From NCBI GenBank assembly GCA_050014195.1, contig JBEKDT010000012.1, positions 32,001 through 96,000 on the forward strand: a stretch of DNA of 64,000 bases, in the 5' to 3' direction. The translations under genes were made by a program, and so were the position numbers. Position 1 is the stretch's first letter. Every line of letters starts with the position of its first letter. The notes beneath the pieces are model-generated. The model was not told the DNA's origin and made no database searches. It worked only from the letters and a program-made list of their open reading frames with translations. This document shows, in pieces, positions 1 to 64,000 of this stretch. Source of the stretch: Desulfomonilia bacterium (GTDB lineage: Bacteria; Desulfobacterota; Desulfomonilia; UBA1062).

Positions 1-2
1 GG

Positions 3-284
3 AGCAAAAAGGCTTACCTGATGCAGCCTGAGGTGAAATACGGCTACAGCCTGGCATCCTTTTTGAAACAAGACGGCAACTGGGACGAGGCCCTAGATGT
101 GTTGAGACAGGTAGTTGCTTCAGACAGGACATTTGGCGATGCATACCTGCTCATGGGTGAGATCTATGAAGAGCGGGGAAAGAAAAGGGATGCAGCGGCT
201 GTGTACCGGCAGGGGCTCGCAGTCGAAGAACTTCTGAAGAAAGACCGCAATCGGCTGGAGAGAAAGCTCGAATCCTTGCAATGA
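3..284 (+). CDS. Tetratricopeptide-repeat protein, C-terminal part (5' end lies outside the window)
   Basis: Frame is open from the window edge; TPR-like pattern (WDEALDVLRQVV...DAYLLMGEIYEERG..DAAAVYRQGL). Confidence 0.7.
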   Translation, partial: SKKAYLMQPEVKYGYSLASFLKQDGNWDEALDVLRQVVASDRTFGDAYLLMGEIYEERGKKRDAAAVYRQGLAVEELLKKDRNRLERKLESLQ

Positions 285-343
285 TGATCGCCGCTGTCAT
301 GAAAGAGTACCTACGCATGCGCTGAAGACATGGAGGATATCAT

Positions 344-1822
344 ATGAGAATCTGGCCGAACCATCCAAGGATCTATGAAATCAATACCTGGGCATGGCTT
401 GAAGAACTCAGCAGGCAAGCCGGGCAGGAGATAACGCTTGCCACGGTATCAAAAGAGGTATGGAACGCCCTTGCAGAACTTTCCCTGGATGCGGTCTGGT
501 TCATGGGGGTCTGGGAGAGGAGTCCCGTGGGTTTCGGTATTGCGGTGAAGAACGAGGGTCTTCAGGAGGAATTCCGGCGTATATTACCCGGTTATCAAAC
601 CTCTGACATGACGGGTTCTCCCTACTGTGTACGCCGGTATGTGGCGGATGCACGTCTGGGTGGTGCCGATGGCCTTGCCGTAGCACGCAAAGAGCTTGCA
701 AAGCGGGGCTTAAGCCTTATCCTTGATTATGTACCGAACCACGTGGCCCCTGATCACCCTTGGGTTACCGAGCATCCTGAGTATTTCATACATGGAGACC
801 ATGAAGACCTTGAAAACGACCCTGCATCATTTATCGAAGTGAAAGACAAAATCTATGCCTGCGGAAGAGACCCTTACTTCCCGGCCTGGCAGGATGTGCT
901 CCAGCTCAATGCGTTCAATAAAGGCCTGCGCCAGGCAGACCTTGAGGTGGTTTCAGCCATCGCTCAGCAGTGTGACGGCATACGGTGCGACATGGCCATG
1001 CTGCTCATGAATGACGTGTTCGCCAGGACCTGGGGAGACAGGGCGGGTTCAAGACCTGTCACGGAGTTCTGGCCGGATCTTATCAAATCAGTAAAGAAAT
1101 ACCTCCCTGACACCCTGTTCATGGCAGAGGCTTACTGGGATCTGGAATGGGAATTGCTGCAGCAGGGGTTTGACTACTGCTATGACAAACGTCTCTATGA
1201 CAGGCTCTATTCAGAAAACGCCGAGAGTGTGAGGCTTCACGTGGGCTCTGATGTTTCTTATCAGAAGAGGCTGGTGCGTTTTATTGAAAATCACGATGAG
1301 CCAAGGGCGGCTTTTGTATTCCCCCATGATAAAGCGCGAGTCGCAGCGCTCGTCATTGCAACGTTACCCGGGGCGAAGCTCTTCCATGAAGGCCAGTTCG
1401 AGGGTAGAAGGGTGAAACTGCCGGTCTTCCTGAAACGAAGACCCGATGAGCCTGTGGACCATGGTCTCAAAGCATTCTATGGCAAGCTGCTTGAAGCCGT
1501 GAACATACCGGTGATACAGGAAGGAAATTGGCGTCTCTGCGGACTTTCCGGATGGCCGGACAATGCGACGTGGATGACCCTGGCTGCATGGTTCTGGCAA
1601 AAAGGCAAGGATGTCTGCCTGATCGTGGTAAATCTCTCCGAGACAAGGGCCCAGGCTCGTGTGCGTATGACCGGCGTCGACCTTGCAGGGAAGACGCTCC
1701 AGATGAGAGACCTCATCAGTAATGAGCTCTATGAGCGATCAGGCAACGAGATGGCGGAGATCGGCCTGTATGTTGATCTCAGTCCGTGGGCGTTCCATGT
1801 CTTGAGATTTGAAAGTGCCTAA
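344..1822 (+). CDS. Alpha-amylase family glycosyl hydrolase (GH13)
   Basis: GH13 conserved regions: LDYVPNH, DGIRCDMA (nucleophile), AEAYW (acid/base), FIENHDE; GGAGGA RBS. Confidence 0.9.
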   Translation: MRIWPNHPRIYEINTWAWLEELSRQAGQEITLATVSKEVWNALAELSLDAVWFMGVWERSPVGFGIAVKNEGLQEEFRRILPGYQTSDMTGSPYCVRRYVADARLGGADGLAVARKELAKRGLSLILDYVPNHVAPDHPWVTEHPEYFIHGDHEDLENDPASFIEVKDKIYACGRDPYFPAWQDVLQLNAFNKGLRQADLEVVSAIAQQCDGIRCDMAMLLMNDVFARTWGDRAGSRPVTEFWPDLIKSVKKYLPDTLFMAEAYWDLEWELLQQGFDYCYDKRLYDRLYSENAESVRLHVGSDVSYQKRLVRFIENHDEPRAAFVFPHDKARVAALVIATLPGAKLFHEGQFEGRRVKLPVFLKRRPDEPVDHGLKAFYGKLLEAVNIPVIQEGNWRLCGLSGWPDNATWMTLAAWFWQKGKDVCLIVVNLSETRAQARVRMTGVDLAGKTLQMRDLISNELYERSGNEMAEIGLYVDLSPWAFHVLRFESA

Positions 1823-1858
1823 CTCTGATGAAAAAGCCGAGAACGCCTAAAAACCTGT

Positions 1859-3361
1859 TCATGGTCGGCCGGAGGCTGCGACATTGCTCTGATCTTTGAT
1901 GTTTTCCTCAACCCACTGATGGTATCTCACTGCGCGTGCAAGGGCAGAGGCCGCCTTGTCCGGTGCGGAATAGGGCATGATGCCGTGATGGTCGAGGAAG
2001 TCCACGGGATTATTGTCCATTCGGATATCGAAGCTCATGATGTCGAAAACCGGTATGATAGGCCGCCGGTATTTTTCGACAAGTTCAACGATGAGGGTGA
2101 AGAGCTTGGTTTCTTCGGCTATCATGATTTCAGCCGATTGCTTCACGGCCTGGGTGGGTACGGTGCTGGACCTGAGCCAGCCATGGGCGCGAAGGCTTAG
2201 GTATCCGAGGCCCATGAGAAGAACGGCATCGGCTGACGCATGCTCCATAAGCTCTATAATGGTGTCCGTGATTACACTCACGCGCTGGGGCGCCACCAGG
2301 TCGATAGGGTTGCCCCTGCTCCAGTAGCGTGGAAGGATCTTATCGAGTGTTTCTATAAGAGACGGATCAAGGGGATTTACGACAAGAGAGTTTTTAATGC
2401 ACAAGTCGGTTGCTATCACACCCCATCCGCCGCCCGAGGTGATAATGGCCACGCGGTTTCCGGAAGGCATGGGCTGCATAAGGACCCCGGCCGTATCGAT
2501 CATTTCGTCCATGGTATCGAGCTGGATAATACCCGTCTGCCGGCACATGGATGTGAAAAGCTCGTCGTTGCCCGCCATGGCGCCTGTATGGGACATGGCA
2601 GCCACGGCACCTCTGTGGGTGCGTCCTCCCTTGATGAGGATGATGGGTTTCTTCGGCGATATCCTTCGGGCGGCCTCGAAAAACTTCCTGGGCTGCCTCA
2701 GGCCCTCCACATAAAGGCAGATGATCGTGGTCTTTTCATCGAGCTCGAGATATTCCATGAAGTCTTCCAGGGTGAGGTCGGCCTCGTTCCCCGAGCTGAT
2801 GAGGCGGCTGATGCCGATACGCCGTCGCAGGAAGCGGTATGAGATGGAAGACCCAAGGTTGCCGCTCTGTACGATGAGGCCGATGCCGCCCGGTCTCAAC
2901 GGCATGGAGCCCATGAGGGCCTGCATGATGGATGGATACGCACTGAACACGCCCATGGTATTGGGACCCACCAACCGCATGCCTCCTTTCCTGGCGGTCT
3001 TAACCACCTCTCGTTCGAGCTTTGCTCCCTTGGAACCGGTCTCGGAAAAACCGGCGGTAATGATGATGCCATACGGTATCTTTTTTTCTATGCACTGTTT
3101 CACCGTGTCCAGAACAAGGTTGTCTGCAACCACGATGAGGGCGAGGTCAATGGGTTTGTCGATCTCATCGAGGGAAGAGTACATTTTTCTGCCGAACCAT
3201 TCTCCTCCCCTGGGGTTGACGGGAAAGATCTCGCCTGCAAAACCCCGTTTCACGATGGTGTGGAGGATGTTGAACCCCCATTTGAAGATGTCGGTAGAGG
3301 CGCCGATGAACGCTATGGTGCGTGGTTCGAAGAGACGCTGAAGATCGTTGATGGCAGGCAT
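1859..3361 (-). CDS. Acyl-CoA synthetase (NDP-forming) alpha subunit / CoA-binding protein
   Basis: FEPRTIAFIGAS, PVNP, GPNTMG, QSG, SSGNEADL, phospho-His motif SHTGAMAG, NPIDL. Confidence 0.88.
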   Translation of the reverse strand: MPAINDLQRLFEPRTIAFIGASTDIFKWGFNILHTIVKRGFAGEIFPVNPRGGEWFGRKMYSSLDEIDKPIDLALIVVADNLVLDTVKQCIEKKIPYGIIITAGFSETGSKGAKLEREVVKTARKGGMRLVGPNTMGVFSAYPSIMQALMGSMPLRPGGIGLIVQSGNLGSSISYRFLRRRIGISRLISSGNEADLTLEDFMEYLELDEKTTIICLYVEGLRQPRKFFEAARRISPKKPIILIKGGRTHRGAVAAMSHTGAMAGNDELFTSMCRQTGIIQLDTMDEMIDTAGVLMQPMPSGNRVAIITSGGGWGVIATDLCIKNSLVVNPLDPSLIETLDKILPRYWSRGNPIDLVAPQRVSVITDTIIELMEHASADAVLLMGLGYLSLRAHGWLRSSTVPTQAVKQSAEIMIAEETKLFTLIVELVEKYRRPIIPVFDIMSFDIRMDNNPVDFLDHHGIMPYSAPDKAASALARAVRYHQWVEENIKDQSNVAASGRP

Positions 3362-3363
3362 GA

Positions 3364-4176
3364 TTAATACTTGCCCCTAAAGTCGGGTCTTCTTTTCTCT
3401 TTCTGGGCACGAACCCCCTCGCGGGCGTCTTCACTGGCAAAAATAGGCATGCCGATGGCCACCTCACGAATGAACAGATCCTTCAAATTCCTCATGCGCA
3501 TCTCTCGGTTGAATTTGATGATGCCCTGGGTGGCAAGTGGACCGTTGGAGGAAATCTTACCAGCAAGTTCAAGGGCGGTATCCATGAGCTTGTCCTTGGG
3601 GACGACCCTGTTAAGGAAACCCCATTCATACATGGTCTTGGCATCGAAATTACCGGCTGTGAGGAGGATCTCAAGGGCCCTGCACGTTCCGACATGGCTC
3701 GGAAGGAAGATGTTCCCTCCGCCCGTGGGCATGATGCCGAGGCTCGCCTCACGCATCTGGAAGACCGCATCCTCGGATGCAACGCGCAGGTCTGCGCCCA
3801 TGACCATCTCGAAACCGCCGGTGAGGCAATAACCATGGATAGCCGCGATAACGGGCTTGTTTACAAAGCTGATCTTGAGCATGGCCTCACCGACACCCTT
3901 GCCGTCCCATCCGGAGGCTACCCACTCTTCTGCCTCATTCTCAGGCGGTCTTGCCCTTGTGAGAATGGGTATAGCAGTCTTCAGGTCCATTCCGGCGCAG
4001 AATATGCCGGGAAGTGCCGAGTACAACACAGCCACCCTGATGTTAGGGTCATCATTGATGTCTATCCAGGTCTTGTGCAGTTCGAGCAGAATACCCGGGT
4101 CCAGGGCATTGAGCTGCTGGGGGCGATTGAGGCCGACCTTTGCGATGTGTCCGATTTTTTCATAAATAAGATTCAT
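3364..4176 (-). CDS. Enoyl-CoA hydratase/isomerase (crotonase) family protein
   Basis: LNRPQQLNAL, FCAGMDL, KPVIAAIHGYCLTGGFE, EASLGIMP, SEDAREGVRA.KEKRRPDF. Confidence 0.92.
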   Translation of the reverse strand: MNLIYEKIGHIAKVGLNRPQQLNALDPGILLELHKTWIDINDDPNIRVAVLYSALPGIFCAGMDLKTAIPILTRARPPENEAEEWVASGWDGKGVGEAMLKISFVNKPVIAAIHGYCLTGGFEMVMGADLRVASEDAVFQMREASLGIMPTGGGNIFLPSHVGTCRALEILLTAGNFDAKTMYEWGFLNRVVPKDKLMDTALELAGKISSNGPLATQGIIKFNREMRMRNLKDLFIREVAIGMPIFASEDAREGVRAQKEKRRPDFRGKY

Positions 4177-4325
4177 ACACCCTCCCTAGGACTGCATGTA
4201 GTTATCGATCCATATAGTGCTACCGGTCTACCGGGCATTTGTCAACCACACGGGGATCATAAAATTAAGGATAGCAATGATGTGTAGAGATTTTTGCTTC
4301 ATCCTTCATGCCTAAACTTGACGTC

Positions 4326-4375
4326 TTGACAAAATGATCTATCAAATTATCTTTTATATTGAACACCCAGTCAAT
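4326..4375 (+). promoter_or_regulatory. Putative sigma70 promoter with TetR-type operator for the TetR/corrinoid operon
   Basis: TTGACA 4326-4331, TATCTT 4348-4353 (16 bp spacer), inverted repeat ATTGA-N8-TCAAT at 4358-4375. Confidence 0.5.
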
Positions 4376-4391
4376 TTAAAAAGGAAAAGCA

Positions 4392-5063
4392 GTGAAACGC
4401 AGCACCCTCGGTTTACGGAAGAATCTCAAGGAACTCAAGCGCAGGGAGGCCATAATCTCCTCGGCCATACAGGTCTTCTCTGCCAAGGGATATGAGAGGG
4501 CCACCATGGATGACATTGCTGCAGATACCGGGCTCAGTAAGGCATTGATCTACTGGTACTGGGAAAACAAGGCTGCGTTATTCTCTGAGCTGGTTGACCG
4601 GTGCATGATACCCTACTGCCATCTCCTGCAGAAGACCATCGACTCCCCTGATCCGTTTGGAGAGAAGCTCACCTTGTTCCTGACGGATTTCACACGGCTC
4701 TTCAGAGATAATGATGCCTTGAACAAGCTGGTGCATTTCGGCTCACTCCATTCCCATCCGGTAAATGAACAGGAGAATTTCAGCGAGAAGGCGAACGCCT
4801 ATTACCAAAGGGTCCAGGACTTGCTCCATGAGTTGCTCAGCCAGGGTGTCAAACAGGGCTATTTTAAGGTCGACCTGGACAAAAAGGCGCTATCCTTTTT
4901 CCTCCTGCTGGCTGTGGAAGGATACATCTACATGTCCATGCTGGAAGAGAGGATGCCGGTTGAGAGGGCCCTGATAGACTTGGCCCGGAATATCATATTC
5001 CCGGCTGTCATTCGTAAAGATGATAACAGAACAGGCTTCAACAACTTGTTTTCTTGTAGATGA
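4392..5063 (+). CDS. TetR/AcrR family transcriptional regulator
   Basis: N-terminal HTH: AIQVFSAKGYERATMDDIAADTGLSKALIYWYWENKAALF. Confidence 0.92.
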   Translation: MKRSTLGLRKNLKELKRREAIISSAIQVFSAKGYERATMDDIAADTGLSKALIYWYWENKAALFSELVDRCMIPYCHLLQKTIDSPDPFGEKLTLFLTDFTRLFRDNDALNKLVHFGSLHSHPVNEQENFSEKANAYYQRVQDLLHELLSQGVKQGYFKVDLDKKALSFFLLLAVEGYIYMSMLEERMPVERALIDLARNIIFPAVIRKDDNRTGFNNLFSCR

Positions 5064-5155
5064 AGGGACACGGTGGTCTCTGTTGGCGGGTAGCTCGGTA
5101 ACGGTTGACTTTACTTGGGGCTGCTAAAGGTTAAGATAAAAAAGGAGGATGCCCT

Positions 5156-5851
5156 ATGGAATCCCAGGATAAAGGTGTGTTCGATAGATTTCAGGAGATC
5201 TTCTTTACTTTTCAAATCGATGAGATCATCAAGCATGCGGATGATCTTATCGGCTCTCATGTATCCCCGCAGGGTTTCCTTACTGTATGCCAACAGTGCA
5301 TGGACGTTGTCGGGAAGAGGTTTGAGGCAGGTGAATACTTCCTCCCGGAGCTGATTGTTGCAGGGGAGGTCTTCAAGCTGTTGAGCCTAAAGATACGACC
5401 ATTTCTCAAGACATATGATACCCTCGGCTCGAGCGGAAGCATTGTGGTCGGCACACCTAGGGGCGATATACACAGCCTCGGGAAGGACATCTTCTGTATG
5501 CTGGCCGAGGCTGTAGGGTTTAGGGTCCATAACCTGGGGGAAGATGTGCCGCCTGATGCCTTTATCGCCAAGGCAAGAGAAACAGATGCCAGGATTATAG
5601 GCATGTCTGCGCTCATTACGACTGCATACTCATCCATGCAGGAAGTCATCCGGCAGCTCGAAAAAGACGGGCTTCGAGACCGGGTCAAGGTCGTGATCGG
5701 GGGCGGTGCCACCACAAAAGAACTCGCTCAGAAGCTGGGCGCAGATGCACAAACATGGGATGCCTATGAAGGGATCAGGATCATAGAGTCGTTCCTTTCT
5801 CAAGAAGCCTCTGATGTGAAAATCGCCTCTGAAGGGGGAAAGCTCGGGTGA
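5156..5851 (+). CDS. Corrinoid (cobalamin-binding) protein, MtaC/MetH B12 domain type
   Basis: Cap domain VGKRFEAGEYFLPEL; DxHxxG motif GDIHSLGK; SALITT; VIGGG. Confidence 0.92.
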   Translation: MESQDKGVFDRFQEIFFTFQIDEIIKHADDLIGSHVSPQGFLTVCQQCMDVVGKRFEAGEYFLPELIVAGEVFKLLSLKIRPFLKTYDTLGSSGSIVVGTPRGDIHSLGKDIFCMLAEAVGFRVHNLGEDVPPDAFIAKARETDARIIGMSALITTAYSSMQEVIRQLEKDGLRDRVKVVIGGGATTKELAQKLGADAQTWDAYEGIRIIESFLSQEASDVKIASEGGKLG

Positions 5852-7044
5852 GGGAGCAGAAAATATTTAAGAGGGATCGACTGAGCGCTGATCAAAGGGT
5901 CAATGCTGTTGTGCGCTGCGAAAAGCCTGACCGGGTTCCGCTTTCTCTCATGATCTACTACTATGCCCCGTTTCACACGGGCATGGACATGGGGACGTAC
6001 CTGAAGCGGCCCAAGGCCTACATGTCGGCGATGCACCAGGTGTTTGAAGATATCGGGCCCTGGGACATATATTACAACATCAATCCTTTCTCGAGGTTGA
6101 TGTACAGCTATGTCATGATGATGAGGTCCCTGTGGCCCGGGATAGAGCTTCCTCGCGGCGGGGTGGTACAGATCGAGGAGATAGAATATATGACGCCTGA
6201 AGACTACGATGATATCCTCAGGTCCGACTCATGGTGGTCAACCAAGCTCGGCGATACCCTGTTCCGACTCAGGATGCTTCCCCGCTTCTGCCAGGAGGCA
6301 AGCGGCAGTAGCCCCATAAAGGTTTTTTCACAATTTATCGCCGGACTCTTCAGCCAGTGGCTCTTCTGGTTCAGGGATTTCTCATGGTGGAGGAAAAAGG
6401 GGGCGGCCATCCAGATCGGCTACCAGGCCGAGATGCCTTTTGACATCTTCTCGCAGGCGAGAAACGTCATCAACTTTTCAAAAGACCTCTTTGCCATACC
6501 CGACAAGATAGGCAAAGCAGCCACTAGGCTTGCCGACAGCTTCGCCAATTTCTCCATCCTGATTGCAAAGGTCATGCAGGTTCCCCGTGTGCAGCTCTAT
6601 CTTCACCGGACATCCAACAGCTTCATCTCGCCTAAGCAGTTCGAGATGCTTGCATTCCCGAGCATCGAGATCATCGTGAACCGATTGGTTGATGCAGGGA
6701 TCACCCCGATCCTCCACTGCGACGGAGACTGGCTGAAGAACCTGAAGACCCTGCGCCGCCTCCCGGCAAAGTCCTGCATACTCCAGCTCGACGGGCTGAC
6801 GGACATCTTCAAGGCCAAGGAGGAGATAGGCGAGGATATGTGTATCTTCGGCGATGTCCCCGCTGGCATGCTCGTGATGGGCTCAGAAAGCGAGGTCGAT
6901 GAGTACTGCCATCGTCTCATCACGGAGGTGGGCAGGGGAGGGGGATTCATCCTGGCCGGTGGCTGAGAGGTCCCGTCCAACTCCCGTGTGGAGAATCTCA
7001 AAGCCATGGTAGGCGCTGTGGAAAAGTACGGCTACTATGAGTAA
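5848..7044 (+). CDS. UroD/MtaA (MT2) family methyltransferase, probable selenoprotein (UGA 6964-6966 = Sec373; 398 aa)
   Basis: PDRVP start, ILHCDG, CIFGDVP, GGGFILAGG-[TGA]-EVPSNSRVENLKAMVGAVEKYGYYE-TAA. The read-through matches the family C-terminus and ends 14 nt before the next ATG. Confidence 0.85.
6964..7000 (+). promoter_or_regulatory. Putative bacterial SECIS element
   Basis: Stem CTCC(6981-84)/GGAG(6990-93) with loop CGTGT 18 nt after the UGA, G at loop position 2; lower pairing TGAGA/TCTCA. Confidence 0.6.
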
Positions 7045-7058
7045 AATAAGGAGAAGGG

Positions 7059-7871
7059 ATGAAAACCGATATCATCAATGCGGTGAAGGATTTTACGGCA
7101 CAGGAGGGAGTCCTCATGGGCGTTGCGAGCGCAGAGGTGCTCAATGCAAAGGCCCCTGAAGGATTCCGCCCCGTGGACATAATGCCGAGTGCCAAGAGCG
7201 TGCTCGTCTTTGCCAAGCCTCTTCCCCTTGCCGTATTCCTTGTGCCCGACGGATTCAATCACATGTATTACCAGCGGTCTGCCTACATGTACTACCTCCT
7301 CATGGATAGGGTAGCAGATGGAGCGAGCATGATCCTCCAGGAAGAAGGATATCTTTCACTGCCCATCCCGTCCTACAGCCCATTACGATTTCATGAGGGC
7401 GAACCGAGGGGGGTCATCAGCCTCAAACACGCTGCAGCCGAAGCCGGGCTGGGCGCAATCGGAAGAAATACCCTGCTCATCAACCCCAAATATGGGAATA
7501 TCATGAGGCTTGGTGCTCTCATGACCGAGATGCAATGGCCGGAATACTCATCCAATGCCGATTACAGACCCTGCCCGGAAGGGTGTCATGTATGCGAACG
7601 CTCTTGTCCGATAGGCGCCATCAAAGATGGCAGGGTAAATAAGACAGCCTGCCTGGGCAGGTGCATCAAGCATGCGATGCTGCCTCCATCTTTCATGCTC
7701 CCTGTGGTTAAGAAGGCAGTTGCACACAGCAGGATGCTCACAGAGTTCATGGAGCTCATCTCGCTCAATTTCTTCGAGACCTATGGTATCGGCTGCACGG
7801 CCTGCTTGAATGCATGCCCACATTTCCCGGGTAAAAAAAGAGAGGTCAGCCGGGGTGTGAGAAATAATTAA
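7059..7871 (+). CDS. Epoxyqueuosine reductase (QueG)-like cobalamin/2x[4Fe-4S] protein
   Basis: SAKSVLVF, SLKHAAAEAGLGAIGRNTLLINPKYG..MRLGALMT, CPEGCHVCERSCP, CTACLNACP. Confidence 0.8.
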   Translation: MKTDIINAVKDFTAQEGVLMGVASAEVLNAKAPEGFRPVDIMPSAKSVLVFAKPLPLAVFLVPDGFNHMYYQRSAYMYYLLMDRVADGASMILQEEGYLSLPIPSYSPLRFHEGEPRGVISLKHAAAEAGLGAIGRNTLLINPKYGNIMRLGALMTEMQWPEYSSNADYRPCPEGCHVCERSCPIGAIKDGRVNKTACLGRCIKHAMLPPSFMLPVVKKAVAHSRMLTEFMELISLNFFETYGIGCTACLNACPHFPGKKREVSRGVRNN

Positions 7872-7928
7872 GAAAGAAGGCCATTCATGACTTCCAATAA
7901 ACATTTGCAATCCATGCTCGAATTCTAG

Positions 7929-8822
7929 ATGAGATCGGAGATGACCATGCATGCATTTATCGCTGACCTGATCAAAGACGGGCCGGTCCTGACGGACGGA
8001 TCCTGGGGCACGCAGATCATCAAACGCGGCCTTAAGCCCGGGGAATCCCCTGATTCATGGAATCTCACCCACCCGGATAAGGTCCAGGAGGTAGCCAAGG
8101 AATATGTCGATGCGGGCAGCCGGATCATCCTGACCAACACCTTCGGCGCCAACCGTTTCGTGCTGGGCAAGTTCGGCCTTGCAGACAAGGTGGCCGAGGT
8201 CAACAGCAAAGGAGTCGAGATCTCCAAGAAGGCCGCAGGCACAAAGGCGTATGTCTTTGCATCCATGGGGCCCAGCGGCAAGTTGCTCCTTACCAGGGAT
8301 GTCAGCGAGGACGACCTCAGGCAGGCATTTGAAGAACAGGCCAAGGCCATCGCAACGGCGGGTGCGGACGCCATCGTGGTGGAGACCATGATGGATCCGG
8401 CCGAGGCCAGGATAGCCGCCACTGCGGCCAAACAGACCGGGCTTCCCGTGCTGGCCTGTCTGGTCTTCGATGCAGGCAAAACCAAAGACCGCACCATGAT
8501 GGGCAATACCCCCGAACAGGTTGTGGAAGTTCTCAGCCATCTAGGCATTGACGGCCTCGGCGCCAACTGCGGTCAGGGCATAGAGGGTTTCATCCCCATC
8601 TGCAGGCGTATGCGCTCAGTCACGGATCTTCCGCTCTGGATGAAACCGAACGCAGGGCTCCCGGAAAGGGTGGAGGGAAAGGTGGTGTACAGAACGACTG
8701 CCCAGGAATTCGTCCGCTTCGTTCCCGACCTTGTTCGCTCGGGTGCGAACTTCATCGGCGGATGCTGCGGGACGGAACAGGCATTCATCAGTGAGATTGG
8801 AAAAACACTGAAAGGCTTATAA
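7929..8822 (+). CDS. Homocysteine S-methyltransferase family protein (stand-alone MetH Hcy-binding domain)
   Basis: DGSWGT, TNTFGAN, ET, Zn ligands GANCG and GGCCG, PNAGLP; the start may be a few codons downstream. Confidence 0.92.
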   Translation: MRSEMTMHAFIADLIKDGPVLTDGSWGTQIIKRGLKPGESPDSWNLTHPDKVQEVAKEYVDAGSRIILTNTFGANRFVLGKFGLADKVAEVNSKGVEISKKAAGTKAYVFASMGPSGKLLLTRDVSEDDLRQAFEEQAKAIATAGADAIVVETMMDPAEARIAATAAKQTGLPVLACLVFDAGKTKDRTMMGNTPEQVVEVLSHLGIDGLGANCGQGIEGFIPICRRMRSVTDLPLWMKPNAGLPERVEGKVVYRTTAQEFVRFVPDLVRSGANFIGGCCGTEQAFISEIGKTLKGL

Positions 8823-8841
8823 TAATAAAGAGGAGTCATGC

Positions 8842-10011
8842 ATGCATGCCATCGAACGCGTACTCAACGCATTGGAAGGGAAGCCGACCGACAGGGTCCC
8901 CACCTTCTGTGCCATGGTTGAAGACAGGACCTTCAACGAGGTGCTCGGAAAACCGCTCATATCCCAGGAGACACTGTTGAAAAACCCCGTGTCCCGATTT
9001 TTCCTCGACAGATGGGGCACAAGGTTGACGAAGCTCGTATTTCAGCCCGAGGTGAACCGTGCCCTGGAAAAGCGCATCAGGGCCCAGGTCGAGCTGGGCT
9101 TCGATGCGGTATGGGCCTTTCTCGACGAGACCTTCGTCGTGCTCGATTCGAAGACCATGGCGAGGTTCACGGGGTCCATCTTCAATCTCCAGCCGGACGG
9201 CTTTGGGAACATGACCTACATGTACCGCGGGCCGGGCATCAAGAGCCGGGAGGATTTCGAGAGCTGGCCCTACTGGCCGGATGCCGATGATGTGGCGCAC
9301 AGTTCGTACAAGTTTTTCAAGAGGATGGTTAAAAAATATGGAGATCGTTCCTGCATCATCGGCGAAGCCTCTGCATACGGTATCCAGGAAACGATCCTGT
9401 GGGCATTGGGCTTTGAGAAGATGCCTATCTGGATCAGACGTGAGAAGGATCTGATCAAGCGTTTTATCGAGAGAAACGAGGAGCTCTGCCTCAAGACCAA
9501 CATGGCCCTCATCGATGCGGGGGTGAGAGTCATCATCCAGTGTGACGACTTTTCATTCAAGAGCGGCCCCATCATGAATCCGAAGCTTATCGACGAGCTC
9601 TTCGGCCCGTCATATAAGCGCATCATCAAGGCCGTGCACGACCGTGGAGCCAAGTATGTGCTCCATTCATGCGGCGACAACACCCTGCTCTTCGACACCT
9701 TCATCTCCTGGGGGGTGGATGGGCTCCACGCCTATGAAATGACCTCCAATGTCGACATCTTCAAGGAAAAGAAGATCCATGGCGACAAGGTTACCATCAT
9801 CGGCGGGGTGGGGGTGGATTATCTGCTCACGGACCGCTCAAAGGATGAAGAGGTAGTGGAAGAGGTCAGGAAGCTCATCAAAGAGCTCGGCCCCGGCGGC
9901 AGGTTCATCATCTCCCCGGTCCACAGCCTGAGTTCCATACCGGCGCACAAACTTAAGGTTATGGTGGATGCAGCCAAACGTTATGGCAGCTATCCCATAT
10001 CAATATCCTAA
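8842..10011 (+). CDS. UroD/MtaA (MT2) family methyltransferase
   Basis: ERVLNALEGKPTDRVP, DD, HxC motif LHSCGD, GGRFIISPVHSL...MVDAAKRYG. Confidence 0.88.
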   Translation: MHAIERVLNALEGKPTDRVPTFCAMVEDRTFNEVLGKPLISQETLLKNPVSRFFLDRWGTRLTKLVFQPEVNRALEKRIRAQVELGFDAVWAFLDETFVVLDSKTMARFTGSIFNLQPDGFGNMTYMYRGPGIKSREDFESWPYWPDADDVAHSSYKFFKRMVKKYGDRSCIIGEASAYGIQETILWALGFEKMPIWIRREKDLIKRFIERNEELCLKTNMALIDAGVRVIIQCDDFSFKSGPIMNPKLIDELFGPSYKRIIKAVHDRGAKYVLHSCGDNTLLFDTFISWGVDGLHAYEMTSNVDIFKEKKIHGDKVTIIGGVGVDYLLTDRSKDEEVVEEVRKLIKELGPGGRFIISPVHSLSSIPAHKLKVMVDAAKRYGSYPISIS

Positions 10012-10035
10012 CATTGAATCCAAGGAGGCTCTCAC

Positions 10036-10677
10036 ATGAAGGAATCGATCCTGGCGGTACGCAAGGCCATTGACGAACTCGACATCGACGGGATCAGCAA
10101 GCTCGTAAGCCGATGCCTGGAGGAAGGTCTTTCCCCGGAAGAGGTCATCCAGGAGGGCGTCAGCAAGGGGCTTGAGATCGTGGGGGGCAAGTTCGAGGCC
10201 GGTGAATATTTCCTGGCGGATCTCATCATGGCCGGAGAGGTCGTGAAAGAGGCCATGCCCATCCTCAAGGAGAAGATGAACCCGGGCGAGAGCAACAGCA
10301 GGGGCAAGGTCATCCTCGCCACGGTGGCAGGGGACATCCATGAAATCGGCAAGAACATCGTGGGCATGATCCTGTCCGCCAATGGATACGAGGTGATCGA
10401 CCTGGGTGTGGATGTGCCGGCAGAGAAAATCATGGACACTGCAAAAACCACCGGGGCACGGTTCATCGGGCTCTCAGCCCTGCTCACCACCATGGTAGGC
10501 AGCATAAAGGAGGTGGTAGAGTCATCCAAGGCCGCAGGCCTGCGCAACAAACTAAGAATTGTCATCGGCGGCGCCTGCACATCAAAGGACCTGTGCAAGG
10601 AGATGGGGGCTGATGCCTATGGAGAGACCGCCATCGATGCCTTGAGGATCTTCAACGGATTTACTGCAAGTACCTGA
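10036..10677 (+). CDS. Corrinoid (cobalamin-binding) protein
   Basis: VGGKFEAGEYFLADL, GDIHEIGKNIV, SALLTT, IVIGGA. Confidence 0.93.
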   Translation: MKESILAVRKAIDELDIDGISKLVSRCLEEGLSPEEVIQEGVSKGLEIVGGKFEAGEYFLADLIMAGEVVKEAMPILKEKMNPGESNSRGKVILATVAGDIHEIGKNIVGMILSANGYEVIDLGVDVPAEKIMDTAKTTGARFIGLSALLTTMVGSIKEVVESSKAAGLRNKLRIVIGGACTSKDLCKEMGADAYGETAIDALRIFNGFTAST

Positions 10678-10728
10678 TATGGAAGCCTTTCCCCGTAAGA
10701 CCTAAGGAACAGCGATCCTAAAGACCTC

Positions 10729-12240
10729 ATGAATCAGCATACCATAACCCTCATCCCTTCTGGCTCACAGCAATCGTTCCCTTCGGAGATGTTTCTCACA
10801 GAGGCGCTCCTGGACATGGGCATTGCCCTGAAAACCCCCTGCGGCGGCAAGGGCATATGCAATAAGTGCAAGGTTATGGTGGAAGGAGAACCCGCTGCAG
10901 TTCTTGCCTGCCAGACACGCATCACTAAGGATCTTAGGGTGCATGCAGAGCAAGAGGAGATCAACCGGGACATCCATATCCCTCATGTCCGTCCTGATGA
11001 TCACATATCAGTGGCCGTGGACATCGGGACCACCTCTGTGAGGATATCCCTGGTTGATACATCACGAAAGGCCTCGTTCGAGATCGCATCATTTCTTAAC
11101 CCGCAGCAGAGATTCGGACACGACGTCATCTCACGGATCGCAGCAGGCAGGGACCCATCCAAGCTACAGTCCCTACAAAACCTTATCAGAAAGGCCGTCA
11201 ATATCCGTCTCGGCTTGGTTCTTAATGTCATAGAACTCCCTGCAGGCATGATCGAACAGATCGTGTTCTCGGGCAACACCACCATGCTCTACCTGCTCTT
11301 CGGGCTCGACGTGGAGCCTCTGGGCAGGTATCCGTACACGACCCTGACAAAGGATTTTAAAGACCTCTTGGCAGAAGAGATCGGCCTTGATTGCATCGGT
11401 TCGGCACGTGTCCTTAGCCTGCCCGTGCTCAGCGCATTCATCGGCGCTGACCTCGTGGGCGGATTAACCATGTGCCATGACCTTGGCATCACCCGCAATG
11501 CCTTCTTCATTGATCTGGGCACCAACGGCGAGTTGTTCCTCCTGGACGGCAAGGGTAATCCGTATACAACCTCCTGTGCCATGGGCCCTGCCCTGGAGGG
11601 CATGAACATCACCTGGGGCATGACTGCCGATACCGGCGCCATCACCCATATTTATGCAGAAAAGGGAGGTCTCAGGTATCACATGATCGGCCGGGGCTGG
11701 CCTGTCGGCATCACCGGCACAGCGCTGGTGGACCTGATCGCCATCCTTCTGGACAATGGCATCATCGCACCGCATGGCGCCTTTTCCAATAATTCGGAGA
11801 AATATAATCTCTTGAGCCCGCTGTGCCTAAACCACAACGGAGAATCCAAAGGGCTTAAGCTCTGGGGAGATATCAGGCTCACCCAGAAGGATATCCGCAA
11901 TGTCCAGCTCGCCAAGGCGGCATCGCTGAGCGCTGCACGCTTCCTCCTGGAGGCCGCCGAGTTTGACCCGGGTGACGTCGAGCATGTGTTCATTGCAGGG
12001 GCCTTTGGCGAGAACCTTGATCTGGATCATTTCAGCAGGCTCGGCTTTATCCCTTGTTTTCCCAATGCCGCCTGCGAGTTTCTCGGCAATACGAGCTTGA
12101 AGGCCGCCCAGAAGGCCTGCTTTGACCCTGATTTCCTGAAACGTGCCGTTACACTAAGGGACAAAGCCCGGGAGGTGGTGCTCTCCGCGTTGCCAACCTT
12201 CCAGGATGTATTCATTCGATCACTCGAATTCCCGGCATAA
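10729..12240 (+). CDS. ASKHA-domain reductive activator of corrinoid proteins (RACo/RamA type) with N-terminal [2Fe-2S]
   Basis: CGGKGICNKC...LAC, VDIGTT, NPQ..GHDVISRI, DLGTNGE, SCAMGPALEG, TQKDIRNVQLAKAA, AGAFG. Confidence 0.92.
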   Translation: MNQHTITLIPSGSQQSFPSEMFLTEALLDMGIALKTPCGGKGICNKCKVMVEGEPAAVLACQTRITKDLRVHAEQEEINRDIHIPHVRPDDHISVAVDIGTTSVRISLVDTSRKASFEIASFLNPQQRFGHDVISRIAAGRDPSKLQSLQNLIRKAVNIRLGLVLNVIELPAGMIEQIVFSGNTTMLYLLFGLDVEPLGRYPYTTLTKDFKDLLAEEIGLDCIGSARVLSLPVLSAFIGADLVGGLTMCHDLGITRNAFFIDLGTNGELFLLDGKGNPYTTSCAMGPALEGMNITWGMTADTGAITHIYAEKGGLRYHMIGRGWPVGITGTALVDLIAILLDNGIIAPHGAFSNNSEKYNLLSPLCLNHNGESKGLKLWGDIRLTQKDIRNVQLAKAASLSAARFLLEAAEFDPGDVEHVFIAGAFGENLDLDHFSRLGFIPCFPNAACEFLGNTSLKAAQKACFDPDFLKRAVTLRDKAREVVLSALPTFQDVFIRSLEFPA

Positions 12241-12303
12241 AAATGGTGAAGGCTGATACGCTCATGGTATACAAATAATCGATGAACCTTTGGTGGTGAT
12301 GAC

Positions 12304-12966
12304 ATGGACCGGATCATCTTAGACGATATACCCTTTGAGGTGGATGAGAAAGGGCTTGTAGAGCTCTTAAGGATTCAACCCGGCTCCCGCAGCGCAGCCG
12401 AGCTCTCGAAGATCCTGGGAGAGGCCCGCTTGGTTGCCAGGCCAAAGGCGGCCTTTGCCGCGGCTGCTGCGCATATGATTGAAGAGGGAACCATAGAGAT
12501 CGGTGGAGTACATTTCACCAGCAGGCTGCTGTGCATAAACCTGGACAAGGCGGGCATTGTCTTTCCGTTTGTAGCCACATGCGGGAGCGAGCTCGAGCAG
12601 TGGTCACGGACCATGAGCGGCATGCTGCATTCCTTCTGGGCCGATTCCATCATGCTCATGGCATTGGGCTGTGCCATGACCTTCCTTGAAACATGCCTGA
12701 AGAAGAGGGTAGGCGACGGGGCATCCCTTTCGTCCATGAACCCGGGCTCGCTTACGGACTGGCCGCTCACGGAACAGGCAGCACTCTTCTCCCTTTTGGG
12801 AGATAGTGCCAAGGCAATCGGCACCAGGCTCACCGAGAAGATGGTCATTCAGCCTCTTAAATCTGTTTCAGGCATACAGTTTGTCTCGGAGGAGGGATTT
12901 GTGAACTGTTCTCTATGCCCGAGGCAGGGCTGTCCATCCCGCAGGGCGCCGTATGATGCAAAATAA
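12304..12966 (+). CDS. B12-dependent methionine synthase activation-domain-like protein
   Basis: FVATCG, MNPGSLTDWPLTEQ, PLKSVSGI, C-terminal CSLCPRQGCPSRRAPY. Confidence 0.85.
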   Translation: MDRIILDDIPFEVDEKGLVELLRIQPGSRSAAELSKILGEARLVARPKAAFAAAAAHMIEEGTIEIGGVHFTSRLLCINLDKAGIVFPFVATCGSELEQWSRTMSGMLHSFWADSIMLMALGCAMTFLETCLKKRVGDGASLSSMNPGSLTDWPLTEQAALFSLLGDSAKAIGTRLTEKMVIQPLKSVSGIQFVSEEGFVNCSLCPRQGCPSRRAPYDAK

Positions 12967-12996
12967 AAGGTGACTTCTATGATCTTTTTAAGCTTG

Positions 12997-13380
12997 TTAT
13001 ACCTTCCTGAACACCGTGCCGTTGAATGTTGCTATCAATTCATTGCCCTTAAACACTTCCATCCGGTAGAGGCCGGTACGCTTTGTCGTGTGGATCATCT
13101 TTGCCTCCGCAACTACCTTGTCGCCCACCTGTGGGGTCTTTAAAAAGGACCCGCTCACATCCAGCGCGAATGAAGGCAGGTGATCGCTGTTGGACGCAAT
13201 GGAAAAGGCGACATCGGCCAGGCTGAAGATCAGACCCCCATGCACTGCGCCATTGAAATTCAGCATTTCATCTCTGATGACAACAGAGCACCGGGAATAC
13301 CCTTTTTCAATGGTATCGACACTGATGCCGAGAAAACGGATAAAGGGGTCCTTTAATATTTTTTGAGTAATATCATCCAT
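12997..13380 (-). CDS. PaaI-family hotdog-fold acyl-CoA thioesterase
   Basis: DPFIRFLGI, LNFNGAVHGGLIFSLADVAF. Confidence 0.9.
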   Translation of the reverse strand: MDDITQKILKDPFIRFLGISVDTIEKGYSRCSVVIRDEMLNFNGAVHGGLIFSLADVAFSIASNSDHLPSFALDVSGSFLKTPQVGDKVVAEAKMIHTTKRTGLYRMEVFKGNELIATFNGTVFRKV

Positions 13381-13438
13381 CTCTGACTCATATCCTCCTA
13401 ACAGGATAATAGTCCATAGGATGGTACGATTGAAAGAA

Positions 13439-14257
13439 TCATTTTTTGCGCTGCACCCATTTCACGATCAAATCCGAGGTGATTCTGGTGGCCCATCCAT
13501 TCGTGAGGCGGTGGTTGAGGAATAACAGATTAGCCAGGATCCCCGGTATTACCAGGAATTTCTTTTTGGCAATGCCTTTGACAATGGCCTTTGCCACGGG
13601 TCCGGGCTGCAAGGTCCCGGCAAAATTCTTCAAGGCCCTGGCCTCACGCGGGATGGTACTCTCATTTGCCAGGAAGGGGGTATCTACCTCAGGTGGGCAT
13701 ACCAGGGTAACAGAGATGTCATAACATTTGAGTTCGCTCCTCAGGCATTCCGCAAAACCCACCAGTGCATATTTCGATGTCGCATAGGAGGTATAGCCGA
13801 ACATTCCCATGAGCCCTGCAGCAGAAGAGATGATCACGATCAGTCCGCCCCGGTCTTTCATGGAGGGCAGCAGGGCGGCGATCACACTTCGTGTGCCGTA
13901 GACATTGATCTTCATGAGCGAATCGAATGCCTCATGAGATATGTTCTCGAAATGATCGGCATTGCCCACACCTGCGCTGGTGATAACAATATCAGGCACG
14001 CCGAACTGCTTTACCGCATCATTCATTCTTATTTGGCAATCGTCATGGTCTGCCACATCGAGAGGCATTGCCTGGATATTCTGAGAGGGAGAGAGTCTGT
14101 GACCTTCAATATCTTTTTTTGCCTGATCGAGTTTCTCTTTGTTCCGGGCAAAGATGACGATATGAGCCCCCAAGGATGACAGCAGTCCGGCGGTTTCAAG
14201 GCCGATGCCGCTGGAACCCCCGGTTATGTACACGAGCTTGTTGGTGAAATTCTGCAT
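13439..14257 (-). CDS. SDR family oxidoreductase (3-ketodihydrosphingosine-reductase-like subgroup)
   Basis: TGGSSGIG, SAG, YxxxK (YATSK), CPPEVDTP. Confidence 0.88.
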   Translation of the reverse strand: MQNFTNKLVYITGGSSGIGLETAGLLSSLGAHIVIFARNKEKLDQAKKDIEGHRLSPSQNIQAMPLDVADHDDCQIRMNDAVKQFGVPDIVITSAGVGNADHFENISHEAFDSLMKINVYGTRSVIAALLPSMKDRGGLIVIISSAAGLMGMFGYTSYATSKYALVGFAECLRSELKCYDISVTLVCPPEVDTPFLANESTIPREARALKNFAGTLQPGPVAKAIVKGIAKKKFLVIPGILANLLFLNHRLTNGWATRITSDLIVKWVQRKK

Positions 14258-14271
14258 ATGCCCCCTTCGGT

Positions 14272-15093
14272 TTATTCAAGAGTAACTTCCTGGTTTTTCA
14301 GTGTGAAGGATTTACGGGCGAAAATCGCCGCCCCCAGGGCGCCGACGATCTGGGGGTCAACCGGCAGCGAGGTCACTTCCATATTGATGATCCTGGCAAG
14401 CGCCTTGATGAGGCCGAGGTTCTTGGCGCAACCGCCGGTGACCGTCACCTGCGGCCGTATGCCGATGCGCTTGAGCAGCGTGAAGCACCGCTTGGACACG
14501 GCGGTCTGGATGCCTGCAGCAATCTCCTCGGGCGGATTCTTTTTAGCCAGGAGGCTGATCACCTCGCTCTCGGCAAAGACGCTGCACTGGGCCGTGACCG
14601 GTATCATCCTGTTCGTCTTCAGGGAAAGTTCGGAAAACTGGTTCAGGTCCATGCGGAATATCCTGCTCATGGCCTCGAAGAACCGGCCGGTACCGGCCGC
14701 GCATTTGTCGTTCATAGCAAATTCCAGGACCGAGCCGTCGTGGTCAAGCGCAATGGTCTTCACATCCTGGCCGCCGATATCGATGATGGTCTTGATGAGA
14801 GGTTTGCAGGAGAACACGCCCATGGCATGGCAGCTGATCTCCGAGACATTCTTGTCGGCAAAGGCGACCTCGTTTCTCCCGTAGCCCGTGCCCACCAGAT
14901 AGGCGATGTCCCTGTAGCCGCCCATATCCGGGACCTGTGCACAGGCCTTCTCCAGGGAGAGAACCGAGGTCAATTCCGGATCGATCTCGCTCGGGACTAT
15001 GGAGGCGGCAACGATGGTGCCGCTTTCGTCAAGGATGACTGCCTTTCCTGTCGTCGATCCTACGTCGCATCCGCCGAAATACTTTGCTGCCAT
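14272..15093 (-). CDS. Acyl-CoA dehydratase activase (HgdC/BcrAD/BadFG ASKHA ATPase)
   Basis: GCDVGSTTGK, GTGYGR, EISCHA, DIGGQD, NDKCAAGTGRF, QCSVFAESE. Confidence 0.93.
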   Translation of the reverse strand: MAAKYFGGCDVGSTTGKAVILDESGTIVAASIVPSEIDPELTSVLSLEKACAQVPDMGGYRDIAYLVGTGYGRNEVAFADKNVSEISCHAMGVFSCKPLIKTIIDIGGQDVKTIALDHDGSVLEFAMNDKCAAGTGRFFEAMSRIFRMDLNQFSELSLKTNRMIPVTAQCSVFAESEVISLLAKKNPPEEIAAGIQTAVSKRCFTLLKRIGIRPQVTVTGGCAKNLGLIKALARIINMEVTSLPVDPQIVGALGAAIFARKSFTLKNQEVTLE

Positions 15094-15132
15094 ATCCGTC
15101 TCCCTATCGTTATGGTCTTGTGCGGCTTTTAT

Positions 15133-16443
15133 TCAGATATCAAGCATCCAGCCCTTGCCCTGCAGTCTGGCAATGGTTTTTGCGGAACTTAAGAATGTGG
15201 AACGGAACATGTCGCTCATGAGGGCCTTTTTCACCGGCAAGAGTTTCAGGAAACCGCCGATAAATGATCTCATGATTTCCTGGGTGATGCTTTCCGGATT
15301 GTCGAAGATCTGATTCTGGAGATTACCCCTCTCGAGGCTGAGCAGAATTATCCTTTCGAATGTTGTTTCCGGGTGAATGACCCTGGTTCCCCGTTGTATC
15401 ATCGCAATGGCGTCAGCCGGGCATTTCAATGCACATACGCCGCAACCCACGCACCTTTCCTCATCAACTTTGGCTTTCTTTTTCTTCAGATGTTTCGGTT
15501 CATTTGCAGAAACCAGGACAGCGGCATTGACGGGGCATGCATCAACGCATTTTCCGCACCCTTTGCACTCAGAGCCATCGATCTGTGAGATAAAATTGGA
15601 AGTGACGGCACTGTTCACGAAGCCGAACTTGTTCAGCCCGGCCAGGAAGTTGCAGCAGCATTTACAGCAGTGGCAGATGACCGTGGGGTTCCTTTTGGTA
15701 TTTTCAGCACAGAGAACCAACCCAAGCTCTCTTGAGCGGGCAAAATTTTCCAGCATCTCGGACTTGGATACCTCCCTGGCCATGTTATGCCTGATGGTAT
15801 AGTCTGCACCAATACCCAAAGTGCTGCAGTTATTCATGGGAGTATCACATTCTTTTTCGTGGTTAAGAAATTTTTCATTTCTGCAGGAACAGAGTCCGAG
15901 GCCGAGTCTATGGGAATTTTCTATGAGGGATGAGGCCTTTTCATAATCCATGAATTCGACGTATTCACCCGGCCGTATGGTTTCTTCAACAGGGATCACT
16001 CTCAATATTGCCACCTGTTCATCTCTTGAGAAATTGGCCGGGTAAAACTCATGGAAATATTCCTGAAACAGTTTCGCGCATTCCTTCTTGTCATGATTGT
16101 TCCCGGTTCTCATCATGGTAAACTCGAATATCCCGATGAGGAGGGGAGATGGCATGTAGTAATACTGGCCGTCATTCTCATTATACAGATCCAACACCAA
16201 ACCTTTGCTGCACATCATATCCAGTATGGTTTGCAACCGTGTCTTTTCAATCTTGGCTATCCCGGCAATTCTCTCGAGTGATGAGAGGGTATAAGGCATC
16301 TTGATCAGCAGTTCTGCTTCTTCAGTGGTATACACCTTTTTAAGGATGCTCAGTAATGTCTCATTCCAGGGTGCCCTCACGGTCAGGTTATCGATCTTTT
16401 CTCCCAGTCGGCGATAGACATCTCCTTCATTTCTTCTGATCAT
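15133..16443 (-). CDS. Multi-[4Fe-4S] ferredoxin-domain protein with N-terminal wHTH-like region
   Basis: CSCR, CHCCKCCC, two ferredoxin motifs CKGCGKCVDACP and CVGCGVCALKCP. Confidence 0.85.
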   Translation of the reverse strand: MIRRNEGDVYRRLGEKIDNLTVRAPWNETLLSILKKVYTTEEAELLIKMPYTLSSLERIAGIAKIEKTRLQTILDMMCSKGLVLDLYNENDGQYYYMPSPLLIGIFEFTMMRTGNNHDKKECAKLFQEYFHEFYPANFSRDEQVAILRVIPVEETIRPGEYVEFMDYEKASSLIENSHRLGLGLCSCRNEKFLNHEKECDTPMNNCSTLGIGADYTIRHNMAREVSKSEMLENFARSRELGLVLCAENTKRNPTVICHCCKCCCNFLAGLNKFGFVNSAVTSNFISQIDGSECKGCGKCVDACPVNAAVLVSANEPKHLKKKKAKVDEERCVGCGVCALKCPADAIAMIQRGTRVIHPETTFERIILLSLERGNLQNQIFDNPESITQEIMRSFIGGFLKLLPVKKALMSDMFRSTFLSSAKTIARLQGKGWMLDI

Positions 16444-16453
16444 AGGTCACTCC

Positions 16454-17965
16454 TTATTGATCGAGGCGCTGCGCCTTCATCACGTTCTCCATGAAAAATT
16501 CCACCTGGTTCATCATGCCGTCCTGGGATACGATGCGGGGATCGAGCAGGTCGTAATCGAGGATGAGCAGGGGTATCTTCATCCCGCGGCACTTCTCCCT
16601 CAGGATGCCGTTCATTGCCTGCCCGCTCTTACAGCCCACGTGGTTTGCCACCCACACCATATCGAGATTGAACTGTCTGTACATGCGGAAGATATCATCC
16701 AGGTAGTTCTCCGCAGGACCCCTGGTGTGACGTACCATGGGCCCCTGCATGATGGTGTTGGCCAGGCCGCGGAGCATGGTATCGGGTGTCGAGGTGTCTA
16801 TGGGGGCGTGGTGGTGATAGGTCATGCTGTCGTTGATGAGGGTCACGCCATAGGCACGCTCGCTCTTGTTGAAGATGTCGATGAAATGGGGGAAGGGCGG
16901 GTTCCAGAGAACAGCCCTATACCTCTCGTTTTTTGTGGCGGGAATCCCAGCAGTGAGGTTTTTCCGTGCCATGGCAACCAGAGATTCGAAGTGTTTTATA
17001 GATAGCTTGTACCCCGCAAAGAGATTGAAATGCCACATATGGCTCAGGAACACGGCTTCAGCGGCCAGCGGGGCGGGTTTCATCCGGATCATGTCCCACA
17101 GCTCGAGCTCAAGCTCCAGCATGCGGTTGCGTCCTTCGCAGATCTCCTTCAGGCGGTCCCAGTCCATGCGGCCGGGTGTGTGCTCCTCGAGCCATGCGAT
17201 CATGCCCTTGAGGTCGTCGGCAAAGAGCTTATCCGCCCTTTCGTTGTAGAAATTAGACGGGACATCGAGGCGATAGATGGGTGTGCCATGCTCCCTGTGT
17301 ATGAGGGAATAGGAAGCCATGCCGGCGTCGCAGGGCATATTGGAGCTCACCATGGCAATGCCTTTGGGCATATGACCCTTGAGGACCATGCCCACGGTGG
17401 CCTTTGGCAGGCTGCAGGCATCGGGATTGATCCCGGCGTTTTCCGCCTCGTCTATATATTTCAGGTCGCTCTGTGCTGCCAATATGGGCAGGAGTATCCC
17501 CATGGCCTCCAGCAGCCAGACCTTCAGGCCCATGGCACGGGCGATGTCCGGCGGCACCATCTCCTCGTTTATGATCAGGAGGTCAGGATGGTAGAACACA
17601 TCCTCCAGGTTCTCTGCGAGCGTGAAAGCGATCGTGTATATGGTCATGCAGATGGACTTGAGGTATAAACCGCTCCGCCCCCTGGAAAGACGGCGCATCA
17701 GGCCGGTCACCCTGAGGAGATGCAGTATCCAGGGATAGCCTACAAGCACCCGGATGATACCGATGGGGCCGCGCTTGAAAAGAAGCCTGATGACGAACTT
17801 CAGGATAACCGCCCATATGAGGGCCCAGTATTTTGCATAGATCAATGAGTCTTTGAGGTTTTTCGATTCAAGGATATATCCGGCCAGGGAGTTCCGGAGA
17901 AAGCCCTTCACCTGGCCCGGCAGCCTCATAAACAGAGACTTTGCGTTTGCGGCACTCACGGTCAT
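16454..17965 (-). CDS. 2-hydroxyacyl-CoA dehydratase family subunit (HgdA/BcrB-like) with hydrophobic N-terminal extension
   Basis: Three cluster Cys motifs DACSLPK, MPCDAG, VGCKS; IPLLILDYDLLDPR. Confidence 0.85.
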   Translation of the reverse strand: MTVSAANAKSLFMRLPGQVKGFLRNSLAGYILESKNLKDSLIYAKYWALIWAVILKFVIRLLFKRGPIGIIRVLVGYPWILHLLRVTGLMRRLSRGRSGLYLKSICMTIYTIAFTLAENLEDVFYHPDLLIINEEMVPPDIARAMGLKVWLLEAMGILLPILAAQSDLKYIDEAENAGINPDACSLPKATVGMVLKGHMPKGIAMVSSNMPCDAGMASYSLIHREHGTPIYRLDVPSNFYNERADKLFADDLKGMIAWLEEHTPGRMDWDRLKEICEGRNRMLELELELWDMIRMKPAPLAAEAVFLSHMWHFNLFAGYKLSIKHFESLVAMARKNLTAGIPATKNERYRAVLWNPPFPHFIDIFNKSERAYGVTLINDSMTYHHHAPIDTSTPDTMLRGLANTIMQGPMVRHTRGPAENYLDDIFRMYRQFNLDMVWVANHVGCKSGQAMNGILREKCRGMKIPLLILDYDLLDPRIVSQDGMMNQVEFFMENVMKAQRLDQ

Positions 17966-17986
17966 TTCAATCCTCCCGTCCGCACA

Positions 17987-19156
17987 TCATTTCCCCATGC
18001 TCTCGATGAAGGCCTGGACCCGGGTCCGCAGCTGGCCTTCCGAGCCCATACGGTACTCCCGCTCCAGCTTCAGCACGGGTATCCCCTCTTTTCGCAAGGC
18101 GCTGACCAGCGGCATCGAATCAATGCCCCAGAGGTCGCAGAACTTGATGATCTCGATGACAACGCCGTCCACGTTGTATTCCTTTGCGGTCTCGATGATG
18201 GTCGTAAGCCTCCGATCGAAATCCTCCATCATCCGCGGGCACAGTGTCTTTTTGAAGGAGTGTTCGGCCAGGGTCCTGATGGGGTCGCCACTCATCTCTA
18301 TGGGCTTGAGTCCGGGAATGAAACCGGTGCAGAGACGGTCTGCCACCACAAGCCCGCCCTGCGACTCGATGACATGGATGAATTCAGGATCATGAAGGTG
18401 GCCGCCCACCATCAGTAACCGGGCCCGGTAATTTTTAATGCCATCGCGCTTTTCGATCTCTGTGCGGAAATCGAGGATTGTGGGGAGGATGAGGTCCTTG
18501 GGTGACGCCAGGGAGGTCATGAGCAGGGCGTGGAATTCGGTGCCGGTGATGGGCGGGTCCGGTCTTTTTCTCAGATCACCGATGGATTGAATGACATCAG
18601 CAAAACTGTTCCACTCGGAAATGGCCTTCATGAGGGAGCCATCGCTCATGTCAACGCCGAAGTGCGAGGAGAGCCTGTCTGCGAGCATCCTGAGCTCCTC
18701 GGCCAGCCAGACCGTAGTGACCTCGTTCACCTTGCGGGGCACATCGAGGATATGTGAGAATGCCGGTTTTTTGAGGTACTCGAGGTTGTCATAGAGCCGC
18801 TGCATGTGCGCGCACGAGGGGACGAATACCCACCCCTGTATCAGGTCGAAACGGTCGTCCATGGCGAATTCGAGGAGGCTGCGTGCATAGGAGCAGATGA
18901 AGTTGGAAAGATAGTTGTCCGCAATTTCAGTGCCTGCAATCCCCGGGGCACGCAGGCGCACCGGGAAAAGCCTGTCCGCCATGAGAAGGGCCTCGGGAAC
19001 GAACGAGCAGGAATACCCGATGGGTATGCGGCCGTCAGCCGAGGCCTGCTCCACCAGGCTGTTCAGCGGGCTTTCAAGAAGCCCTTCGAATACGCGCATC
19101 GTCTTGCTCTTTGTCGTCATGACACTCCGCCCGGCACCATGGAGTTTCTCAGGCAT
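17987..19156 (-). CDS. 2-hydroxyacyl-CoA dehydratase family subunit (HgdB/BcrC-like)
   Basis: GYSCSFVPE, FICSYARS, SCAHMQR, KFCDLW, GQLRTRVQAFIE. Confidence 0.88.
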   Translation of the reverse strand: MPEKLHGAGRSVMTTKSKTMRVFEGLLESPLNSLVEQASADGRIPIGYSCSFVPEALLMADRLFPVRLRAPGIAGTEIADNYLSNFICSYARSLLEFAMDDRFDLIQGWVFVPSCAHMQRLYDNLEYLKKPAFSHILDVPRKVNEVTTVWLAEELRMLADRLSSHFGVDMSDGSLMKAISEWNSFADVIQSIGDLRKRPDPPITGTEFHALLMTSLASPKDLILPTILDFRTEIEKRDGIKNYRARLLMVGGHLHDPEFIHVIESQGGLVVADRLCTGFIPGLKPIEMSGDPIRTLAEHSFKKTLCPRMMEDFDRRLTTIIETAKEYNVDGVVIEIIKFCDLWGIDSMPLVSALRKEGIPVLKLEREYRMGSEGQLRTRVQAFIESMGK

Positions 19157-19221
19157 TCACCTACCAGTCTCTTCACTGTCATTTCCCCCATGGACACGCT
19201 CCATTGCCGGGTGTACCTGTA

Positions 19222-19992
19222 TCACGGCAGCACCTCCATTTTTGTGAGGACATGTGCAATCACTGCCAGGGCCGGTGAGGTGTCGGGGATCCCGGTCAAG
19301 GACATTCCCTTGAAATCGAAATCCCTGATGCTTTCGTCTTCTGCGATCCACCCATAGATATCAAGGTCTGTCCTGCCCCTGATGTCATCCACCTCGGCTT
19401 GGCACCTCACCCTGTTGAGAACGAGCCCCATGCTATAGAAGTCAACCGCCTTCTTCTCGTTCGCAACAAGGGCTATGGTGCCGGCCACACAGACGCCTTT
19501 TGCCGAGGTGTCCGAGACCAGGACCAGGTGGTCCACTTTCTTCATGACCCGCCTGTTGATCTGCTCGATGCCGGCCTCGCCGTCGATGAGCACGATGTCG
19601 AACTTCCCTGCCAGATCGCCGATGATGTCCCTGAGGAGGTTGTTCACCTTGCAGAAGCACCCCTCGTCCTCAGGCCTGCCGATAGCCAGCAGGGCATATC
19701 CGTCACGCTCCTCAATGGCATCGAACACCTCATAGTCCAGGAGTTTCAGTGTCTCCTTATTTCCCAGGGATTCACCCTTTTGAATTCTTGTAATCAGTCC
19801 TTTCCTGATGTCATCCACGGTCTTCTTCACCGTTATACCCAGGGCTGTTGCCAGGCCCACAGCCGGGTCGGCGTCTATGGCCAGGATCTTCCGGTCATTC
19901 CTTTGTGAGAGCAGCTTCACCATAAGGGCGGAGACGGAGGTCTTGCCCACACCGCCCTTGCCGCACATTGCCAAGATTTTCGTGTCAGCCAT
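19222..19992 (-). CDS. CooC/AcsF-like ATPase (nickel-insertion family)
   Basis: Deviant Walker A GKGGVGKT, IDADP, CxC motif EGCFC, DGEAGIEQINR. Confidence 0.85.
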   Translation of the reverse strand: MADTKILAMCGKGGVGKTSVSALMVKLLSQRNDRKILAIDADPAVGLATALGITVKKTVDDIRKGLITRIQKGESLGNKETLKLLDYEVFDAIEERDGYALLAIGRPEDEGCFCKVNNLLRDIIGDLAGKFDIVLIDGEAGIEQINRRVMKKVDHLVLVSDTSAKGVCVAGTIALVANEKKAVDFYSMGLVLNRVRCQAEVDDIRGRTDLDIYGWIAEDESIRDFDFKGMSLTGIPDTSPALAVIAHVLTKMEVLP

Positions 19993-20722
19993 GCAGTGCC
20001 CTTTTTGTTTTCTCCATGAGCCTATCCCTCATGCCCTTAAGCCCGTCGGCCTCGTCACAGACATCTTGATAAGCACAGCTCCGGCATTCGAAATCCATCT
20101 CCGAGGCCATCTTGTTCATGGCAGCGATGATCTTCTCTGCAGGGGCTGTGATCTCCTTGATCCTGCTCACATCATGGGTACTGGAAGTGAAGAAGATCAC
20201 CTCGACGGCTTTCACATAGGGCAAACCTTTGAACAGGCACATGAGGGCCGAGCCTAGGACCTGTGCGGAAAATCCCTGCAGGAGAACATCGCGGCCGATC
20301 CTGCACCACTCCCTCATGTACTGGGACACAGCCCTCATCATGAACCCCTTGAGGTCAAGGTCGTATCTCAGGAAATCCATTTCCTTATGCCTGTCATAGG
20401 CATTGTCTTCACTAAAGCCTCCCACCCCGGCCAGGACTACTTTGCCGAAGGGGAGGCTGTCGCCCATACTCTCCGGGAAATCAGGGCCCACCAGGGTTAT
20501 CCTGCCATCTGCAATGCTTGAGAGGTTCTCTGTCCACAGCAGGCAGGACACGGACTCCCTTTCCGGGCTGCCCAGCTCGAGCCCCATGTGCTCTTTCAGG
20601 ACGATGTTCATGCCGTGGCCGCCCGGCCATGGTTTTTTATCATCAGCAGGCCAGGACCTTTTGTGAGGCTGCTCATCGAGAAATGAATGCAGTGTGGTTA
20701 TTATTTTTTCAAAGAGTTCCAT
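19985..20722 (-). CDS. Truncated acetyl-CoA synthase (AcsB/CdhC) middle-domain-like protein with C-terminal CxxCx5C
   Basis: DGRITLVGPDFPE..LPFGKVVLAG..GFMMRA..W.R resembles the ACS middle domain; ends CRSCAYQDVCDE. Confidence 0.6.
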   Translation of the reverse strand: MELFEKIITTLHSFLDEQPHKRSWPADDKKPWPGGHGMNIVLKEHMGLELGSPERESVSCLLWTENLSSIADGRITLVGPDFPESMGDSLPFGKVVLAGVGGFSEDNAYDRHKEMDFLRYDLDLKGFMMRAVSQYMREWCRIGRDVLLQGFSAQVLGSALMCLFKGLPYVKAVEVIFFTSSTHDVSRIKEITAPAEKIIAAMNKMASEMDFECRSCAYQDVCDEADGLKGMRDRLMEKTKRALHG

Positions 20723-20725
20723 ATC

Positions 20726-21529
20726 TCATGCCGTCCGTATCTTACCGTTACCGTCTGCAGCCTGGCGGGCGATGAGTGCCGCGCCCAGGGCGCCGATGAT
20801 CTGCGGGTCGGTTGTCATCTTCCTGAGCTTCACGCCGAGGGCCTCCTCAAGGGCCGCGAACATGCCGGAGTTTTTCGCCACCCCTCCGGTCATGGTGATC
20901 TCGCTGTCCAACTCTATGCCCCTGGCCAGCGCCGCCACCCGGTGGGCTAGAGACTTGTGCAGACCGCTGACGATCTCCGGCAGTTCCTTGCCCGCATTGA
21001 TCAGTGAGATGATCTCGGTTTCTGCAAAGACCACGCACTGGTTTGATATGGACAACGGGGCTTTCGCCCGGGAGGAGATCTGCCCCATGTCTTCGAGGGC
21101 AATGCCCATGGCCCCGGCCATGACCTCCAGGAACCTGCCGGTGCCGGACGCGCACCGGTCGTTGTAGGCGAAGCGGATGATATTGCCTGCATCGTCCAGC
21201 CTGATGGCCTTGGCATCCTGGCCGCCGATGTCGATCACCATGTGCACCTCAGGCATGAGCCACTGGGCGCCTTTACCATGGCATATGATCTCGGATTCCA
21301 CAGAATCGGCAAATGGAACGGAGTTCCTGCCGTAGCCCGTGCCCACGCAGTATGCGATGTCTTTCATTGAAAGCCCTGCCTTCTCGAGGGCCTTATCCAT
21401 CACCTCCCGGGCCGACTCCTCGGGCTCGGGTTTTGCGAATATTACATGCGAGGCAAGCACATCGCCTTTCTTCATGATGAGGGCCTTGGCACTCAATGAC
21501 CCGACATCGCATCCCGCAATAAACATCAC
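20726..21529 (-). CDS. Acyl-CoA dehydratase/aryl-CoA reductase activase (ASKHA ATPase)
   Basis: GCDVGS, GTGYGR, DIGGQD, NDRCASGTGRF, QCVVFAETE. Confidence 0.92.
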   Translation of the reverse strand: MMFIAGCDVGSLSAKALIMKKGDVLASHVIFAKPEPEESAREVMDKALEKAGLSMKDIAYCVGTGYGRNSVPFADSVESEIICHGKGAQWLMPEVHMVIDIGGQDAKAIRLDDAGNIIRFAYNDRCASGTGRFLEVMAGAMGIALEDMGQISSRAKAPLSISNQCVVFAETEIISLINAGKELPEIVSGLHKSLAHRVAALARGIELDSEITMTGGVAKNSGMFAALEEALGVKLRKMTTDPQIIGALGAALIARQAADGNGKIRTA

Positions 21530-22308
21530 TTCCCCCCCATCTTCTCTTTGGCGAACACCGCAGCCCCAAGTGCACCCATGACCTGAGGGTCCAGCTTAAG
21601 CCTGCGCATGGGCACACCCAGCTGTTTTTCCATGGCCCCCACAACGCCGGCGTTTTTTGCAACACCGCCTGTCATGCACACATCCTTCTCAACACCCACA
21701 GACTTGGCCAGGATCGCGACCCTGGCAGCCATGGCCTGATTGATGCCGGAAGCAAGGTCCGCCTTTGATGTATTCGTGTTCAAATGCATGATAACCTCGG
21801 CCTGGGCCCAGGCCGTGCAAGTGGCGGCTAAGGTGATGGGGTTTCTGGCCTGTTCGGATAGCTTGCCCAGATCCTCCAGCTCAAGACCGAGGAGCTTTGC
21901 CATGACCTCCAGGAATCTTCCCGTGCCAGAGGCGCACTTGTCATTGGTGACGAACCTGACGATGTTCCCTGTCTCGTCGATACGGATGGCCTTGCAGTCC
22001 TGCCCGCCGATATCGATGATGGTCCTCACCGACGGCAGCAGCCAGTGTGCGCCCTTGGCATGGCAGGCAATCTCGGAGACGGCCTTGCCCACAAAGGGTA
22101 TCCGCTCCCTGCCGTAGCCGGTTCCCACGCAGAACCCGATATCATCCATGGTGAGCCCTGCGGTGTTCATCGCCATATCCATAACTTCAGAAGCGGATTT
22201 TTCAGGATTGAAGGATGAACGGATCAGCGCATGGCTGATGACCCTGGTGTTGTTGAGGATGACTGCCTTGGTGGTCAGTGATCCGACGTCACAGCCTGCC
22301 ACGATCAT
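21526..22308 (-). CDS. Acyl-CoA dehydratase/aryl-CoA reductase activase (ASKHA ATPase)
   Basis: Probable start MIVAGCDVGS overlapping the upstream stop; NDKCASGTGRF, TCTAWAQAE. Confidence 0.92.
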   Translation of the reverse strand: MIVAGCDVGSLTTKAVILNNTRVISHALIRSSFNPEKSASEVMDMAMNTAGLTMDDIGFCVGTGYGRERIPFVGKAVSEIACHAKGAHWLLPSVRTIIDIGGQDCKAIRIDETGNIVRFVTNDKCASGTGRFLEVMAKLLGLELEDLGKLSEQARNPITLAATCTAWAQAEVIMHLNTNTSKADLASGINQAMAARVAILAKSVGVEKDVCMTGGVAKNAGVVGAMEKQLGVPMRRLKLDPQVMGALGAAVFAKEKMGGK

Positions 22309-23711
22309 GACATAATCCCCCTTACGTGCATGAACTCGCTGATCTTGTCCACACAGTGCTCCCATGAGGCGACCCTATCGTCGAAGGCATCGGCAAAGAG
22401 CAGCATGGTGGGCAGGCCTTCACGCTCGCAATCGCGCTGGATCAGCTTGTTGGCACCCCAGCTGTTGCGGCACCCCATGCTCCCCACATAGACCAGGAAA
22501 TCGGGCTTCATGATCTTTGACATGAAGAGGAGATCATCCCGCCACATGCCTTTCGCGTCATACGGCCCCCTGAGCTGCTTGACCATGGGCATGCGCGAGT
22601 TGATATCCACAAGCGAGTCGATCATGGTGTCCAGGTTCGTGGTGTCTATGTGGTAGGTCTCGTCTTCGCGGCCCTTTGCATACTCGTGGCCTTCATTCCA
22701 GAAGTTGAATATGAGCGTGGGCAGGAGGCTGATATCCTGGGAGTCAATCCATTCCCAGAACCTGGCATCCGTGGTGTAGTGGTCGATGTAGCACATCAGG
22801 AGCCGTGCCCGTTCCTTTTTCGAGCTCGTGCCTGCATACCCTTGTGCTGCATTTTCACGAACAACCTTGAGCATGGATTCCAGCACTGCGGTGTACGATT
22901 TCCTGCCCGGCATGCTAAGCCTTCCGGCGTAGATGAACAGGGTGAAGATGGGCGGGACAGGGCATGGCTTGAGTCTCATGAGGTCATAGAGTTCGATTGC
23001 GAGCTCGTCCTGGCGCTTCTGCTCTACAAGGAGATCCCGGAGTTTGTCCTCGTTCAGGCGTGAGCCTGACTGCTCCTCGATAAAGGAGATCAGGGCCTTG
23101 TAGTCCTTCCGGTGATACTCGTCGATCCTCTTACCCGTGAGCTTTGCAGGGAAGTTGAGCTGGAACATGGGGAGGTCAAGATATGATGAGAGAAACTGGA
23201 CCGCATTGGCATTCGTGTCGCAGATGCCGGGCGATCCGCAGATGAGAAAATCGGGCTTCTCGGCAAGGCCTGCCAGGTATGCCCCGAACGACCCGCGCTG
23301 GGCCGAGCAGGAGGTCTCGGTAAACCCCACCTCGCAGCAGTAGTCCATGTACTCTGCCGTACCTTTCCTCAGGACAAGGGTCCCGAATACGGTCATGATC
23401 TCGGCCCAGGCAGGCACCACGTTGTCAAAGGCGAAGAACAGGTGTTTCGCCGAGACAAAGGTGCCGAGACACAGCTTCTTCCCCTGAGCATGCGCCGTCA
23501 TGACGTCGGTGAGGTATTCTGCTGCCATCTTCATGAAAAGCACGCCAGGCTCTCCATGCCGTAACATCGCACCCATGACGTTCTTGAAGTTCGGTATGAC
23601 CCCTTTCAGGCTTTCATACTCCTTCTGGGTCCCATCAAGTGCAGTTGCAGCGGCACTGATTGTAGTCCAGAGCATCCAGTCATAATTATACTCGCGCGTT
23701 TCCTTCTTCAT
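22305..23711 (-). CDS. 2-hydroxyacyl-CoA dehydratase family subunit (HgdA/BcrB-like)
   Basis: SCSAQRG, ICDTNAN, MGCRNSW, DAFDDR. Confidence 0.85.
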   Translation of the reverse strand: MKKETREYNYDWMLWTTISAAATALDGTQKEYESLKGVIPNFKNVMGAMLRHGEPGVLFMKMAAEYLTDVMTAHAQGKKLCLGTFVSAKHLFFAFDNVVPAWAEIMTVFGTLVLRKGTAEYMDYCCEVGFTETSCSAQRGSFGAYLAGLAEKPDFLICGSPGICDTNANAVQFLSSYLDLPMFQLNFPAKLTGKRIDEYHRKDYKALISFIEEQSGSRLNEDKLRDLLVEQKRQDELAIELYDLMRLKPCPVPPIFTLFIYAGRLSMPGRKSYTAVLESMLKVVRENAAQGYAGTSSKKERARLLMCYIDHYTTDARFWEWIDSQDISLLPTLIFNFWNEGHEYAKGREDETYHIDTTNLDTMIDSLVDINSRMPMVKQLRGPYDAKGMWRDDLLFMSKIMKPDFLVYVGSMGCRNSWGANKLIQRDCEREGLPTMLLFADAFDDRVASWEHCVDKISEFMHVRGIMS

Positions 23712-23725
23712 AAACTTTTCCCTCC

Positions 23726-23968
23726 TCAGACCCCCGACATACTTAAGTGTGCCCCGGACTTTATCCGCTGTATGTAGAGCTTGGAACGGTCCTTTAAGAC
23801 CGTGAGGTCAGTCTTGCGCACGATGTATTCCAGAGTCATAACCGCTGATGCAGGAAAGAGGGTGAGCGCATCGATGGCCCGCTGCCTCTCGGCAAGCATC
23901 CTTGAGTCATCCAGGGCGATGTCGCGTAACACCTCTATGGCTATTGTTTCTCTATCTATCTGGCACAT
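23726..23968 (-). CDS. Small hypothetical helical (HEAT-like) protein, 80 aa
   Basis: AAGGAGG RBS before MCQIDRETIAIEVLRDIALDD...; fills the gap between the two dehydratase subunits. Confidence 0.65.
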   Translation of the reverse strand: MCQIDRETIAIEVLRDIALDDSRMLAERQRAIDALTLFPASAVMTLEYIVRKTDLTVLKDRSKLYIQRIKSGAHLSMSGV

Positions 23969-23978
23969 TGAAACCTCC

Positions 23979-25112
23979 TTATGAAATTCTCTCCATGAAG
24001 GCATCGAGGCGCATCCTGATCCTGCCTGTCTCCACCAGGGGACCATACTCCCTTTCGATGCGTAAGCATGGGATCCCTGCCGCCTCGAGGTCCCGCTCAA
24101 GCACCCCGTTCTCCGAGCCATGGAGGTCGCAGAAACGCACGTTCTGGAGGATCACGCCGTCCACTGAGGCCTTCTTCACGAGGTCCATGATGTAGGAGCG
24201 CCGGTCCTTGTAGTAGCCGAGCATGCGGGGGCAGACGCTGTTGCTCAGGTAGTGCGATGCAAGGGTATGGATCGGGTCTGCCTTCTCGTCCACCAGGTTT
24301 GCATAGGTGCGCGACCCGAAGCATACGGTGTCTGCCACGACAATGGCTCCGCCATCCTCGATCAGCCTGATGAAATCCACGTCGTCGTTTGCACTCCCGA
24401 TGAGCATGAGACGCTTCTTACGGTCTGATACGGATGGCGACCTCTCCAGGCCTGCAATGATATCTGTGAGCATGGTGCCCCACTCTTCACGCGGTATGGC
24501 ATGGCCGGCAATAAGGATGGCCATGGCATCCGAACCCGTGATGGGCACGTCGTTACGGTATCTGAGCTCGTCGAGTTTCTTCAGGAGCATTCTCCCCTGG
24601 TTGTAGACCTTGATGGATTTCTTCAGGGCCTTGTCCGTAATATCAACCTTGAAATGCCTTTCAAGGGTAGCGATCATGCCCTTGAGCTCTTGGGCGTAAA
24701 ATTCAATACTGTAGTCCACCGACTTGTGGGGCACGGAGAAGAATTCATAGTAACCCGGCAGGGTGCCGGGGTAGTCTTCGCTCGCCTTTCTCCAGCACTC
24801 CTCGAGCCTGCGCATGGAGTCGCAGCCGTTACTGATGATGGCGCCGTCTAAAAACCTGTACGACCCCTGTCCTGCGAGCTGCAGCATGCACTTGGGCAGG
24901 CTGCAGTTCACCGGACCGAAGTATGAGTCGCCGATGGAGACAGACGTGGTTCCTACACCCCGTAATCTGAACGGCAGCAGCCCTGCGGCATGGAGTATCT
25001 CTTCGGGTATGAAGGTGCACGAGTAGCCCACGACCTTGCCCTTGCCCTTCTTCCACTTCTCCACAAATTCGTTGTCCAGGGTGGTTGCAATTTTTTTGAG
25101 TTTTTCTATCAT
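23979..25112 (-). CDS. 2-hydroxyacyl-CoA dehydratase family subunit (HgdB/BcrC-like)
   Basis: VGYSCTFIPEEILHAAG, NCSLPK, GCDSMRR, RFCDLHG, GRIRMRLDAFME. Confidence 0.9.
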   Translation of the reverse strand: MIEKLKKIATTLDNEFVEKWKKGKGKVVGYSCTFIPEEILHAAGLLPFRLRGVGTTSVSIGDSYFGPVNCSLPKCMLQLAGQGSYRFLDGAIISNGCDSMRRLEECWRKASEDYPGTLPGYYEFFSVPHKSVDYSIEFYAQELKGMIATLERHFKVDITDKALKKSIKVYNQGRMLLKKLDELRYRNDVPITGSDAMAILIAGHAIPREEWGTMLTDIIAGLERSPSVSDRKKRLMLIGSANDDVDFIRLIEDGGAIVVADTVCFGSRTYANLVDEKADPIHTLASHYLSNSVCPRMLGYYKDRRSYIMDLVKKASVDGVILQNVRFCDLHGSENGVLERDLEAAGIPCLRIEREYGPLVETGRIRMRLDAFMERIS

Positions 25113-25115
25113 TTC

Positions 25116-26399
25116 CTACCCCCTGCTGCCTGCGGCCAGGGCTGTTTTTAAGGAATCCATGGCCTCCTTGTGTTCCGGACTCGTGTAGCCGTCATCAGGG
25201 CTTATGAGCTCGCTGAAGCCTTTGATGATGAAAGGCATCATTTCAACAGCCAGCGGCTTGATGGCTTCCACAATATCCGGAATCAGCCACCGGGCCGTTT
25301 TCTTGACCTCTTCAGGGCTCACGGAATCCACAACTCCGCTCAAGGCGTTGCTTAGAATGTCCGGTTTGACTTCATGGATCCGGTTGGCGACCCTGCATGC
25401 GGTGTTCACGAGCCCGGCGATCTCGTAGGTGTCAAGGTCCGACATGCCCTCGGATACGGCGGACTTCAGACCGACGGGATCGATCTGTTCTATGACGCCC
25501 AGTCTACGGGTTCTTGCCTTGATGTCCGAGGTCTTCACCAGCCCCATTGATGCCAGGTAGGATAAGGTGATATCTGGGTTGTCGGAGAGCGCATCCGCCA
25601 TAGCATTTGCCATGGCCTCCCTGTCTTCGGCGAATATGATGCGGATCTTTTTTACCAGCTCCGGGTCCATCTCGGGCAAGCAGTCATGGAGCAGGTCCGT
25701 AAGGTAGATCTGGAATAGCGGCTTGCCGCCCTTTCCGAGCAGGAGACTCCCGGTGTGGACCCTCCGGATGACCTCGCGGACGGCATTGATGAGCTTCGCA
25801 GTATCCGTACCGTTGATGCCCTTTACCATAGAGAGCATGATGTCTGCGAGCAGGTCGGGACCTATTTTCTCCTCAATGGGGATCAGGATCTCACGCGAGG
25901 CCTTTATGAAGGTGTTCATGAGCGGGATGATGGTTGCCACCAGGGTCCCGACCTTTGCCGGGTATTTCCAGAGCTGCTCGTTGAAGGCCTCAATAGTCTT
26001 GATGACACATGGCCCTGAACCCTCGACCATCTCCCTGATCTCGCCGAAGTCGGTATATTTAAGGAAGTTATGTATGGTATCCCCTCGCGCCCCGGCATGG
26101 CAAAGCGGGTCATCCGCATGATCGGTATTGATCTTTTTCGCCCATGTGGTCAGGAACCTTCCGACATCAGCCGATATGGCCTTGCCGTTCCAATCCTTAC
26201 CGGGCTGTAACACCTTTGATACTATCCAATTGACAGGGGAGGCGATCTTGCCCCTGAAACGACCTTTTTTTGCCCATTCTTCGATCAATTCCTTGACAAC
26301 CGCAGAGAGAAAGGTCCTCGTGCCGGTTGCCCGGATAGTCTCCGTGATGATCTTTGCCGAGAGCCGGGCAAGTTGGTCTTGATTATCTAAAGTATTCAT
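25116..26399 (-). CDS. Hypothetical alpha-helical protein (paralog of 27146 and 27796 ORFs)
   Basis: 427-aa ORF with RBS, co-directional in the operon; shares a P..N.FIKA..E...I..K..P.LL segment with its neighbours. Confidence 0.8.
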   Translation of the reverse strand: MNTLDNQDQLARLSAKIITETIRATGTRTFLSAVVKELIEEWAKKGRFRGKIASPVNWIVSKVLQPGKDWNGKAISADVGRFLTTWAKKINTDHADDPLCHAGARGDTIHNFLKYTDFGEIREMVEGSGPCVIKTIEAFNEQLWKYPAKVGTLVATIIPLMNTFIKASREILIPIEEKIGPDLLADIMLSMVKGINGTDTAKLINAVREVIRRVHTGSLLLGKGGKPLFQIYLTDLLHDCLPEMDPELVKKIRIIFAEDREAMANAMADALSDNPDITLSYLASMGLVKTSDIKARTRRLGVIEQIDPVGLKSAVSEGMSDLDTYEIAGLVNTACRVANRIHEVKPDILSNALSGVVDSVSPEEVKKTARWLIPDIVEAIKPLAVEMMPFIIKGFSELISPDDGYTSPEHKEAMDSLKTALAAGSRG

Positions 26400-26419
26400 C
26401 CTTAAAACCTCCGCTTCAT

Positions 26420-27067
26420 CTATTTCAGCCCTACAAGTGCCTTTCTGCCTGCTTCGGTGAGGTATGATTCGAACATCAGGTTGCTCATGGAGGTAAGGGT
26501 TTGGATCGCCTCATCCCGGGTAAACTTCTTTTCCATGAGGTAGCTGTGTCCGAGGTACATGGCCATGCCGACCACGGAATAGGCCAGGGTATGGGGATTC
26601 ACCCCTTCAATGACACCGACATTTAGCCAGCTCTGGATATCCTCGGCCAGGTCCTGGGCGAGATCGCTGTAGTAGCTCCACACATTATCATCGAATTCTT
26701 CATCCACACCGAAGCTTCCCCTGAGCAGGATGAGGAACTGCTGCTGGTGGCTGTCAATGTAATCGAAATAGGCGGAGTAGGTCTCGTTCAGCTTTGAGAG
26801 CCTGTCGGTCTGGTCCCAGATATTCACCGGGTTTCTGACCTCCTTGATCCGGGTCCTGAACGTACTGAAATTATGCCTGGTGAGCTGGGCAAAAAGATCA
26901 CGCTTATCCTTGAAATAATTATAGAACGTGCCGGCGGACATGCCCACCGCCTTCACGATATCCATGATCTGGGTGTTGTGGTAGCCGTACTGGCTGAACA
27001 GCTCCTCAGCAGCCTCGATGATCATCTCTCTCATGTATTGCCGCTTTTTTTCAGCAAGTCTTGGCAT
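26420..27067 (-). CDS. TetR/AcrR family regulator
   Basis: AAEELFSQYGYHNTQIMDIVKAVGMSAGTFYNYFKDKRDLF. Confidence 0.92.
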   Translation of the reverse strand: MPRLAEKKRQYMREMIIEAAEELFSQYGYHNTQIMDIVKAVGMSAGTFYNYFKDKRDLFAQLTRHNFSTFRTRIKEVRNPVNIWDQTDRLSKLNETYSAYFDYIDSHQQQFLILLRGSFGVDEEFDDNVWSYYSDLAQDLAEDIQSWLNVGVIEGVNPHTLAYSVVGMAMYLGHSYLMEKKFTRDEAIQTLTSMSNLMFESYLTEAGRKALVGLK

Positions 27068-27089
27068 ATGTAGTATGATCCTTTATGAT

Positions 27090-27148
27090 GCAGGAGCGCC
27101 TTCAGGCGCGGCTAACCATTTTCATATCGCGGCTAAAGCCGCTCCTTA
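27090..27148. repeat. Degenerate GTAG-family REP doublet (REPIN-like)
   Basis: GCAGGAGCGCCTTCAGGCGCG...TCGCGGCTAAAGCCGCTCCT; homologous to 34549-34605. Confidence 0.7.
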
Positions 27149-27796
27149 CATTTTTCCAAATCGTTTCTTTATCCTGTTCCGTACGAGGTTCCATGTCCAC
27201 GAGGTGAGGTGCCAGTTCTGGTCAAGGAATGCCCCGGCAAGGGTATGGGTGGCCTTGCCGACCTCCTCGCCATCAATGTTTCTCAGCACCTGAGTAATGA
27301 ATGTGCTGAAGGCCTGCGGATTGTTTTGGGTTATCGCATTTATTAACCTCGCCAGGCCATTGATGGCCCCTGCCTTGATCTTGGGGCCTGAAGAGAGCAG
27401 GAACCCTGTGGCGGCCTGCCTCAGTTCCGGCGAGGCCTTCCACTGGGAAGCGGCCAGCTCCGCCCATGCCTTTCCGCACTGTCTAAGGGCATCCTTGTCG
27501 ATGTCGTCATACAGGCTTGTAAGGAATGCCTTCAGCATCTCAGGGGGATATTTGTCCTTGAGCTGGACGGCAAACTCGGTGGATGCCTTTACGAGGACGT
27601 TTATAAACATCGGCAGCGAGCTGATAAGGCCGAAAAATACCTCGGGGTCTTCACCCATGAGGGTCTTCACGAAAGAGCTGCCGGTGTGCGGGTCGACTTC
27701 ATTGAGGTTTGTACGGAGGATATCCTTGAACAGGGGTGAGCGAATGATCCCTTTTATGATACCGGAACGGTTGTGAGTTAAGGAATCGCTATGCAT
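27146..27796 (-). CDS. Hypothetical alpha-helical protein (paralogous family)
   Basis: Start MHSDSL overlaps the upstream TAA (TAATG); aligns by eye with the 27796 ORF over about 90 aa. Confidence 0.8.
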   Translation of the reverse strand: MHSDSLTHNRSGIIKGIIRSPLFKDILRTNLNEVDPHTGSSFVKTLMGEDPEVFFGLISSLPMFINVLVKASTEFAVQLKDKYPPEMLKAFLTSLYDDIDKDALRQCGKAWAELAASQWKASPELRQAATGFLLSSGPKIKAGAINGLARLINAITQNNPQAFSTFITQVLRNIDGEEVGKATHTLAGAFLDQNWHLTSWTWNLVRNRIKKRFGKM

Positions 27797-28233
27797 TATA
27801 TGTTCTCCTCCCTCCGTGCAGCCCGGTCTTGAATCACCTGCCATACTGCAATAAATAGCGGCGCCAGATCATTCTTAAGTTCTCTGGCTTCGGCGATGAG
27901 GTCGGCCAGTGTCTCCTTGTCGATCTCATCCAGGAGCGATTCGACGAAACTCGCGAGCAGGGGAGGGGGGAACTTCTCCCGTATCTGGACGATGAGCTCA
28001 TGTCCGGCCTTGATAAAGCAGTTCGCAAGAACAGGCAGAGCCCCTGCCACAGCCAGCGGCACCTCGATGTCCCTGCCCAGCAGTGTACGCACGAGATGCG
28101 GGCTGTTCCCCGGGTCGATACTCTTTAAGAAAAGGCGCAGGCTGTCCTTGAACGCTGTCTTTGCCAGCAGCTCATCCAGAACCCTGCTCTTGGATTCAAT
28201 GAATCCCGTGTTTGTGTTTTCTTCCATGGACAT
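27796..28233 (-). CDS. Hypothetical alpha-helical protein (paralogous family)
   Basis: FKDSLRLFLKSIDP...VRTLLGRDIEV...LPVLANCFIKA...KFPP.LL. Confidence 0.8.
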   Translation of the reverse strand: MSMEENTNTGFIESKSRVLDELLAKTAFKDSLRLFLKSIDPGNSPHLVRTLLGRDIEVPLAVAGALPVLANCFIKAGHELIVQIREKFPPPLLASFVESLLDEIDKETLADLIAEARELKNDLAPLFIAVWQVIQDRAARREENI

Positions 28234-28237
28234 AACC

Positions 28238-29512
28238 TCACAAGGTTTCGCAGTTGAAGAAGTACCGGGCAGCCTCCATCTGGCAGAGCTGCTTGCCGCC
28301 CATCCAGAGTTGGACGATCTTGATGTCGCGCCAGTGCTTCTCGATATCCCATTCTCTGTCCGCCCCGTAGTGACCGAGGATGTCCATGCCCTTGCCGAAG
28401 ATGTCTACGGCCCTGTCCGAGACGAAGTCTTTGATGTTGCGGATCCTGCCCACCACGTCTTCCGAGGTGAGCGGTCTGCCATATGGCTTGTTGCGGCGGT
28501 CGCCGATCATGGCCGCTTCGTGGCCAAGGATACGGCAGATATCTATGTCGCCTGCTATGCGCCCGATGATAGCGGCAATGGCATCATTTTCCTTTAACGG
28601 ACGGTTGTTGTAGGTATGCGTGGACACGAATTCGTAGAGTTTCTCGTACAGGTTCAACATGGCACCGGTGAGGAAGGAGCAGCTCATGACCTGACCGAAG
28701 GAGATGAGCTGGTAGAAGGCTTTGGCATCTTTTCCGGGACCGTGGGCGCGGTACCAACTCGGCACCCGCACGTCTTCGAACCAGATGTCGCCGTTCTTGT
28801 CTGCGGCCATGCCTGCCTTCTCGTAGGCCCCGCCCTGGGTTACGCCCGGCAAATCCGCAGGAACAAAAATGAAGGCAAAATCCATAGGGTCATTTGACCC
28901 GAGTTTTGTCGTGCACGGCACACCGAAGAGCTTGGACACACCGCCCGAGTTGGTGGGCCAGAGCTTGTGGCCGTTCACCACCCACTCATCGCCCTCGAGC
29001 CGGGCCGTGGTGCGGATGGTTTTGCCTCCAAGCAGGCCAAGGTTCTCGATGTCCGCACCCCCCTGGGGTTCGGTCATGGCATTGGCTGCAAACACGGCCT
29101 TCTTTGCGTTGCAGAACATGGGGGCGAATTCCGCGATGAGCCGTTCGTTCACATAGGGCTCCACCATGATCACGAGCAGGGGCCAGAAGGTGACGGCCAG
29201 GGCCACGGCCATACCCGTGTCGGCTCGGCCCAGTTCTTCGCAGAGCATATACCCCACCCGGAAGATATAATCTGAGTTGGCCAAACCCCACCCGCCGTAT
29301 TCCTGGGGGAAGAGGGATTTCTGAAGGCCGAGCTCGACCATGAGCTTGTCGAATGCCGGTTCGATGAGGTGGTGGTCCTTCCAGTCCTCATCGTATCTGC
29401 GACGTTCCGGCATGACCCACTCATCCAGGTGTTTCCTGATCACCCGCCTGAAGTGCTTGTCAAAGGGGGAGATATATTCTTCCGGTCGCGAGAATTCATC
29501 GAAATGTTTCAT
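28238..29512 (-). CDS. Acyl-CoA dehydrogenase family protein (atypical)
   Basis: PQEYGG, EELGRAD, AMTEPQGGAD, NGHKLWPTNSG, FEDVRVP, EKHWRDIK. Confidence 0.9.
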   Translation of the reverse strand: MKHFDEFSRPEEYISPFDKHFRRVIRKHLDEWVMPERRRYDEDWKDHHLIEPAFDKLMVELGLQKSLFPQEYGGWGLANSDYIFRVGYMLCEELGRADTGMAVALAVTFWPLLVIMVEPYVNERLIAEFAPMFCNAKKAVFAANAMTEPQGGADIENLGLLGGKTIRTTARLEGDEWVVNGHKLWPTNSGGVSKLFGVPCTTKLGSNDPMDFAFIFVPADLPGVTQGGAYEKAGMAADKNGDIWFEDVRVPSWYRAHGPGKDAKAFYQLISFGQVMSCSFLTGAMLNLYEKLYEFVSTHTYNNRPLKENDAIAAIIGRIAGDIDICRILGHEAAMIGDRRNKPYGRPLTSEDVVGRIRNIKDFVSDRAVDIFGKGMDILGHYGADREWDIEKHWRDIKIVQLWMGGKQLCQMEAARYFFNCETL

Positions 29513-29527
29513 GGCTAAAATCCCTCC

Positions 29528-30769
29528 TCAGATCTCAGTGCAGTTATAGAAGAAGCGTGCAGTGTCCATCTTCACCGGCGCCTCGGCAGCCACCCCGCAC
29601 AGGAGCGACTGGATGGTCTTCACATCCCGCCAGTGTTTCTCCACGTGCCACTCCTTGGAGTACCCTGCCGAGCCCATGAGCTCCAGGCCGCGGTTGATGG
29701 CCTTCATGACTGATTGCTGCACGCGGGCCCCGATCATCTCGGCGAAGGTGAAGACGCGTGCACCATTACCCGCGCTCCATTCCTCGGGCGTGGTGATAAT
29801 GTGGGCAAGGTCATAGAGGAGCAGCTTGGAGAGCGCGACCTCTTCCGCCACGTCGGCGAGTACCGAGGCGCACAGCGGGTTCTCCTTCAGCATTGTCCCG
29901 CCCTTGATCACGCGTGTCTCGCTCCAATCAAAGAGCATCTCATAGAAGTTCGTTCCGGCCCCCGCGCTCACCCCACCGAGCAGGAGGTTAAGCCAGACAT
30001 AGAGTTCTTCAACCGTACCATCCCGCTCGATCACGTTCTCCTTGGAGACCCGGACATTGCTGAAGGTCACATCCGCATTCTCACAGGCATTGAGCCCGGT
30101 GGTCAGAAATGCCACGCCTCTCTTCACACCGGCGGCATCACCGGGAACGAAGGCGATACAGGGCTTCCCTTTCTTCCCCGCACACACGACGCAGAACAGG
30201 TCGGCCTCCTTCCCGCTGAACAGCGGCCTCAAGTTTGCGCCTTCGATCGTGTATCCACCCTCGACGGCCTTTGCCTCGGCAAGGATGGCCCTGCCATTGA
30301 ACAGCGGGTGCTCTTTCCCGGCGATACCCGCCCCGGGGAGGATAATGGCAACGGTCTTGATCTCGTCGCCGGCGTACAGGGGAGCGAGCGTGTCGCAGAG
30401 TTTCTGGTTGATGTTATGCTCAAGGGTGATGGTCGCGAAGATGGCGTACTTTGCAGCCAGCGTTATGCCTATTGCAGCATCCGCCCTGCCGGTCTCGCAG
30501 AGGATGGTGAGCACGCCCGGTGCATTTTCAGGGCTGTTCCATCCAAATCCACCATGTTCCACAGGAAGGGTAAGCCGCTGGAGGCCGATGGCCAGCCCCA
30601 GCTTCTCTCTCTTTTCCTTGAAGAGCCTGGCGTAGTTCTCCCGGTACTCCATACGCTTTGAGATGATCTCCTTGTCGGCCCACTGCCTCACAAGGGTGGC
30701 AATGCTCCGCGATTCATCATCCATCCACTGCTTCGGGAAAATAAAAAGATCATCGACATTCCTGTTCAT
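29528..30769 (-). CDS. Acyl-CoA dehydrogenase family protein (degenerate, probable partner subunit)
   Basis: PVEHGG, ETGRAD, FSNVRV, MGSAGYSKEWHVEKHWRDVK; the TEP/GSD FAD motif is missing. Confidence 0.85.
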   Translation of the reverse strand: MNRNVDDLFIFPKQWMDDESRSIATLVRQWADKEIISKRMEYRENYARLFKEKREKLGLAIGLQRLTLPVEHGGFGWNSPENAPGVLTILCETGRADAAIGITLAAKYAIFATITLEHNINQKLCDTLAPLYAGDEIKTVAIILPGAGIAGKEHPLFNGRAILAEAKAVEGGYTIEGANLRPLFSGKEADLFCVVCAGKKGKPCIAFVPGDAAGVKRGVAFLTTGLNACENADVTFSNVRVSKENVIERDGTVEELYVWLNLLLGGVSAGAGTNFYEMLFDWSETRVIKGGTMLKENPLCASVLADVAEEVALSKLLLYDLAHIITTPEEWSAGNGARVFTFAEMIGARVQQSVMKAINRGLELMGSAGYSKEWHVEKHWRDVKTIQSLLCGVAAEAPVKMDTARFFYNCTEI

Positions 30770-31015
30770 AGAACCCCCACGAATTGAGACATAGTTTTCT
30801 TTTTATAAGGGCAAAAGGACGGTACTTGTTGATGATCGGCCTAACCATGAATAATGGTAGGAAGATGACCCTGAGAAGAAAACCATCCCCATGCGATTCC
30901 TTTCTGAGGCATGGGTGCGTGCCTCAAAAATTCGATTTCAAAGTCCCGGGCTTTCACTGAACCGGTAGGTGATAAGTTCATGTTGTTTGACAGTAATGAG
31001 GTTTCAATATCCTGA

Positions 31016-31043
31016 ATAGTAATTATCATTACTCTCTTGTCAA
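31016..31043 (-). promoter_or_regulatory. Putative sigma70 promoter with overlapping operator for the CoA-ester operon
   Basis: TTGACA (31043-31038), TACTAT (31021-31016); palindrome AGTAAT-TATC-ATTACT at 31018-31033. Confidence 0.55.
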
Positions 31044-31285
31044 GGGAAGCAAAAAATATTTTTTCTCAGGAGTAATTAATATCTTCACATGGGTACGGAC
31101 CAGGGGATAGTGCATTATCCCTTATTTTACCTGACATGAATGCATTGTGTGATTGGGTGCAGGCTCTATCCCCGGCAGGAAGAGGTGAATACGGCAGGAT
31201 AGTGATATGATATGAGAGAGAGCCGATCAGGTAAGAAAAACAAGGTCAAAATTGTTTTGTATTTTTTTCTTGCTGTTTACAGAGA

Positions 31286-31963
31286 TTATAAAACAAGCGC
31301 ATCCTGTTTTTTTGTCAACTCAAGGGCCTTTCTGCCTTCTTCGGTGAGGTATGCCTCGAACATGGCGAGAACCATCTTTATCAGGTTTTCAATGATCTCT
31401 TTGCGCGTGTACTGCTTTTCAACAAGATAGCTGTGGATAAGCTGGAGACTCATGCCGATAACGGCTGTCCCGAACATCATCGGGTCTATCCCCTCGATGA
31501 CCCCCATTTTAATCCACTTCTCCAGGTCCTCGCTTGCATCATAGGCGAAACCCTGAAAATATTTCCACACGTTTACATCTAAGTCCGTGTCGACACCGAA
31601 ACTTCCCCTCAAGACCATGAGGAGCTGCTGGGGGTTGTTGTCTACGTAATCAAAGACGGCATTAAAGGTCGCCAGAAGGGTCTTTGCCCTTTCCTCATGA
31701 CTCCAGATATCAACCGGCTCACGCATGAGCTTTACCGTTATCCTGAGGCTCTCGAGACTTTCCAAGGTGATCTGCTCGAAGAGGTCTCTCTTGTCTTTGA
31801 AATGATTATAGAATGTCCCGGCTGACATGCCGACAGCCTTCACGATGTCCATAACCTGGGTATTGTGGTATCCGTGTTTGCTGAAAAGCTCGCATGCAGC
31901 CTCAATGATCTTTTCTTTGGTCTTTTCTCTTCTATTGTCTGATGTGTTTGCCATGTTTTCCAA
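31286..31963 (-). CDS. TetR/AcrR family regulator (paralog of 26420)
   Basis: AACELFSKHGYHNTQVMDIVKAVGMSAGTFYNHFKDKRDLF. Confidence 0.92.
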   Translation of the reverse strand: MENMANTSDNRREKTKEKIIEAACELFSKHGYHNTQVMDIVKAVGMSAGTFYNHFKDKRDLFEQITLESLESLRITVKLMREPVDIWSHEERAKTLLATFNAVFDYVDNNPQQLLMVLRGSFGVDTDLDVNVWKYFQGFAYDASEDLEKWIKMGVIEGIDPMMFGTAVIGMSLQLIHSYLVEKQYTRKEIIENLIKMVLAMFEAYLTEEGRKALELTKKQDALVL

Positions 31964-32005
31964 CTAACTCATTGATTCACATAACTAATTACATTTTATT
32001 GCGGA

Positions 32006-32034
32006 AGAATATGATCTAAGGGTTCAGATGTCAA
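32006..32034 (-). promoter_or_regulatory. Putative sigma70 promoter of the TetR gene
   Basis: TTGACA-17 bp-TATTCT on the minus strand. Confidence 0.5.
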
Positions 32035-32252
32035 GATAAATGCATGTGAAAAAGATGAGATATGAGTCAGGATCGCAATATGATTTGATAACTGGAAAAC
32101 GGCACTAATCCTTGCTTTGTGCTCTACTCACAAGAAATAATATGATGCTCCCCGTATGACTATGGACGTCACGGCGTATTTATGGTACTCACCTGAATAG
32201 TATCATTCAAGCTACTGCATGTGAATCAAAACTATATGAGGGGGAAAAACCT

Positions 32253-33017
32253 ATGAGGCGCTTCAGTTTAACCGTAGCAGTCTGTTTTGTAGTCGGATTG
32301 TTCCTATCGGCCATTGTCCCATCCTATCTCTTGGCAGCGGGTCCGGTGAAAACCGTGATTGTGGCAACAGATGCCACATGGCCTCCCATGGAGATCCTCG
32401 ATGCCAACAAGAACATCGTCGGGTTCGACATCGACTTCCTGAATGCTGTTGCCAAGGAGGCAGGCTTCAAGGTTGAGTTCAAGAACACTGCTTGGGACGG
32501 CATATTTGGGGGGCTCGAACTGGGTAAGTATGATGCCATTATCTCTTCGGTCACTATCACGGATGAGCGCAAGAAAAAGTACGACTTCTCGCTCCCCTAT
32601 ATCAATGCAGGCCAAGTACTCGTGGTGCCCAAGACCACCAAGGGTGTGAAGACCGTAGCTGACCTGAAGGGTAAGAAGGTTGGTGCACAGATCGGCACCA
32701 CGGGCGCCATGGAAGTGCAGAAAGATAAGGCCGTAGAACTTAAAAACTACGACGAGATCGGACTTGCCTTTGAAGATATGGCGGCAGGCAGGATCGAGGG
32801 TGTAGTGTGCGACACCCCGGTTGCAGCCGACTATGCACTCCAGAGGGCCGAGTACAAGACCAAATTCATGATCGTAGGCGAGCCTTTCACCAAGGAACAG
32901 TACGGTATCGTCGTGAAGAAGGGCGACAAGAAGCTGCTGGACCTCCTCAACAAGGGCATCAAGGCTGTGCAGAAAAAAGGCATTGATAAAGAAATTGAAA
33001 AGAAGTGGCTGAGATAA
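32253..33017 (+). CDS. Polar/basic amino acid ABC transporter substrate-binding protein
   Basis: Signal peptide, DATWPPME, GFDID, ITDERKKKYDFS, QIGTTG. Confidence 0.93.
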   Translation: MRRFSLTVAVCFVVGLFLSAIVPSYLLAAGPVKTVIVATDATWPPMEILDANKNIVGFDIDFLNAVAKEAGFKVEFKNTAWDGIFGGLELGKYDAIISSVTITDERKKKYDFSLPYINAGQVLVVPKTTKGVKTVADLKGKKVGAQIGTTGAMEVQKDKAVELKNYDEIGLAFEDMAAGRIEGVVCDTPVAADYALQRAEYKTKFMIVGEPFTKEQYGIVVKKGDKKLLDLLNKGIKAVQKKGIDKEIEKKWLR

Positions 33018-33817
33018 GTTTTAGAAAAAAGAAAAAGGTTGATGAGCCTAAGAAGGTACTCATAGACGTAGGCGATGGGGCCGCCATCCCCTCAAAGGAG
33101 GATGTCGGCCTTTTCACCGCGTGGCGGGTAGCCTTCTTCGGCTCGATTTTGATCACGGCCGGCTTGGTCGTCTTCAAGCCCAACCCTTACCTGGAGATCA
33201 TCAAATTCGTGCCGGACGGCATCCTGGTAACCTTTGAGGTGACCGTGATGTCCATCATGCTGGCGCTTGTCATCGGGTTATTCACAGGCCTTGGCAGGAT
33301 CGCCAAGAACCCGCTCATCAACGGCATCGCATCGCTCTACGTCGAGGTGATCAGGGGCATTCCTTTGCTGGCCCAACTCTTTTACATATACTTCGCACTG
33401 GGCAGAATTATCCAGTTGCCCCCCATGCCGAGCGCTGTTATGGCCATGTCGATCTGCTATGGCGCGTACATGGGAGAGATATTCCGGGCAGGTATCCAGT
33501 CCATATCCAAAGGGCAGACCGAGGCGGCACGCTCGCTCGGCATGTCGAGCACGCAATCCATGTTTCATGTCATCCTGCCGCAGGCTATTAAAACAATCCT
33601 GCCGCCTATCGGTAATGAATTCGTGGCACTGCTGAAAGACTCGTCACTGGTGTCGATCCTGGCCGTCGCAGACCTGCTGAGGAGGGGACGCGAGTATGCA
33701 TCCCAGACCTTTGCCTATTTTGAGACCTACACCATGGTGGCGCTTGTGTATCTCATGATTACCCTGTTCTTCTCAAAGCTCATCAGCATCATGGAGGAGA
33801 AGATCCGTGCAGAATGA
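33005..33817 (+). CDS. Polar amino acid ABC transporter permease
   Basis: [24 protein letters not shown] loop [17 protein letters not shown]. Confidence 0.93.
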
Positions 33818-34553
33818 AGGCCGACGCAAGATGGTCGAGATGAAGGGGGTTTTCAAGTACTTCGGCTCCCTGAAGGCCCTGGATAATGTATCGCTGAATG
33901 TCTTTGACGGTGAAAAGGTGGTCATCATCGGCCCCTCAGGCTCAGGAAAAAGCACTCTCCTGCGCTCCATAAACCGCCTGGAAGAAGTGAATGCAGGCAC
34001 CATCATTGTGGATGGTTTTGACATTTACGATGCTAATGTGAACATCAACAAGGTGCGCGAAGAGGTCGGCATGGTGTTTCAGTCGTTCAACGTGTTCCCT
34101 CACAAGACCGTGCTCCAGAACCTCATGCTGGCCCAGATCGTAGTAAGGAAGCGGGGGAAGGAAGAAGCGGAGAAGATTGCTTACGGCCTGCTTGACAAGG
34201 TCGGCATCCGCGAAAAGGCAAACGTGTACCCCACCAAGCTTTCAGGCGGACAGCAGCAGCGTGTGGCCATTGCCCGGGCGCTCGCCATGCAGCCCAAGCT
34301 CATGCTCTTTGATGAGCCCACATCCGCCCTTGACCCTGAAATGATCGGCGAGGTGCTCGACGTCATGGTGAACCTGGCCAAGGAGGGCATGACCATGATC
34401 GTGGTCACCCACGAGATGGGCTTTGCCCGCGAGGTGGCGGACCGTGTCATCTTCATGGACTACGGGGTGATCCTTGAAGAAGGCTCGCCCGAGCACTTCT
34501 TCAAGAACCCCACGCACGAGCGCACACAGCAGTTCATGAGGCAGATCCTGTAG
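33807..34553 (+). CDS. Polar amino acid ABC transporter ATP-binding protein (GlnQ-like)
   Basis: [41 protein letters not shown]. Confidence 0.95.
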
Positions 34554-34605
34554 GAGCACCTTCAGGTGCGACCGGACCGGGATCGCGGCTGAGGCCGCTC
34601 CTACA
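34549..34605. repeat. GTAG-family REP doublet (REPIN-like)
   Basis: TGTAGGAGCACCTTCAGGTGCGA...TCGCGGCTGAGGCCGCTCCTACA inverted pair; each arm is a small palindrome. Confidence 0.75.
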
Positions 34606-34671
34606 ATATTACTCTTACAGCTCCTAATCCGTTGACAAGTCCCCAATGTCTATGTCAAAAACATCACCTGT

Positions 34672-34743
34672 GCCAGCGTAGCTCAGTGGTAGAGCAGCTG
34701 ATTCGTAATCAGCAGGTCCGGGGTTCGACCCCCCGCGCTGGCT
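34672..34743 (+). tRNA. tRNA-Thr (anticodon CGT)
   Basis: Acceptor GCCAGCG/CGCTGGC, D-arm AGCTCAGTGGTAGAGC, anticodon stem GCTGA-TTCGTAA-TCAGC, T-loop GGTTCGACC; CCA not encoded; TTGACA at 34632. Confidence 0.96.
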
Positions 34744-34748
34744 TGTCG

Positions 34749-36167
34749 TTACTTTGGCGCTGGTACTGAACCGTTGTAAAACACTTCACACTTTCCGCCA
34801 GTGAAGAGGTCCCGGGCCTGCTTGAGCAGATTGAGCGCCGGTCCTGCGAGGGACATTAGGACGCTTGGCTTCTCCACCACCGGTTTCCGGAAAGGGCCGT
34901 GGATTTTCTGCTGCACCCTGGCGCATCCCCGGGCGTCGATCAGCGCTATGGTTACGTCATCGAAACGTTCGTTGACGAAATTGATTCTTCCTTTGAGAGC
35001 GATCCTGTTCTGTTTGGTCGCCATGGCCACGTCCTTGGCTTGGGCTATGCCGCGCTCGACCTTCCAGTCGGAGAAGAGCTTCCGGATGCTGTTGCTACCT
35101 CCCGATCCCTGGAAGGTGCTCGCGAAGTTGTACCCCTTTGTGACTGCAAGGCCAAGTGGGCCGGCAAGAAAGAAGGCGCCAGCATCCACGAGGTTGAAGT
35201 TCTGACTGGACTCATACCGGGCAAACTCCCGGTCGAGGTCGTCGCCGTAGAGCGTGAGATTCTCGCCACGCAAAGAGACCTCTCCTCCAGCAGTCTGCGT
35301 TAACTCCTTTGTGGTATTCCCCTGCATCGACAGGGTTGCAGAGCAGTCCATCGATCCTTCAGCTACCTTCTTTGTGGAAAAGGTTTTGAGGTATTCCTCG
35401 ATCCGGAACTTTGACAGGGATGAGCGGACGGAATAACGGGGAACGGGATCAGAAAAATCTACCCCGATGCTCCCTGACCCTTGTCCGCCGAAAAGGCGCA
35501 TCGTGACCGGATTGAGAGCGAAGATGCCATCCTTGCCCCTGCAGGTGAGCTTCACATCGGAAAACATGAGGTCTTTCGTCCGGATCTCTTGGCAAGCGAA
35601 TTCTGCGGTGAAGGAAAGGTTCTTCAAAAGCTCCGTTCTATTTCTTCCTGCAATCCGCAAGCTGCGCATGTCCAAGTTGAAGTTTTCCACCTCGAATCCT
35701 TTCCCGGATTGTTCGTCTCTATAGAGGAAAGCACCGTCGAAGAGGGAAATATTATCGAGGACCAGGACAAAGAATGTCCCTTTGGCCTCTTCGAAATTGA
35801 ACGTACCATTGCGGTCCCGCTTAATGGAGATCCTGGGGCGCTGGAGCCCGATCCTCCTGATCCGGATTTCCTTGTGGAGCAGAGGGAGGTAAGCGATCTC
35901 AAGGCTGGCTTCCTTTGCAGAAGCGATGTCCATCTCCCGATTCCGGATGTGCACATCATCAAGCCTGACATGCAAGCCCGGAACGAAACCGATTCCCAGT
36001 CGGCCTCCAACATGGACCTCCATCCCCAAGGCTTCGGAGGCGGCCCTTTCCAACCGGGGCTTGTATACACTGGTGTCAACAATAAAAAATAGGACAACAG
36101 AGATGAGGATGAGCAGCCCAATGAGCCCAATGATGGCGAAGAGGATGATTTTCAATGATTTTGACAT
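34749..36167 (-). CDS. AsmA family protein
   Basis: Single N-terminal TM, YKPRLERAASEALGMEV, beta-rich body, GIAQAKDVAM. Confidence 0.82.
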   Translation of the reverse strand: MSKSLKIILFAIIGLIGLLILISVVLFFIVDTSVYKPRLERAASEALGMEVHVGGRLGIGFVPGLHVRLDDVHIRNREMDIASAKEASLEIAYLPLLHKEIRIRRIGLQRPRISIKRDRNGTFNFEEAKGTFFVLVLDNISLFDGAFLYRDEQSGKGFEVENFNLDMRSLRIAGRNRTELLKNLSFTAEFACQEIRTKDLMFSDVKLTCRGKDGIFALNPVTMRLFGGQGSGSIGVDFSDPVPRYSVRSSLSKFRIEEYLKTFSTKKVAEGSMDCSATLSMQGNTTKELTQTAGGEVSLRGENLTLYGDDLDREFARYESSQNFNLVDAGAFFLAGPLGLAVTKGYNFASTFQGSGGSNSIRKLFSDWKVERGIAQAKDVAMATKQNRIALKGRINFVNERFDDVTIALIDARGCARVQQKIHGPFRKPVVEKPSVLMSLAGPALNLLKQARDLFTGGKCEVFYNGSVPAPK

Positions 36168-36517
36168 CTACGCTCCTGTTTCTTAAATCTACTATCCCTT
36201 CTCCCTGAGCCCTTGTAATAGGAACAGCTCGCACTGCTGCGACGGAGCGGATTTAAGGATTCAATCGTTGATAAAATACTTTTTTCACTCCTTCCGCCTC
36301 AAGGGATCTCCCGCACACAGAAGAAAGGGAATGATGCTCTTTCCCTATTATTACACGTTCATTCCTCGGGGTGAAATGTTTTCGTGGGTGATTACTGCAG
36401 AGAATGGTGAAAATATGTTTTCTATAGCCAAGATAATGATAAATTGTCTCTGACCCGAAATATCCGCTCTCGGAAAACCAAGACAAGGGGACACAACTAT
36501 TTAGACGTTATATCGTT

Positions 36518-37075
36518 TTACCAGCTTTTGTTCAAACAGATGCCGAAATATGAATAACCCGCCTCCGGCTGGATATCCCAACCTTTGTACGGCCGGGTAA
36601 TCAGATAGCTGCTCACGATGCCGATGGCCGCTCCCCCTATCACGTCGATCGTATAATGTCGTCCTGCCTCAACCCGGCTGTAAGCCACAAATGTTGCGAG
36701 GGCGTAAGCCGGCAATCCGTACTCCCATCCGTAACGCTTGCGCATGAACTCGGCAGAGATGAAGGAAATCGTAGCGTGTCCCGACGGGAATGATTGGTTT
36801 CCACCATTGGGTCGCGTCTTATCGATGGTGAATTTAAGGGCAAAAGTCGTGCCCATTGCCAGCGCCGCTGACTCACCAAACTCCCAAGTGCCCTGGCCAT
36901 CCTTAAAGCCGAAGGTCAGACCGGCTGCGGCGATAGGTAAGGCAAACACCAAAACGTTACCCGCTAATTCAATACGATCGTCAAAACGTTCGTTCGCTTG
37001 TGCGTCGATACCTGCCATGAGGCCGAACAGCGTTACGAACAGTAAAATGTTAATCCGGAGAATACGATGGTTCAT
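36518..37075 (-). CDS. PAP2 family phosphatase (LpxE-like)
   Basis: K.....RP, SFPSGHA, SRVEAGRHY..DV. Confidence 0.88.
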   Translation of the reverse strand: MNHRILRINILLFVTLFGLMAGIDAQANERFDDRIELAGNVLVFALPIAAAGLTFGFKDGQGTWEFGESAALAMGTTFALKFTIDKTRPNGGNQSFPSGHATISFISAEFMRKRYGWEYGLPAYALATFVAYSRVEAGRHYTIDVIGGAAIGIVSSYLITRPYKGWDIQPEAGYSYFGICLNKSW

Positions 37076-37155
37076 CCCTGCTCCATGCGGCGATTGCACC
37101 TAACAGGGGTAATCCCAACATTGGCCCAACCAGCTTCCATTTCTCTAAAATACCA

Positions 37156-38205
37156 TTAGAAGGTTCTGGTGACTGTAACACCCAAGTTATTGGTGCCTAT
37201 AACGGGTGTTACAAAAATTCTCCCACCATCAGAAGTGGATATTCCCCTGGTTACTATGTCAAATTTTCTTGAGGTTGAAAGCGATGCAATACCTGAAAGG
37301 GCAACGGCTCCAAATACGTCTGTTAGGTAGTGTTCCCCAGCTTCAACCCTTGAATATCCAATTAGGGCTGTTGCAATTGTTGCAGGAATTCCCGCACTCC
37401 AGCCGTAGTATTCCCAACTCTTGAACATTAAAACTGATACTCCTACCAAATGTCCACTTGGGAAAGAAGAAGTTCCCCTGAATACGTTATCGATGCCCCC
37501 ACCTTCAGCCTCTTGGCCCCTTGCTACATTAGGTCTTTGGTGAAATGGTATTTGAGAGATGGCGCCAACTTCAAGAATTGTAAGTACATATGTTGCCGTA
37601 ATATCCATGGAAAACTGGGTCAATTTTTCATTATTTGTTACACGACCCAAAAAGTAGCCACCAACTTGGAAAATTGGGATATTAAGCACTAGCCCACTAA
37701 TATCACCAACCTTTTGTCCATCTTTACCCATAACATTGGCTCTTTGAATAACTTGTTGCTGGTGCATTTCATCCAGGGAAAGCATATAGGTAATTCCGCC
37801 TGTAGCCCCAATAAGAAGTACAGAATCCCAATTTGTAAATTGGTTCAAAAATCCTGCTCCAGCAAGCTTCAGCACATCGATAGCATCTTGTCCCACGGTA
37901 TGTTCTCTTAAAATAAATTGCCTGGAAGAATTTTCACTCTTTGTAGTTTCGTCTTCTACAATTATTGTGGGTTGATTGCTTGCGGTATATAGACCAAAAC
38001 CTGTGTAGCTATTAAAGATTGTGCAATGATCAATATCACTTTTGTTTGATGCAGGAATTTGAATTGTAAATGGGGTTTGTGTTGAGTTTGCACTTTGAAC
38101 TGGTTCTACCTGAATTTTATTTTCCGTTTGGCTTTGGCTGTAAGCAAATGGAGGCAAAACAAGTAGGGTTATTAAAAAAGATATGAAAAAATATCGACCT
38201 CTCAT
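37156..38205 (-). CDS. PAP2 family phosphatase with long N-terminal extension (AT-rich gene)
   Basis: Signal peptide, RP, SFPSGH, SRVEAGEHYLTDV. Confidence 0.82.
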   Translation of the reverse strand: MRGRYFFISFLITLLVLPPFAYSQSQTENKIQVEPVQSANSTQTPFTIQIPASNKSDIDHCTIFNSYTGFGLYTASNQPTIIVEDETTKSENSSRQFILREHTVGQDAIDVLKLAGAGFLNQFTNWDSVLLIGATGGITYMLSLDEMHQQQVIQRANVMGKDGQKVGDISGLVLNIPIFQVGGYFLGRVTNNEKLTQFSMDITATYVLTILEVGAISQIPFHQRPNVARGQEAEGGGIDNVFRGTSSFPSGHLVGVSVLMFKSWEYYGWSAGIPATIATALIGYSRVEAGEHYLTDVFGAVALSGIASLSTSRKFDIVTRGISTSDGGRIFVTPVIGTNNLGVTVTRTF

Positions 38206-38375
38206 TTGTCTCAGATCACTGGAATAGCCTGAATAAATGCGTCGCCGTTATCGCAATCAGCCCGAACATCAAATGGGTCTCACCTTGGTCCCGTGCACCC
38301 GCACAAACTTTCCACCATAATTGTTCTACAGATTTGAGTTTACCCATCACTCGGCGGTACTCGAATCAGACCTTG

Positions 38376-40118
38376 TCACCGCTGAGCCCACTCGACGGCG
38401 CCGAACTTGGTGTCGCTAAGGTATGTGTAAACGAGGCTGACGGTTCCCGCCGTCTGGTGACTGTCAGGCCGGTCGGGATACTGCGCATTCCGTAGGGAGG
38501 CTAGGTATGTGATCCCGAGGGCGTGATGGCGGTAAATGCGATAGGTGAATCCCATGTTCAGGCGGTCGATGATCTCTCTTCCCCCCGGGTCATCGCTACC
38601 CACACCGGTCAAATAATACGTGCGCCCTGTTAAGTCGAACATGGCCCTGTCACCAAGGATGAGGCGGAGCGCGAGGAGCCCCTGTGGGGCGACGCCGTAG
38701 TGGTAGTCGCGTTCAGCATCTGGGGTGACATTACCGGCCGCAGCGTAACCGAAACCCCCGAGGACCGAGCCCTGGAGCGCTATTGCTCGCGCGAGCCACC
38801 ATTGATAGGTAGTACCGAGAGAGGCCGACGTGCTTGAGACACGGAAGATGTGCGGCGATATATAGTCATAGCCGCCATAGAGGCCCCATATCCCGCAATA
38901 GGAATTGCCGACCTCGTAGTCCGTTCCGAGGAGGAGGCCCCGGATCATGATGTTATCAAAAGGGTTAGCTGTGTTGCCCAGCGTGGAGAATTCAAAATGG
39001 AAGTAGTCGAAAGGACGCGTGTATCTATAGCCGGGCTCCCCGGGGAGCCCGTAGGCCAAGAGGAAGTCCCCGGTCGCCTCGGTCTTGGTATTGGTGCCGG
39101 GGACACCCTGGTCGGTCAGGTGCGAACTCAGACTTGCGCCGAGCCGCAGACGCCAGAGGATGGCCGGATCATGGCTCGGAAAAACGGGCTTGAATCGATC
39201 GCCGAAGGCAAGGCGATTGTAACCCATGGATGGCGAAATCATTGCCGCGCACAGCTCGCGCCAGAACCCGGGTTTGCTGCCATCGCCCTCGAGCACCAGG
39301 CTGGCCATCCGGAAGAGCGCCTCCCCGAAGAAGCTCCCGGCAATGCCGCTGGCGATCATGTCATTGTAGGAGGGTGGTGAGTTCTCCCCGGCCGTTTCCC
39401 AGAGAAGGCTGCCCGCGTTGTCGTAGAGGAGCGCCTCCCAGTAATCGAGGCCCGCCGACCTGGCGAATCCATGGTATATGGATCCCATATACGGATGGTT
39501 GAACTGGTTCATGGCAAAGGCGTCCGTGTCGATCTGCCAGCCCCCGTGGACGACGTGATCGTGGAAGGTTGACCAGTTCGTGCTGTAGGTTTTTTTCCCT
39601 GATAACTCTACAGAGTTAGGGTAAGCGAACCGGTCATACAAGTTGAGGAGAAGTTCGAAGGCCGGGATTTCGAGGGCTGGGATGAGGTAGCTCTTGCCGG
39701 CCCCCGTCTCCCAAGACAAGGTCTGTGTCGTCTCCTCGGGCTTTTCCTCCAACAACCCTTTCCTGCTCATAGAGATATTTACGGTCCGGTTCGTGGTCAT
39801 ATCGGAAAGCTCCATCACCTCCGGAGCCGAAATATTGATATATCCAGGTTTTGATGCCATGAGGGTGTAATTCCCCAGGGCTGGAATACCCACTGAATAG
39901 TTACCCGACGCATCAGTAGTCCCTATTCCTGCCAACGCACCGATATTTGCATCTTTTACCGTGATGATTACCCCTTGAATACCGTGGTTGTTAGAGATAT
40001 CCTTTACGGAACCCGAGATGCCGTCTCCTTGGGCAAAGGCCCAGCTACCAGCAGAGATCCCTCCACCCACAAGGAGCACTGCAAGAATCGCCTTGAATGT
40101 TTTTCTTGCGCCTTTCAT
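38376..40118 (-). CDS. DUF3943-like exported protein with N-terminal carboxypeptidase-regulatory-like domain
   Basis: Signal peptide, ISGSVKD...G.Y..P..GNYTL.AS.PGY; D.FAMNQFNHPYMGS.Y..FARS.G, WE..GE..PS.ND. Confidence 0.75.
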   Translation of the reverse strand: MKGARKTFKAILAVLLVGGGISAGSWAFAQGDGISGSVKDISNNHGIQGVIITVKDANIGALAGIGTTDASGNYSVGIPALGNYTLMASKPGYINISAPEVMELSDMTTNRTVNISMSRKGLLEEKPEETTQTLSWETGAGKSYLIPALEIPAFELLLNLYDRFAYPNSVELSGKKTYSTNWSTFHDHVVHGGWQIDTDAFAMNQFNHPYMGSIYHGFARSAGLDYWEALLYDNAGSLLWETAGENSPPSYNDMIASGIAGSFFGEALFRMASLVLEGDGSKPGFWRELCAAMISPSMGYNRLAFGDRFKPVFPSHDPAILWRLRLGASLSSHLTDQGVPGTNTKTEATGDFLLAYGLPGEPGYRYTRPFDYFHFEFSTLGNTANPFDNIMIRGLLLGTDYEVGNSYCGIWGLYGGYDYISPHIFRVSSTSASLGTTYQWWLARAIALQGSVLGGFGYAAAGNVTPDAERDYHYGVAPQGLLALRLILGDRAMFDLTGRTYYLTGVGSDDPGGREIIDRLNMGFTYRIYRHHALGITYLASLRNAQYPDRPDSHQTAGTVSLVYTYLSDTKFGAVEWAQR

Positions 40119-40232
40119 GGCTTCTCCTTTCTTTCCAATACTCTAAAGTTTTCAAAACAAGGGAGGGTTGTACAAAACCGCTCCCTCAACAGGTATAGGG
40201 GTTTTAGCTTTTCAACTGTTTTTGGCGCATTC

Positions 40233-40595
40233 TCATGGGTGATATCCTTGAGGCAGTGTTGGGACTGTGCTGTCAGCATGTGTCTTAACCTTATAGACAA
40301 CCTTAATTCTTGAAGAGTCCGATTTAACCGCATTACTTTGGACATCGTACTCCTGTTTACTTATCGCTCTGACCCTGTCCATAACTCGAAAATGATTTGT
40401 GTGACTGCAAAATGGGCAGGTAACATCAATTGCAATAAGGTCATGACTCAAGTCGATCCCTTCCTTTTGCAGGTAGGCAATCCCAGTTGAGTAATTGTTG
40501 TGAGAGAGGAAAGACTCAACCGGAATATTTTTATTGCATCCGGGGAATAGACATTTGAAGATGTTGTAGTTGGTAGTCCTCCCTGGATCATACAT
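40233..40595 (-). CDS. Hypothetical protein with possible Zn-ribbon
   Basis: AGGAG RBS; CLFPGC...CPFC. Confidence 0.45.
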   Translation of the reverse strand: MYDPGRTTNYNIFKCLFPGCNKNIPVESFLSHNNYSTGIAYLQKEGIDLSHDLIAIDVTCPFCSHTNHFRVMDRVRAISKQEYDVQSNAVKSDSSRIKVVYKVKTHADSTVPTLPQGYHP

Positions 40596-40764
40596 AATAA
40601 TCTCCTATAGGAGAGTTCTTATTAATCGAATCTTCATTCTCACCTCATTCATAAGAACTCTCAAACACCGACCAGGTTATTGTAACGTCGAATAGTTATC
40701 ATGCTCTGCCCGACAGATCTTATAGATGACAGCCTTTTCATAATGGCATAAACTAATTATCACC

Positions 40765-41442
40765 CTAATTTCTATTCTGATTATCTTCCTGCCCTCTTTC
40801 AGGTTTTCCCTGTTGAGGTTTAGATTGTTGTGGTGCCTTCTGGTGTTGTTGCTGTGAGTGCTGTTGTTGGACCTTTAAGGATTGTGGCCGCGATTGTTGT
40901 TGTCTGGCTGACTTTTGAAATTGCGGTTTTGCCTGGGATCTTGGTTGGACCGCTTGAGACGGCTGTTGTGATCGCGTTCGGGGCTTCAAACCTTGGACAC
41001 CCCAGGTATTTTGCTTTTCCCAATGTCTGCTCTGTTCCCAGGTGCTCCAGTTTTGTTGGACTTGTTGGTGAGGTATTCGCTGGTAGTTCCATGGATGTCC
41101 TCCCCAACGATGATCTCGGTAGTCATTCCTCCAACCTGACGGTACCCTTCCATAAAAGGATGGGACCCTTTGATAGTAGGCCCAACCTGAGTCATAGTTC
41201 CGTGAGCGATACCAACGCCCTTCCCACGGACGCCACCACCAACCATGGTAGAAAAAGATGTCCACATCTACGTCAGGGACAGCATAGACATCAGTCTCAG
41301 GTATCACTACCATCTCTGGAGGTGTGGCAAATACGATGGGTGGAAGAGAAATGCTAATACCTACATTTACCCCGGCCATCGCTGGAGTAGGAAATACAAG
41401 TACCAGCGCCAAAAGTATTGTTCCAAGAAGCAACTTTTTCAT
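40765..41442 (-). CDS. Secreted Trp/Pro-rich protein with Gln-rich low-complexity tail
   Basis: Signal peptide, PP..F..PP.MVVIP, FFYHGWWWRPWEGRWY, Q-rich C-terminus. Confidence 0.75.
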   Translation of the reverse strand: MKKLLLGTILLALVLVFPTPAMAGVNVGISISLPPIVFATPPEMVVIPETDVYAVPDVDVDIFFYHGWWWRPWEGRWYRSRNYDSGWAYYQRVPSFYGRVPSGWRNDYRDHRWGGHPWNYQRIPHQQVQQNWSTWEQSRHWEKQNTWGVQGLKPRTRSQQPSQAVQPRSQAKPQFQKSARQQQSRPQSLKVQQQHSQQQHQKAPQQSKPQQGKPERGQEDNQNRN

Positions 41443-41511
41443 TTTGTAGCCTCATCCCTCTCTTCAGGTACTACACGAAAATAACTACTCGATAGTCCCC
41501 ATGTTATTCAC

Positions 41512-41670
41512 TGTAAGAGCAAATGGCCTGCCAATAGCCGATGGGAAATCATAAGTTTCGAATCATCCTTTAACAACAGCTGGTTAGATGAATAGGAGAG
41601 AACAGTAGAAAAGTATGAAATGATTCGTTTGGCCTCAATATTTGGTGGAACCTCAACATATTGAGGGATA
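41512..41670 (-). promoter_or_regulatory. Sigma54 promoter/enhancer cassette, copy 1
   Basis: -24/-12 TGGCAGGCCATTTGC (41533-41519); palindrome CCTCAA-CATA-TTGAGG 41651-41666 with an imperfect tandem site at 41633. Confidence 0.85.
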
Positions 41671-42031
41671 GTTTTAAAGGGTTCAGATGGCTTGATCTGA
41701 TTACTTTCACATCAGCCAGCGTTTTTTCATGAGTAGATATGAGAAGAAAAAGGTTAATAGTCAGACTAAAAGCAAATATATTCGTTCCAGAGATAGATTT
41801 GATATTCTGCCTTCTCTCCTTTCGTTTGTATTATGCAAACATTAAAATGATAACATAAGGTGTCTTGCATAAGATTCGTATGTTCGCTGAGTTAAATAAA
41901 CAATCGCCAACACTAAAATTATCATAACCAAAACTCCAATGACGAATCCCATGTTCCCCTGCTTTCTCACAGCTAGTTATTTCATTACTCTTGCTAGCCG
42001 GCAGTGATCATAGAGTCTTTTTCGTCTTGGA

Positions 42032-42787
42032 CTACTCGATGGTCATCCGGTTATTTACACCCTTCACACCGTTTACGTCGTTAGCGAGTTTGGTGGCCAG
42101 GTCCAATTCGGCTGCGTTGCTGGCCTTTCCATACAATGTGACCACGCCACGTTTCGTCTCGACCTTGGTATTGAGGGCACTGGTCGAGCGGTGATAGAGC
42201 AATGTCATCTTGACCTGGGCGGTGATGGAAGCGTCATCAATTTTTTCGCCTACCGTTCGCGTCTTTTTCGAGGTTTCTGTCACGGTCATCTCATTATTTA
42301 CGTCTTTAACCCCTTCGACACCCTTGGCGTATTCAGTCGTCAATTCCTTTTGTGCCTGACTGGCAGCATCGCCTCGCAGGGTCACCATGCCGTCTTTGAC
42401 GTCAACCTCGGTTGTGACGGCGCTCACGCTACGATGAAACAAGAGTGCGACTTTCACTTTATCACGGAGCCATGCATCCGAGTTTGCGGTGGAGGGCTCG
42501 CCTTTGATTTCCAGTTTGTTGTCCACGCTCTTGACCCCGGGCAGACCCGCCATGGTCTCCTGGGCCAAAGATTTGTGGGATTCTTCGGAGACAGTTCCCG
42601 TTAAGGTAACAACGCCATCCATGGACTGGATCTTAATATCATCGTCCTTGAGATAGGTCTTGAACACATACGACTGCTTTGCGGTTGATTCGATGCGGCT
42701 GTCCATATTCGACGCTTGCACAGGCATGCTGAGTGCCAGCAGAGCCACCGCTGCCACCATGAGAGATAGAGAATATATTGCTTTCAT
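42032..42787 (-). CDS. BON-domain (OsmY-like) periplasmic protein, three BON domains
   Basis: Signal peptide; repeated G.VTL.G...A..V.GVK.V.N; IDDASITAQVK. Confidence 0.9.
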   Translation of the reverse strand: MKAIYSLSLMVAAVALLALSMPVQASNMDSRIESTAKQSYVFKTYLKDDDIKIQSMDGVVTLTGTVSEESHKSLAQETMAGLPGVKSVDNKLEIKGEPSTANSDAWLRDKVKVALLFHRSVSAVTTEVDVKDGMVTLRGDAASQAQKELTTEYAKGVEGVKDVNNEMTVTETSKKTRTVGEKIDDASITAQVKMTLLYHRSTSALNTKVETKRGVVTLYGKASNAAELDLATKLANDVNGVKGVNNRMTIE

Positions 42788-42935
42788 AGCATGTTCTCCT
42801 TGTATTTTTGTTACTGTTAATTTTTGACCCCTTTTACTTCGAAGACCTCATGCCTTTCGGAGTCCTCGTTGCGGTGTATCATGCAACTGCAGCCGTGGGC
42901 ACAAGGACACGCAGGTGCATGATACGCCGCTCTCA

Positions 42936-43115
42936 CTAGTTCCCCAAAACCTTCTTGACCTGACCGATCTTTTCCTGAACTTTGCCGGCTATCTTTTCAC
43001 CGGTACCTTCAGCTTCCAACTTTGGGTTATCGCTCAAGTCCCCGGTGAACTCCTTGAGCTTACCCTTTACTTGGTGATACATGCCTTCCGCCTGGTCCTT
43101 CGTGCTGGATTTCAA
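42936..43115 (-). CDS. csbD: CsbD family stress protein (59 aa, TTG start; absent from the ORF track)
   Basis: Manual translation MKSSTKDQAEGMYHQVKGKLKEFTGDLSDNPKLEAEGTGEKIAGKVQEKIGQVKKVLGN; AGGAGG RBS. Confidence 0.88.
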   Translation of the reverse strand: MKSSTKDQAEGMYHQVKGKLKEFTGDLSDNPKLEAEGTGEKIAGKVQEKIGQVKKVLGN

Positions 43116-43131
43116 GGTATTCCTCCTTTGC

Positions 43132-43446
43132 CTATTTCACGATCAGATTATTCTTTATGGATTTAACCCCTTTGACGCCCCTTACGATTTCATCCGCTTT
43201 ATCGACGGCCTTTTGAGAATTAACAAAGCCGCTCAGTTGAACGGTGCCCTGGTAAGTTTCGACACTGATCTGAAATGATTTGAGAAAATCATCTGCTGCA
43301 AGCAGAGATTTTATCTTGGTCGTGATGACCGAATCGTCAACGTATTCACCTGTGCTTTCATGTGTGCGTGTCGATGCACAGGCTGTAAAGGCGGCGATCA
43401 GCATAAGTAGCACTAAACAATTGATAACGATATTTCTCTTTTTCAT
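43132..43446 (-). CDS. BON-domain lipoprotein
   Basis: Lipobox FTAC, STGEYVDDSVITTKIK, ISVETYQGTVQLSGFV. Confidence 0.9.
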   Translation of the reverse strand: MKKRNIVINCLVLLMLIAAFTACASTRTHESTGEYVDDSVITTKIKSLLAADDFLKSFQISVETYQGTVQLSGFVNSQKAVDKADEIVRGVKGVKSIKNNLIVK

Positions 43447-43553
43447 AGCGATTACTCCTCTTTGTAAATTTAGTTGTGAAATGGTTCACTACGAGACCCT
43501 TTCTCCTGACATTCACTTTTTTTAAAATACCTCCTATATCCTTTTCTGATGTT

Positions 43554-43778
43554 TTATTTTTTGGATTCACGACCAATGAAGACCAACACAATTCCGCCCG
43601 CAAGCGCAACGCCGCCCAGAATGGGTGACAACGGAATGGTCTTTTCCGTCTCTTGGGTAGCTTGGATGGGGCCAATATCAATGATCTTCTCACGGCTTGT
43701 GTATGTTATGCCCTTGTAGGCAAAAGCCACTACCCCGAAAGCGATTAAAACAATACCTATAATCATTACCGGTTTCAT
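43554..43778 (-). CDS. Small membrane protein (DUF3185-like)
   Basis: Two TM segments, YTSREKIIDIGPIQAT..EKTIPLSP. Confidence 0.75.
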   Translation of the reverse strand: MKPVMIIGIVLIAFGVVAFAYKGITYTSREKIIDIGPIQATQETEKTIPLSPILGGVALAGGIVLVFIGRESKK

Positions 43779-43821
43779 AAGAATTGAGCTCCTTTATGAG
43801 CAGAGTTACGAGTCCAAATTG

Positions 43822-43971
43822 CTAAAAGGGTCTTCGTCCCTGAATGACCCTTATCAGTACTACAATGATGGCGATGACCAGCAGGATATGAATGAACCCA
43901 CCCATCGTATAGCCGGAGATAAATCCCAGAAGCCACAGAATTAAGAGAATCACACATATGGTCCAAAGCAT
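43822..43971 (-). CDS. lmo0937-family small membrane protein (49 aa; absent from the ORF track)
   Basis: Manual translation MLWTICVILLILWLLGFISGYTMGGFIHILLVIAIIVVLIRVIQGRRPF; AAGGAG RBS. Confidence 0.85.
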   Translation of the reverse strand: MLWTICVILLILWLLGFISGYTMGGFIHILLVIAIIVVLIRVIQGRRPF

Positions 43972-44015
43972 GTTCGACTCCTTTCTGAGTACAGAATACG
44001 TCCATCGAAGTTTAA

Positions 44016-44321
44016 TTAAATCTCCTCCATCCCCGCCGGATGGAAAACGTTGTAGAACGTCCTTTTATAGGGCTCTTTGAGAAGGTTCATCGCCCCCCGG
44101 AGCACCCTAAAATGCTCCGACTTCAGGTGGGTCATGAGATTCTCTTGGGTATCCCATTCTTCAAGGAGAAAGAGTCGATTTTCATCATCGATACTCTGGC
44201 AGAAGTCACAGCGCCGGCATCCCTTCTCCATCCTTGTGGAACGGGTCAGTGAAGTGATCGCCTGTGACAACTCCATGCGCTTCTCAGAAAGGACCTTCAT
44301 TCGTATGATTACCATGATCAT
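44016..44321 (-). CDS. Antibiotic biosynthesis monooxygenase (ABM) family protein
   Basis: TRMEKGC, DENRLFLLEEWDTQENLMTHLKSEHF. Confidence 0.85.
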   Translation of the reverse strand: MIMVIIRMKVLSEKRMELSQAITSLTRSTRMEKGCRRCDFCQSIDDENRLFLLEEWDTQENLMTHLKSEHFRVLRGAMNLLKEPYKRTFYNVFHPAGMEEI

Positions 44322-44326
44322 ATAAA

Positions 44327-44484
44327 TGTAAGAGCAAATGGCCTGCCAATAGCTCAAGGAAGATTAGAAGTTTGGATTCATATATTATTAAAAGGGGTTA
44401 GATGAATAGAAGAAATAAGCAGAAAAGTATGAAATGATTTGTTTAGCCTCAAGATATGGTGGAACCTCAACATTTTGAGGGATA
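44327..44484 (-). promoter_or_regulatory. Sigma54 promoter/enhancer cassette, copy 2
   Basis: TGGCAGGCCATTTGC (44348-44334); CCTCAA-CATT-TTGAGG 44465-44480 with tandem site at 44447. Confidence 0.85.
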
Positions 44485-44831
44485 CTTTAATGGGAAGTGG
44501 ACAGCCTAAGCCAAGGCATCCTGCCAATGCCGAATACACCTTTGCCCAATGAAACCAGCCGTCCTTGCTGATGCCTTCTCCAGCAGTTCTCGGTCATACA
44601 GCGAATGTAAGAACAAGAAGGCAGTACGAGAAAAATCAAAAGAGAATACCATTAGTTATGAATCCCCCTTTATCAGAGGAAGGCACTGGTTCTCCCAGGT
44701 TCCTGACGCATCCCTGGGACAACCTGCCTTGGACTATGACCCCGGTTGAGTGCACGCCATCACGCCTGTAACAATGGCTTTGTTGCTGCCTCTAGCGTTT
44801 TAATAATTTGGGCTCGCTCCTCAACCCCAGC

Positions 44832-45746
44832 CTACTGCATGGGTGTGGGTGCTTCGCGTTCGATGATGATCTCGACGCGGCGGTTATTTGCGCGACCTTC
44901 GGGGCTGGCGTTATCAGCGATTGGGTGTCCCTTGCCAAGCCCATGGGACTTGATGCGATCGGCTGGGTAACCTCGCTGTACGAGATAGTTGCGAACTTCG
45001 TCCGCCCGACGTTGCGACAGGTCGAGGTTGTAGCTCTCCGAGCCCTGTGAGTCTGTGTGTCCTTCGATGATGAGGTTGCGCTCACGGGTTGTGAGCAGTA
45101 CGTCGCTTACCTGGTCGAGTCGCGACCGCGCCTCGGGCAACAATATTGCCTTGTCGGATGCGAAAAGAACACTCCCGGAGAGTGTGATGACTATTCCGCG
45201 GGGCTCTTCCTTGACTGCGGCCAGCTTGGCCAGCGCCGCCTCCGCATCAGCCGCTCGTTGCTCGGCATCGGTCCGCGCCTTTTGTTCAGTGGAAAGCTGC
45301 TCTGCCGTTTTTTCGCCGCTGATCTCCGACGCCGCAAGCGCCTTCTGTGTATCGCTCAAGTCTTGCTTCGTCTTCGTAACAATCTTGCCCTGCGTCGTTT
45401 GATAATCTTTACTCGATTGAGTTTGGCTCTTTTTCTCGATAGCGATGGAGGCAGTAGCTTCAGCTAACTCTGCCTTGCGCTGGGCGACGTAGGCGAGGTC
45501 TCGCGTATGATACGAGTCGGGATCCTTTAGGAAAGATTGTTCCGCCACGTCGAGGGCTTGTTTCGCCACATGCAACTCCGCCGGAGCGGCCTCGGCCGCA
45601 ATCCCAGTGCTTGCACGCTGGTATGCTTCACGGGCGTTGACGAGCTCATTCGGTACGGTGGCCGCACAGCCGGCGAAGAGCGTGACGACCGTGATGAGGA
45701 TCAATAATTGTATCATTTTCATAAAATGCTCCTTTCTTTGGGTCAT
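44832..45746 (-). CDS. OmpA family lipoprotein with DUF4398/coiled-coil N-terminus
   Basis: Lipobox FAGC, IEGHTDSQG, NLDLSQRRA, GRANNRRVEI; the true start may be 45722. Confidence 0.9.
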   Translation of the reverse strand: MTQRKEHFMKMIQLLILITVVTLFAGCAATVPNELVNAREAYQRASTGIAAEAAPAELHVAKQALDVAEQSFLKDPDSYHTRDLAYVAQRKAELAEATASIAIEKKSQTQSSKDYQTTQGKIVTKTKQDLSDTQKALAASEISGEKTAEQLSTEQKARTDAEQRAADAEAALAKLAAVKEEPRGIVITLSGSVLFASDKAILLPEARSRLDQVSDVLLTTRERNLIIEGHTDSQGSESYNLDLSQRRADEVRNYLVQRGYPADRIKSHGLGKGHPIADNASPEGRANNRRVEIIIEREAPTPMQ

Positions 45747-46108
45747 GGGTTGTCTTGCCGGAGTTTACGCACACGCTCCAATGCTGCCTGGGCCTCCGAT
45801 TTTTGGGCATCCTCGCGGGAGAGAGCGACAGCCAGCTCGGCGTCGGCTTCGGACCGCAACAGCATAGACGCGGCCTCGTCCTTTTCGCCTTTTGCGGACA
45901 GCCCCTTGGCGAGTTCCAGTTCTTCCTTGGCCATTTGCAAATGAAGCGAGGCTTGCGGTACTCCTGCCGCCCCGACCTCCTCGGCAGCGCGGATACCCGA
46001 CGTAGACGCCTCTGTACGCAGCGGGGTGTTTGCGCATCCCATTGTGATTGCGGTGGCCACTATGGCCACTGCGAACATCATAATTCCGATCTTGAATACG
46101 TATCTCAT
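45743..46108 (-). CDS. DUF4398 family lipoprotein
   Basis: Lipobox TMGC, IRAAEEVGA..PQASLHLQ.A, RSEADAELA.AL. Confidence 0.82.
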   Translation of the reverse strand: MRYVFKIGIMMFAVAIVATAITMGCANTPLRTEASTSGIRAAEEVGAAGVPQASLHLQMAKEELELAKGLSAKGEKDEAASMLLRSEADAELAVALSREDAQKSEAQAALERVRKLRQDNP

Positions 46109-46241
46109 TGAATTCTCCTTTAGCTACAGATCTTCACTCATCCGAACTCAGTTGTTACGGTTTGAGTCGATAGTGATGTCTTCAAAAAAATGCTTCTTTG
46201 TTAGCCGAATTCATAATGATTTTTCGTGCACTAAACTCACT

Positions 46242-46394
46242 TCAGATCCGGCCCATCAGCAGCAGGATGATCAAAATCAGAACAATCAATCCAAGTCCAC
46301 CACTGGGATAGTATCCCCAACTCTTACTGTGAGGCCAGGTAGGCAGTGCGCCGACTAAGATGAGAATCAAAATAACTAGTAGTATTGTACCCAT
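46242..46394 (-). CDS. DUF3309 family small membrane protein
   Basis: LPTWPHSKSWGYYPSGGLG signature. Confidence 0.9.
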   Translation of the reverse strand: MGTILLVILILILVGALPTWPHSKSWGYYPSGGLGLIVLILIILLLMGRI

Positions 46395-46529
46395 ATTTTT
46401 CTCCTCTCGTGTTACTTGTTCATACACGTTACCGGCAGACAAATTCCAACTCCGGCCAACAGAGAACCGGCAGTCTATCAGTTAATGATAAGAACTCGCT
46501 TTTGGGTGAGATGACCAGGATCATACAAA

Positions 46530-46688
46530 TGTAAGAGCAAATGGCTTGCCAATAGCCGATGGAAAATCATAAGTTTCGAATCATCTTTTAACAACAGCCG
46601 GTTAGATGAATAGGAGGGAACAGCAGAAAAGAATGAAATGATTCGTTTGGCCTCACTATTTGGTGGAACCTCAATATATTGAGGGATA
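46530..46688 (-). promoter_or_regulatory. Sigma54 promoter/enhancer cassette, copy 3
   Basis: TGGCAAGCCATTTGC (46551-46537); CCTCAA-TATA-TTGAGG 46669-46684 with tandem site at 46651. Confidence 0.85.
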
Positions 46689-46709
46689 TTTTGAAGGGAA
46701 ATGGACAGT

Positions 46710-48689
46710 CTAATCCGCTTCTTTTGTCTCCGACCGGACTATGCCGAGCTTATGCATCCTCGCTCTTAAGGTACTCGGGTGGATGCCCAAGATCGCTGCG
46801 GCCCCGTCCTTTCCCTCGATGCGCCATCGGGCTTCAGAAAGGATTTTGAGAATTTGGTTTCGCTCCGTCTCTTCCAATGTCCTCACGACGGATGAAAGTT
46901 GGGGGGATGAAATCTCCAGTTTATCTGCCAGTTGTAAAACCGACCCGGGGCATAAGATCACGGCCCGTTCAATGATGCTTTCAAGCTCCCGGACGTTCCC
47001 AGGCCACGGGTAATCCTGCAGCGCCTTCATCGTCTCCTTGTGAATCGACATAATCTGTTTGCCCAATTTCCTGGAATACCTTTCTATGAAGGCCTGGACC
47101 ATCATAGGGATGTCATCTTTGCGCTGCCGTAGTGGTGGGACAGTGATGGGGAAGACGTTGAGCCGATAGTAAAGGTCCTGCCGAAACCGGCCCTTGCGGA
47201 CCTCTTCCTCAAGGTCTCGATTGGTCGTCGCAACGATCCGTACATCGACTTTCATGGTATGGGACGAGCCCAGGCGCTCAAACTCGTTATGCTGAATCAC
47301 CCGGAGTAGCTTTGCCTGCACCTCCAGCGGTAGCTCCCCGATCTCGTCCAGGCAAAGGGTGGAACCATGGGCGACCTCGAACCGACCGACCTGCCGGGTA
47401 TCGGCCCCGGTAAATGCCCCCTTCTCCCGGCCGAACAATTCGCTCTCAATTAAATTGCCCGGCAGGGCAGCACAGTTGACCGTAATCAAGAGCCGTTCCT
47501 TACGGGGACTCATGTCATGGATGGCGAAAGCGATCAGCTCCTTCCCCGTACCGGTCTCACCAAGGATGAGGACCGTTGTGTTCGTGGGCGCAACTTGTTC
47601 CGCTCGATAGAGAACATACTTGAGACCATCACTTTGCCCGAGAATATGCTCAAATCGATGTTTCATTTTGTTCTCGTGACGGAAGTAAATATTCTCGGCC
47701 TCCAGTTGGTCTTTCATTGTTTTGATTTCAGAAAGAGCCGTCCGAAGTTCGACAGCTTGTCGTTCCAGTTCGTTGTGAGATTTTTTTAAAGCCTCTGCTA
47801 TAAGTTTCCGTTCAGTGGTGTCGCGGATGTTACACTGAATCACTTTATAATTATTAACAAGATAGACATTACTGACAAATTCCACGGCAATTGGCCGTCC
47901 CTCTTTCGTCTCCAATGGTAAATCATGGTAGCGAACATATCCCTTGCTCTTCAATTCCGAAGAGGTGGCTTTCGATGCTTCAATATCTCTAAAGGTGCCA
48001 ATTTCCCAGAGTTTCTTCCCTAAGAGCTCCTCATGTGAATAACCCAACATTTCTAACAAGAATGGGTTAACATCCACTATTTGTCCTGTCTCGGCATCGA
48101 GGATTAATATTCCATCTTGGGATGCTTCAAAGAGACGGCGGTAGCGAGTTTCAGAAATCTTTAGCGCCTCCTCCATCTTCTTGCGCTCGGTGATGTCCAC
48201 CATTACGGCGCACACCGCACCGAGCATATCCGTGCGCTGAAGGGGACTTACGGAAAATAAGACAGGTACAGAATTTCCACCTCCGCCCTGTAAGGCCAGT
48301 TCCCCTTCACTGTTCCCCTTTAAACCCCGCTCAACCAATGCCTCAAATAATTGAAGGTCTGTTGATGAAATGTATTGGTAGATTGAAGATCCTATTACTT
48401 TTTCCAGAGACCCTTTGACGATATCTGCAAAACGTTGGTTACAGTAAAGGATCGTACCGTCGGAGGCCAGGGTGATGGCCCCTTCGTTCATGGTTTCGAC
48501 CATGACCCTGTAAGGATGCTCGGCACCCGATAGGGTAAATACCCGATCTCCTTCCGCCGTTGAGACAACCAGACCATCCACCCCACCGCCTCGGATAGCG
48601 CGCAGAGTTTCCTCAGCTTCCATCATCCGCGATGTGAGTTCCTGCAACTCATCCAGAAGTTGCTGGCGTGTTCTATCCGATTTGTTCAT
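46710..48689 (-). CDS. Sigma54-dependent enhancer-binding protein with two PAS domains (no receiver domain)
   Basis: Coiled-coil N-terminus, two PAS domains, [37 protein letters not shown], Fis-type HTH. Confidence 0.95.
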
Positions 48690-48699
48690 TGATTCGCAC

Positions 48700-49044
48700 T
48701 CATGAAATTTTGGGTTTCAGATCGATGCCTACAAGAAACCTTTCCGTATCCGACATGTCGCCGATGAGCTTCCGGAGTGGCAGAGGGAGTTTCTTGATGA
48801 GCGTTGGGGTGGCAATAATCTGCTCTCCCTTGGCCAGCTTGGGCTGCTGGTAGATGTCTATCACCTCGAGTTCGTAGTAGCCTTTCAGGTATTTTTTACA
48901 GAGTGTCTGGACATTGGCGATTGCCTGGGTTGACTTTGGGGTCATCCCTGTAACATACAGCCGAAGAACGTACTTTGCCCGGGCCCGCTTCGCTGTCGCT
49001 TTCTCGAATTCCTCAGTGCTCGTTTTCACTCTTTTCCTCTCCAT
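48700..49044 (-). CDS. kaiB: KaiB family protein
   Basis: [50 protein letters not shown]. Confidence 0.93.
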
Positions 49045-49069
49045 GTCTGTTACTCCAAAATTGATTTTA

Positions 49070-49402
49070 TCATCCGGAGACAGAACGAATGTCGAGTCCC
49101 ACCAGCACGCGCTCTGTGTTAGCCAGATCTCCGATAATCTTTTTAAGCGGTTCAGGGAGCTTCCTTACCAGTGTCGGTATGGCAATAATCTGGTCCCCTT
49201 TAGCAAGATGGGGATTCTTTAAAAGATCGATCACTTCAATGCGATATTTCCCCGCGAGGTGCTCTTCACAGATCTTCTTTAAATTGGCAAAGGCCGTAAT
49301 CGATTTCTGGGTCTGACCGGCTACATATAACCGGAGGTTCCAGATACTTTCCGTCGAATCGGTCTTTGCCTTCTTCCCCTTTCCTGGTGAGACAGCTTTC
49401 AC
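49070..49402 (-). CDS. kaiB: KaiB family protein
   Basis: [47 protein letters not shown]. Confidence 0.94.
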
Positions 49403-51153
49403 CTTACTCTCCTTTCCCTCTTCTTTTTCGCGCGCAACACCTGCGGAGCAGAAGGTTTTCCCTTGCGAAGATGCGCCATTTCTAAACGGTCTTTGGCCAG
49501 AACAGCTTGTCTTTTCTGCTCTTCTTCCGCCATCAAATGCACCTCTTCAGTTTCCACATCGAACTCGGCACGCAGCGCTGCGATCTTTGCTTCCAGGGCC
49601 TTCCTCTTGCGCTCCTGCTCGCGGAGCCTGCGATCGGCCTCAAGATGGCATGCCAGCGAAGAGGCCTTTTCCCCGGCTTTCTGGACTGCACGGGCACTGC
49701 CGGTTAATACCTCGCCGGAACCGGTATAGATGTCGATGAGGTCAATGCCCTGGTTCGTGAGCAGGAACTCTTGAATCTGGTTGGAGTGGGCCATGCCGCG
49801 GGACTTCAAGATGTAGAGGCCCCGGTTGCGTTCCCCATTGAGTTCGATATCCCTCAGGAGAAGCCACGTATCGATCAGAGAAGATATCTCTTCGCTTGTG
49901 TGTTCAAGGCTGCCTCCAAAATGAGTGAGGTCCGTAAGGAAAGTGGAGATCTTTTTCATCTTTAAATGGTCGATCAGGCGCGTTAATATGGATTTGACCT
50001 CTGATTCTGTTCCCGCGGCGCTCAGGTTGCTGATCGGGTCTACAATGAAAACCTGGGGATTGAACTCATCGATCACCTTGTGGAAGGTGACAAGATGCAT
50101 CTCAAGGCCGTAAAGCGAAGGCCGGGCCGAATGAAACTTGAGAAGCCCCCTCTTCACCCACCGGGCGAGATCCATGCCGATGGAGCCCATGTTCCGGATG
50201 ATCTGGCTGGGCGATTCCTCGAAGGCAAAATACAGGCAGCGCTCACCTCGCCGGCAGGCGGCGTCGGCAAAGGTACCCGACATACTTGTTTTGCCTGTGC
50301 CCGCCGTACCGGAGACGAGGATGGTGCTGCCCCGGTAGAATCCCTTTCCATCGAGCATTGCATCCAACTTGGGGACGCCCGTGGAGATGCGCTCCGTGGA
50401 AACGGGGTAGTCGAGCCCCAGGGAAGTTATCGGCAGGAGAGAGAGGCCGCTCTCGTCTATCAGGAAGGGATACTCGTCGGCGCCGTGAGATGAGCCTCGG
50501 TACTTGACAATACGCAGACGGCGGGTGGAAATTTGCTCCTCGATGCGGAAATCGAGAAGGATCACGCAATCGGCCACGTATTCTTCGAGCCCGTAGCGTG
50601 TCAGGGTCTTGTCGCCGCTTTCCCCCGTAACGATGGCCGTCACACCGCGGTCTTTCAACCAGTGAAAAAGCCGGCGAAGCTCTGCCCGGAGAATAGCGGT
50701 ATCAGACAGTCCGGAGAAAAGTGCTTCTATGGTATCTAAGACAACCCGCTTGGCCCCGATGGAATCAATGGCATTCCCCAGGCGGATGAACAATCCTTCC
50801 AGGTCGTACTCACCCGTCTCCTCAATCTCGCTTCGATCGATGTAGACGTGGTCCATTGCGATGAGACCACGCGACATCATGTCGTGGAGATCAAAACCTA
50901 GCGAGATGAAGTTCTTCGCGAGATCCTCCGGCGTCTCCTCGAAGATCATGAAGACCCCTGGTTCTCCATGATCCAGGGCGCCCCGCATGAGAAACTCCAT
51001 GGCGAAAAGTGTTTTGCCGCAACCCGCACTGCCGCAGATCAGGGTTGGCCTGCCTCGCGGAAGCCCTCCCTTCGTGATCTCATCGAGACCCTTAATGCCC
51101 GTCGGGCATTTTTCAAGAACATCAACATCATGTTTTGCCTTAACCATTATCAT
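49399..51153 (-). CDS. kaiC: KaiC (double RecA/ATPase domain) with C-terminal coiled coil
   Basis: Walker A GSAGCGKT and [10 protein letters not shown] motifs, ISSLIDTW phospho-site region, KSRGMAHS. Confidence 0.95.
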
Positions 51154-51401
51154 CTCCCAGGATCTTGACTAATCAGAAGCAAAAACTACAAAAGTAAAAT
51201 ACTATTAAAGCCAGTCAGTCAAATTAGATACCAATAAAAACGCATTAAATCATAATAATAAACACCCCCCTGCCTTTCAAGGGGGGAAGGTGAAGTGGAT
51301 GATGTCATTATATTATTGCGCTTGAAGTAAGTCATTAAAAATCCATATGATGCTCCTATGATGTAAAAGCTCAAAAAATGCAAAACTGAGGAATAACAAC
51401 C

Positions 51402-51965
51402 ATGGGTATCGAGACATACATCACCCAATACGGATATATAATTATTCTGCTGGGCACCTTCTTTGAAGGTGAGACCGTGCTGGTATTGGCTGGATTCTTG
51501 GCCCACAGTGGTTACCTCGCATTTTCTCTTGTTGTTCTGTTTGGATTCGCAGGTACGTTTGCCGGTGACCAGCTCTATTTTTTCATAGGCAGGAAAAAGG
51601 GAATGGCCTATCTCGATGATCACCAGTCCTTGAAGGCAAAATCTGGCCGTGCCCTTGAACTGATGCATAGGCACAAGACCCTGATAATCATTGCCTTCAG
51701 ATTCATCTACGGTATCCGTACCGTTACTCCATTCCTCATCGGCGCAGGCGGCATTTCCCCATGGAGATTTTTGTTGTTCAATTCTTTGGGCGGATTAACT
51801 TGGGCCTTGGCAATAACCAGCTTGGGCTATGTGTTTGGACATGCAGCCGAGCTTCTTCTTCATGACATAAAACGGTATGAATTCATTATAATGGGAGCCA
51901 TCATACTGGCAGGCCTGGTGATCTGGATGCTTTATTTCATTGCAGGAAAAAGGGGAAAGAGTTGA
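51402..51965 (+). CDS. DedA family membrane protein
   Basis: GTFFEGET, GDQLYFFIGR, RFIYGIR, FLLFN..GGL.W. Confidence 0.9.
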   Translation: MGIETYITQYGYIIILLGTFFEGETVLVLAGFLAHSGYLAFSLVVLFGFAGTFAGDQLYFFIGRKKGMAYLDDHQSLKAKSGRALELMHRHKTLIIIAFRFIYGIRTVTPFLIGAGGISPWRFLLFNSLGGLTWALAITSLGYVFGHAAELLLHDIKRYEFIIMGAIILAGLVIWMLYFIAGKRGKS

Positions 51966-52164
51966 ACAGAGACGATTTTCTCATACCGTTGATTCCTGTT
52001 TAACTGATAATCCTTGAATACCTGGGCATTTAAACTGTATAAGTCAGTAGGCGTCGATTCTGGAAAGCAGTTCGGTTGACAATGGTTTATCCGTTGCATT
52101 CTTCTTGTTCATCTTCATGATCTCTTTACTTTCCAGATGGATTTGCCCACACATGAGTCCCGGA

Positions 52165-53628
52165 CTACAAGTACGGCGTCAGCAATCGCGCAATGCCATC
52201 GCGCAGGCGAGCGGGCAGTGAGCGGCCATCGACCTCCTCCAACGTCACAAGACGGGCGCCATTCCGTTTCGTCTCGACCCACTGATCAAGCCGCTGGGCA
52301 AGTTCAACGTCGTAACATTCTAAGTTGAATTCAAAGTTGAGGCGCAAACTTCGGGGATCCCAGTTGGCCGACCCCAGTAGCACCCAGCATCCATCCACCA
52401 GCATGAGTTTGGAGTGATCGAATGGAGGCGGAGTCAGCCATACCCGGCATCCATGCTGGAGCACTTGCCACCATATCGCCCGGGAGGCCCACAGGACGAA
52501 GGGCAGATTGATCCGTGCGGGCAAAATGATATCAACCTGTACACCCCGCATTGCTGCCAGATTCAGGGCGGAGATCACGGCAGGGTCGGGCAGAAAATAG
52601 GGAGTCATGATCCGAACGGAATGGCGGGCAATCGACAGCGCTCCCAACAGCGTCCAAAGAAGTTTTTCGAAATTCTCATCCGGGCCATCGGTTACGCCTC
52701 GCGCCAACACCTGCCCCGCGCTTTCGGTTTGTGGAAACCACAAATCACCACGCAAAGATTCGCCGGTTGTGAAAAGCCAATCATCGGTGAATACTTCTTG
52801 CAGTTGGGTCACCACAGGGCCCTTCACTCGGAAATGGATGTCCTGAACCGGGTTTTTCGGTTGGGCTTGAAGGCAGTGTCCCACTCGAATATTCATGCCG
52901 CCGGTAAACCCCACGCGCCCATCTACCACCAGGATCTTCCGGTGTGTGCGCATGTTGATCGACATCAGATGCCACAAAGCTAAAGGCGGGAGAAACCGTG
53001 CATGCTTCACCCCCTCCCGTTGCAGCGTGTGGAGAATGGTGGGCCAGGAATACCGGGCCCCCGTCGCGTCAATCAACACTCGCACTTCCACGCCCCGGCG
53101 CGCGGCCTCACCAAGCGCATGCGCAAAGACCATCCCGACTTCGTCCCGATCAAAGATATAGGTCACGAAAGAGACTGTCTGCCGTGCGTGCCCAATCGCC
53201 TCAAGCATGGCCGGATAGGCTTCATCTCCGTCCACCAACGGATCGATCCGATTGCCCGGCAGCAAGGGTCGCTCCACCACACCCCCCACTACCCGAGCCA
53301 GCATCTTGAGATACCCTCCGTGATCCGGCAGATGGCGCTGCAACTCTTCCGGCAGACATTCGGGTTGTGCGGCTTGTGCCCGGTACCGCTCCAGGTTTCT
53401 TCGCAACAGAGCGGCCTTATAGCGAATGCGATTCACTCCGAAGATGAAGTACATGACAGCCCCGATGAGGGGTACGAGCCAAACGAAGCCCACCCACGCG
53501 ATGGCGGAGCGCGAATCGCGCTTGTTGAGAACCACGTGTCCAGTCGCATACACAGAGAGAAGCAACCCGAGTCCGATGGCAGCGATGTGCCAGACGTCGT
53601 GCACCAGATTACCAACAGTCATTGTCAT
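52165..53628 (-). CDS. cls: Cardiolipin synthase (PLD family)
   Basis: Two N-terminal TMs; HKD motifs HRKILVVD and HSKLMLVD; GSANWD.RSL.LNFE. Confidence 0.9.
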   Translation of the reverse strand: MTMTVGNLVHDVWHIAAIGLGLLLSVYATGHVVLNKRDSRSAIAWVGFVWLVPLIGAVMYFIFGVNRIRYKAALLRRNLERYRAQAAQPECLPEELQRHLPDHGGYLKMLARVVGGVVERPLLPGNRIDPLVDGDEAYPAMLEAIGHARQTVSFVTYIFDRDEVGMVFAHALGEAARRGVEVRVLIDATGARYSWPTILHTLQREGVKHARFLPPLALWHLMSINMRTHRKILVVDGRVGFTGGMNIRVGHCLQAQPKNPVQDIHFRVKGPVVTQLQEVFTDDWLFTTGESLRGDLWFPQTESAGQVLARGVTDGPDENFEKLLWTLLGALSIARHSVRIMTPYFLPDPAVISALNLAAMRGVQVDIILPARINLPFVLWASRAIWWQVLQHGCRVWLTPPPFDHSKLMLVDGCWVLLGSANWDPRSLRLNFEFNLECYDVELAQRLDQWVETKRNGARLVTLEEVDGRSLPARLRDGIARLLTPYL

Positions 53629-53717
53629 TGCGGTCTGTCCCTTAGGTTAGTCCTCTTCATGGCACATTTTCCCGGAAATCTCACGAAAGATCTATTCGAA
53701 AAGCAAGAATTTATTCC

Positions 53718-53746
53718 TTGACAACATACTTACTAGTTAGTAAAAT
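53718..53746 (+). promoter_or_regulatory. Sigma70 promoter with TetR operator in the spacer
   Basis: TTGACA(53718)-17 bp-TAAAAT(53741); near-palindrome TACTTACTAGTTAGTA. Confidence 0.75.
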
Positions 53747-53761
53747 AAATGAGAGATTTAT

Positions 53762-54337
53762 ATGAGCAAATCACCAAAAGACACAGGGAAAAAAATAATT
53801 GATCTTGGAGAACTGTTTCTTCTCCGGCAGGGTTATAATGGCTTCAGTTATGCCGACATCGCCGTCTCTTTGGGAATTAAAAATGCTGCCATTCATTACC
53901 ATTTTCCCAGCAAGTGCGACCTTGGCCTTGCCGTCATTCAGCGGGCCAGGGTCCGTTTTAAAAGGTGGTGCGCCGGTAAGGAAACGGCAGCCATGAGTGA
54001 CTGGGAAAAGCTCGACGGCTTTTTCCAGATCTACCACCACTACCTCGCCAAGAGCGAATCGGTCTGCCTGAGCGGAGCCCTGGAAACGGATTTCACGACC
54101 CTGCCTCAGCCGATGCAGGAAGAGGCCCGGGGGCTGGTGTCGGATCTCCTTATATGGATGGAGAAGTTTCTTCACGATGCACGGAAAAGAGGAACATTCT
54201 CGTTTCCGGGAACTCCTCGTAATCAGGCAATCGTGGTGCTTGCAGTCATGCAGGGCAGTCTGCAGATGATACGGGCAACGGATCCATCGATATTCGAGGC
54301 TGCGGTGGGCCAGGTGCGCCGTCTGCTTAAACCGTAG
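53762..54337 (+). CDS. TetR/AcrR family regulator (NemR-like)
   Basis: GYNGFSYADIA..LGIKNAAIHYHFPSK.DL, CL. Confidence 0.92.
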   Translation: MSKSPKDTGKKIIDLGELFLLRQGYNGFSYADIAVSLGIKNAAIHYHFPSKCDLGLAVIQRARVRFKRWCAGKETAAMSDWEKLDGFFQIYHHYLAKSESVCLSGALETDFTTLPQPMQEEARGLVSDLLIWMEKFLHDARKRGTFSFPGTPRNQAIVVLAVMQGSLQMIRATDPSIFEAAVGQVRRLLKP

Positions 54338-54435
54338 GCCCGGATGAAGCATGCATGGAATATTTTCGACAGCAAATGACAGCCGTCAAAAGGGTTTTGG
54401 CTGCAATAATGTAAATGCTCACATAGGAGGGTTGG

Positions 54436-55617
54436 ATGGATAATACGATACCAAGATCACAGGCAAACGACTATTCAAAGGATATCATTGAAGAACGCCG
54501 GCGGTTTCTCCGGGAAAAGACCGGCATAGAACTGAACCATGTGAATAAGTATTCCTTTGATCCTGCCATGCTGCCCGGAAATATAGAACATTTTATTGGG
54601 GTAGCCCAGGTTCCCATAGGGATCACCGGTCCGCTGCTCGTGAACGGAGAATACGCCCAGGGTGAATTCTATGTCCCTCTGGCAACAAGTGAAGGAACCC
54701 TTGTCGCAAGCTATAACAGGGGGATGAAAATAATAAGACAATGCGGGGGTGTGACCACAACGATCCAGGAAGAAGCAATGCAGCGCGCCCCTGTCTTCAT
54801 ATTTGATAATGCCCGCCAGGCCCGTGATTTCGGGATCTGGCTGAAGGAACAATTTGAGGAAATTAAAAAACAGGCTGAAAGCACCACAAGGACCGGAAAG
54901 CTTATCACCATTGAGCAGTACCATGCCGGTCGATTCGTGTACACCCGGTTTGATTATACAACCGGCGACGCTGCAGGTCAGAACATGACGGGAAAAGCAA
55001 CCTTCATTGCATGCGAGTGGATCAGGAAAACCCATCCTTATGTAAAAAGGTACATGATAGACGGGAATTTCTCTACGGACAAAAAGCATTCGACCATCAA
55101 TGTACTGAAGACCAGAGGCAAACGTGTTACCGCCGAAATCACAATCCCCGAAAAGATCGTCAGGGAGCAGATGAACCAGTCTCCGGCAAGATTGCAGTTC
55201 TATCACAATATCGGAAACCTCGGGTCCTATTTCTCCGGCGCTGTGAACAACGGGAGTCACTCTGCCAATGGGATCACCGCCATTTTCATTGCAACGGGGC
55301 AGGACGCGGCAAACGTCGCAGAGGGCTCGGCGGCGATAACCTATAGCGAGAGGACAAAGGAAGGCGACTACTACTTCTCAGTGGTGATCCCCGCACTGAT
55401 TGTGGCCACTCACGGAGGAGGAACCGGGCTTGCGACCCAAAGAGAATGCCTCGAGTTGATGGATTGCTACGGAACCGGAAAAGTAAAGAAGTTCGCCGAG
55501 ATTGTCGCCGCAGCCGTCCTTGCGGGAGAGCTTTCATTGATGAGCGCAATGAGGGTGAATAAGGATGGCACCAGCGACTGGATTTCGAGCCACGATAAAT
55601 TGGGGAGAAACAGATAA
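54436..55617 (+). CDS. Hydroxymethylglutaryl-CoA reductase family protein
   Basis: IEHFIG, PLATSEGTLVASYNRG, TGDAAGQNM, DKK, ATGQDAA, GGGT, AGELSL, C-terminal His. Confidence 0.9.
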   Translation: MDNTIPRSQANDYSKDIIEERRRFLREKTGIELNHVNKYSFDPAMLPGNIEHFIGVAQVPIGITGPLLVNGEYAQGEFYVPLATSEGTLVASYNRGMKIIRQCGGVTTTIQEEAMQRAPVFIFDNARQARDFGIWLKEQFEEIKKQAESTTRTGKLITIEQYHAGRFVYTRFDYTTGDAAGQNMTGKATFIACEWIRKTHPYVKRYMIDGNFSTDKKHSTINVLKTRGKRVTAEITIPEKIVREQMNQSPARLQFYHNIGNLGSYFSGAVNNGSHSANGITAIFIATGQDAANVAEGSAAITYSERTKEGDYYFSVVIPALIVATHGGGTGLATQRECLELMDCYGTGKVKKFAEIVAAAVLAGELSLMSAMRVNKDGTSDWISSHDKLGRNR

Positions 55618-55676
55618 TTATTGAATTTTTGAGAGGGACTATATCCCTCATTCAACCATGATAGGGAGGATGCCGG

Positions 55677-57569
55677 ATGGCGGGAAAAAGCGATCAGAAA
55701 AGGGGGTATGTCATCCCCGAGGAAGAATTCAAGTGTCAGATGGAATACATCAATACCATGGACCCCTATCCCCCGCACATTTTCTACCAGAGATTTCTTG
55801 AAGTCTTACACAAGGCCAAAACGGAAGGCGGAATAAACTGGGGAACCCTGCACGAACGAGCTGCTACTAAATATCCCGGCAGGATAGCAGTCAAATGGGA
55901 CGTTTCCGATGCTCCGATTAGCTCCATGCAGATGGCTCTCCCGCACATCAAATATAAGGAATTCAATGAGGCGGTAAACCGTTATGCGAACTACTTTTTA
56001 GAAAAAGGGCTCCAGAAGGGGGATATCATTTGCCTCCTCCTGGCCAACAGGGTGGAGTCGCTGGAACTGCATGTCGCTGCTGCAAAGATCGGTGCGGTAT
56101 CTTCAATGATGAATACGGGATGGCGGGGCAGAACCCTTGCCTATGCCTTAAATCTGATTCCAGGCAAGGCGGTTATCGTAGGTGAAGAGTGTATTGATTT
56201 GTTCAATGAGGCACAACCCGAAGGAAAGAGACCGGACGGGCAACAGATCTATTATCTGGAAGATACGGGCCATGCACCCATACCGGACGGGTTCATCAAC
56301 ATAAAGGAGGCTATAAAAGACATCTCCGAGCAGAACCCCCCCACAACAGGCACGATAAGCATCTACGATCCCTGCCACCTCGTGTTCACTTCCGGCACCA
56401 CGGGCGGCATGCCCAAGGCGGCCTATACGACGCACAAGACCATGGTGGAAAATGCGAATGCCTTCAAGATGATCCTGGATTTACAGAAGAATGATACCAT
56501 CTATGTCCCGCTGCCCTTCTTTCATAATACCTTTCTCGTGTCAGCCTGGCCCCCTGCAGCGCTCAGCGGAGGAGCCATTGCCATCCGCAGGAAATTCAGC
56601 GCAAGCCATTTCTGGAACGATACCCGTAAATTCAGGGCTACAAAATTCTGCTATGTAGGAGAATTGTGCCGTTACCTGATGAACCAGCCGGAAAGATCCG
56701 ATGATGCCGCAAACCCCGTTGAAGGGATGTTCGGTAACGGTCTCCGTCCGGAAATCTGGAAGGCGTTCAAGAAGCGCTTTGATATACCTGCAGTCAACGA
56801 ATTCTACGGCGCTGCGGAGCTGCCGAGCGGTTTTGTGAACCAGTACAACTTCGACTGCACCATAGGTCGCAGCGTAAAAACCAATGCCGTGGTGAAGTAC
56901 GACATACAGAACAACGAACCGGTCATCAACGAGAACGGCTTCATGGAGAAGACCGATTACGGCGAGATCGGCCTGGTGCTGTTTGAAATATCGGAATCGG
57001 ATCCAGTGATGGGATATACTAGGAAAGAGGATACGGAAAAGAAGATTTTCCGAGACGTGTTCAAAAAAGGCGATGCCTGGTTCAATACCGGCGACCTCAT
57101 GAGGAATATCGGTTTCGGGCACCGGCAGTTTGTCGATCGGTTGGGTGATACCTTCCGCTGGCACGGTGAAAATGTCTCGACTACGGAAGTGGAGGCAGTG
57201 CTCGATTCATACAGGCAGATCTACATATCATCCGTATACGGCGTCAAGATACCGAATACCGATGGAAGTGCAGGGATGGCGGCCATCGTGCCCTTGGACA
57301 CCAGGCTCGAGGATTTTGATTTCACGTCTTTGGCAGACCACCTGAAGAGAGAGCTTGCGGATTTCGCTGTTCCGAAGTTCATCAGGATCAAGAAGGAACT
57401 GGATCAGACCCCTACCATGAAATTCAAAAAGGACCAGCTGAAAAATGATGGGTACGATATTGAAAAAATCATCGATCCTGTTTATGTCCTGCTACCCAAT
57501 GAATCGGGATATGTGCCGTTGACAGCAGAAGTGAAGAATAAGATAGACAGAGGTGAGTACAGATTCTGA
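55677..57569 (+). CDS. Long-chain acyl-CoA synthetase (FATP/FadD6 type)
   Basis: FTSGTTG.PKAA, YVGELCRYL, GNGLRP, EFYGA.E, DRLGDTFRWHGENVST. Confidence 0.92.
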   Translation: MAGKSDQKRGYVIPEEEFKCQMEYINTMDPYPPHIFYQRFLEVLHKAKTEGGINWGTLHERAATKYPGRIAVKWDVSDAPISSMQMALPHIKYKEFNEAVNRYANYFLEKGLQKGDIICLLLANRVESLELHVAAAKIGAVSSMMNTGWRGRTLAYALNLIPGKAVIVGEECIDLFNEAQPEGKRPDGQQIYYLEDTGHAPIPDGFINIKEAIKDISEQNPPTTGTISIYDPCHLVFTSGTTGGMPKAAYTTHKTMVENANAFKMILDLQKNDTIYVPLPFFHNTFLVSAWPPAALSGGAIAIRRKFSASHFWNDTRKFRATKFCYVGELCRYLMNQPERSDDAANPVEGMFGNGLRPEIWKAFKKRFDIPAVNEFYGAAELPSGFVNQYNFDCTIGRSVKTNAVVKYDIQNNEPVINENGFMEKTDYGEIGLVLFEISESDPVMGYTRKEDTEKKIFRDVFKKGDAWFNTGDLMRNIGFGHRQFVDRLGDTFRWHGENVSTTEVEAVLDSYRQIYISSVYGVKIPNTDGSAGMAAIVPLDTRLEDFDFTSLADHLKRELADFAVPKFIRIKKELDQTPTMKFKKDQLKNDGYDIEKIIDPVYVLLPNESGYVPLTAEVKNKIDRGEYRF

Positions 57570-57753
57570 TGTTGTCCGACAGAACCCTTACAGCGCGAGA
57601 TGCTGGAGTCATATATTGAATAGAACACTTACAAGAGGGAGAAGGGGCCGGGTGTGCATCCTGGATAGAATTACCTAAAGAGGGGGTGTGACCACATCTC
57701 CATATTATCCGGCGTACTGGTCGGGTTTTCTGTGCACCCGAGAAAAACTCACA

Positions 57754-58035
57754 TTACTCTTCGAATCCTATGGAGAACATGCCTTCAAGATCATGCCGGG
57801 AATAGGTGCGGAATGCGAGCATGGTTTCAGACCCGGTGATCCCTTTTATCTTGAGCATCTTATTGGTGACGAGCTCTGCAAGTTCATCATTGCTGCCCAC
57901 CCTGGCTATAGCCACCAGATCATACCTGCCGCTGACTGAGAAGACCTCTGACATGCCCTTGATGTCTGAAAGATCTTGCGCTGTTTCATTGATACGTTCG
58001 CGTGCAACATTCAATAATATGATTGCTGTAACCAT
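57754..58035 (-). CDS. Stand-alone Lrp/AsnC ligand-binding (RAM) domain protein
   Basis: MVTAIILLNV, EVFSVSGRYDLVAI, GITGSETMLAF; AGGAGG RBS. Confidence 0.85.
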   Translation of the reverse strand: MVTAIILLNVARERINETAQDLSDIKGMSEVFSVSGRYDLVAIARVGSNDELAELVTNKMLKIKGITGSETMLAFRTYSRHDLEGMFSIGFEE

Positions 58036-58160
58036 GGCTCTCCCTCCTGGTTTCACCCTTAAAGGGTCAGCCAAAGAGAAGCAACTAAATTATTGTGGTG
58101 TAAAAAGGGCTGAGAGTGAAAAAAGGGTAATTGAAGGGTTCGGTGTGTGCTTAACTCGTA

Positions 58161-60056
58161 TCAGGAGATTCTTGATCTCAGTCTTTTTGCAATGTTCGGA
58201 AAATGGTGAAGGTCGGTATGGGGCAGGAAAAGTGCTGCCGTATACTGATCCATATAGCCTGCCGTAGTGCTCAAATCGATATAGGTCATGCGCTTTGCTA
58301 ACGCCGTTTGTGAGTCTCTGTATTCCTTTGACAGGAGGCATAGGCAGGACCCCAGGAGAGAGGCATTCCCGATGTAAAGGAACTTCTCAACAGGTATATC
58401 GGGGAGCAGTCCGATGACCATGGCGTTACCGAGGTTGAGGAACCGGCCGAATGCACCTGCTATGTAAAACGTGGAAATGTCATGAAAGGATATACCGATC
58501 TGCCTGAGCATCAAAGCCGCAGCAGAATATATGGCTGCCTTGGCGCGCATGAGGTTTTCAATATCGTTTTCAGACAGGATGATCGGTTTGCCGCTGTTCG
58601 TATCTGCGGCTTCGGCAACGGTATAGGAGGCACGACGGCCATTGAGGTGAATCAAGGGGCTTGTCCTGCTCCTGTTGAGCTTGCCTGACGAATCGATCCA
58701 ACCGGAGAGAAAAAGCCCGGCAACAAGGTCTATCAGTCCGGACCCGCAGATGCCCGAAGGCCTGCCGTTGCCGATGGTCGTATATCGGGCGCTGCCCGTA
58801 TCCCCCTCAATCGTGACAGAGTCAATGGCTCCCGTAGTGGCGCGCATGCCGCAATCAATACCTCCGCCTTCAAAGGCCGGTCCTGCCGAACAGGCACAAG
58901 TCATGAGGAAATCGGAATTGCCGAGAACGATCTCACCGTTCGTGCCGATATCGATGAAAAGGCAGGTCTCTTCCTTGTTTTTCACAAGATCAGTGGCGAG
59001 AATACCGGCGGTAATATCTCCCCCCACGTAACTGCCAACACAGGGGGAGAAGGTAACGAGGGCTTCTGGGTGAATGTCCAGGCCCGTTTCAATGGCCCGG
59101 AAATGGGGAATTTGCAGCACGGTCGGCGTGTAGGGCTCCAGCCGCAGGTATTCGGGCTTGAGCCCGAGAAAGAGATGCGTCATGATCGTATTGCCCGATA
59201 TGCGGCAGCAGGTTATATCCTCTTTCAGAGTATAGGAATCATCAACAACCTCTTGAACGAGACGGTTCACGGATCGTACGGCCCTCGACCGCAAGTCCTC
59301 CAGCCTCTCCCGGGTGGATGCATAATTGATCCTGCTTATGACATCGAGCCCGCAATGGATCTGGTCATTATATCCGTTCCTGGTTGATATTACCTTTCCG
59401 CTGCCCAGATCGATCAGTTGCACGGAAATGGTGGTTGTCCCCAGATCGATTGCAATCCCCAGGTTTTTGCGCTCGGCCCGAGAGCCCTTTATATCAATGA
59501 TATGGGTCTTGCCGCTGTCAGCAGCAAGGGTGATAGTCACCATGCCGTCTTCCGCACGAAGGGCATCCGCCGATTTTTGGATAACGGATAAAGGGTAGAA
59601 TATCTCTTTTTCCTGGATCACGGATTTAAGACTGCGGCCAACCCGGTCGAGATCCGACAGGCCGTCTTCTTTCTCTGCCTTGGGGACACGCAGGCATACC
59701 TGCTGTGAGCAAGGGGAGAGGTGTAACAGTGCAGGCACGGTTTCGCAGACGGGGTTAATGCTGTCATCGAGGACCATGCAGGCCGGCTGTTCAGGGATGT
59801 TGACAATAACGTCTTCAATGATGAAGGATTGGCAGGCTACTACAAACCCGGAAGCCCTTTCTTCGTCGGTCAGCTGTATGTCTGATTTACATGCAACAGA
59901 GCCGTGGGTTATCTGGACCAGGCATTTTCCGCAGGTCCCTTTTCCTCCGCAGGGCAGCTCGATCATGATCCCTGCCCGGCCCGCGGCATCCATGAGCAAG
60001 GTGCTGGAAGGGACGTCTATGGTTTTTCCTATGGGAAGAAAGGTGATTATCGGCAT
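58161..60056 (-). CDS. ASKHA-domain reductive activator of corrinoid proteins (RACo, AcsV/DUF4445 type)
   Basis: CGGKGTCGKC, DLGTTT, GLDVISRI, DIGTNGE, CSAGPAFEG, GICGSG, AALFLPHTD; start taken at MPIITF. Confidence 0.92.
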   Translation of the reverse strand: MPIITFLPIGKTIDVPSSTLLMDAAGRAGIMIELPCGGKGTCGKCLVQITHGSVACKSDIQLTDEERASGFVVACQSFIIEDVIVNIPEQPACMVLDDSINPVCETVPALLHLSPCSQQVCLRVPKAEKEDGLSDLDRVGRSLKSVIQEKEIFYPLSVIQKSADALRAEDGMVTITLAADSGKTHIIDIKGSRAERKNLGIAIDLGTTTISVQLIDLGSGKVISTRNGYNDQIHCGLDVISRINYASTRERLEDLRSRAVRSVNRLVQEVVDDSYTLKEDITCCRISGNTIMTHLFLGLKPEYLRLEPYTPTVLQIPHFRAIETGLDIHPEALVTFSPCVGSYVGGDITAGILATDLVKNKEETCLFIDIGTNGEIVLGNSDFLMTCACSAGPAFEGGGIDCGMRATTGAIDSVTIEGDTGSARYTTIGNGRPSGICGSGLIDLVAGLFLSGWIDSSGKLNRSRTSPLIHLNGRRASYTVAEAADTNSGKPIILSENDIENLMRAKAAIYSAAALMLRQIGISFHDISTFYIAGAFGRFLNLGNAMVIGLLPDIPVEKFLYIGNASLLGSCLCLLSKEYRDSQTALAKRMTYIDLSTTAGYMDQYTAALFLPHTDLHHFPNIAKRLRSRIS

Positions 60057-60085
60057 ATGAATTTTAGTCTTATCTTTAACTGGAT

Positions 60086-60128
60086 CCCTCACCCTGACCC
60101 TCTCCCCATAATCATATGGGGAGAGAGG
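60086..60128. repeat. BoxC-like intergenic palindromic repeat
   Basis: CCCTCACCCTGACCCTCTCCCCATA-ATCA-TATGGGGAGAGAGG. Confidence 0.65.
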
Positions 60129-60435
60129 ACTGGAGATTCATGGCTTTTATGTATCATACTCCCTGTAGATCATCATGCATAAAAACTTTTTTATTCTCTC
60201 ATATGCATAGATCTCATTTGAATATCTGGAATAATCTCGATCTATAAAAATCAGATAGTTATCGCAGGGATCTATTCTTTAGTTGATCTAATGAAGATTA
60301 CGTCCTTTAAAGACAAGGTTCTTATTATCATCACCAAAAAGAATGTGAATTTAAGTCTATTTGTAAATTTCGTATTGAAACCATTATCTATGTACTCGAT
60401 CATAAAATGACACTATGCATATAATTGAATAAGCA

Positions 60436-60678
60436 TTATTTTTTAAGTTTCTTGGCGAGGTAGACTCTCAACGGGCATTGACAAAAATGCCTTAACCCGA
60501 ATGACAGAGCAAAGGAACAATTAGCAGGATTCTTCTCAAGGCAGTTGAGATAGTTCTCCAGTCCAAAATCTGTTGCCTTGCACAAATGCTTGAAGCCTCT
60601 TTCTGAACACTTAAAGTTCTTAGGGCATTGCATTCCCGCCATGATCTCTTCAATCTTCTTCCTGTCTCCGTCTTTCAT
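60436..60678 (-). CDS. Small Cys-rich hypothetical protein (80 aa)
   Basis: CPKNFKC..LC..C..C..CQCPLR; GAGGG RBS. Confidence 0.7.
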   Translation of the reverse strand: MKDGDRKKIEEIMAGMQCPKNFKCSERGFKHLCKATDFGLENYLNCLEKNPANCSFALSFGLRHFCQCPLRVYLAKKLKK

Positions 60679-61231
60679 GAATTCCCTCTTTGATGCATCA
60701 ATTAGTAGGGTATTATGCCAGGAAATCAACCCTGCCTGTGCAGCTGTTTCTTTAGTAGAATCCTAGGAAGTTTTGCAAGTGAAGATCTCTTCGATAAATG
60801 AGCGGTTTCACAAGACCTGAGAAACTGATGATAACGTGCCAGGTGCAACGCTCTGGTATAAAGTGTCTTGCTGCGTATGTTTCAAACCAAGATCTTCGGT
60901 TTTCTCTCATCTCAAAACCGTGAAGAAATCGCGTGACTGTCGAAAAACTCAAAGTATGGAAAGTGACAAAAAAAGACCTCGTAGAATGACCTACGATGGA
61001 AGATCTTTGATCGGGGCTTGTGTTAGGAATCGACGATTGAATAGTAGAAACATAGGTACTCCATAAATAACAATCATAAGAACAATAAATCCTCATAAAA
61101 AGGTCTCAAGGTTATCAAGGATAGTTCTTAATCAGCTGCCAAACCTTACCAGCGGCCTCTTCCCCTTTCCCCTGGATCGAGGAGTTTGGTTGCCATCAAA
61201 ATAAACCTCAAGTAAGGGGGATGATACCGGG

Positions 61232-61396
61232 TCAGTCTTTAGTGCGGGTACGGGTCACCCCGGTCAAGATTCCGACGCCGACAAGTATGACAATCGCGAT
61301 CATCACATAAACAGTGCTCAATTTCGCGACAATAAGGGCCCACGCAATGCCGCCAATGACAAAAGCAAAACCGATGAGATAAATTATCAAGGACAT
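61232..61396 (-). CDS. Small two-TM membrane protein (54 aa; absent from the ORF track)
   Basis: Manual translation MSLIIYLIGFAFVIGGIAWALIVAKLSTVYVMIAIVILVGVGILTGVTRTRTKD; AGGAGG RBS. Confidence 0.75.
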   Translation of the reverse strand: MSLIIYLIGFAFVIGGIAWALIVAKLSTVYVMIAIVILVGVGILTGVTRTRTKD

Positions 61397-61439
61397 GGAG
61401 TTACCTCCTGCTGAACCCAGCGACTTTTTAGGATTTTAA

Positions 61440-61500
61440 GTTATAACCTCCGGTAAAGCCGGAGGCTTGATTAAACATGAACCGCTCCAAGTGGCTTTAC
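61440..61500 (-). mobile_element. IS200/IS605-type end relic (no transposase)
   Basis: Minus strand AGCCACTTGGAGCGGTT...AAGCCTCCGGCTTTACCGGAGGTTATAAC, resembling IS200 subterminal hairpins. Confidence 0.5.
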
Positions 61501-61672
61501 CGGATAACAATTGTCCCTACCTGAACATGTTCATGTTCTGACATCTTGAATTTGGGCATACTGACTGATAGGTCTGTTGTTACATACACTTTATCCAGCA
61601 AAGAGGCCTTGATCATGTCTTTTTCATGTAATAGCACTGTTCGATCTTCTTTGCGTATCGACAAAGATCTCA

Positions 61673-62107
61673 TTATCTCCTTACGATGAGAACGGGCTTC
61701 TGTGCCTTCCGGACCACTGTATCCGTAACAGATCCAAGCAACATCTCAACGATATTGCTCTTTCCATGAGAGCCCATTATGATAGCCGATACATTTTCTT
61801 CCTCCGCCACCCTGAGGATCTCCCTGAATGGAATACCCTTATTAATTTGGGCCTTGGCGATAAAACCTTGTTCCTTTAACTCATCTTCCAGGCTGGAGAT
61901 CTCATTGAGCGCCAGTTCCTCCCATTCCTTCTCAACAGCAAGAGCATCTATCGCTGTTGAGTTGCGGAAAGAATCAATACCTCTCTCGTCAATGATGTAT
62001 AAAATGATCACTTCTTTAGTGCCTGCACCCTTTAATCCAACGATATAGGGTAATGCCTTTTTTGCGACTTCTGAAAAATCAGTTGGGTATAAGATTTTCT
62101 TAAACAT
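61673..62107 (-). CDS. Universal stress protein (UspA family)
   Basis: MFKKILYPTDFS, IIMGSHGKS...LLGSVT..VVR...PVLIVR. Confidence 0.93.
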   Translation of the reverse strand: MFKKILYPTDFSEVAKKALPYIVGLKGAGTKEVIILYIIDERGIDSFRNSTAIDALAVEKEWEELALNEISSLEDELKEQGFIAKAQINKGIPFREILRVAEEENVSAIIMGSHGKSNIVEMLLGSVTDTVVRKAQKPVLIVRR

Positions 62108-62111
62108 ATTC

Positions 62112-62265
62112 CTACACTTTCTCCTTTTCCTCTCCACTGAAAGGGATCTTGAGTTCGTAGACAGCGGATTCCAAGTGAGTTTCTATGGGGTGTCCTGTCT
62201 TTGAGAACACCTTCATCATGGGGGTATTTCGTGCCAGGACATCTGCCGTGAATCCTTTAATCTCG
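62112..62265 (-). pseudogene. C-terminal fragment of a GNAT-domain protein
   Basis: IKGFTADVLARNTPMMKVFSKTG resembles the GNAT C-terminus; 5' part replaced by a palindromic element. Confidence 0.55.
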
Positions 62266-62268
62266 TCC

Positions 62269-62343
62269 GGGTTAATTCCTCGCAGCTTTCTGCATTCCAT
62301 TTTGCTTTTTATACCTCGCATCTCTGCCGCCGGGTGGTTCACT
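62269..62343 (-). mobile_element. Short non-autonomous IS200/IS605-like palindromic element (PATE/MITE-like)
   Basis: Minus strand GTGAACCACCCGGCGGCAGAGATGCGAGGTAT...GCAGAAAGCTGCGAGGAATTAACC; two degenerate hairpins at the break point of the GNAT fragment. Confidence 0.45.
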
Positions 62344-62466
62344 TCTATTCCGGCTAGGCACCCCTCTTTTTTAAGCAGAAAGGAACATCCTCCGGCCGGT
62401 CGCCGTGTAGGAATGGGCGAGATTGAATCCTAGCGACTGTTCCACATCCCCGCTGGACCAGGATAG

Positions 62467-62658
62467 TTACTTCCCAACGTGGATATTGGAGAAGGAACTG
62501 AGAACTCCAAAAACGCTCAGGAGCCACAAGACAACGGCAATGACAACGACGGCATTCAAGATCGACTTGATGGAGCTCGCCATCGGGATGAATCGGTTGA
62601 TGAGCCAGAGAACAACACCAGTTACGACCAGGACTTCCACTACTTGAATTAAGGGCAT
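62467..62658 (-). CDS. Thivi_2564-family small membrane protein
   Basis: GVVLWLINRFIPMASSIKSILNAVVVIAVVLWLL. Confidence 0.8.
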   Translation of the reverse strand: MPLIQVVEVLVVTGVVLWLINRFIPMASSIKSILNAVVVIAVVLWLLSVFGVLSSFSNIHVGK

Positions 62659-62818
62659 GATCTAATTCTCCTTGTTTTGTCGACGAAAGCAGAACACTTA
62701 GGTCCGTTCCCGCTTATGCGCTGCTGGGTGAAGCCGATATGAGGTTCAAGCTCGCCGCCATACGTTCAAGAGCACTTGGCGCCATTTTTTGCACGTGACA
62801 CCAAACAAGCTCGGCCGC

Positions 62819-62974
62819 CTAAAGCCGACCCAGTAGCAGCAGGATGATCAGAATGACCAGGACAATTCCCAGCCCCCCGCTCGGGTAGTAACCCCACTCT
62901 CGGCTGTGAGGCCATGTGGGTATTGCACCTACCAGCATCAAAATCACGACGATAATCAAAATAGTTGCCAGCAT
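62819..62974 (-). CDS. DUF3309 family small membrane protein (second copy; absent from the ORF track)
   Basis: Manual translation MLATILIIVVILMLVGAIPTWPHSREWGYYPSGGLGIVLVILIILLLLGRL; AGGAGG RBS. Confidence 0.9.
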   Translation of the reverse strand: MLATILIIVVILMLVGAIPTWPHSREWGYYPSGGLGIVLVILIILLLLGRL

Positions 62975-63041
62975 ATGGCTCCTCCTTTCAGTTTATCCGT
63001 GAACGTAGCGTTGGGCGGATACTTTCAACGGCCTTGGCCAT

Positions 63042-63146
63042 TTGAACTTTGAAGCCCTAGCTGTTGAAGGCAGTCTTGACATCCGTCCAGACGTTTTCTG
63101 TACCTGTCTTGAGGTCCTCCCATGCATCATCGCCGTTGGCCCTTAT
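63042..63146 (-). pseudogene. Remnant of a small coiled-coil stress protein
   Basis: IRANGDDAWEDLKTGTENVWTDVKTAFNS-stop, then SKFK in a shifted frame; no start codon. Confidence 0.5.
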
Positions 63147-63232
63147 CCTTCCCCTAAGGGGATGGCCGTAGGAGGACCCTCACCACTGCGCCAGAAAGTC
63201 AACCCAGGTTGCCGATTTTATAAAAAATTCTA

Positions 63233-63802
63233 CTAAAACCGATTTAGATCCGTTTCCAATGAGTCAAGCCGATGGGAAATGTCTGTTCTCTCCTCGTACG
63301 TGGCGTATCTGCCTTCTTCCGTCATCCGAAAATAATCACTCCGGATGGCGTCTAGTCTGGCTTGAAATTCTCTCCCCTCTGTCTGAGGCAAGCGCCCGTT
63401 GGTTCTTCCATCATCGATTCTCCTTTGGAGTGAGACAATCCTGTCCCCATTCCTTGGTTCTCTTGGTTGTTCAATTTTTGCAGGCCGGGCAAGCGCTCTG
63501 TCGATCTCCGCTCCAAGCGCATCAAGTCTTATATGAAGCTTGTCCCATTCGTCCCGCTCGACCCTTTTGTCTCTCAGCTCCGTATAGTCTGTTCGAATAC
63601 CCTTCAGTGTCGTGAGAAACATCTGGGACTGATCAGGGCTAAGCGCACCGGATTTCAGCCCATCCCCGATCTTCTCCTGGATTACAACCATCTTGCTCTC
63701 TGCATTCCTTTCAGAATCCGGCCATGTTTGGATAGTAGCGCAGCCCGAAAATAAGGCTAATCCGAAAATCGTTAACACTGACAGCAGAATAACCTTCTTC
63801 AT
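63233..63802 (-). CDS. Hypothetical lipoprotein with internally duplicated helical repeat
   Basis: Lipobox FSGC; repeats QEKIGDGLKSGALS...RLDAL and QRRIDDGRTNGRLP...RLDSL. Confidence 0.8.
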   Translation of the reverse strand: MKKVILLSVLTIFGLALFSGCATIQTWPDSERNAESKMVVIQEKIGDGLKSGALSPDQSQMFLTTLKGIRTDYTELRDKRVERDEWDKLHIRLDALGAEIDRALARPAKIEQPREPRNGDRIVSLQRRIDDGRTNGRLPQTEGREFQARLDAIRSDYFRMTEEGRYATYEERTDISHRLDSLETDLNRF

Positions 63803-63812
63803 TTGTCACCTC

Positions 63813-63936
63813 CTATTTTACAATCAGGTCGTTTTTCACCGATTTGACACCCTCAATGCTGTCGGCAATCTCTTAAGAGTGCGGTTATCAGCCCGACGCA
63901 GACGAGGAATTTCACCATACGATCTCGTTTTACCAT
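63813..63936 (-). pseudogene. Internally deleted BON-domain lipoprotein gene
   Basis: RBS + MVKRDRMVKFLVCVGLITALL joined out of frame to IADSIEGVKSVKNDLIVK-stop (compare 43132 ORF ending VKGVKSIKNNLIVK). Confidence 0.7.
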
Positions 63937-64000
63937 ACAGGCATCTCCTTTCCCGTAGAGGACCATATGAGGAATTCCATGGAGTCCTTTTTATTGGAAC

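Follow-up and report, generated by a model that had tools for sequence, protein, structure and literature searches.

The window, by which we mean the whole 64,000 nt stretch of Desulfomonilia contig that was analysed, carries on its forward strand a module of genes headed by one for a TetR-family regulator (positions 4392–5063; Pfam TetR_N). This is followed by the gene for a cognate corrinoid protein (5156–5851; Pfam B12-binding_2 and B12-binding), whose stop codon is overlapped by the GTG start of the methyltransferase gene under study (5848–7044), and the two genes appear to be translationally coupled. Farther downstream lie genes for a 4Fe-4S protein with weak QueG-like and reductive-dehalogenase-like matches (7059–7871), a homocysteine-S-methyltransferase-domain protein (7929–8822; PF02574, 217.5 bits, with NCBIfam matches below their cut-offs) that is a candidate second methyltransferase, a second UroD-family methyltransferase (8842–10011; Pfam) and a second corrinoid protein (10036–10677; Pfam). 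The series continues with a RACo-type reductive activase of corrinoid proteins (10729–12240; Pfam RACo_C_ter, Raco_middle and Fer2) and a small MetH-activation-domain-like protein (12304–12966), which matches Pfam Met_synt_B12 at E 1.7e-4, below the cut-off.

Several of these neighbours recur beyond the window. Among 113 related loci, a homolog of the corrinoid-protein gene lies immediately upstream of the methyltransferase gene in 71, and a TetR-family gene is present in 33; for loci whose methyltransferase gene has an in-frame TGA, the corresponding counts are 13 of 13 and 12 of 13. The 4Fe-4S gene is confined to the window's own clade (3 of 113 loci). The MetH-activation-like gene was recovered with two queries at 16 of the 113 loci and stands directly after the methyltransferase gene in other lineages; its counterparts at loci L106 and L046 match Met_synt_B12 at E 8.6e-9 and 5.8e-10. 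We propose that the methyltransferase would partner the corrinoid protein encoded just upstream of it, within a module under TetR control. The genome holds two URO-D matches only, this methyltransferase and the paralog at 8842–10011. The paralog has no such TGA; it ends ...LKVMVDAAKRYG, and carries H-S-C where the gene under study has H-C-D, and V-H at the place of the TGA.

The open reading frame of the methyltransferase gene extends from the GTG at 5848 to a TGA ending at 6966 and comprises 372 codons. If the TGA at 6964–6966 is read as selenocysteine (U), the frame runs for 25 further codons, translated as EVPSNSRVENLKAMVGAVEKYGYYE, to a TAA at 7042–7044. The full gene would then encode a UroD-superfamily corrinoid methyltransferase of 398 residues, with the candidate Sec codon (U373) aligned to the invariant Cys of the motif G-C-E-[IV]-P. 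The product scores 93.5 bits with the Pfam URO-D profile (PF01208; cut-off 23.9), and only when the extension past the TGA is included does the match run to the last profile position (346/346, at protein residue 394); the tail (6967–7044, 25 codons plus the TAA) completes the domain. Full-length Cys homologs measure 393–410 aa. The next gene begins with an ATG at 7059, 14 nt past the TAA, and AAGGAG precedes this start codon. A preliminary description of this DNA had proposed a hidden selenoprotein with just this layout of frame, TAA and following gene, and the sequence confirms the arrangement. Taken alone, 25 open codons are no evidence beyond chance, since roughly three in every ten random stretches would show no stop over that length.

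We considered which codons relatives of the gene carry at the U373 column. Among 100 locus rows in which the motif was found, the codon is TGC in 57, TGT in 29 and TGA in 14. Loci on the reverse strand add 8 further Cys codons, and no codon other than TGC, TGT or TGA occurs at this column in any homolog with readable DNA. A single-base change converts TGC or TGT to TGA. The 14 TGA rows include the window's own DNA twice (L015 and L037) and hence represent 12 other loci, at 63–96% protein identity. In an alignment of 25 diverse members (alignment A2), C373 is invariant. The same column marks the end of a number of database proteins: of 116 examined (those of at least 360 aa among the best 120 matches, four shorter fragments being left out), 97 have Cys next and 19 stop exactly at ...GGF[IV]L[AG]GG. 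The NCBI-annotated P0075 (369 aa, 'uroporphyrinogen decarboxylase family protein') is one of those that end just before the U373 codon, and the earlier expectation that annotation pipelines would shorten this gene is borne out by these entries.

In a 71-row tree the TGA rows divide between two distinct starred clades, A and B, and a single TGA clade is rejected on that tree (lnL −65; p-AU 0.00029 by the AU test). On a 117-row protein tree, 3 changes are needed for the truncation label. When 401 genomes of the phylum were scanned, 15 proved to contain homologs (E ≤ 1e-60), and an internal stop occurred only in the genome of the window. Judged from sequence comparison, the pattern of Cys and TGA is more than chance, and independent recurrence of a change from Cys to Sec would argue for an advantage.

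The genome from which the window derives has selA, selB (332 bits), selD and tRNA-Sec; its selD carries a TGA of its own, and its fdhA likewise carries a TGA. SelA also occurs in each of the other TGA-form genomes, 9 of 9 (in one as a contig-end fragment, 34.6 bits), and therefore in all 10 when the window's own is counted. We consider it very probable that the UGA at 6964–6966 inserts selenocysteine, and equally so that 5848–7044 is one gene for a Sec-containing corrinoid methyltransferase of the UroD superfamily. The codon would be decoded by the organism's own SelA/SelB/SelD/tRNA-Sec system, and Sec373 would stand in for a Cys that every Cys-type relative retains. The main claim of the preliminary description, a UGA at a conserved and putatively metal-binding Cys, is thus supported by a column limited to Cys and TGA, by homologs with UGA at that column in 12 other loci and two independent clades, and by the full set of Sec genes that it had called for.

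Residue 373 occupies a column that invites comparison with MtaA, for which a structure is available (PDB 4ay7). In a profile alignment that is weak overall (E 0.0022), C373 aligns with the Cys of the MtaA G-C-G motif, and 'tpilhcDGd' is matched to 'VTVLHICGN'. The latter match places the H and D of H290-C291-D292 (CAC TGC GAC, 6715–6723), both invariant in alignment A2, on the columns of the MtaA H-x-C motif. Position 373 accordingly lines up with the second Cys in MtaA H-x-C...C, and the family reads H-C-D...C/U, in agreement with the earlier remark that HCD replaces HxC. The H-x-C...C residues are presumably the zinc ligands of MtaA. According to PMC10418091, S-methyltransferases of the UroD superfamily have a His-Cys-Cys zinc sphere, and in O-methyltransferases Cys is replaced by Asp or Glu. 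From these aligned columns, we judge it moderately probable that residue 373 binds a metal. The site would hold a metal ion, most likely Zn, between His290, Asp292 and Sec373, and would serve to bind and activate the heteroatom of the compound that gives or receives the methyl group as this group moves to or from cobalt.

The preliminary description had assigned the protein to the MT2 enzymes, a label that these comparisons render doubtful. Scores with the NCBIfam models fall far below the cut-offs (38.9 versus 400 for MtaA_Meth, 31.5 versus 600 for MtbA and 36.2 versus 235.4 for mtaA_cmuA), and in place of the His-x-Cys...Cys set of MT2 enzymes the methyltransferase columns are His-x-Asp...Cys/Sec. 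Of the relatives with a solved structure, the MT1 enzyme CdmB is the nearest (PDB 9rui; E 8.9e-22 with a single sequence and 2e-42 with a profile), and the match spans both the N-terminal and the C-terminal parts of the methyltransferase. Because CdmB is the nearest such relative, and because a carboxylate replaces Cys in the O-methyl members of the superfamily, we favour an MT1 role, in which the enzyme would transfer methyl groups from substrate to corrinoid in the manner of an O-demethylase, although we put the probability of this role, and of an O-methyl substrate, somewhat short of even.

The relationship to CdmB also bears on the metal site itself. CdmB carries S-F-Q in place of H-C-D and F in place of C/U, and it needs no zinc according to PMC13222342; with the closest solved relative lacking both ligands and zinc, a metal site would not be a given for this branch. 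An alternative is that selenocysteine is inserted and is not a zinc ligand, and that it serves instead as a nucleophile that accepts or passes on the methyl group, as a ligand of a different metal or metalloid substrate, or in redox partnership with the adjacent conserved C291. Apart from CdmB, such roles are favoured by the extra conserved cysteines in alignment A2 (C291, at least 90% conserved, and C332 and C354, both invariant) and by the MetH-activation-domain-like protein of the conserved module, which could load methyl from SAM. However, the H...D...C columns coincide with H-x-C...C of MtaA, and they fit the His/carboxylate/Cys variant of the zinc sphere described in PMC10418091. Moreover, nothing points to a covalent methyl-selenium intermediate. 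We regard a non-zinc role for Sec as unlikely, though of appreciable weight, and prefer a zinc-type site with Sec373 as its third ligand.

Bacterial SECIS elements are recognized as stem-loops that immediately follow the UGA and have a G near the start of the apical loop. The candidate in the window (6967–6999) consists of a 4 bp apical hairpin, in which CTCC (6981–6984) and GGAG (6990–6993) enclose the loop CGTGT (6985–6989), and a possible lower stem in which GAGGT (6967–6971) pairs with ATCTC (6995–6999). The calculated energy is −4.0 kcal/mol for the apical hairpin and −5.6 kcal/mol with the lower stem. The loop, CGUGU in the RNA, begins 18 nt past the UGA, which equals the distance in the fdhA SECIS of the same genome, whose stem is much stronger. 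Indeed, the fdhA and selD elements of this genome have 7–8 bp stems, GGU-type loops and 60-nt folds of −19.6 and −23.8 kcal/mol. For the window, the 45-nt fold after the UGA has a z score of −0.28 (68 of 200 shuffles fold at least as well) and the 34-nt fold one of −0.82 (45 of 200); across five sequences, post-UGA folds of 34–51 nt give z between −0.28 and −1.51 relative to shuffles. The hairpin named in the preliminary description is therefore real, at 6981–6993, but it is weak and indistinguishable from shuffles, and we do not count it as independent evidence. A further hairpin, at roughly 7003–7020, was rejected, as it is lost in L036 and L103. No Rfam SECIS match was obtained in the window interval 6900–7100 up to E 10. 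This blank result says little because selD of the same genome, used as a control, also matches nothing; the fdhA control matches SECIS_3 below the gathering score.

Clade B offers, within codons +5 to +15, a hairpin of 7 bp with the loop CG(U/G)GC, paired in 98.6% of cells, and among its 10 sequences there is one compensatory change from A-U to G-C. Covariation is limited to that pair, whose score is reached by 112 of 500 shuffles; this is too thin to count. Two other structures in this clade were discarded: a long hairpin with the loop AAA, which is the minimum-energy fold of L046 and whose pairing is broken by a G-to-A change in four clade-B sequences, and a CCGC/GCGG stem that is broken in L046 and L126. 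Synonymous change in clade B at codons +5 to +15 is 0.174 versus a gene mean of 0.394, the sixth lowest value of 237 codon windows, and at the same codons of a Cys clade it is ordinary (0.375, rank 109 of 258). This constraint downstream of the UGA suggests a cis element in clade B. Clades A and B have no common hairpin at the same codons. For the gene in the window, the weak stem-loop at 6967–6999 probably aids Sec decoding.

The feebleness of this candidate, unlike the fdhA and selD elements of the same genome, could be taken to mean that the UGA is read through by a standard near-cognate tRNA (Trp, Cys or Arg) and not by Sec-tRNA. We consider this very unlikely. Cys codons are the sole alternatives to TGA at what is a functional Cys column, all 10 TGA-form genomes have SelA, and the synonymous constraint in clade B points to a cis element. 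Furthermore, UGA is a normal stop in the neighbouring genes, and TGA ends frames elsewhere in the window in the ordinary way (for example at 5849–5851).

It is likewise highly improbable that the TGA is a true stop, with a 372-residue product that lacks the last 25 residues and a downstream frame that goes untranslated. Gene callers predict exactly this outcome, as the 19 shortened entries among the best 120 database matches attest, and the hairpin statistics are unimpressive. Nevertheless, the frame stays open past the TGA in 12 of 12 other TGA loci, all of which keep the tail motif E[VI]P.N...KYGYY. Over codons +1 to +23 the tail varies chiefly at third codon positions, with variable sites at positions 1, 2 and 3 numbering 1, 1 and 5 in clade A and 6, 3 and 14 in clade B, a pattern indicating that the tail is under selection at the protein level. 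A protein terminated at the TGA would also be without the invariant Cys position and the final part of its URO-D domain, and the ribosome-binding site of the next gene comes after the TAA at 7042–7044, not after the TGA. A pseudogene or artefact, created by a recent TGC>TGA nonsense change for which one base suffices or by a sequencing or assembly error, can be dismissed, given that TGA is found in the 12 other loci of 63–96% protein identity and two clades, in a metagenome contig 100% identical to the window DNA (L037), and in contigs from four independent runs of 4 studies, all of which read TGA at 6964–6966, even that of a variant strain with 20 differences elsewhere, and that the 5848–7044 frame has no frameshifts or further stops. 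Among 24 runs listed, none was of RNA.

With selenocysteine as the preferred reading of the UGA, the enzyme can be set beside known systems. MtaA and MtbA (MT2, methylcobamide:coenzyme M) resemble it in belonging to the URO-D family, in having a corrinoid partner and in the H-x-C...G-C columns, but MtaA has Cys at the middle ligand column, where Asp stands here, and the comparison is of a methanogen with a bacterium. The searches made revealed no selenocysteine-containing version of either enzyme. CdmB, the chloromethane:corrinoid methyltransferase of Acetobacterium dehalogenans, is also clustered with a corrinoid-protein gene and shares its likeness to our protein with related O-demethylase MT1 enzymes, but it is without reported Sec. 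Formate dehydrogenase (Mo/W-Se) and [NiFeSe] hydrogenase (Ni-Se) have Sec in place of a metal-liganding Cys and coexist with Cys homologs, as here; those are redox enzymes with redox metals, whereas a Lewis-acid zinc and methyl transfer are proposed for the present enzyme. We know of no natural Zn-selenolate site.

Selenoproteins linked to methyl transfer or corrinoids include Sec variants of HgcA, arsenite methyltransferase and MGMT-type proteins, which were predicted by the same Cys/UGA logic according to Table 1 of PMC13188914. These belong to other folds and families (NF040863, NF008823 and PF01035, compared with PF01208), and none is a UroD-type corrinoid methyltransferase. In that table of 119 prokaryotic selenoprotein families from 2026, as far as it is available, no URO-D or MtaA-like family appears, and NCBIfam release 20 has no dedicated model matching the methyltransferase. 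No Sec-containing UroD-family methyltransferase is named in the titles and abstract openings searched, although supplementary selenoprotein lists, such as those of PMC8318568 and of the papers underlying the PMC13188914 review, might include the family. The Sec methyltransferases of the UroD family thus seem to be a selenoprotein family not yet listed.

It is possible, though we would not call it probable, that the enzyme is the first natural selenolate-ligated Lewis-acid zinc enzyme, acting in B12-dependent methyl transfer, with the Cys-to-Sec swap made at least twice independently in Thermodesulfobacteriota. If so, selenium would here be put to a new use, as Sec at a zinc-type site in a methyl-transfer enzyme; known metal-bound Sec sits on the redox metals Mo/W and Ni. 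The third ligand would then be chemically active, for example by tuning the metal or exchanging on it as the heteroatom binds, and not a passive anchor, and the family would offer natural pairs of Sec and Cys enzymes. In a bolder variant of this reading, the module would carry out SAM-to-corrinoid-to-substrate methylation with the MetH-activation-like protein, and Sec would bind or methylate a soft substrate such as a thiol, a selenol or a metalloid. For genome annotation, that of NCBI included, ending such genes at the UGA means that the last 25 or more residues and a conserved active-site residue are lost. Corrinoid-dependent demethylation feeds C1 metabolism in peat, wetland and sediment, and selenium supply may therefore bear on C1 metabolism there. 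As the labels of the runs and the titles of the records indicate, the carriers of the gene are anaerobes from such habitats, and the host of the window is a relative of a peat-bog sulfate-reducer.

The methyltransferase ORF runs on the forward strand from a GTG at 5848, which shares bases with the upstream gene's TGA stop (5849-5851) and is preceded by a GGGGGA ribosome-binding site, to a TGA at 6964-6966. Exactly as the preliminary description had reported, the frame continues past this codon for a further 25 codons, EVPSNSRVENLKAMVGAVEKYGYYE, to a TAA at 7042-7044. The next gene begins 14 nt beyond, at ATG 7059 on the same strand, with AAGGAG before its start. The hairpin CTCC-CGTGT-GGAG described earlier is likewise present on the forward strand (CTCC at 6981-6984, GGAG at 6990-6993). 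By arithmetic estimate, about 30% of random 25-codon stretches lack a stop, and the open tail and the hairpin, each by itself, lie within chance expectation. With the comparative evidence, we regard the reading of 5848-7044 as a selenoprotein gene, with Sec at position 373 (U373) of a 398-residue product, as very probable.

A search of a large protein collection returned 428 relatives, whose composition was read from the best 120, leaving out four fragments shorter than 360 aa. Among these 120, 97 proteins of at least 360 aa carry G-C-E-[IV]-P at the place of the TGA, and 19 proteins of 369-372 aa end exactly at ...GGF[IV]L[AG]GG. The shortened entries include P0075, NCBI's own annotation of a 'uroporphyrinogen decarboxylase family protein', which bears out the expectation that pipelines truncate such genes right before the codon. 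At the DNA level we sampled 67 metagenome loci, 36 genome loci and the loci found by scanning 401 genomes from the same phylum. In 100 locus rows the codon at the U373 column is TGC in 57, TGT in 29 and TGA in 14, with eight further Cys codons on reverse-strand loci; 17 loci that were cut short or too distant for the motif to show stand outside this count. Two of the TGA rows represent the window itself, and the Cys/TGA homologues sought on the basis of the preliminary description thus include 12 TGA loci beyond the window. Two of these, L036 and L103 (the latter titled a Desulfomonilia MAG), are 93-96% identical at the protein level, and ten (L046, L047, L106, L107, L108, L110, L111, L115, L116 and L126), with titles of Desulfosudaceae, Desulfobacterales or Thermodesulfobacteriota, share ~63-67% identity. 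In all 12 the frame stays open through E[VI]P.N...KYGYY and closes at a genuine stop.

Judged from its substitution pattern, the tail downstream of the TGA is translated. Over tail codons +1 to +23, variable sites at codon positions 1/2/3 number 6/3/14 in clade B, the more distant TGA-form clade (nine sequences), and 1/1/5 in clade A, which contains the window's gene (three sequences); three of four tail differences in a variant strain from peat metagenome run X22 fall at third positions. In that run, two strains of the gene co-occur over 6603-7100, and the variant, with 20 listed differences mostly at third codon positions, keeps the TGA and carries a single extra A, inserted at 7058 in the spacer between this gene and the next.

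The TGA itself is well attested. The stretch is present in 24 peat or wetland runs, and in contigs that span 6964-6966, taken from four runs without a flag as possible sources, no other letter occurs. Genome-wide reassignment of TGA is excluded because neighbouring genes end at TGA as an ordinary stop. The Sec machinery that the preliminary description had asked for was found in the window's genome: selA (451 bits), selB (332 bits, above the cut-off), selD with one in-frame TGA, and one tRNA-Sec, together with an fdhA carrying an in-frame TGA. SelA was also found in all nine other TGA-form genomes, in one of them only as a contig-end fragment. As a separate observation, a tRNA-Sec gene (selC) detected by ARAGORN lies at L126:631-723, ~2.9 kb upstream of the TGA-form methyltransferase, and a 5′-cut copy occupies the edge of another locus (L046:1-74; 29.7 bits to Rfam tRNA-Sec, short of the gathering score); this proximity could reflect chance or local linkage of selC with the Sec methyltransferase module.

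A maximum-likelihood tree was built from 71 full-length rows (12 Sec, 59 Cys), after removal of identical duplicates, of rows lacking an in-locus stop and of rows with fewer than 330 codons upstream. The Sec rows form two starred clades, one sister to Smithella/Syntrophales-type Cys forms and the other nested among other Cys forms. Enforcing a single Sec clade cost 65 log-likelihood units (p-AU 0.00029). A 117-row protein tree requires three changes of truncation label, of which starred branches force at least two. A nonsense change that recurs at one functional Cys codon and is kept through such divergence is the pattern that Sec/Cys exchange classically leaves.

By this standard comparative logic we file the methyltransferase as a putative Sec/Cys-exchanging enzyme family. 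A review table, self-described as the most comprehensive, gives domain identifiers for 119 selenoprotein families or subfamilies; its corrinoid- or methyl-related entries are HgcA, BtuF, CobW-related proteins, arsenite methyltransferases, MGMT and MduS, and nowhere does it list a UroD-type methyltransferase (PMC13188914, 2026). None appears in passages of PMC1976440, PMC8318568 and PMC9723677 either, and a full-text literature search found no description of a Sec-containing one, although mention in supplementary lists is possible.

The weakest link of the selenoprotein case is the SECIS element. The window's 45-nt and 34-nt folds gave z-scores of -0.28 and -0.82 against 200 shuffles; its apical hairpin is predicted at -4.0 kcal/mol (-5.6 with the lower stem), and the L036-type sequence, in which a G-U pair becomes G-C, at -8.2 kcal/mol. 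In the same genome, selD (G000:C2:353599-354516) and fdhA (G000:C14:107954-108694) each follow their in-frame TGA with a strong, GC-rich 7-8 bp stem and a GGU-type loop, starting 18 (fdhA) and 20 (selD) nt past the UGA; both serve well as internal SECIS references and mark the organism as actively using Sec. The methyltransferase loop likewise begins at +18, on a stem of four pairs only. The best clade B candidate is elsewhere, at nt 27-45 past the UGA (AACCGUC / CG(U/G)GC / GAUGGUU, preceded by CGC-GAAA-GCG). Pairing holds in 98.6% of its cells. Four changes turn G-U into A-U, and one is compensatory (A-U to G-C), a covariation matched by 112 of 500 shuffles. More telling is synonymous suppression: over clade B codons +5 to +15 the mean pairwise synonymous difference is 0.174 against 0.394 for the gene, the sixth lowest of 237 windows, and the same codons in a Cys clade of like diversity are ordinary (0.375, rank 109 of 258). 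Observed post hoc, the candidate loops of both clades read C-CGUG(U/C)-G at differing codon offsets. RNA constraint 3′ of the UGA is thus likely in clade B and only plausible in the window's clade, because three near-identical sequences cannot reveal one. A second stretch of low synonymous change in clade B, at codons -110 to -95 from the TGA (e.g. L046 ~3770-3810), includes the gene's lowest windows (0.09-0.13 against a mean of 0.39).

Read through, the product (P0001) matches Pfam URO-D at 93.5 bits, and the match reaches the last profile position only because the tail is included. The preliminary description had labelled the enzyme MT2, a label that is not supported: MtaA/MtbA/CmuA-type NCBIfam models match only below threshold (e.g. 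38.9 bits against a cut-off of 400), and the solved structure nearest in sequence is the MT1 CdmB, the chloromethane:corrinoid methyltransferase of Acetobacterium dehalogenans (9rui; E 8.9e-22 in a single-sequence search and 2e-42 when a profile of 25 members is used), the match to the MT2 MtaA (4ay7) being weak (E 0.0022). No variation is seen at H290, D292 or C373 across the 25 aligned members, and C291 reaches at least 90% conservation (H290-C291-D292 at 6715-6723, forward strand). Profile alignment sets 'tpilhcDGd' on 'VTVLHICGN' and 'aaGCeippn' on 'APGCGIAPM', and therefore H290/D292 on the H-x-C of MtaA, in keeping with the earlier reading of 'HCD instead of HxC', and C/U373 on its later Cys; these MtaA residues we take to be its zinc ligands.

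As a general rule, PMC10418091 gives S-methyltransferases of the UroD superfamily a His-Cys-Cys zinc sphere; their O-methyl counterparts have Asp, Glu or a non-ligand in place of one Cys or of both. The His/Asp/Cys(Sec) set fits the O-methyl type. CdmB is placed close to the O-demethylases by its authors (PMC13222342), and relatedness to it fits an MT1. An MT1 or O-methyl role is a tentative assignment, a little short of an even chance. At the columns of H290, D292 and C/U373, CdmB itself carries S, Q and F, and it needs no zinc (PMC13222342); the metal site would therefore be a trait of the Sec methyltransferase's family and not of the whole branch. A metal-ligand role for C/U373 is somewhat favoured. 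In the mechanism we propose, Zn held by His290, Asp292 and Sec373 would polarise the methyl-bearing heteroatom of the substrate, Co(I) of the adjacent corrinoid protein would take the methyl group, a second methyltransferase would hand it onward, and oxidised cobalt would be rescued by the activase RACo, perhaps also by an activation-like protein.

Profile matches place around the URO-D gene a TetR regulator (4392-5063), a corrinoid protein directly upstream (5156-5851), a homocysteine-S-methyltransferase-domain protein (7929-8822), a UroD paralog (8842-10011), a second corrinoid protein (10036-10677), RACo (10729-12240) and a small MetH-activation-domain-like protein (12304-12966). Among 113 related loci, many of them short contigs so that the counts are lower bounds, the corrinoid protein is directly upstream in 71 (and in 13/13 TGA loci), the TetR gene is present in 33 (12/13 TGA loci), and the activation-like protein follows the methyltransferase in 16. 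These counts define a conserved core made up of the TetR gene, the corrinoid protein, the methyltransferase and the activation-like protein; the five further genes that separate the last two in the window are an addition of its own clade and near sisters. One of the five, a 270-aa 4Fe-4S protein (7059-7871) with faint likeness to QueG (45.1 bits) and reductive dehalogenase (30.4 bits), both below cut-off, is encoded after the Sec gene and ahead of the following methyltransferase, and occurs in the window's clade only (3/113 loci). The activation-like protein (220-245 aa; also L106:4170-4886 and L046:4446-5183) resembles the SAM-binding activation domain of methionine synthase and directly follows the methyltransferase in other lineages; it may reactivate the corrinoid protein in a SAM-dependent manner or load it with methyl groups. 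The Sec gene and the paralog are the only URO-D genes of the genome. At the H-C-D of the Sec gene the paralog reads H-S-C, resembling the H-x-C of MtaA, and at U-E it reads V-H, which points to another set of ligands (His/Cys/His?) and to separate roles for the two enzymes.

Follow-up and report, generated by a model that had tools for sequence, protein, structure and literature searches.

A stand-alone middle domain of acetyl-CoA synthase and a CooC-type ATPase encoded between benzoyl-CoA reductase-like modules

Gene content of the locus

The window, by which we mean the whole 64,000-nucleotide stretch of Desulfomonilia DNA analysed here (contig JBEKDT010000012.1), contains two overlapping genes, one for a small protein related to acetyl-CoA synthase (ACS), hereafter mini-ACS, and one for a CooC-type ATPase, and this pair is flanked by two BzdNO-like Fe-S modules, which come with BcrAD-type ATPases (Table 1). 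The CooC gene begins with an ATG within the final codons of the mini-ACS gene (ATGGCTGA), and the two genes share 8 nt. Only 3 nt separate the pair from the end of a BcrAD-type ATPase gene on its upstream side, and 65 nt from the start of an HGD-D gene on its downstream side, in agreement with the original prediction, which had placed the pair between activator and dehydratase genes. It had also reported neither CODH nor full ACS in the window, and we obtained no tblastn match to ACS-A1, ACS-A3 or CODH there or in 71 related loci. A full CODH/ACS cluster is present on the same contig, ~58 kb from the pair and outside the window, and this Wood-Ljungdahl cluster of the genome includes two further CooC genes.

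Table 1. Features of the gene cluster around the mini-ACS/CooC pair, with positions counted in the window.
Feature	Position	Strand	Details
Cluster tail: SDR and 4HBT thioesterase	12997..14257	(-)	Present in L016 too
Cys-rich ferredoxin-domain protein and third BcrAD-type ATPase	14272..16443	(-)	436 aa and 273 aa
Module 2: BzdN-like and BzdO-like subunits	16454..19156	(-)	389 aa, six invariant Cys; 503 aa, three invariant Cys
CooC-type P-loop ATPase gene	19222..19992	(-)	256 aa; GKGGVGKT and G111-C-F-C114 (GCFC, residues 111-114)
Mini-ACS gene	19985..20722	(-)	245 aa; ACS A2 (CoA-binding) domain, linker helix, C213-x2-C216-x5-C222, C-terminal helix
Two BcrAD/BzdPQ-type ASKHA ATPase genes	20726..22365	(-)	279 and 267 aa; Pfam BcrAD_BadFG 202 and 193 bits
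Module 1: BzdN-like and BzdO-like subunits	22305..25112	(-)	377 aa, six invariant Cys; 468 aa, three invariant Cys; Pfam HGD-D
All-alpha protein of unknown family, preceding module 1	25116..26399	(-)	427 aa; kept in 20 loci
Cluster head: TetR regulator, two paralogous proteins, two acyl-CoA dehydrogenase-family genes	26420..30769	(-)	Paralogous proteins of 232 and 145 aa

In BzdNO, a six-Cys subunit with [8Fe-9S] is combined with a three-Cys subunit with [4Fe-4S], as described in the available portion of the BzdNO paper (PMC11971306). The invariant cysteines of the four HGD-D subunits at our locus number 6, 3, 6 and 3 (43/43 and 26/26 for the counts of module 1), and each BcrAD-type ATPase has two. 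None of the four HGD-D subunits has an invariant cysteine beyond these six-Cys and three-Cys patterns, which weakens the earlier proposal of a heterometal site on a dehydratase-family subunit. NCBIfam double_cubane and bzdN scored under their cut-offs on module 1, and the equivalog models fell far short in the same way (bzdN 154 against a cut-off of 454, bcrB 16 against 487, bzdQ 212 against 380). By these scores, the flanking modules are benzoyl-CoA reductase (BCR)-like and are not BCR.

The gene order at the cluster head is kept in related loci, and no family match was obtained for its two paralogous proteins. The 427-aa protein had no match in Pfam or NCBIfam and fell only into unnamed clusters of the Atlas, and its AF2 model (pLDDT 69) brought up nothing in Foldseek beyond BAR-like helical noise, with no match at E <= 0.001.

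The mini-ACS protein and its CooC-type partner

The 245-aa product had been described as resembling the middle domain of ACS only, and Pfam, PDB sequence matches, Foldseek and VIA agree on this point. Pfam CdhC (PF03598) matched residues 40-181 with 38.0 bits (cut-off 24), the protein aligned to positions 309-459 of the 705-position bacterial AcsB model, which correspond to the middle domain, and its closest solved relatives by sequence are ACS chains, namely 9c0s_E (E 1.3e-10) and 1oao residues 334-476. With the AF2 model (pLDDT 95.2), the top 23 Foldseek matches were all ACS, and VIA gave Z ~20 and an rmsd of 1.9-2.4 A over ~170 residues against ACS, the next unrelated chain reaching Z 3.7; model residues 27-207 were superposed on Moorella ACS 316-495. 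The whole-protein score was not reached with the NCBIfam ACS models, which gave 44, 33, 31 and 28 bits against cut-offs of 372, 356, 800 and 809. By sequence and predicted fold, mini-ACS is the A2 domain of ACS. A search for longer proteins with a fused mini-ACS returned no match at E <= 0.001 among 1415 candidates, which is weak evidence.

In full ACS, the A-cluster is held by four [4Fe-4S] cysteines and a Cys-Gly-Cys for the two nickels, and the full ACS encoded by this genome shows CxxC-x8-C-x9-C and SCGC. The mini-ACS motif CRSCAYQDVC had been reported as the end of the protein; it occupies residues 213-222, with 23 residues more to the C-terminus. Its cysteines are C213, C216 and C222 only, the fourth cluster cysteine of ACS being gone, and the sequence holds no A3 domain, no full A-cluster ligand set and no Cys-Gly-Cys nickel site. 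In the family profile alignment, the CxxC falls on SCLLC, the first CxxC of the ACS from the same genome, and CxxCx5C is found within the last 70 residues in 116 of the 119 full-length representatives among the 150 listed.

Two positions of the CoA site are conserved in the family, W139 (W in 101/116 aligned members) and R141 (R in 113/116). W139 aligns with the ACS tryptophan of the CoA site, which, in the available text of a preprint (10.1101/2024.08.05.606187), stacks on the adenine of acetyl-CoA; the same text has the corrinoid protein of ACS docking on A1 and A3, not on A2. By this alignment, mini-ACS retains the Trp and Arg found at this adenine-stacking position. In the mini-ACS alignment, hydrophobic residues take the places of ACS Arg383 and His386, which lie at the acetyl group and the thiol, making an ACS-like acyl transfer by this protein unlikely.

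CooC/AcsF ATPases insert nickel into CODH/ACS, and AcsF is reportedly the nickel-insertion ATPase of ACS, in work said to be that of Gregg et al. from 2016. The overlapping ATPase gene had been assigned to the CooC type with an intact GCFC, and the assignment holds, as both parts of the signature are present, the SIMIBI P-loop with its signature lysine (GKGGxGKT) and the CxC. The closest solved relative is CooC1 (3kje, E 3.7e-13), whose CYC aligns with the CxC, and C112 and C114 are invariant in 28/28 partners.

In our tree, the CooCs adjoining a mini-ACS form one clade (support 100/98), with the window CooC within it, and this clade also takes in two CooCs from genomes whose mini-ACS genes have no adjacent CooC. 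Its sister clade belongs to BCR-like operons lacking mini-ACS (8/12 such loci), including a second BCR-like operon of the same genome, and the mini-ACS family profile had no match in any of the 13 loci searched. Both BCR-linked clades are apart from 13 sampled Wood-Ljungdahl-linked CooCs (99/96 and 100/98). The existence of the sister clade indicates that CooC-type ATPases can serve BCR-like enzymes without mini-ACS, and for the same reason the reductase enzyme itself may be a CooC client. The original prediction named mini-ACS as a possible CooC client; this is favoured by the single clade of mini-adjacent CooCs and disfavoured by the sister clade.

Distribution of the pair and neighbouring corrinoid genes

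The mini-ACS family comprises 524 clusters at 50% identity. Its host genomes are Thermodesulfobacteriota of peat, soil and sediment, and a Bacillota genome contributes one member or more. BcrAD is directly upstream and CooC downstream of mini-ACS in 20 of the 21 close loci. Among the wider loci, 19/20 have an HGD-D pair with BcrAD and 14/20 have CooC, and in the phylum sample HGD-D or BcrAD lies within 1.5 kb of mini-ACS in 26/30 loci and CooC is present in 21/30. For 22 of 48 phylum-sample mini-ACS genes, some of them at contig ends, no CooC match (E <= 1e-30) was found within ~2.1 kb, a count made by cross-reading two listings by hand. The occurrence of the pair with HGD-D and BcrAD genes, and the 71 loci free of CODH/ACS matches, speak against an occurrence only in Wood-Ljungdahl clusters and support the pair as a conserved add-on of dehydratase/reductase-type operons, not of Wood-Ljungdahl clusters.

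A URO-D methyltransferase gene, with or without a corrinoid protein, adjoins mini-ACS in seven examined loci (4/21 close, 2/20 wider and L043). In the four close loci, mini-ACS and CooC are separated by inserted URO-D and B12-binding genes, with stops and starts that overlap, and in three distant loci (L059, L069 and L043) the URO-D gene comes after mini-ACS. An intron or RNA element was considered for the 1.8 kb that separate mini-ACS from CooC in L006 and was rejected, as Rfam gave no match and two genes fill this space. The genome studied here has a single corrinoid methyltransferase operon, whose end lies 31 bp from the cluster in a tail-to-tail arrangement; three B12-binding_2 matches were obtained in this genome, one lying in an open frame of 811 aa that is putatively MetH-like. 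The corrinoid and URO-D proteins of the window are just 21-29% identical to those inserted in related loci, and the window's operon was not found in those loci. Of the proposed link between the pair and its corrinoid neighbours, what stands is the set of inserts in four related loci, and what falls is the window operon, which is not conserved with the cluster.

Possible roles of the pair and comparison with known systems

We tentatively favour, with a confidence a little short of even, a reading in which the pair is a dedicated accessory of BzdNO-type ATP-driven Fe-S acyl-CoA enzymes, descended from ACS and a CooC/AcsF-type maturase. Mini-ACS would bind the CoA part of an acyl-CoA and would bear a three-cysteine metal centre, either a [4Fe-4S] in which one iron is open or a site with nickel. 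The ATPase of its own CooC clade would spend ATP to load or repair this centre, in the way that AcsF serves ACS, and the loaded mini-ACS would join the neighbouring reductase modules as an auxiliary subunit that handles CoA esters or passes electrons. In favour of this reading are the A2 identity, the cysteine motif, the Trp and Arg of the CoA site, the conserved gene context, the clade of mini-adjacent CooCs, the separate CooC genes of the Wood-Ljungdahl cluster and the gene overlap. Against it stand the 22 of 48 phylum-sample mini-ACS genes with no CooC match nearby, the sister-clade CooCs in operons that lack mini-ACS, the replaced acetyl-site residues and the assembly of the BzdNO clusters in E. 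coli in the absence of comparable helpers (PMC11971306). A more daring form of the same idea, to which we give only a small chance, is that the CooC-loaded three-Cys site is a nickel centre (Ni-Fe-S or Ni-thiolate) beside the bound acyl-CoA, which would provide a widely distributed group of BCR-like radical enzymes with a second active site of an organometallic type.

Both proteins could instead be assembly or repair factors for the reductase, an explanation that we regard as rather unlikely. CooC would then build or mend the BzdN/BzdO-like cluster, for example the double-cubane [8Fe-9S], and mini-ACS would be a scaffold or adaptor added in some lineages, in keeping with the sister-clade CooC genes in operons without mini-ACS and with the exactly six invariant cysteines of the BzdN-like subunits, as expected for [8Fe-9S]. 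A scaffold would not need the conserved Trp and Arg of the CoA site, though, and, in the available part of the BzdNO paper (PMC11971306), BzdNO acquired its [8Fe-9S] as well as its [4Fe-4S] cluster in E. coli with no dedicated factor. The genome also has 20 HGD-D genes against two BCR-linked CooC genes and one mini-ACS, so most such enzymes manage without the pair.

It is less probable still that mini-ACS acts on its own as a CoA-binding [4Fe-4S] subunit or electron donor and receives its cluster from the housekeeping Fe-S machinery, with CooC acting on another target in the operon and tied to mini-ACS only through the enzyme that both serve. Each gene is found without the other beside BCR-like modules, and the open-iron [4Fe-4S] of BzdO and HadB is usually held by three cysteines, as the available portion of the same paper has it (PMC11971306). 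Such independence is hard to reconcile with a CooC tree that splits by the presence of mini-ACS, with the fall of two orphan CooCs from orphan-mini-ACS genomes into the mini-linked clade, and with the conserved overlap of the two reading frames.

A role of mini-ACS in corrinoid-dependent methyl transfer, in which it would accept or present a methyl or acyl group, with a URO-D-type methyltransferase and its corrinoid protein on one side and a CoA ester on the other, would suit the inserted genes and the 31-bp neighbour operon and is nevertheless improbable, as most loci have no URO-D or corrinoid genes, the window's proteins diverge from the inserted ones, the A2 domain is not where the corrinoid protein of ACS docks, and the methyl-accepting nickel site of ACS is absent.

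To our knowledge, ACS and the CooC/AcsF maturases have been described in CO and CO2 metabolism only, and class I BCRs and their relatives are not known to need more than Fe-S clusters from the general machinery. The occurrence of a conserved ACS fragment with its own CooC clade in hundreds of BCR-like operons points either to an unrecognised metal site or subunit in these enzymes of anaerobic carbon degradation, which are hard to study, or to a new use of nickel-insertion machinery. If the nickel-centre reading were true, thioester C-S or C-C chemistry would be possible, as would methyl transfer in lineages with URO-D/corrinoid genes, and ACS-derived nickel enzymology would be at work outside one-carbon metabolism.

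Our literature search found no paper describing the mini-ACS/CooC pair or its role. The available portion of the BzdNO paper describes no ACS-like or CooC-like partner of BzdNOPQ (PMC11971306), and neither CooC nor an ACS-like partner of these enzymes appears in the main text of the Desulfatiglans TRIP_1 paper or the BzS1 benzene paper. As a known counterpart we rejected the thn operon of naphthalene degraders, whose gene table lists no CooC or ACS-like gene (PMC12016498, in part). The isoprene reductase IsrA, which is linked to nickel chaperones, belongs to a different family and uses HypAB, according to the available part of its paper (PMC10134865).

Like class I BCR BzdNOPQ and the double-cubane protein, the flanking modules combine six-Cys and three-Cys subunits with two-Cys ASKHA ATPases, and they are set apart by NCBIfam equivalog scores far under the cut-offs. 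The window CooC shares with CooC1/AcsF (PDB 3kje) the deviant Walker A GKGGxGKT, the aligned CxC and a similar length, and differs in its separate clade and in being encoded in a BCR-like operon without CODH or ACS. Compared with ACS, mini-ACS lacks A1 and A3 and the Cys-Gly-Cys nickel site, has three cysteines instead of four with x5 in place of x8 spacing, has its acetyl-site residues replaced, and never adjoins CODH/ACS genes in the loci examined. With bacterial AcsB and archaeal CdhC (PDB 1oao, 3git, 9c0s, 9g7i) it shares the A2 fold, the Trp and Arg of the CoA site, a CxxC aligned with the one that opens the A-cluster motif, and a CooC-type ATPase gene alongside.

Genomic setting of the pair

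The genes for the ACS-like protein (mini-ACS, P0001) and the adjoining CooC-type ATPase (P0002) lie within a single long minus-strand cluster that runs from 30769 down to 12997 in the window. Only 3 nt separate the end of a BcrAD-type ATPase gene from the mini-ACS start, and the CooC start falls inside the mini-ACS stop region (ATGGCTGA, 8-nt overlap), so the overlap described in the original prediction is real.

Genes of the minus-strand cluster, with the O-demethylase-like operon and a second activase gene of the window
Feature	Position	Strand	Remarks
Two acyl-CoA dehydrogenase-family genes		-	head of cluster
Two paralogous proteins, no family match, 232 and 145 aa	27146-28233	-	overlapping ORFs, after acyl-CoA dehydrogenase genes
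TetR regulator		-	after paralogous pair, before 427-aa protein gene
427-aa protein, no family match	25116-26399	-	
BzdN-like (377 aa) and BzdO-like (468 aa) HGD-D pair		-	after 427-aa protein gene
Two BcrAD-type ATPases, 279 and 267 aa		-	after first HGD-D pair, before mini-ACS
Mini-ACS (P0001), 245 aa	19985-20722	-	
CooC-type ATPase (P0002), 256 aa	19222-19992	-	
Second BzdN-like and BzdO-like pair, 389 and 503 aa		-	after CooC gene
Cys-rich ferredoxin-domain protein, 436 aa	15133-16443	-	
Third BcrAD-type ATPase, 273 aa		-	after ferredoxin-domain protein gene
SDR and thioesterase		-	tail of cluster
O-demethylase-like operon	5156-12240	+	ends 31 bp from cluster, tail to tail
Second RACo-type corrinoid activase, full-length, 643 aa	58161-60092	-	towards CODH/ACS end of contig

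The arrangement is conserved. BcrAD lies just upstream and CooC downstream in 20 of the 21 close loci taken from public genomes (58-94% identity); the remaining one is truncated by the end of its contig and has another gene upstream. In the phylum sample, mini-ACS was found in 34 of 401 genomes (hand count of the table), at 48 places, the remaining matches being full-length ACS. HGD-D or BcrAD genes occurred in the 1.5-kb flanks of 26/30 loci and CooC in 21/30, while the ~10-kb flanks held an HGD-D pair and BcrAD in 19/20 and CooC in 14/20. As the pair is found with the four-gene benzoyl-CoA-reductase-like (BCR-like) module alone (L058, L065, L066, L068) or the three-gene module alone (L056, L060, L063, L064, L071, L072), it goes with the type of enzyme and with neither of the two flanking modules in particular. 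Neither the window, which had been predicted to lack CODH and full ACS, nor any of 71 loci gave a match to ACS domain A1 or A3 or to CODH. A CooC match (E <= 1e-30) lay within ~2.1 kb of 26 of the 48 mini-ACS genes of the phylum sample (two tables cross-read by hand); the genes without a near CooC belong mostly to two families of large genomes with several copies of both genes, and each partner also occurs beside BzdNO-type enzymes without the other. These results show that the pair descends from ACS and CooC, is conserved and tightly coupled, and is attached to BzdNO-type enzymes, not to CODH/ACS. We found no description of it in the literature searched.

Other proteins of the cluster are also conserved. 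The gene for the all-alpha 427-aa protein, for which Pfam, NCBIfam and fold comparison gave no match, lies directly upstream of the four-gene module and is kept in 20 loci. The 232-aa and 145-aa ORFs are alike, with homologues 31-41% identical to each other, and form a conserved paralogous pair. In the 436-aa protein, invariant cysteines (10/10 orthologues) form the run C257-x-C-C-x-C-C-C and occur at four further positions upstream of it; the protein also has two 4Fe-4S motifs.

Mini-ACS as a piece of ACS

The proposed resemblance to the middle domain (A2) of ACS was confirmed by several methods. Mini-ACS scored 38 bits against Pfam CdhC (cut-off 24), and its PDB matches (phmmer) were ACS chains only; its scores on the NCBIfam ACS models were far under the cut-offs, with only positions 18-172 (archaeal) or 309-471 (bacterial) aligning. 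The AF2 model, based on 116 members of the family, reached a pLDDT of 95.2, and all 23 Foldseek matches at E <= 0.001 were ACS. By VIA, residues 27-207 of the model superposed on Moorella ACS 316-495, and the 18 ACS entries listed gave Z 15.5-20.0 over 160-173 residues (rmsd 1.9-2.6 A), the next unrelated chain reaching Z 3.7 only.

The family profile aligns to the genome's own ACS up to residue 220, with the family DCxxC on the ACS SCLLC. In this ACS, SCLLC is followed by x8-C-x9-C and later by SCGC, whereas mini-ACS has C-x2-C-x5-C followed by a 23-residue helix and therefore does not end in CRSCAYQDVC, as had been thought. We take the ACS motif cysteines to be cluster ligands and Cys-Gly-Cys to bind nickel; mini-ACS thus retains three cluster cysteines and none of the Cys-Gly-Cys. 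Outside the window, the true ACS gene of the genome (L001, G000:C12:108965-112429) exceeds the usual ~730 aa by a wide margin: it spans 972 codons or more in the locus, and the open frame is 1172 aa. This length may reflect fusion to a Wood-Ljungdahl component encoded downstream.

Of 907 candidates in the homologue search, 365 proteins passed E <= 0.001; their source names, where given, are 'hypothetical protein' or, at JGI, 'CO dehydrogenase/acetyl-CoA synthase beta subunit'. An exhaustive search gave 524 clusters (50% identity) at E <= 0.001 and 348 at E <= 1e-10. Among 150 representatives listed, 119 were 222-280 aa long, and 116 of these 119 have CxxCx5C within the last 70 residues. The family extends beyond Thermodesulfobacteriota, as one member, annotated as hypothetical, comes from a Tepidibacter genome. 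No fused long forms appeared in a search of longer proteins (weak evidence).

According to a preprint (10.1101/2024.08.05.606187), acetyl-CoA sits mainly on A2 of ACS, with Trp405 stacked on the adenine and Arg383, His386 and Gly399 at the acetyl end, and A1 and A3 are the docking domains for the corrinoid protein. The same R-x2-H-x12-G-x5-W spacing recurs in the ACS of this genome, and the CoA-site residues were carried to mini-ACS by profile alignment with that ACS. Members of the family alignment (alignment A2) were picked for CxxCx5C, so cysteine invariance there is by construction, while that of other conserved columns is not. Trp405 corresponds to W139 (W in 101/116 members), and R141, next but one, is R in 113/116; Gly399 corresponds to S133, in a column mostly P or S, and His386 and Arg383 to L118 and M115, both in hydrophobic columns. 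This mapping, inferred from spacing and alignment, suggests retained nucleotide binding and a loss of ACS-type acyl transfer.

CooC relatives and corrinoid neighbours

The ATPase is of CooC type with an intact CxC, as predicted; P-loop and GCxC are kept in all four CooC-type genes of the genome. Two of the four adjoin the CODH/ACS cluster, ~58 kb from the pair, and the fourth lies on another contig behind a further BzdN-like/BzdO-like/ATPase/ATPase module without mini-ACS (G000:C6:185757-190873, L078:7757-12873). Ahead of this second module lie genes for an acyl-CoA ligase and an aldehyde:ferredoxin-oxidoreductase-like protein.

Twelve extra loci with CooC-like genes (36-45% identity), from genomes or places without mini-ACS, had HGD-D and BcrAD neighbours in 8, an acyl-CoA dehydrogenase gene in 2 and neither in 2. 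The mini-ACS profile (E <= 1) found nothing in these twelve and the genome's second operon (13 loci), and matched 20/20 control loci. A maximum-likelihood tree built from 49 CooCs without one very long branch (a quick tree retaining it agrees) places the 13 Wood-Ljungdahl-linked CooCs on one side of a branch (100/98) and separates all BCR-linked CooCs from the rest (99/96). The 9 BCR-only CooCs form one group (99/94), as do the 23 mini-ACS-linked ones (100/98), whose group also holds two CooCs from genomes with mini-ACS genes lacking a CooC neighbour. As kin share labels, the tree is clustering and not proof of co-evolution. The sister CooC clade in BCR-like operons without mini-ACS would fit a pair acting as assembly factors for the reductase, a possibility we consider rather doubtful.

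The original prediction also proposed a possible link of mini-ACS to the neighbouring corrinoid proteins. Four close loci (L004, L006, L008, L021) have two genes inserted between mini-ACS and CooC, one of the URO-D family and one with a B12-binding domain (L006:10731-12571), with stop and start codons overlapping; in L059, L069 and L043, too, mini-ACS is followed by a URO-D gene. The products of the window's O-demethylase-like operon are two corrinoid and two URO-D proteins, a RACo activase and a member of the homocysteine-S-methyltransferase family. Of only three B12-binding_2 matches in the genome, one is in an 811-aa open frame taken to be putative MetH-like, so this operon looks like the genome's only one. 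Although the insertions would fit corrinoid-dependent methyl transfer, such a role for mini-ACS is improbable, as the window's operon was not found in related loci and its corrinoid/URO-D proteins are only 21-29% identical to those inserted there.

Proposed role of the pair, and the flanking enzymes

We infer instead that mini-ACS has a three-cysteine metal centre and binds a CoA ester, that CooC would load the metal centre, and that mini-ACS may be an auxiliary subunit serving the reductase. The 4.2-Mb genome has twenty HGD-D family genes in ~ten pairs, an unusually large BCR-/dehydratase-type set. The flanking BzdN-like subunits have six invariant cysteines each (43/43 and 19/19 orthologues), the BzdO-like subunits three each (26/26 and 22/22), and the BcrAD-type ATPases two each across orthologues. 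No further invariant cysteine across orthologues marks an extra metal site on the HGD-D subunits, which speaks against the heterometal site once suggested for a dehydratase-family subunit. The cysteine pattern of the flanking subunits matches the one at the [8Fe-9S] and aqua-[4Fe-4S] sites in BzdNO, both of which have been assembled in E. coli (PMC11971306).

Follow-up and report, generated by a model that had tools for sequence, protein, structure and literature searches.

In a Desulfomonilia bacterium, kaiC and two kaiB genes are followed directly by the gene of a sigma-54 activator whose N-terminal module is found almost solely directly after kaiB, irrespective of the output domain to which it is joined. 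Because the activator carries a module that is borne elsewhere by the histidine kinase following kaiB, a set of stress genes is probably under the direct control of the Kai timer by way of this activator. We lean, if only slightly, towards reading the unit as a KaiA-less KaiC-KaiB-KaiB hourglass of the Rhodobacter sphaeroides type, the output of which would run via a sigma-54 enhancer-binding protein and not via a PAS histidine kinase. The stretch of DNA analysed, 64,000 nucleotides in length, is referred to here as the window.

The four genes (Table 1) form a tight co-directional unit, in which kaiC and kaiB1 overlap by 4 bp, while kaiB1 is separated from kaiB2 by 25 bp and kaiB2 from the activator gene by 10 bp, in exact agreement with the initial annotation. 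Scanning of the 10-bp gap between kaiB2 and the activator gene revealed no terminator-like site, and this junction was bridged by RNA-library contigs in three of four runs from different studies, with DNA carry-over being possible. The runs concerned have shares of at most 0.11, kept as contigs, and stem from relatives 90-99% alike. Presence and bridging are readable from them, whereas transcript ends, strand, level, and the unity of a transcript are not, and a lack of coverage carries no meaning. A genome-wide search detected no double-domain kaiC and no kaiB beyond the one kaiC and the two kaiB genes of this operon, and rpoN is present in the genome (C1:447228-447704). KaiA (PF07688) was not found in this genome, rated 100% complete, with a search that did return a match for the Synechococcus elongatus control, nor were HisKA, HATPase_c, or Response_reg domains found by Pfam in the 60 non-overlapping ORFs of at least 90 aa in the window, in keeping with the earlier remark that KaiA, a SasA-type kinase, and a receiver are missing from it. 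Upstream of kaiC lie two sigma-70-like promoter matches; a promoter cassette of the kind described below was ruled out as the kaiC promoter in the source genome, there being none upstream of the gene.

Table 1. Features of the kaiC-kaiB-kaiB-activator operon and of the neighbouring promoter cassettes, in window positions.
Feature	Position	Strand	Description
kaiC	49399-51153	minus	584 aa; PF06745 in two stretches, E 5e-109
kaiB1	49070-49402	minus	110 aa, GTG start; PF07689, 95.4 bits (cut-off 27)
kaiB2	48700-49044	minus	114 aa; PF07689, 91.6 bits (cut-off 27)
Sigma-54 activator	46710-48689	minus	659 aa; PAS-PAS-AAA+(GAFTGA)-HTH (Pfam, motifs)
Kai-linked module	48156-48689	minus	activator residues 1-178 (alignment, AF2 model)
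Sigma-70-like promoter matches (two), upstream of kaiC	51252-51335	minus	consensus matches alone
Cassette P1	46500-46700	minus	palindrome 46669-46685, second half-site, sigma-54 element 46537-46551
Genes behind P1	44832-46394	minus	DUF3309 46245-46394, DUF4398 45743-46108, DUF4398-OmpA 44832-45746 (Pfam)
Cassette P2	44300-44520	minus	palindrome 44465-44481, sigma-54 element 44334-44348
Genes behind P2	42032-44299	minus	ABM, DUF5670 43825-43971, 74-aa membrane ORF, BON 43132-43446, CsbD 42939-43115, triple-BON 42032-42787
Cassette P3	41480-41700	minus	palindrome 41651-41667, sigma-54 element 41519-41533
Genes behind P3	38376-41442	minus	225-aa protein 40765-41442, 120-aa ORF 40233-40595, CarboxypepD_reg-DUF3943 38376-40118

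KaiC comprises two tandem RecA-like domains (Pfam, motifs), each with a Walker A motif (GSAGCGKT, residues 41-48, and GTAGTGKT, 282-289) and a catalytic Glu-Glu pair (FEE, 71-73 and 311-313). Over residues 14-553 it aligns with PDB entry 8DBA (E 1e-192), the R. sphaeroides KaiC with a coiled coil, and a C-terminal extension is present. At the phosphorylation site, Ser-Thr is replaced by the pair Ser424-Ser425, which is nearly invariant among 59 KaiC relatives and aligns with the glutamates of the S413E/S414E entry 8FWI. The Ser-Ser site reported initially was recovered in these alignments, and the tail, reported as a coiled coil, is a putative one. R. sphaeroides KaiB (8FWJ_M) is the best PDB match of kaiB1 (105.9 bits) as well as kaiB2 (94.2 bits), and kaiB1 is, by synteny, the copy kept in single-kaiB loci. 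Judged from its sequence, KaiC is of the KaiA-less KaiC2 or R. sphaeroides hourglass type. In this group, a C-terminal extension of about 50 residues links two KaiC hexamers through a coiled coil. The R. sphaeroides KaiBC hourglass (8DBA, 8FWI, 8FWJ), with which the present KaiC has in common its Ser-Ser phosphosite and a C-terminal extension, was measured to be controlled by the ATP-to-ADP ratio (PMC10076222); the dodecamer and this dependence are known there, whereas KaiC here is known from sequence, and its host, a non-phototrophic anaerobe as judged from relatives, is unlike the R. sphaeroides setting. The terms “histidine kinase” and “operon” have no occurrence in PMC10076222, the available text of which leaves the output of KaiBC untreated, whereas the operon described here ends in a candidate output gene.

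The product of this last gene contains, according to Pfam, two PAS domains (residues 60-170 and 182-293), Sigma54_activat (PF00158; 349-515, E 3e-70), AAA_lid_14 (521-589), and HTH_8 (604-647), together with GAFTGA at 424-429 (within 415-429), Walker A GETGTGK at 377-383, and LDEI at 447-450. With its AAA+ domain, GAFTGA loop motif, Walker A and B motifs, and C-terminal HTH, it is classed from these features as a bacterial enhancer-binding protein. Neither Pfam nor the AF2 model gave a Response_reg match, so that it is unlike NtrC-type response regulators, and in place of a HisKA and HATPase_c transmitter, for which Pfam returned no match, Sigma54_activat, lid, and HTH_8 are found. A SasA-like docking domain was likewise ruled out, no KaiB-like domain being detected by Pfam or in an AF2 model of residues 1-178. 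In that model (pLDDT 84.3), the N-terminal module is predicted to fold into a helix (8-33), a beta-hairpin (39-52), and a PAS domain (57-177), and its sequence signature in the alignment ends in ...G..V.TL. No paralogue of residues 1-58 was found in the source genome, despite the many PAS proteins encoded there, and neither the sequence profile nor Foldseek retrieved a clear analogue of these residues from solved structures. The profile of the module matched PAS cores alone, from about position 54-59 onward, while Foldseek returned the generic PAS domains of PpsR, HTR-like PAS, DosP, FixL, and NifL, the NifL-NifA complex 9QQ6 being among the fold matches of the PAS domain. A paralogous activator in the genome, with an HTH 74% identical, is devoid of the Kai module.

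The linkage of kaiC-kaiB-kaiB to the activator, for which a synteny survey had been advised, proved conserved and specific. Among 35 close loci (KaiC 84-94% identical, with an ORF following), the operon ends in a sigma-54 activator in 27 and in a HisKA_3 kinase in two, both kinases bearing the same N-terminal module; six of the 35 end at a contig edge. The gene after kaiB is a PAS-type histidine kinase in 34 of 36 distant loci and has the activator's N-terminal module in 30, and the module follows kaiB in Acidobacteriota, Bacteroidota, Verrucomicrobiota, Chloroflexota, Planctomycetota, a cyanobacterium, and archaea. A census of the order (52 genomes) yielded 15 full-length module matches (at least 149 bits) in 13 genomes, every one of them 46-103 bp from a kaiB match. 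The other matches listed in the order score at most 70 bits, a few of them starting earlier and the rest covering the PAS domain (about 50-173) alone, with 232 lower-ranked matches lying outside those listed. A sample of 401 genomes of the phylum gave 31 module matches, of which 26 are at most 600 bp away from kaiB (23 of them at most 100 bp) and one stands at a contig start. The remaining four module-like matches are not beside kaiB, and three of these come from genomes (G430, G347, G334) that lack any KaiB match; a related domain can thus exist without Kai.

Two further arrangements, like the bridging RNA contigs, lend weaker support to the reading towards which we lean. One locus (L014) has a second pair of kaiB2 and module, without kaiC. 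Nine KaiB-module fusion proteins are also predicted, each as a single sequence on a single contig. Frameshifts or faulty gene calls may have produced them, and a comparable KaiC-KaiB merge appears in the same listing.

Different output domains are found behind this one module. The 27 modules of the phylum sample that are Kai-adjacent or at a contig start belong to 18 kinases, six activators, one GAF-HD protein, one GerE HTH regulator, and one protein with PAS only. HisKA_3 kinases are known with a module 80-85% identical to that of the activator, and in the module tree one starred clade takes in 35 of 36 activator rows together with eight HisKA_3 rows, the latter spread over at least three places. 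The general layout, in which kaiC-kaiB is followed by a PAS sensor gene, has been described before as the kaiC-kaiB-PAS/HK operon of Rhodopseudomonas palustris and R. sphaeroides, for which a single promoter is presumed (PMC4794148). That operon likewise has a KaiA-less, KaiC2-type kaiC, with kaiB and a PAS sensor gene next in order; it differs in ending in HisKA/HATPase_c where a Fis-type HTH behind a sigma-54 AAA+ domain is found here, and in having no second kaiB, its kinases being set beside the activator by description and not by sequence. On the domain comparison, the kinase part of the kaiC-kaiB-PAS/HK protein is replaced in the activator by the sigma-54 AAA+ domain, and, with AAA+ and a Fis-type HTH in place of the transmitter, the output protein is predicted to bind DNA itself. 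Tentatively, and with the balance of our judgement a little against it, the helix-hairpin-PAS module may be a general docking domain for KaiB or KaiC that serves any fused effector (histidine kinase, sigma-54 activator, LuxR-type HTH, HD-type phosphodiesterase), employed here by a relay-free hourglass to reach sigma-54 stress or dormancy promoters.

The same adjacency is compatible with the module being an input to the Kai timer, whereby the PAS domain would sense redox, oxygen, or a ligand, bind KaiB, and tune KaiC, the Kai output lying elsewhere; this we regard as unlikely. KidA of S. elongatus, a PAS-GGDEF-EAL protein tuning the period of the KaiABC clock, binds fold-switched KaiB directly by way of the PAS domains at its N-terminus and alters the oscillator instead of reading it (PMC9478674); in the literature available in part, it is the sole experimental precedent found for a PAS-KaiB contact, and is likened to the module by description. 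In the same direction, the kinase of kaiBC operons has been suggested as a candidate conveyor of a redox signal to KaiBC (PMC5520375), and the solved PAS domains closest to the module in the sequence-profile search are those of haem sensors (DosP, 1.5e-11). Against this, all but one of the Kai-adjacent modules examined are joined to an output domain, be it kinase, activator, GerE, or HD, as would be expected of an output protein, and these loci contain no other conserved candidate output gene; the two directions are, moreover, not mutually exclusive.

Candidate targets of the activator begin about 25 bp past its stop codon with the first of three cassette repeats in the window (P1, P2, and P3; about 180-190 bp each, 86% identical). 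Each contains a 16-bp palindrome (six matches against 0.13 expected) and a sigma-54 -24/-12 element, TGGCA(A/G)GCCATTTGC, with 133-134 nt from the palindrome to TGGCA-N6-TTGC, and the proposal of three adjacent sigma-54-type promoters is supported by this recurring pair of predicted sites. The strict consensus TGGCAC-N5-TTGC gave no match and the loose pattern TGG-N9-TGC is unenriched (42 observed, 44.7 expected); the sigma-54 signal is meaningful only as the repeated 15-mer inside the cassettes. Behind P3, the 225-aa protein has a hydrophobic N-terminus, a putative signal peptide, and matches no Pfam family. Genome-wide, the cassette occurs seven times on four contigs, three of the copies being 3' of the activator, and the notion of a complete sensor-to-regulon circuit within about 11 kb had to be given up. 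Six near-identical copies precede general-stress-type genes, the predicted targets across the genome being BON, CsbD, OmpA-like, DUF3309, DUF5670, VIT1, and PqiA-like. A hybrid histidine kinase lies behind one copy and a sigma factor of the sigma-70 family behind another, so that relays may follow; to that extent the initial proposal is overstated. The paralogous activator, whose own cassette has a variant palindrome, could, from the likeness of its HTH, also use these cassettes. Of 23 activator-type loci, 13 have a palindrome with a sigma-54 promoter 3' of the output gene, compared with none of 33 kinase-type loci; some of the 10 activator-type loci without a cassette by pattern are misses due to ORF-call artefacts, and the subclade of 542-aa activators has a cassette at no locus. 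Homologues of the genes behind the window's cassettes are found no farther than 8 kb away at 19 of 27 activator-type loci, as against one of 36 kinase-type loci.

Cassettes also lie upstream of kaiC in the relatives L029/L090 and L082 (in L013, the palindrome only), so that the kai genes there are activator targets, which favours co-transcription without coupling: the activator would respond to a signal of its own by means of its pair of PAS domains, with the kai genes as members or neighbours of the same stress regulon. Regulators often accrete in stress-gene clusters, and the adjacency also fits mere promoter sharing. We nevertheless consider this account quite improbable, as it leaves unexplained the presence of the module after kaiB across phyla with any output domain (30 of the 36 distant loci), the lack of a paralogue of residues 1-58 among the PAS proteins of the genome, and the paralogous, kai-less activator that lacks the module.

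That KaiC acts on the activator enzymatically, through phosphorylation or competition for ATP rather than KaiB docking, seems very improbable indeed, as we know of no transfer of phosphate from KaiC onto another protein. One or two kaiB genes lie strictly between kaiC and the module gene, which points to KaiB as the adaptor, while in favour of an enzymatic route KaiC is both an autokinase and an ATPase (PMC10076222).

The preferred reading, an output by way of the activator, would proceed in several steps. The ATP-to-ADP ratio would set the phosphorylation and nucleotide state of KaiC, as for R. sphaeroides KaiBC, and the KaiC state would govern the binding of fold-switched KaiB, the thioredoxin-like form that attaches to the CI domain of KaiC. 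KaiB or the KaiB-KaiC complex would then touch the N-terminal module of the activator, KidA offering a precedent for KaiB being bound by PAS domains, and this contact would release or block the AAA+ domain. Once freed, the activator would assemble on the palindromes and open the sigma-54 promoters of BON, CsbD, OmpA-like, DUF3309, DUF5670, and related genes. Physical gating of the activator by KaiB/KaiC is what we infer from the combined analysis. In a dark-living anaerobe, such a unit would switch a stress or dormancy regulon with a delay, according to energy state, and would not act as a day clock.

Both halves of this scheme have partial counterparts. The SasA-RpaA and CikA output of the cyanobacterial clock relies on a signalling protein that, docked on KaiC or KaiB, reads the state of Kai. 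Compared with SasA and CikA, the activator has no KaiB-like thioredoxin domain, pseudo-receiver, or kinase according to Pfam, and, having its own HTH, would need no response regulator to reach DNA, unlike SasA-RpaA. NifL-NifA and PspA-PspF exemplify receiver-less enhancer-binding proteins, the AAA+ domain of which is set by a protein partner and not by phosphorylation; here, the partner would be the Kai timer and the docking site the putative helix-hairpin-PAS module. In the literature searched, which excluded subscription-only papers, neither a description of Kai wired to a sigma-54 activator nor a demonstration of contact between a Kai protein and the module was found. The available text of a Myxococcus review merely mentions KaiC beside phytochrome genes, and PMC5520375, in the part available, enumerates the cyanobacterial clock output factors and cites a stress role for Legionella KaiC2.

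The predicted targets (BON, CsbD, OmpA-like, DUF3309, VIT1, PqiA-like) fit that stress role, and the operon bears on what non-cyanobacterial KaiBC controls and how the state of the timer leaves the Kai proteins. The whole path is legible in sequence, from timer through candidate docking module, AAA+ motor, DNA site, and promoter to the targets, and the module, which kinases share with a GerE regulator and an HD protein, offers a sequence marker for Kai outputs elsewhere. If the proposal is true, it would provide the first defined output for non-cyanobacterial Kai systems together with a one-promoter reporter assay, and would mean that a protein hourglass driven by the ATP-to-ADP ratio works in a non-phototrophic anaerobe that never meets daylight.

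The four genes are arranged exactly as the initial annotation had described, the ORF coordinates reproducing the co-directional order kaiC, kaiB1, kaiB2 and activator gene together with their spacings (a 4-bp overlap, 25 bp and 10 bp). According to Pfam, the activator comprises two PAS domains (residues 60-170 and 182-293), Sigma54_activat (349-515, with Walker A at 377-383 and GAFTGA at 424-429), AAA_lid_14 (521-589) and HTH_8 (604-647), with no receiver domain. The accompanying claim that the window lacks kaiA, kinase and receiver was likewise upheld: KaiA was not found in the whole genome (29 contigs, rated 100% complete), and HisKA, HATPase_c and Response_reg were matched by none of the 60 non-overlapping window ORFs of at least 90 aa. 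Across the same genome, the double-domain kaiC is present as a single copy, kaiB only as this pair, and rpoN once. Metatranscriptome contigs from four runs of four studies, 90-99% alike, span all four genes, the kaiB2/activator junction being bridged by a contig in three of the four runs; this fits expression and co-transcription of the four genes in relatives and is proof of neither.

Coordinates of the Kai operon, the paralogous activator and selected promoter cassettes (C, contig; L, fetched locus)
Feature	Location	Strand	Details
kaiC	49399-51153	minus	584 aa; Pfam KaiC E 5e-109, two stretches
kaiB1	49070-49402	minus	110 aa, GTG start; Pfam KaiB 95.4 bits
kaiB2	48700-49044	minus	114 aa; Pfam KaiB 91.6 bits
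activator gene	46710-48689	minus	659 aa; Pfam
paralogous PAS-PAS sigma-54 activator	C1:29676-31691 (L109:677-2689)		own genome
paralogue's diverged cassette	C1:31714-31896 (L109:2690-2910)		variant palindrome CCATCAACATATCGAGG
strict cassette	C2:390219		drives triple-BON, DUF5670, PAS hybrid histidine kinase, VIT1
strict cassette	C3 ~6283-6475		drives sigma-70-family sigma factor + Sel1-repeat protein
sigma-70-family sigma factor + Sel1-repeat protein	L108:614-1588 and 1700-2695		sigma factor 325 aa, regions 2 and 4

KaiC matched the structure 8DBA with an E-value of 1e-192 over residues 14-553, including the C-terminal extension that makes up the coiled-coil bundle of that structure, and its Ser424-Ser425 pair lines up with the serine pair replaced by glutamates in 8FWI, the S413E/S414E phosphomimetic entry (PMC10076222). 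The best match of both KaiB proteins is the KaiB of R. sphaeroides (105.9 bits for KaiB1, 94.2 bits for KaiB2). By these similarities, the window's Kai proteins are assigned to the R. sphaeroides hourglass type; for the R. sphaeroides system itself, autophosphorylation independent of KaiA and resetting of the timer by the ATP-to-ADP ratio are reported (PMC10076222). Many predicted proteins of 200-250 aa (P0121-P0133) consist of tandem KaiB domains, KaiB1-like then KaiB2-like, and represent either a true fusion of the kaiB pair at times or gene-call merges. At L103 (G037:C9) and L104 (G034:C5:4994-5332), kaiB2-like genes that share 77-78% identity with kaiB2 stand alone, with no kaiC or module nearby; LPG-synthase-C, HMG-CoA reductase and aconitase-family genes are among the neighbours at L104.

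Downstream of the activator, the three adjacent promoters postulated in the initial annotation are borne out as three repeats of ~180 bp, 86% identical, the first of which starts ~25 bp past the activator stop codon. Each carries a 16-bp palindrome, CCTCAAnATnTTGAGG (0.13 matches expected, six observed over both strands), another half-site 2 bp beyond it, and a sigma-54 element, TGGCA(A/G)GCCATTTGC, whose -24 TGG lies 133-134 nt from the start of the palindrome. The circuit is not complete within ~11 kb as had been claimed, given that seven copies of this cassette are found genome-wide and only three of them in the window; two are on contig 2, one is on contig 3, and contig 1 has a diverged copy (~70% identical) immediately behind a paralogous activator. 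This paralogue (671 aa) is 56% identical to the Kai-operon activator over residues 70-657 and 74% identical in the HTH; its N-terminus differs and bears no Kai module, the name used here for the helix-hairpin-PAS region formed by residues 1-178 of the Kai-operon activator. The cassette at C2:92855 has a 37-residue remnant (C2:93016-93126, L107) directly upstream, sharing 84% identity with the activator's C-terminal end; this suggests that the cassettes were spread by duplications carrying the activator 3' end.

Beyond this genome, a cassette was scored when a palindrome with at most two mismatches was followed 100-180 nt later by a sigma-54 element, at loci with a complete ORF and at least 300 bp of flank. 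Classed by the output domain of the gene after kaiB, 13 of the 23 activator-type loci had a cassette after that gene, compared with 0/33 of the kinase type and 0/1 other. Four of the ten misses carry the motifs in an exact-pattern scan and are ORF-call artefacts; no cassette was found in a subclade of 541-544-aa activators. Upstream of kaiC, the palindrome and sigma-54 element occur together in the relatives L029/L090 and L082; L013 has just the palindrome there, and the window just sigma-70-like matches.

The genes behind the cassettes include DUF3309, DUF4398, DUF4398-OmpA, ABM, Ysc84-like, PqiA-like and VIT1, in addition to DUF5670 (twice), BON, triple-BON (twice) and CsbD (twice). There are also two regulators, one a PAS hybrid histidine kinase, the other a sigma-70-family sigma factor with a Sel1-repeat protein after it; once these two are set apart, the set is one of general stress and envelope functions; with a sigma factor and a hybrid kinase behind cassettes, the regulon may cascade. 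Within 8 kb, homologues of the genes that follow a cassette in the window are present at 19 of 27 activator-type loci versus 1 of 36 kinase-type loci.

The kai region is flanked by a PLD-type cardiolipin-synthase-like gene (52165-53628, minus), an HMG-CoA reductase gene adjoining an AMP-binding enzyme (54436-55617, plus) and a universal stress protein gene (61676-62137, minus), none of which has a cassette. Elsewhere in the window, a corrinoid methyltransferase set (5156-12237, plus) encodes two B12-binding and two URO-D/MtaA-like proteins, a homocysteine S-methyltransferase-family protein and a RACo activase; another RACo gene sits at 58164-60092 (minus). The stretch 14275-25112 (minus) holds two sets of BcrAD/BadFG ATPase and HGD-D genes, the latter 2-hydroxyacyl-CoA dehydratase / benzoyl-CoA reductase-like, along with a ferredoxin-domain protein, a CbiA/ParA-like ATPase and a CdhC-like fragment.

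Conservation of the linkage was surveyed in 78 fetched loci encoding KaiC relatives, mapped by tblastn. In the group with close KaiC (84-94% identical; 37 loci, 35 with a next ORF; records named Smithella, Syntrophaceae, Desulfobacterales and the like), the linkage of kaiC-kaiB-kaiB to an activator proved conserved, the gene after kaiB encoding a sigma-54 activator at 27 of 35 loci and a HisKA_3 kinase at two; the other six are cut at a contig end, with the start of an AAA+ domain visible in three. The distant group (KaiC 45-68% identical; 41 loci, 36 with a next ORF) spans Acidobacteriota, Bacteroidota, Verrucomicrobiota, Planctomycetota, Chloroflexota, Fibrobacterota, one cyanobacterium and archaea, and here the same position is occupied by 34 histidine kinases (often hybrid), one Crp-type regulator and one protein without a family. 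At 30 of these 36 loci, the protein after kaiB aligns to activator residues 1-~180 with 31-48% identity. An alignment of 60 such N-termini (A2) gave a signature, its first 19 letters not shown here, ending in ...G..V.TL..A..PYR...E.MNEGA, with I32, D38 and N84 invariant, and this signature does not depend on the output domain. The AF2 model built on A2 predicts, at a mean pLDDT of 84.3, a helix at 8-33, then a beta-hairpin at 39-52 and a PAS fold at 57-177. No second copy of residues 1-58 exists in the window's own genome, where PAS1 has weak paralogues only (at most 33%) and PAS2 is generic, with 35 matches.

The specificity of the module for Kai was gauged by two censuses. The A2 profile, searched in 52 genomes of the order, gave a bimodal result: 15 matches of 149-269 bits from profile position 2 were obtained in 13 genomes, and the remaining matches among those listed scored at most 70 bits and covered the PAS part only, save a few starting earlier, with 232 further, lower-ranked matches beyond those listed. 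All 15 full-length matches lie within 46-103 bp of a kaiB match; KaiB was found in 14 of the 52 genomes, the fourteenth having just a lone kaiB2-like gene. An evenly drawn phylum sample of 401 genomes (E-value 1e-25 or better) yielded 31 matches in 29 genomes, 26 of them within 600 bp of kaiB (23 within 100 bp) and one where a contig begins, the kaiB pair being on a different contig. The other four, away from kaiB, are the lowest-scoring (139-150 bits), and three are in genomes without any KaiB match. From both censuses, and with these four exceptions, the association of the module with Kai is therefore very strong and not absolute. The four module-like N-termini (L136-L139, in G430, G347, G334 and G187:C74) belong to very large multi-PAS hybrid kinases. 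At L014:16269-17733, a second kaiB2 is followed by a second module-bearing gene with no kaiC, 6 kb downstream of a kaiC-kaiB-kaiB-activator unit, BON and B12/radical-SAM genes lying between.

In the mechanism we propose, KaiB or KaiB-KaiC would contact the activator module and pass on the Kai state, this contact would govern the AAA+ domain, and the six strict cassettes would be used by the Kai-operon activator and not by its paralogue. A contact between KaiB and the module is suggested indirectly by their adjacency, by the L014 pair of kaiB2 and module without kaiC, by gene fusions, and by a precedent, KidA, in which binding of the N-terminal PAS domains to fold-switched KaiB was shown by experiment (PMC9478674). 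The fusions are nine predicted proteins with a KaiB2-like domain ahead of the module; each is represented by one sequence from one contig, and frameshifts or faulty gene calls may have produced them. The interpretation offered in the initial annotation holds up in part. Comparative genomics supports the coupling of the Kai genes to the activator well, and the chances of the proposed mechanism as a whole being correct are put slightly above even. The closest functional analogues of the Kai-operon activator are partner-controlled activators such as those of the NifL-NifA and PspA-PspF pairs. R. palustris and R. sphaeroides have a published kaiC-kaiB-PAS/HK operon (PMC4794148), and a kaiBC-operon kinase is mentioned elsewhere (PMC5520375); the window's operon would pair the same Kai-linked input with a transcriptional AAA+ output. 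No published description of a sigma-54 activator in the kinase position of a kai operon was found, subscription journals aside.

The output domains behind the module are diverse. Among the 27 Kai-adjacent or contig-start copies of the phylum sample, assigned by tblastn and Pfam, there are six sigma-54 activators, 18 kinases (HisKA, HisKA_2 or HisKA_3), one PAS-GAF-HD protein (882 aa; L119, G074:C58), one module-GerE regulator of 334 aa with a GerE/LuxR HTH (L120, G133:C3) and one PAS-only protein of 198 aa. Within the window's order, the activator type occurs in just three genomes (G000, G034 and G024), and a second Kai lineage in ten genomes (KaiC 43-62% identical by tblastn) has a kinase behind kaiB, each complete copy being a hybrid that includes a receiver. 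Residues 1-178, searched against 5.8 billion proteins, gave 1724 matches at E 1e-10 or better; the best 120 of the 1724 comprise 114 with Sigma54_activat and six with HisKA_3, the latter having modules 80-85% identical to that of the window. A quick maximum-likelihood tree was built from 83 modules; 35 of its 36 activator rows group in a single starred clade (SH-aLRT 97), which also contains eight HisKA_3 rows at no fewer than three places, L032 being a divergent activator outside it. The starred branches require at least three changes of the activator label; no direction of change is drawn, given the midpoint rooting and the long branches of several distant rows. On the plain reading, output domains have been swapped repeatedly behind a constant Kai-linked input.
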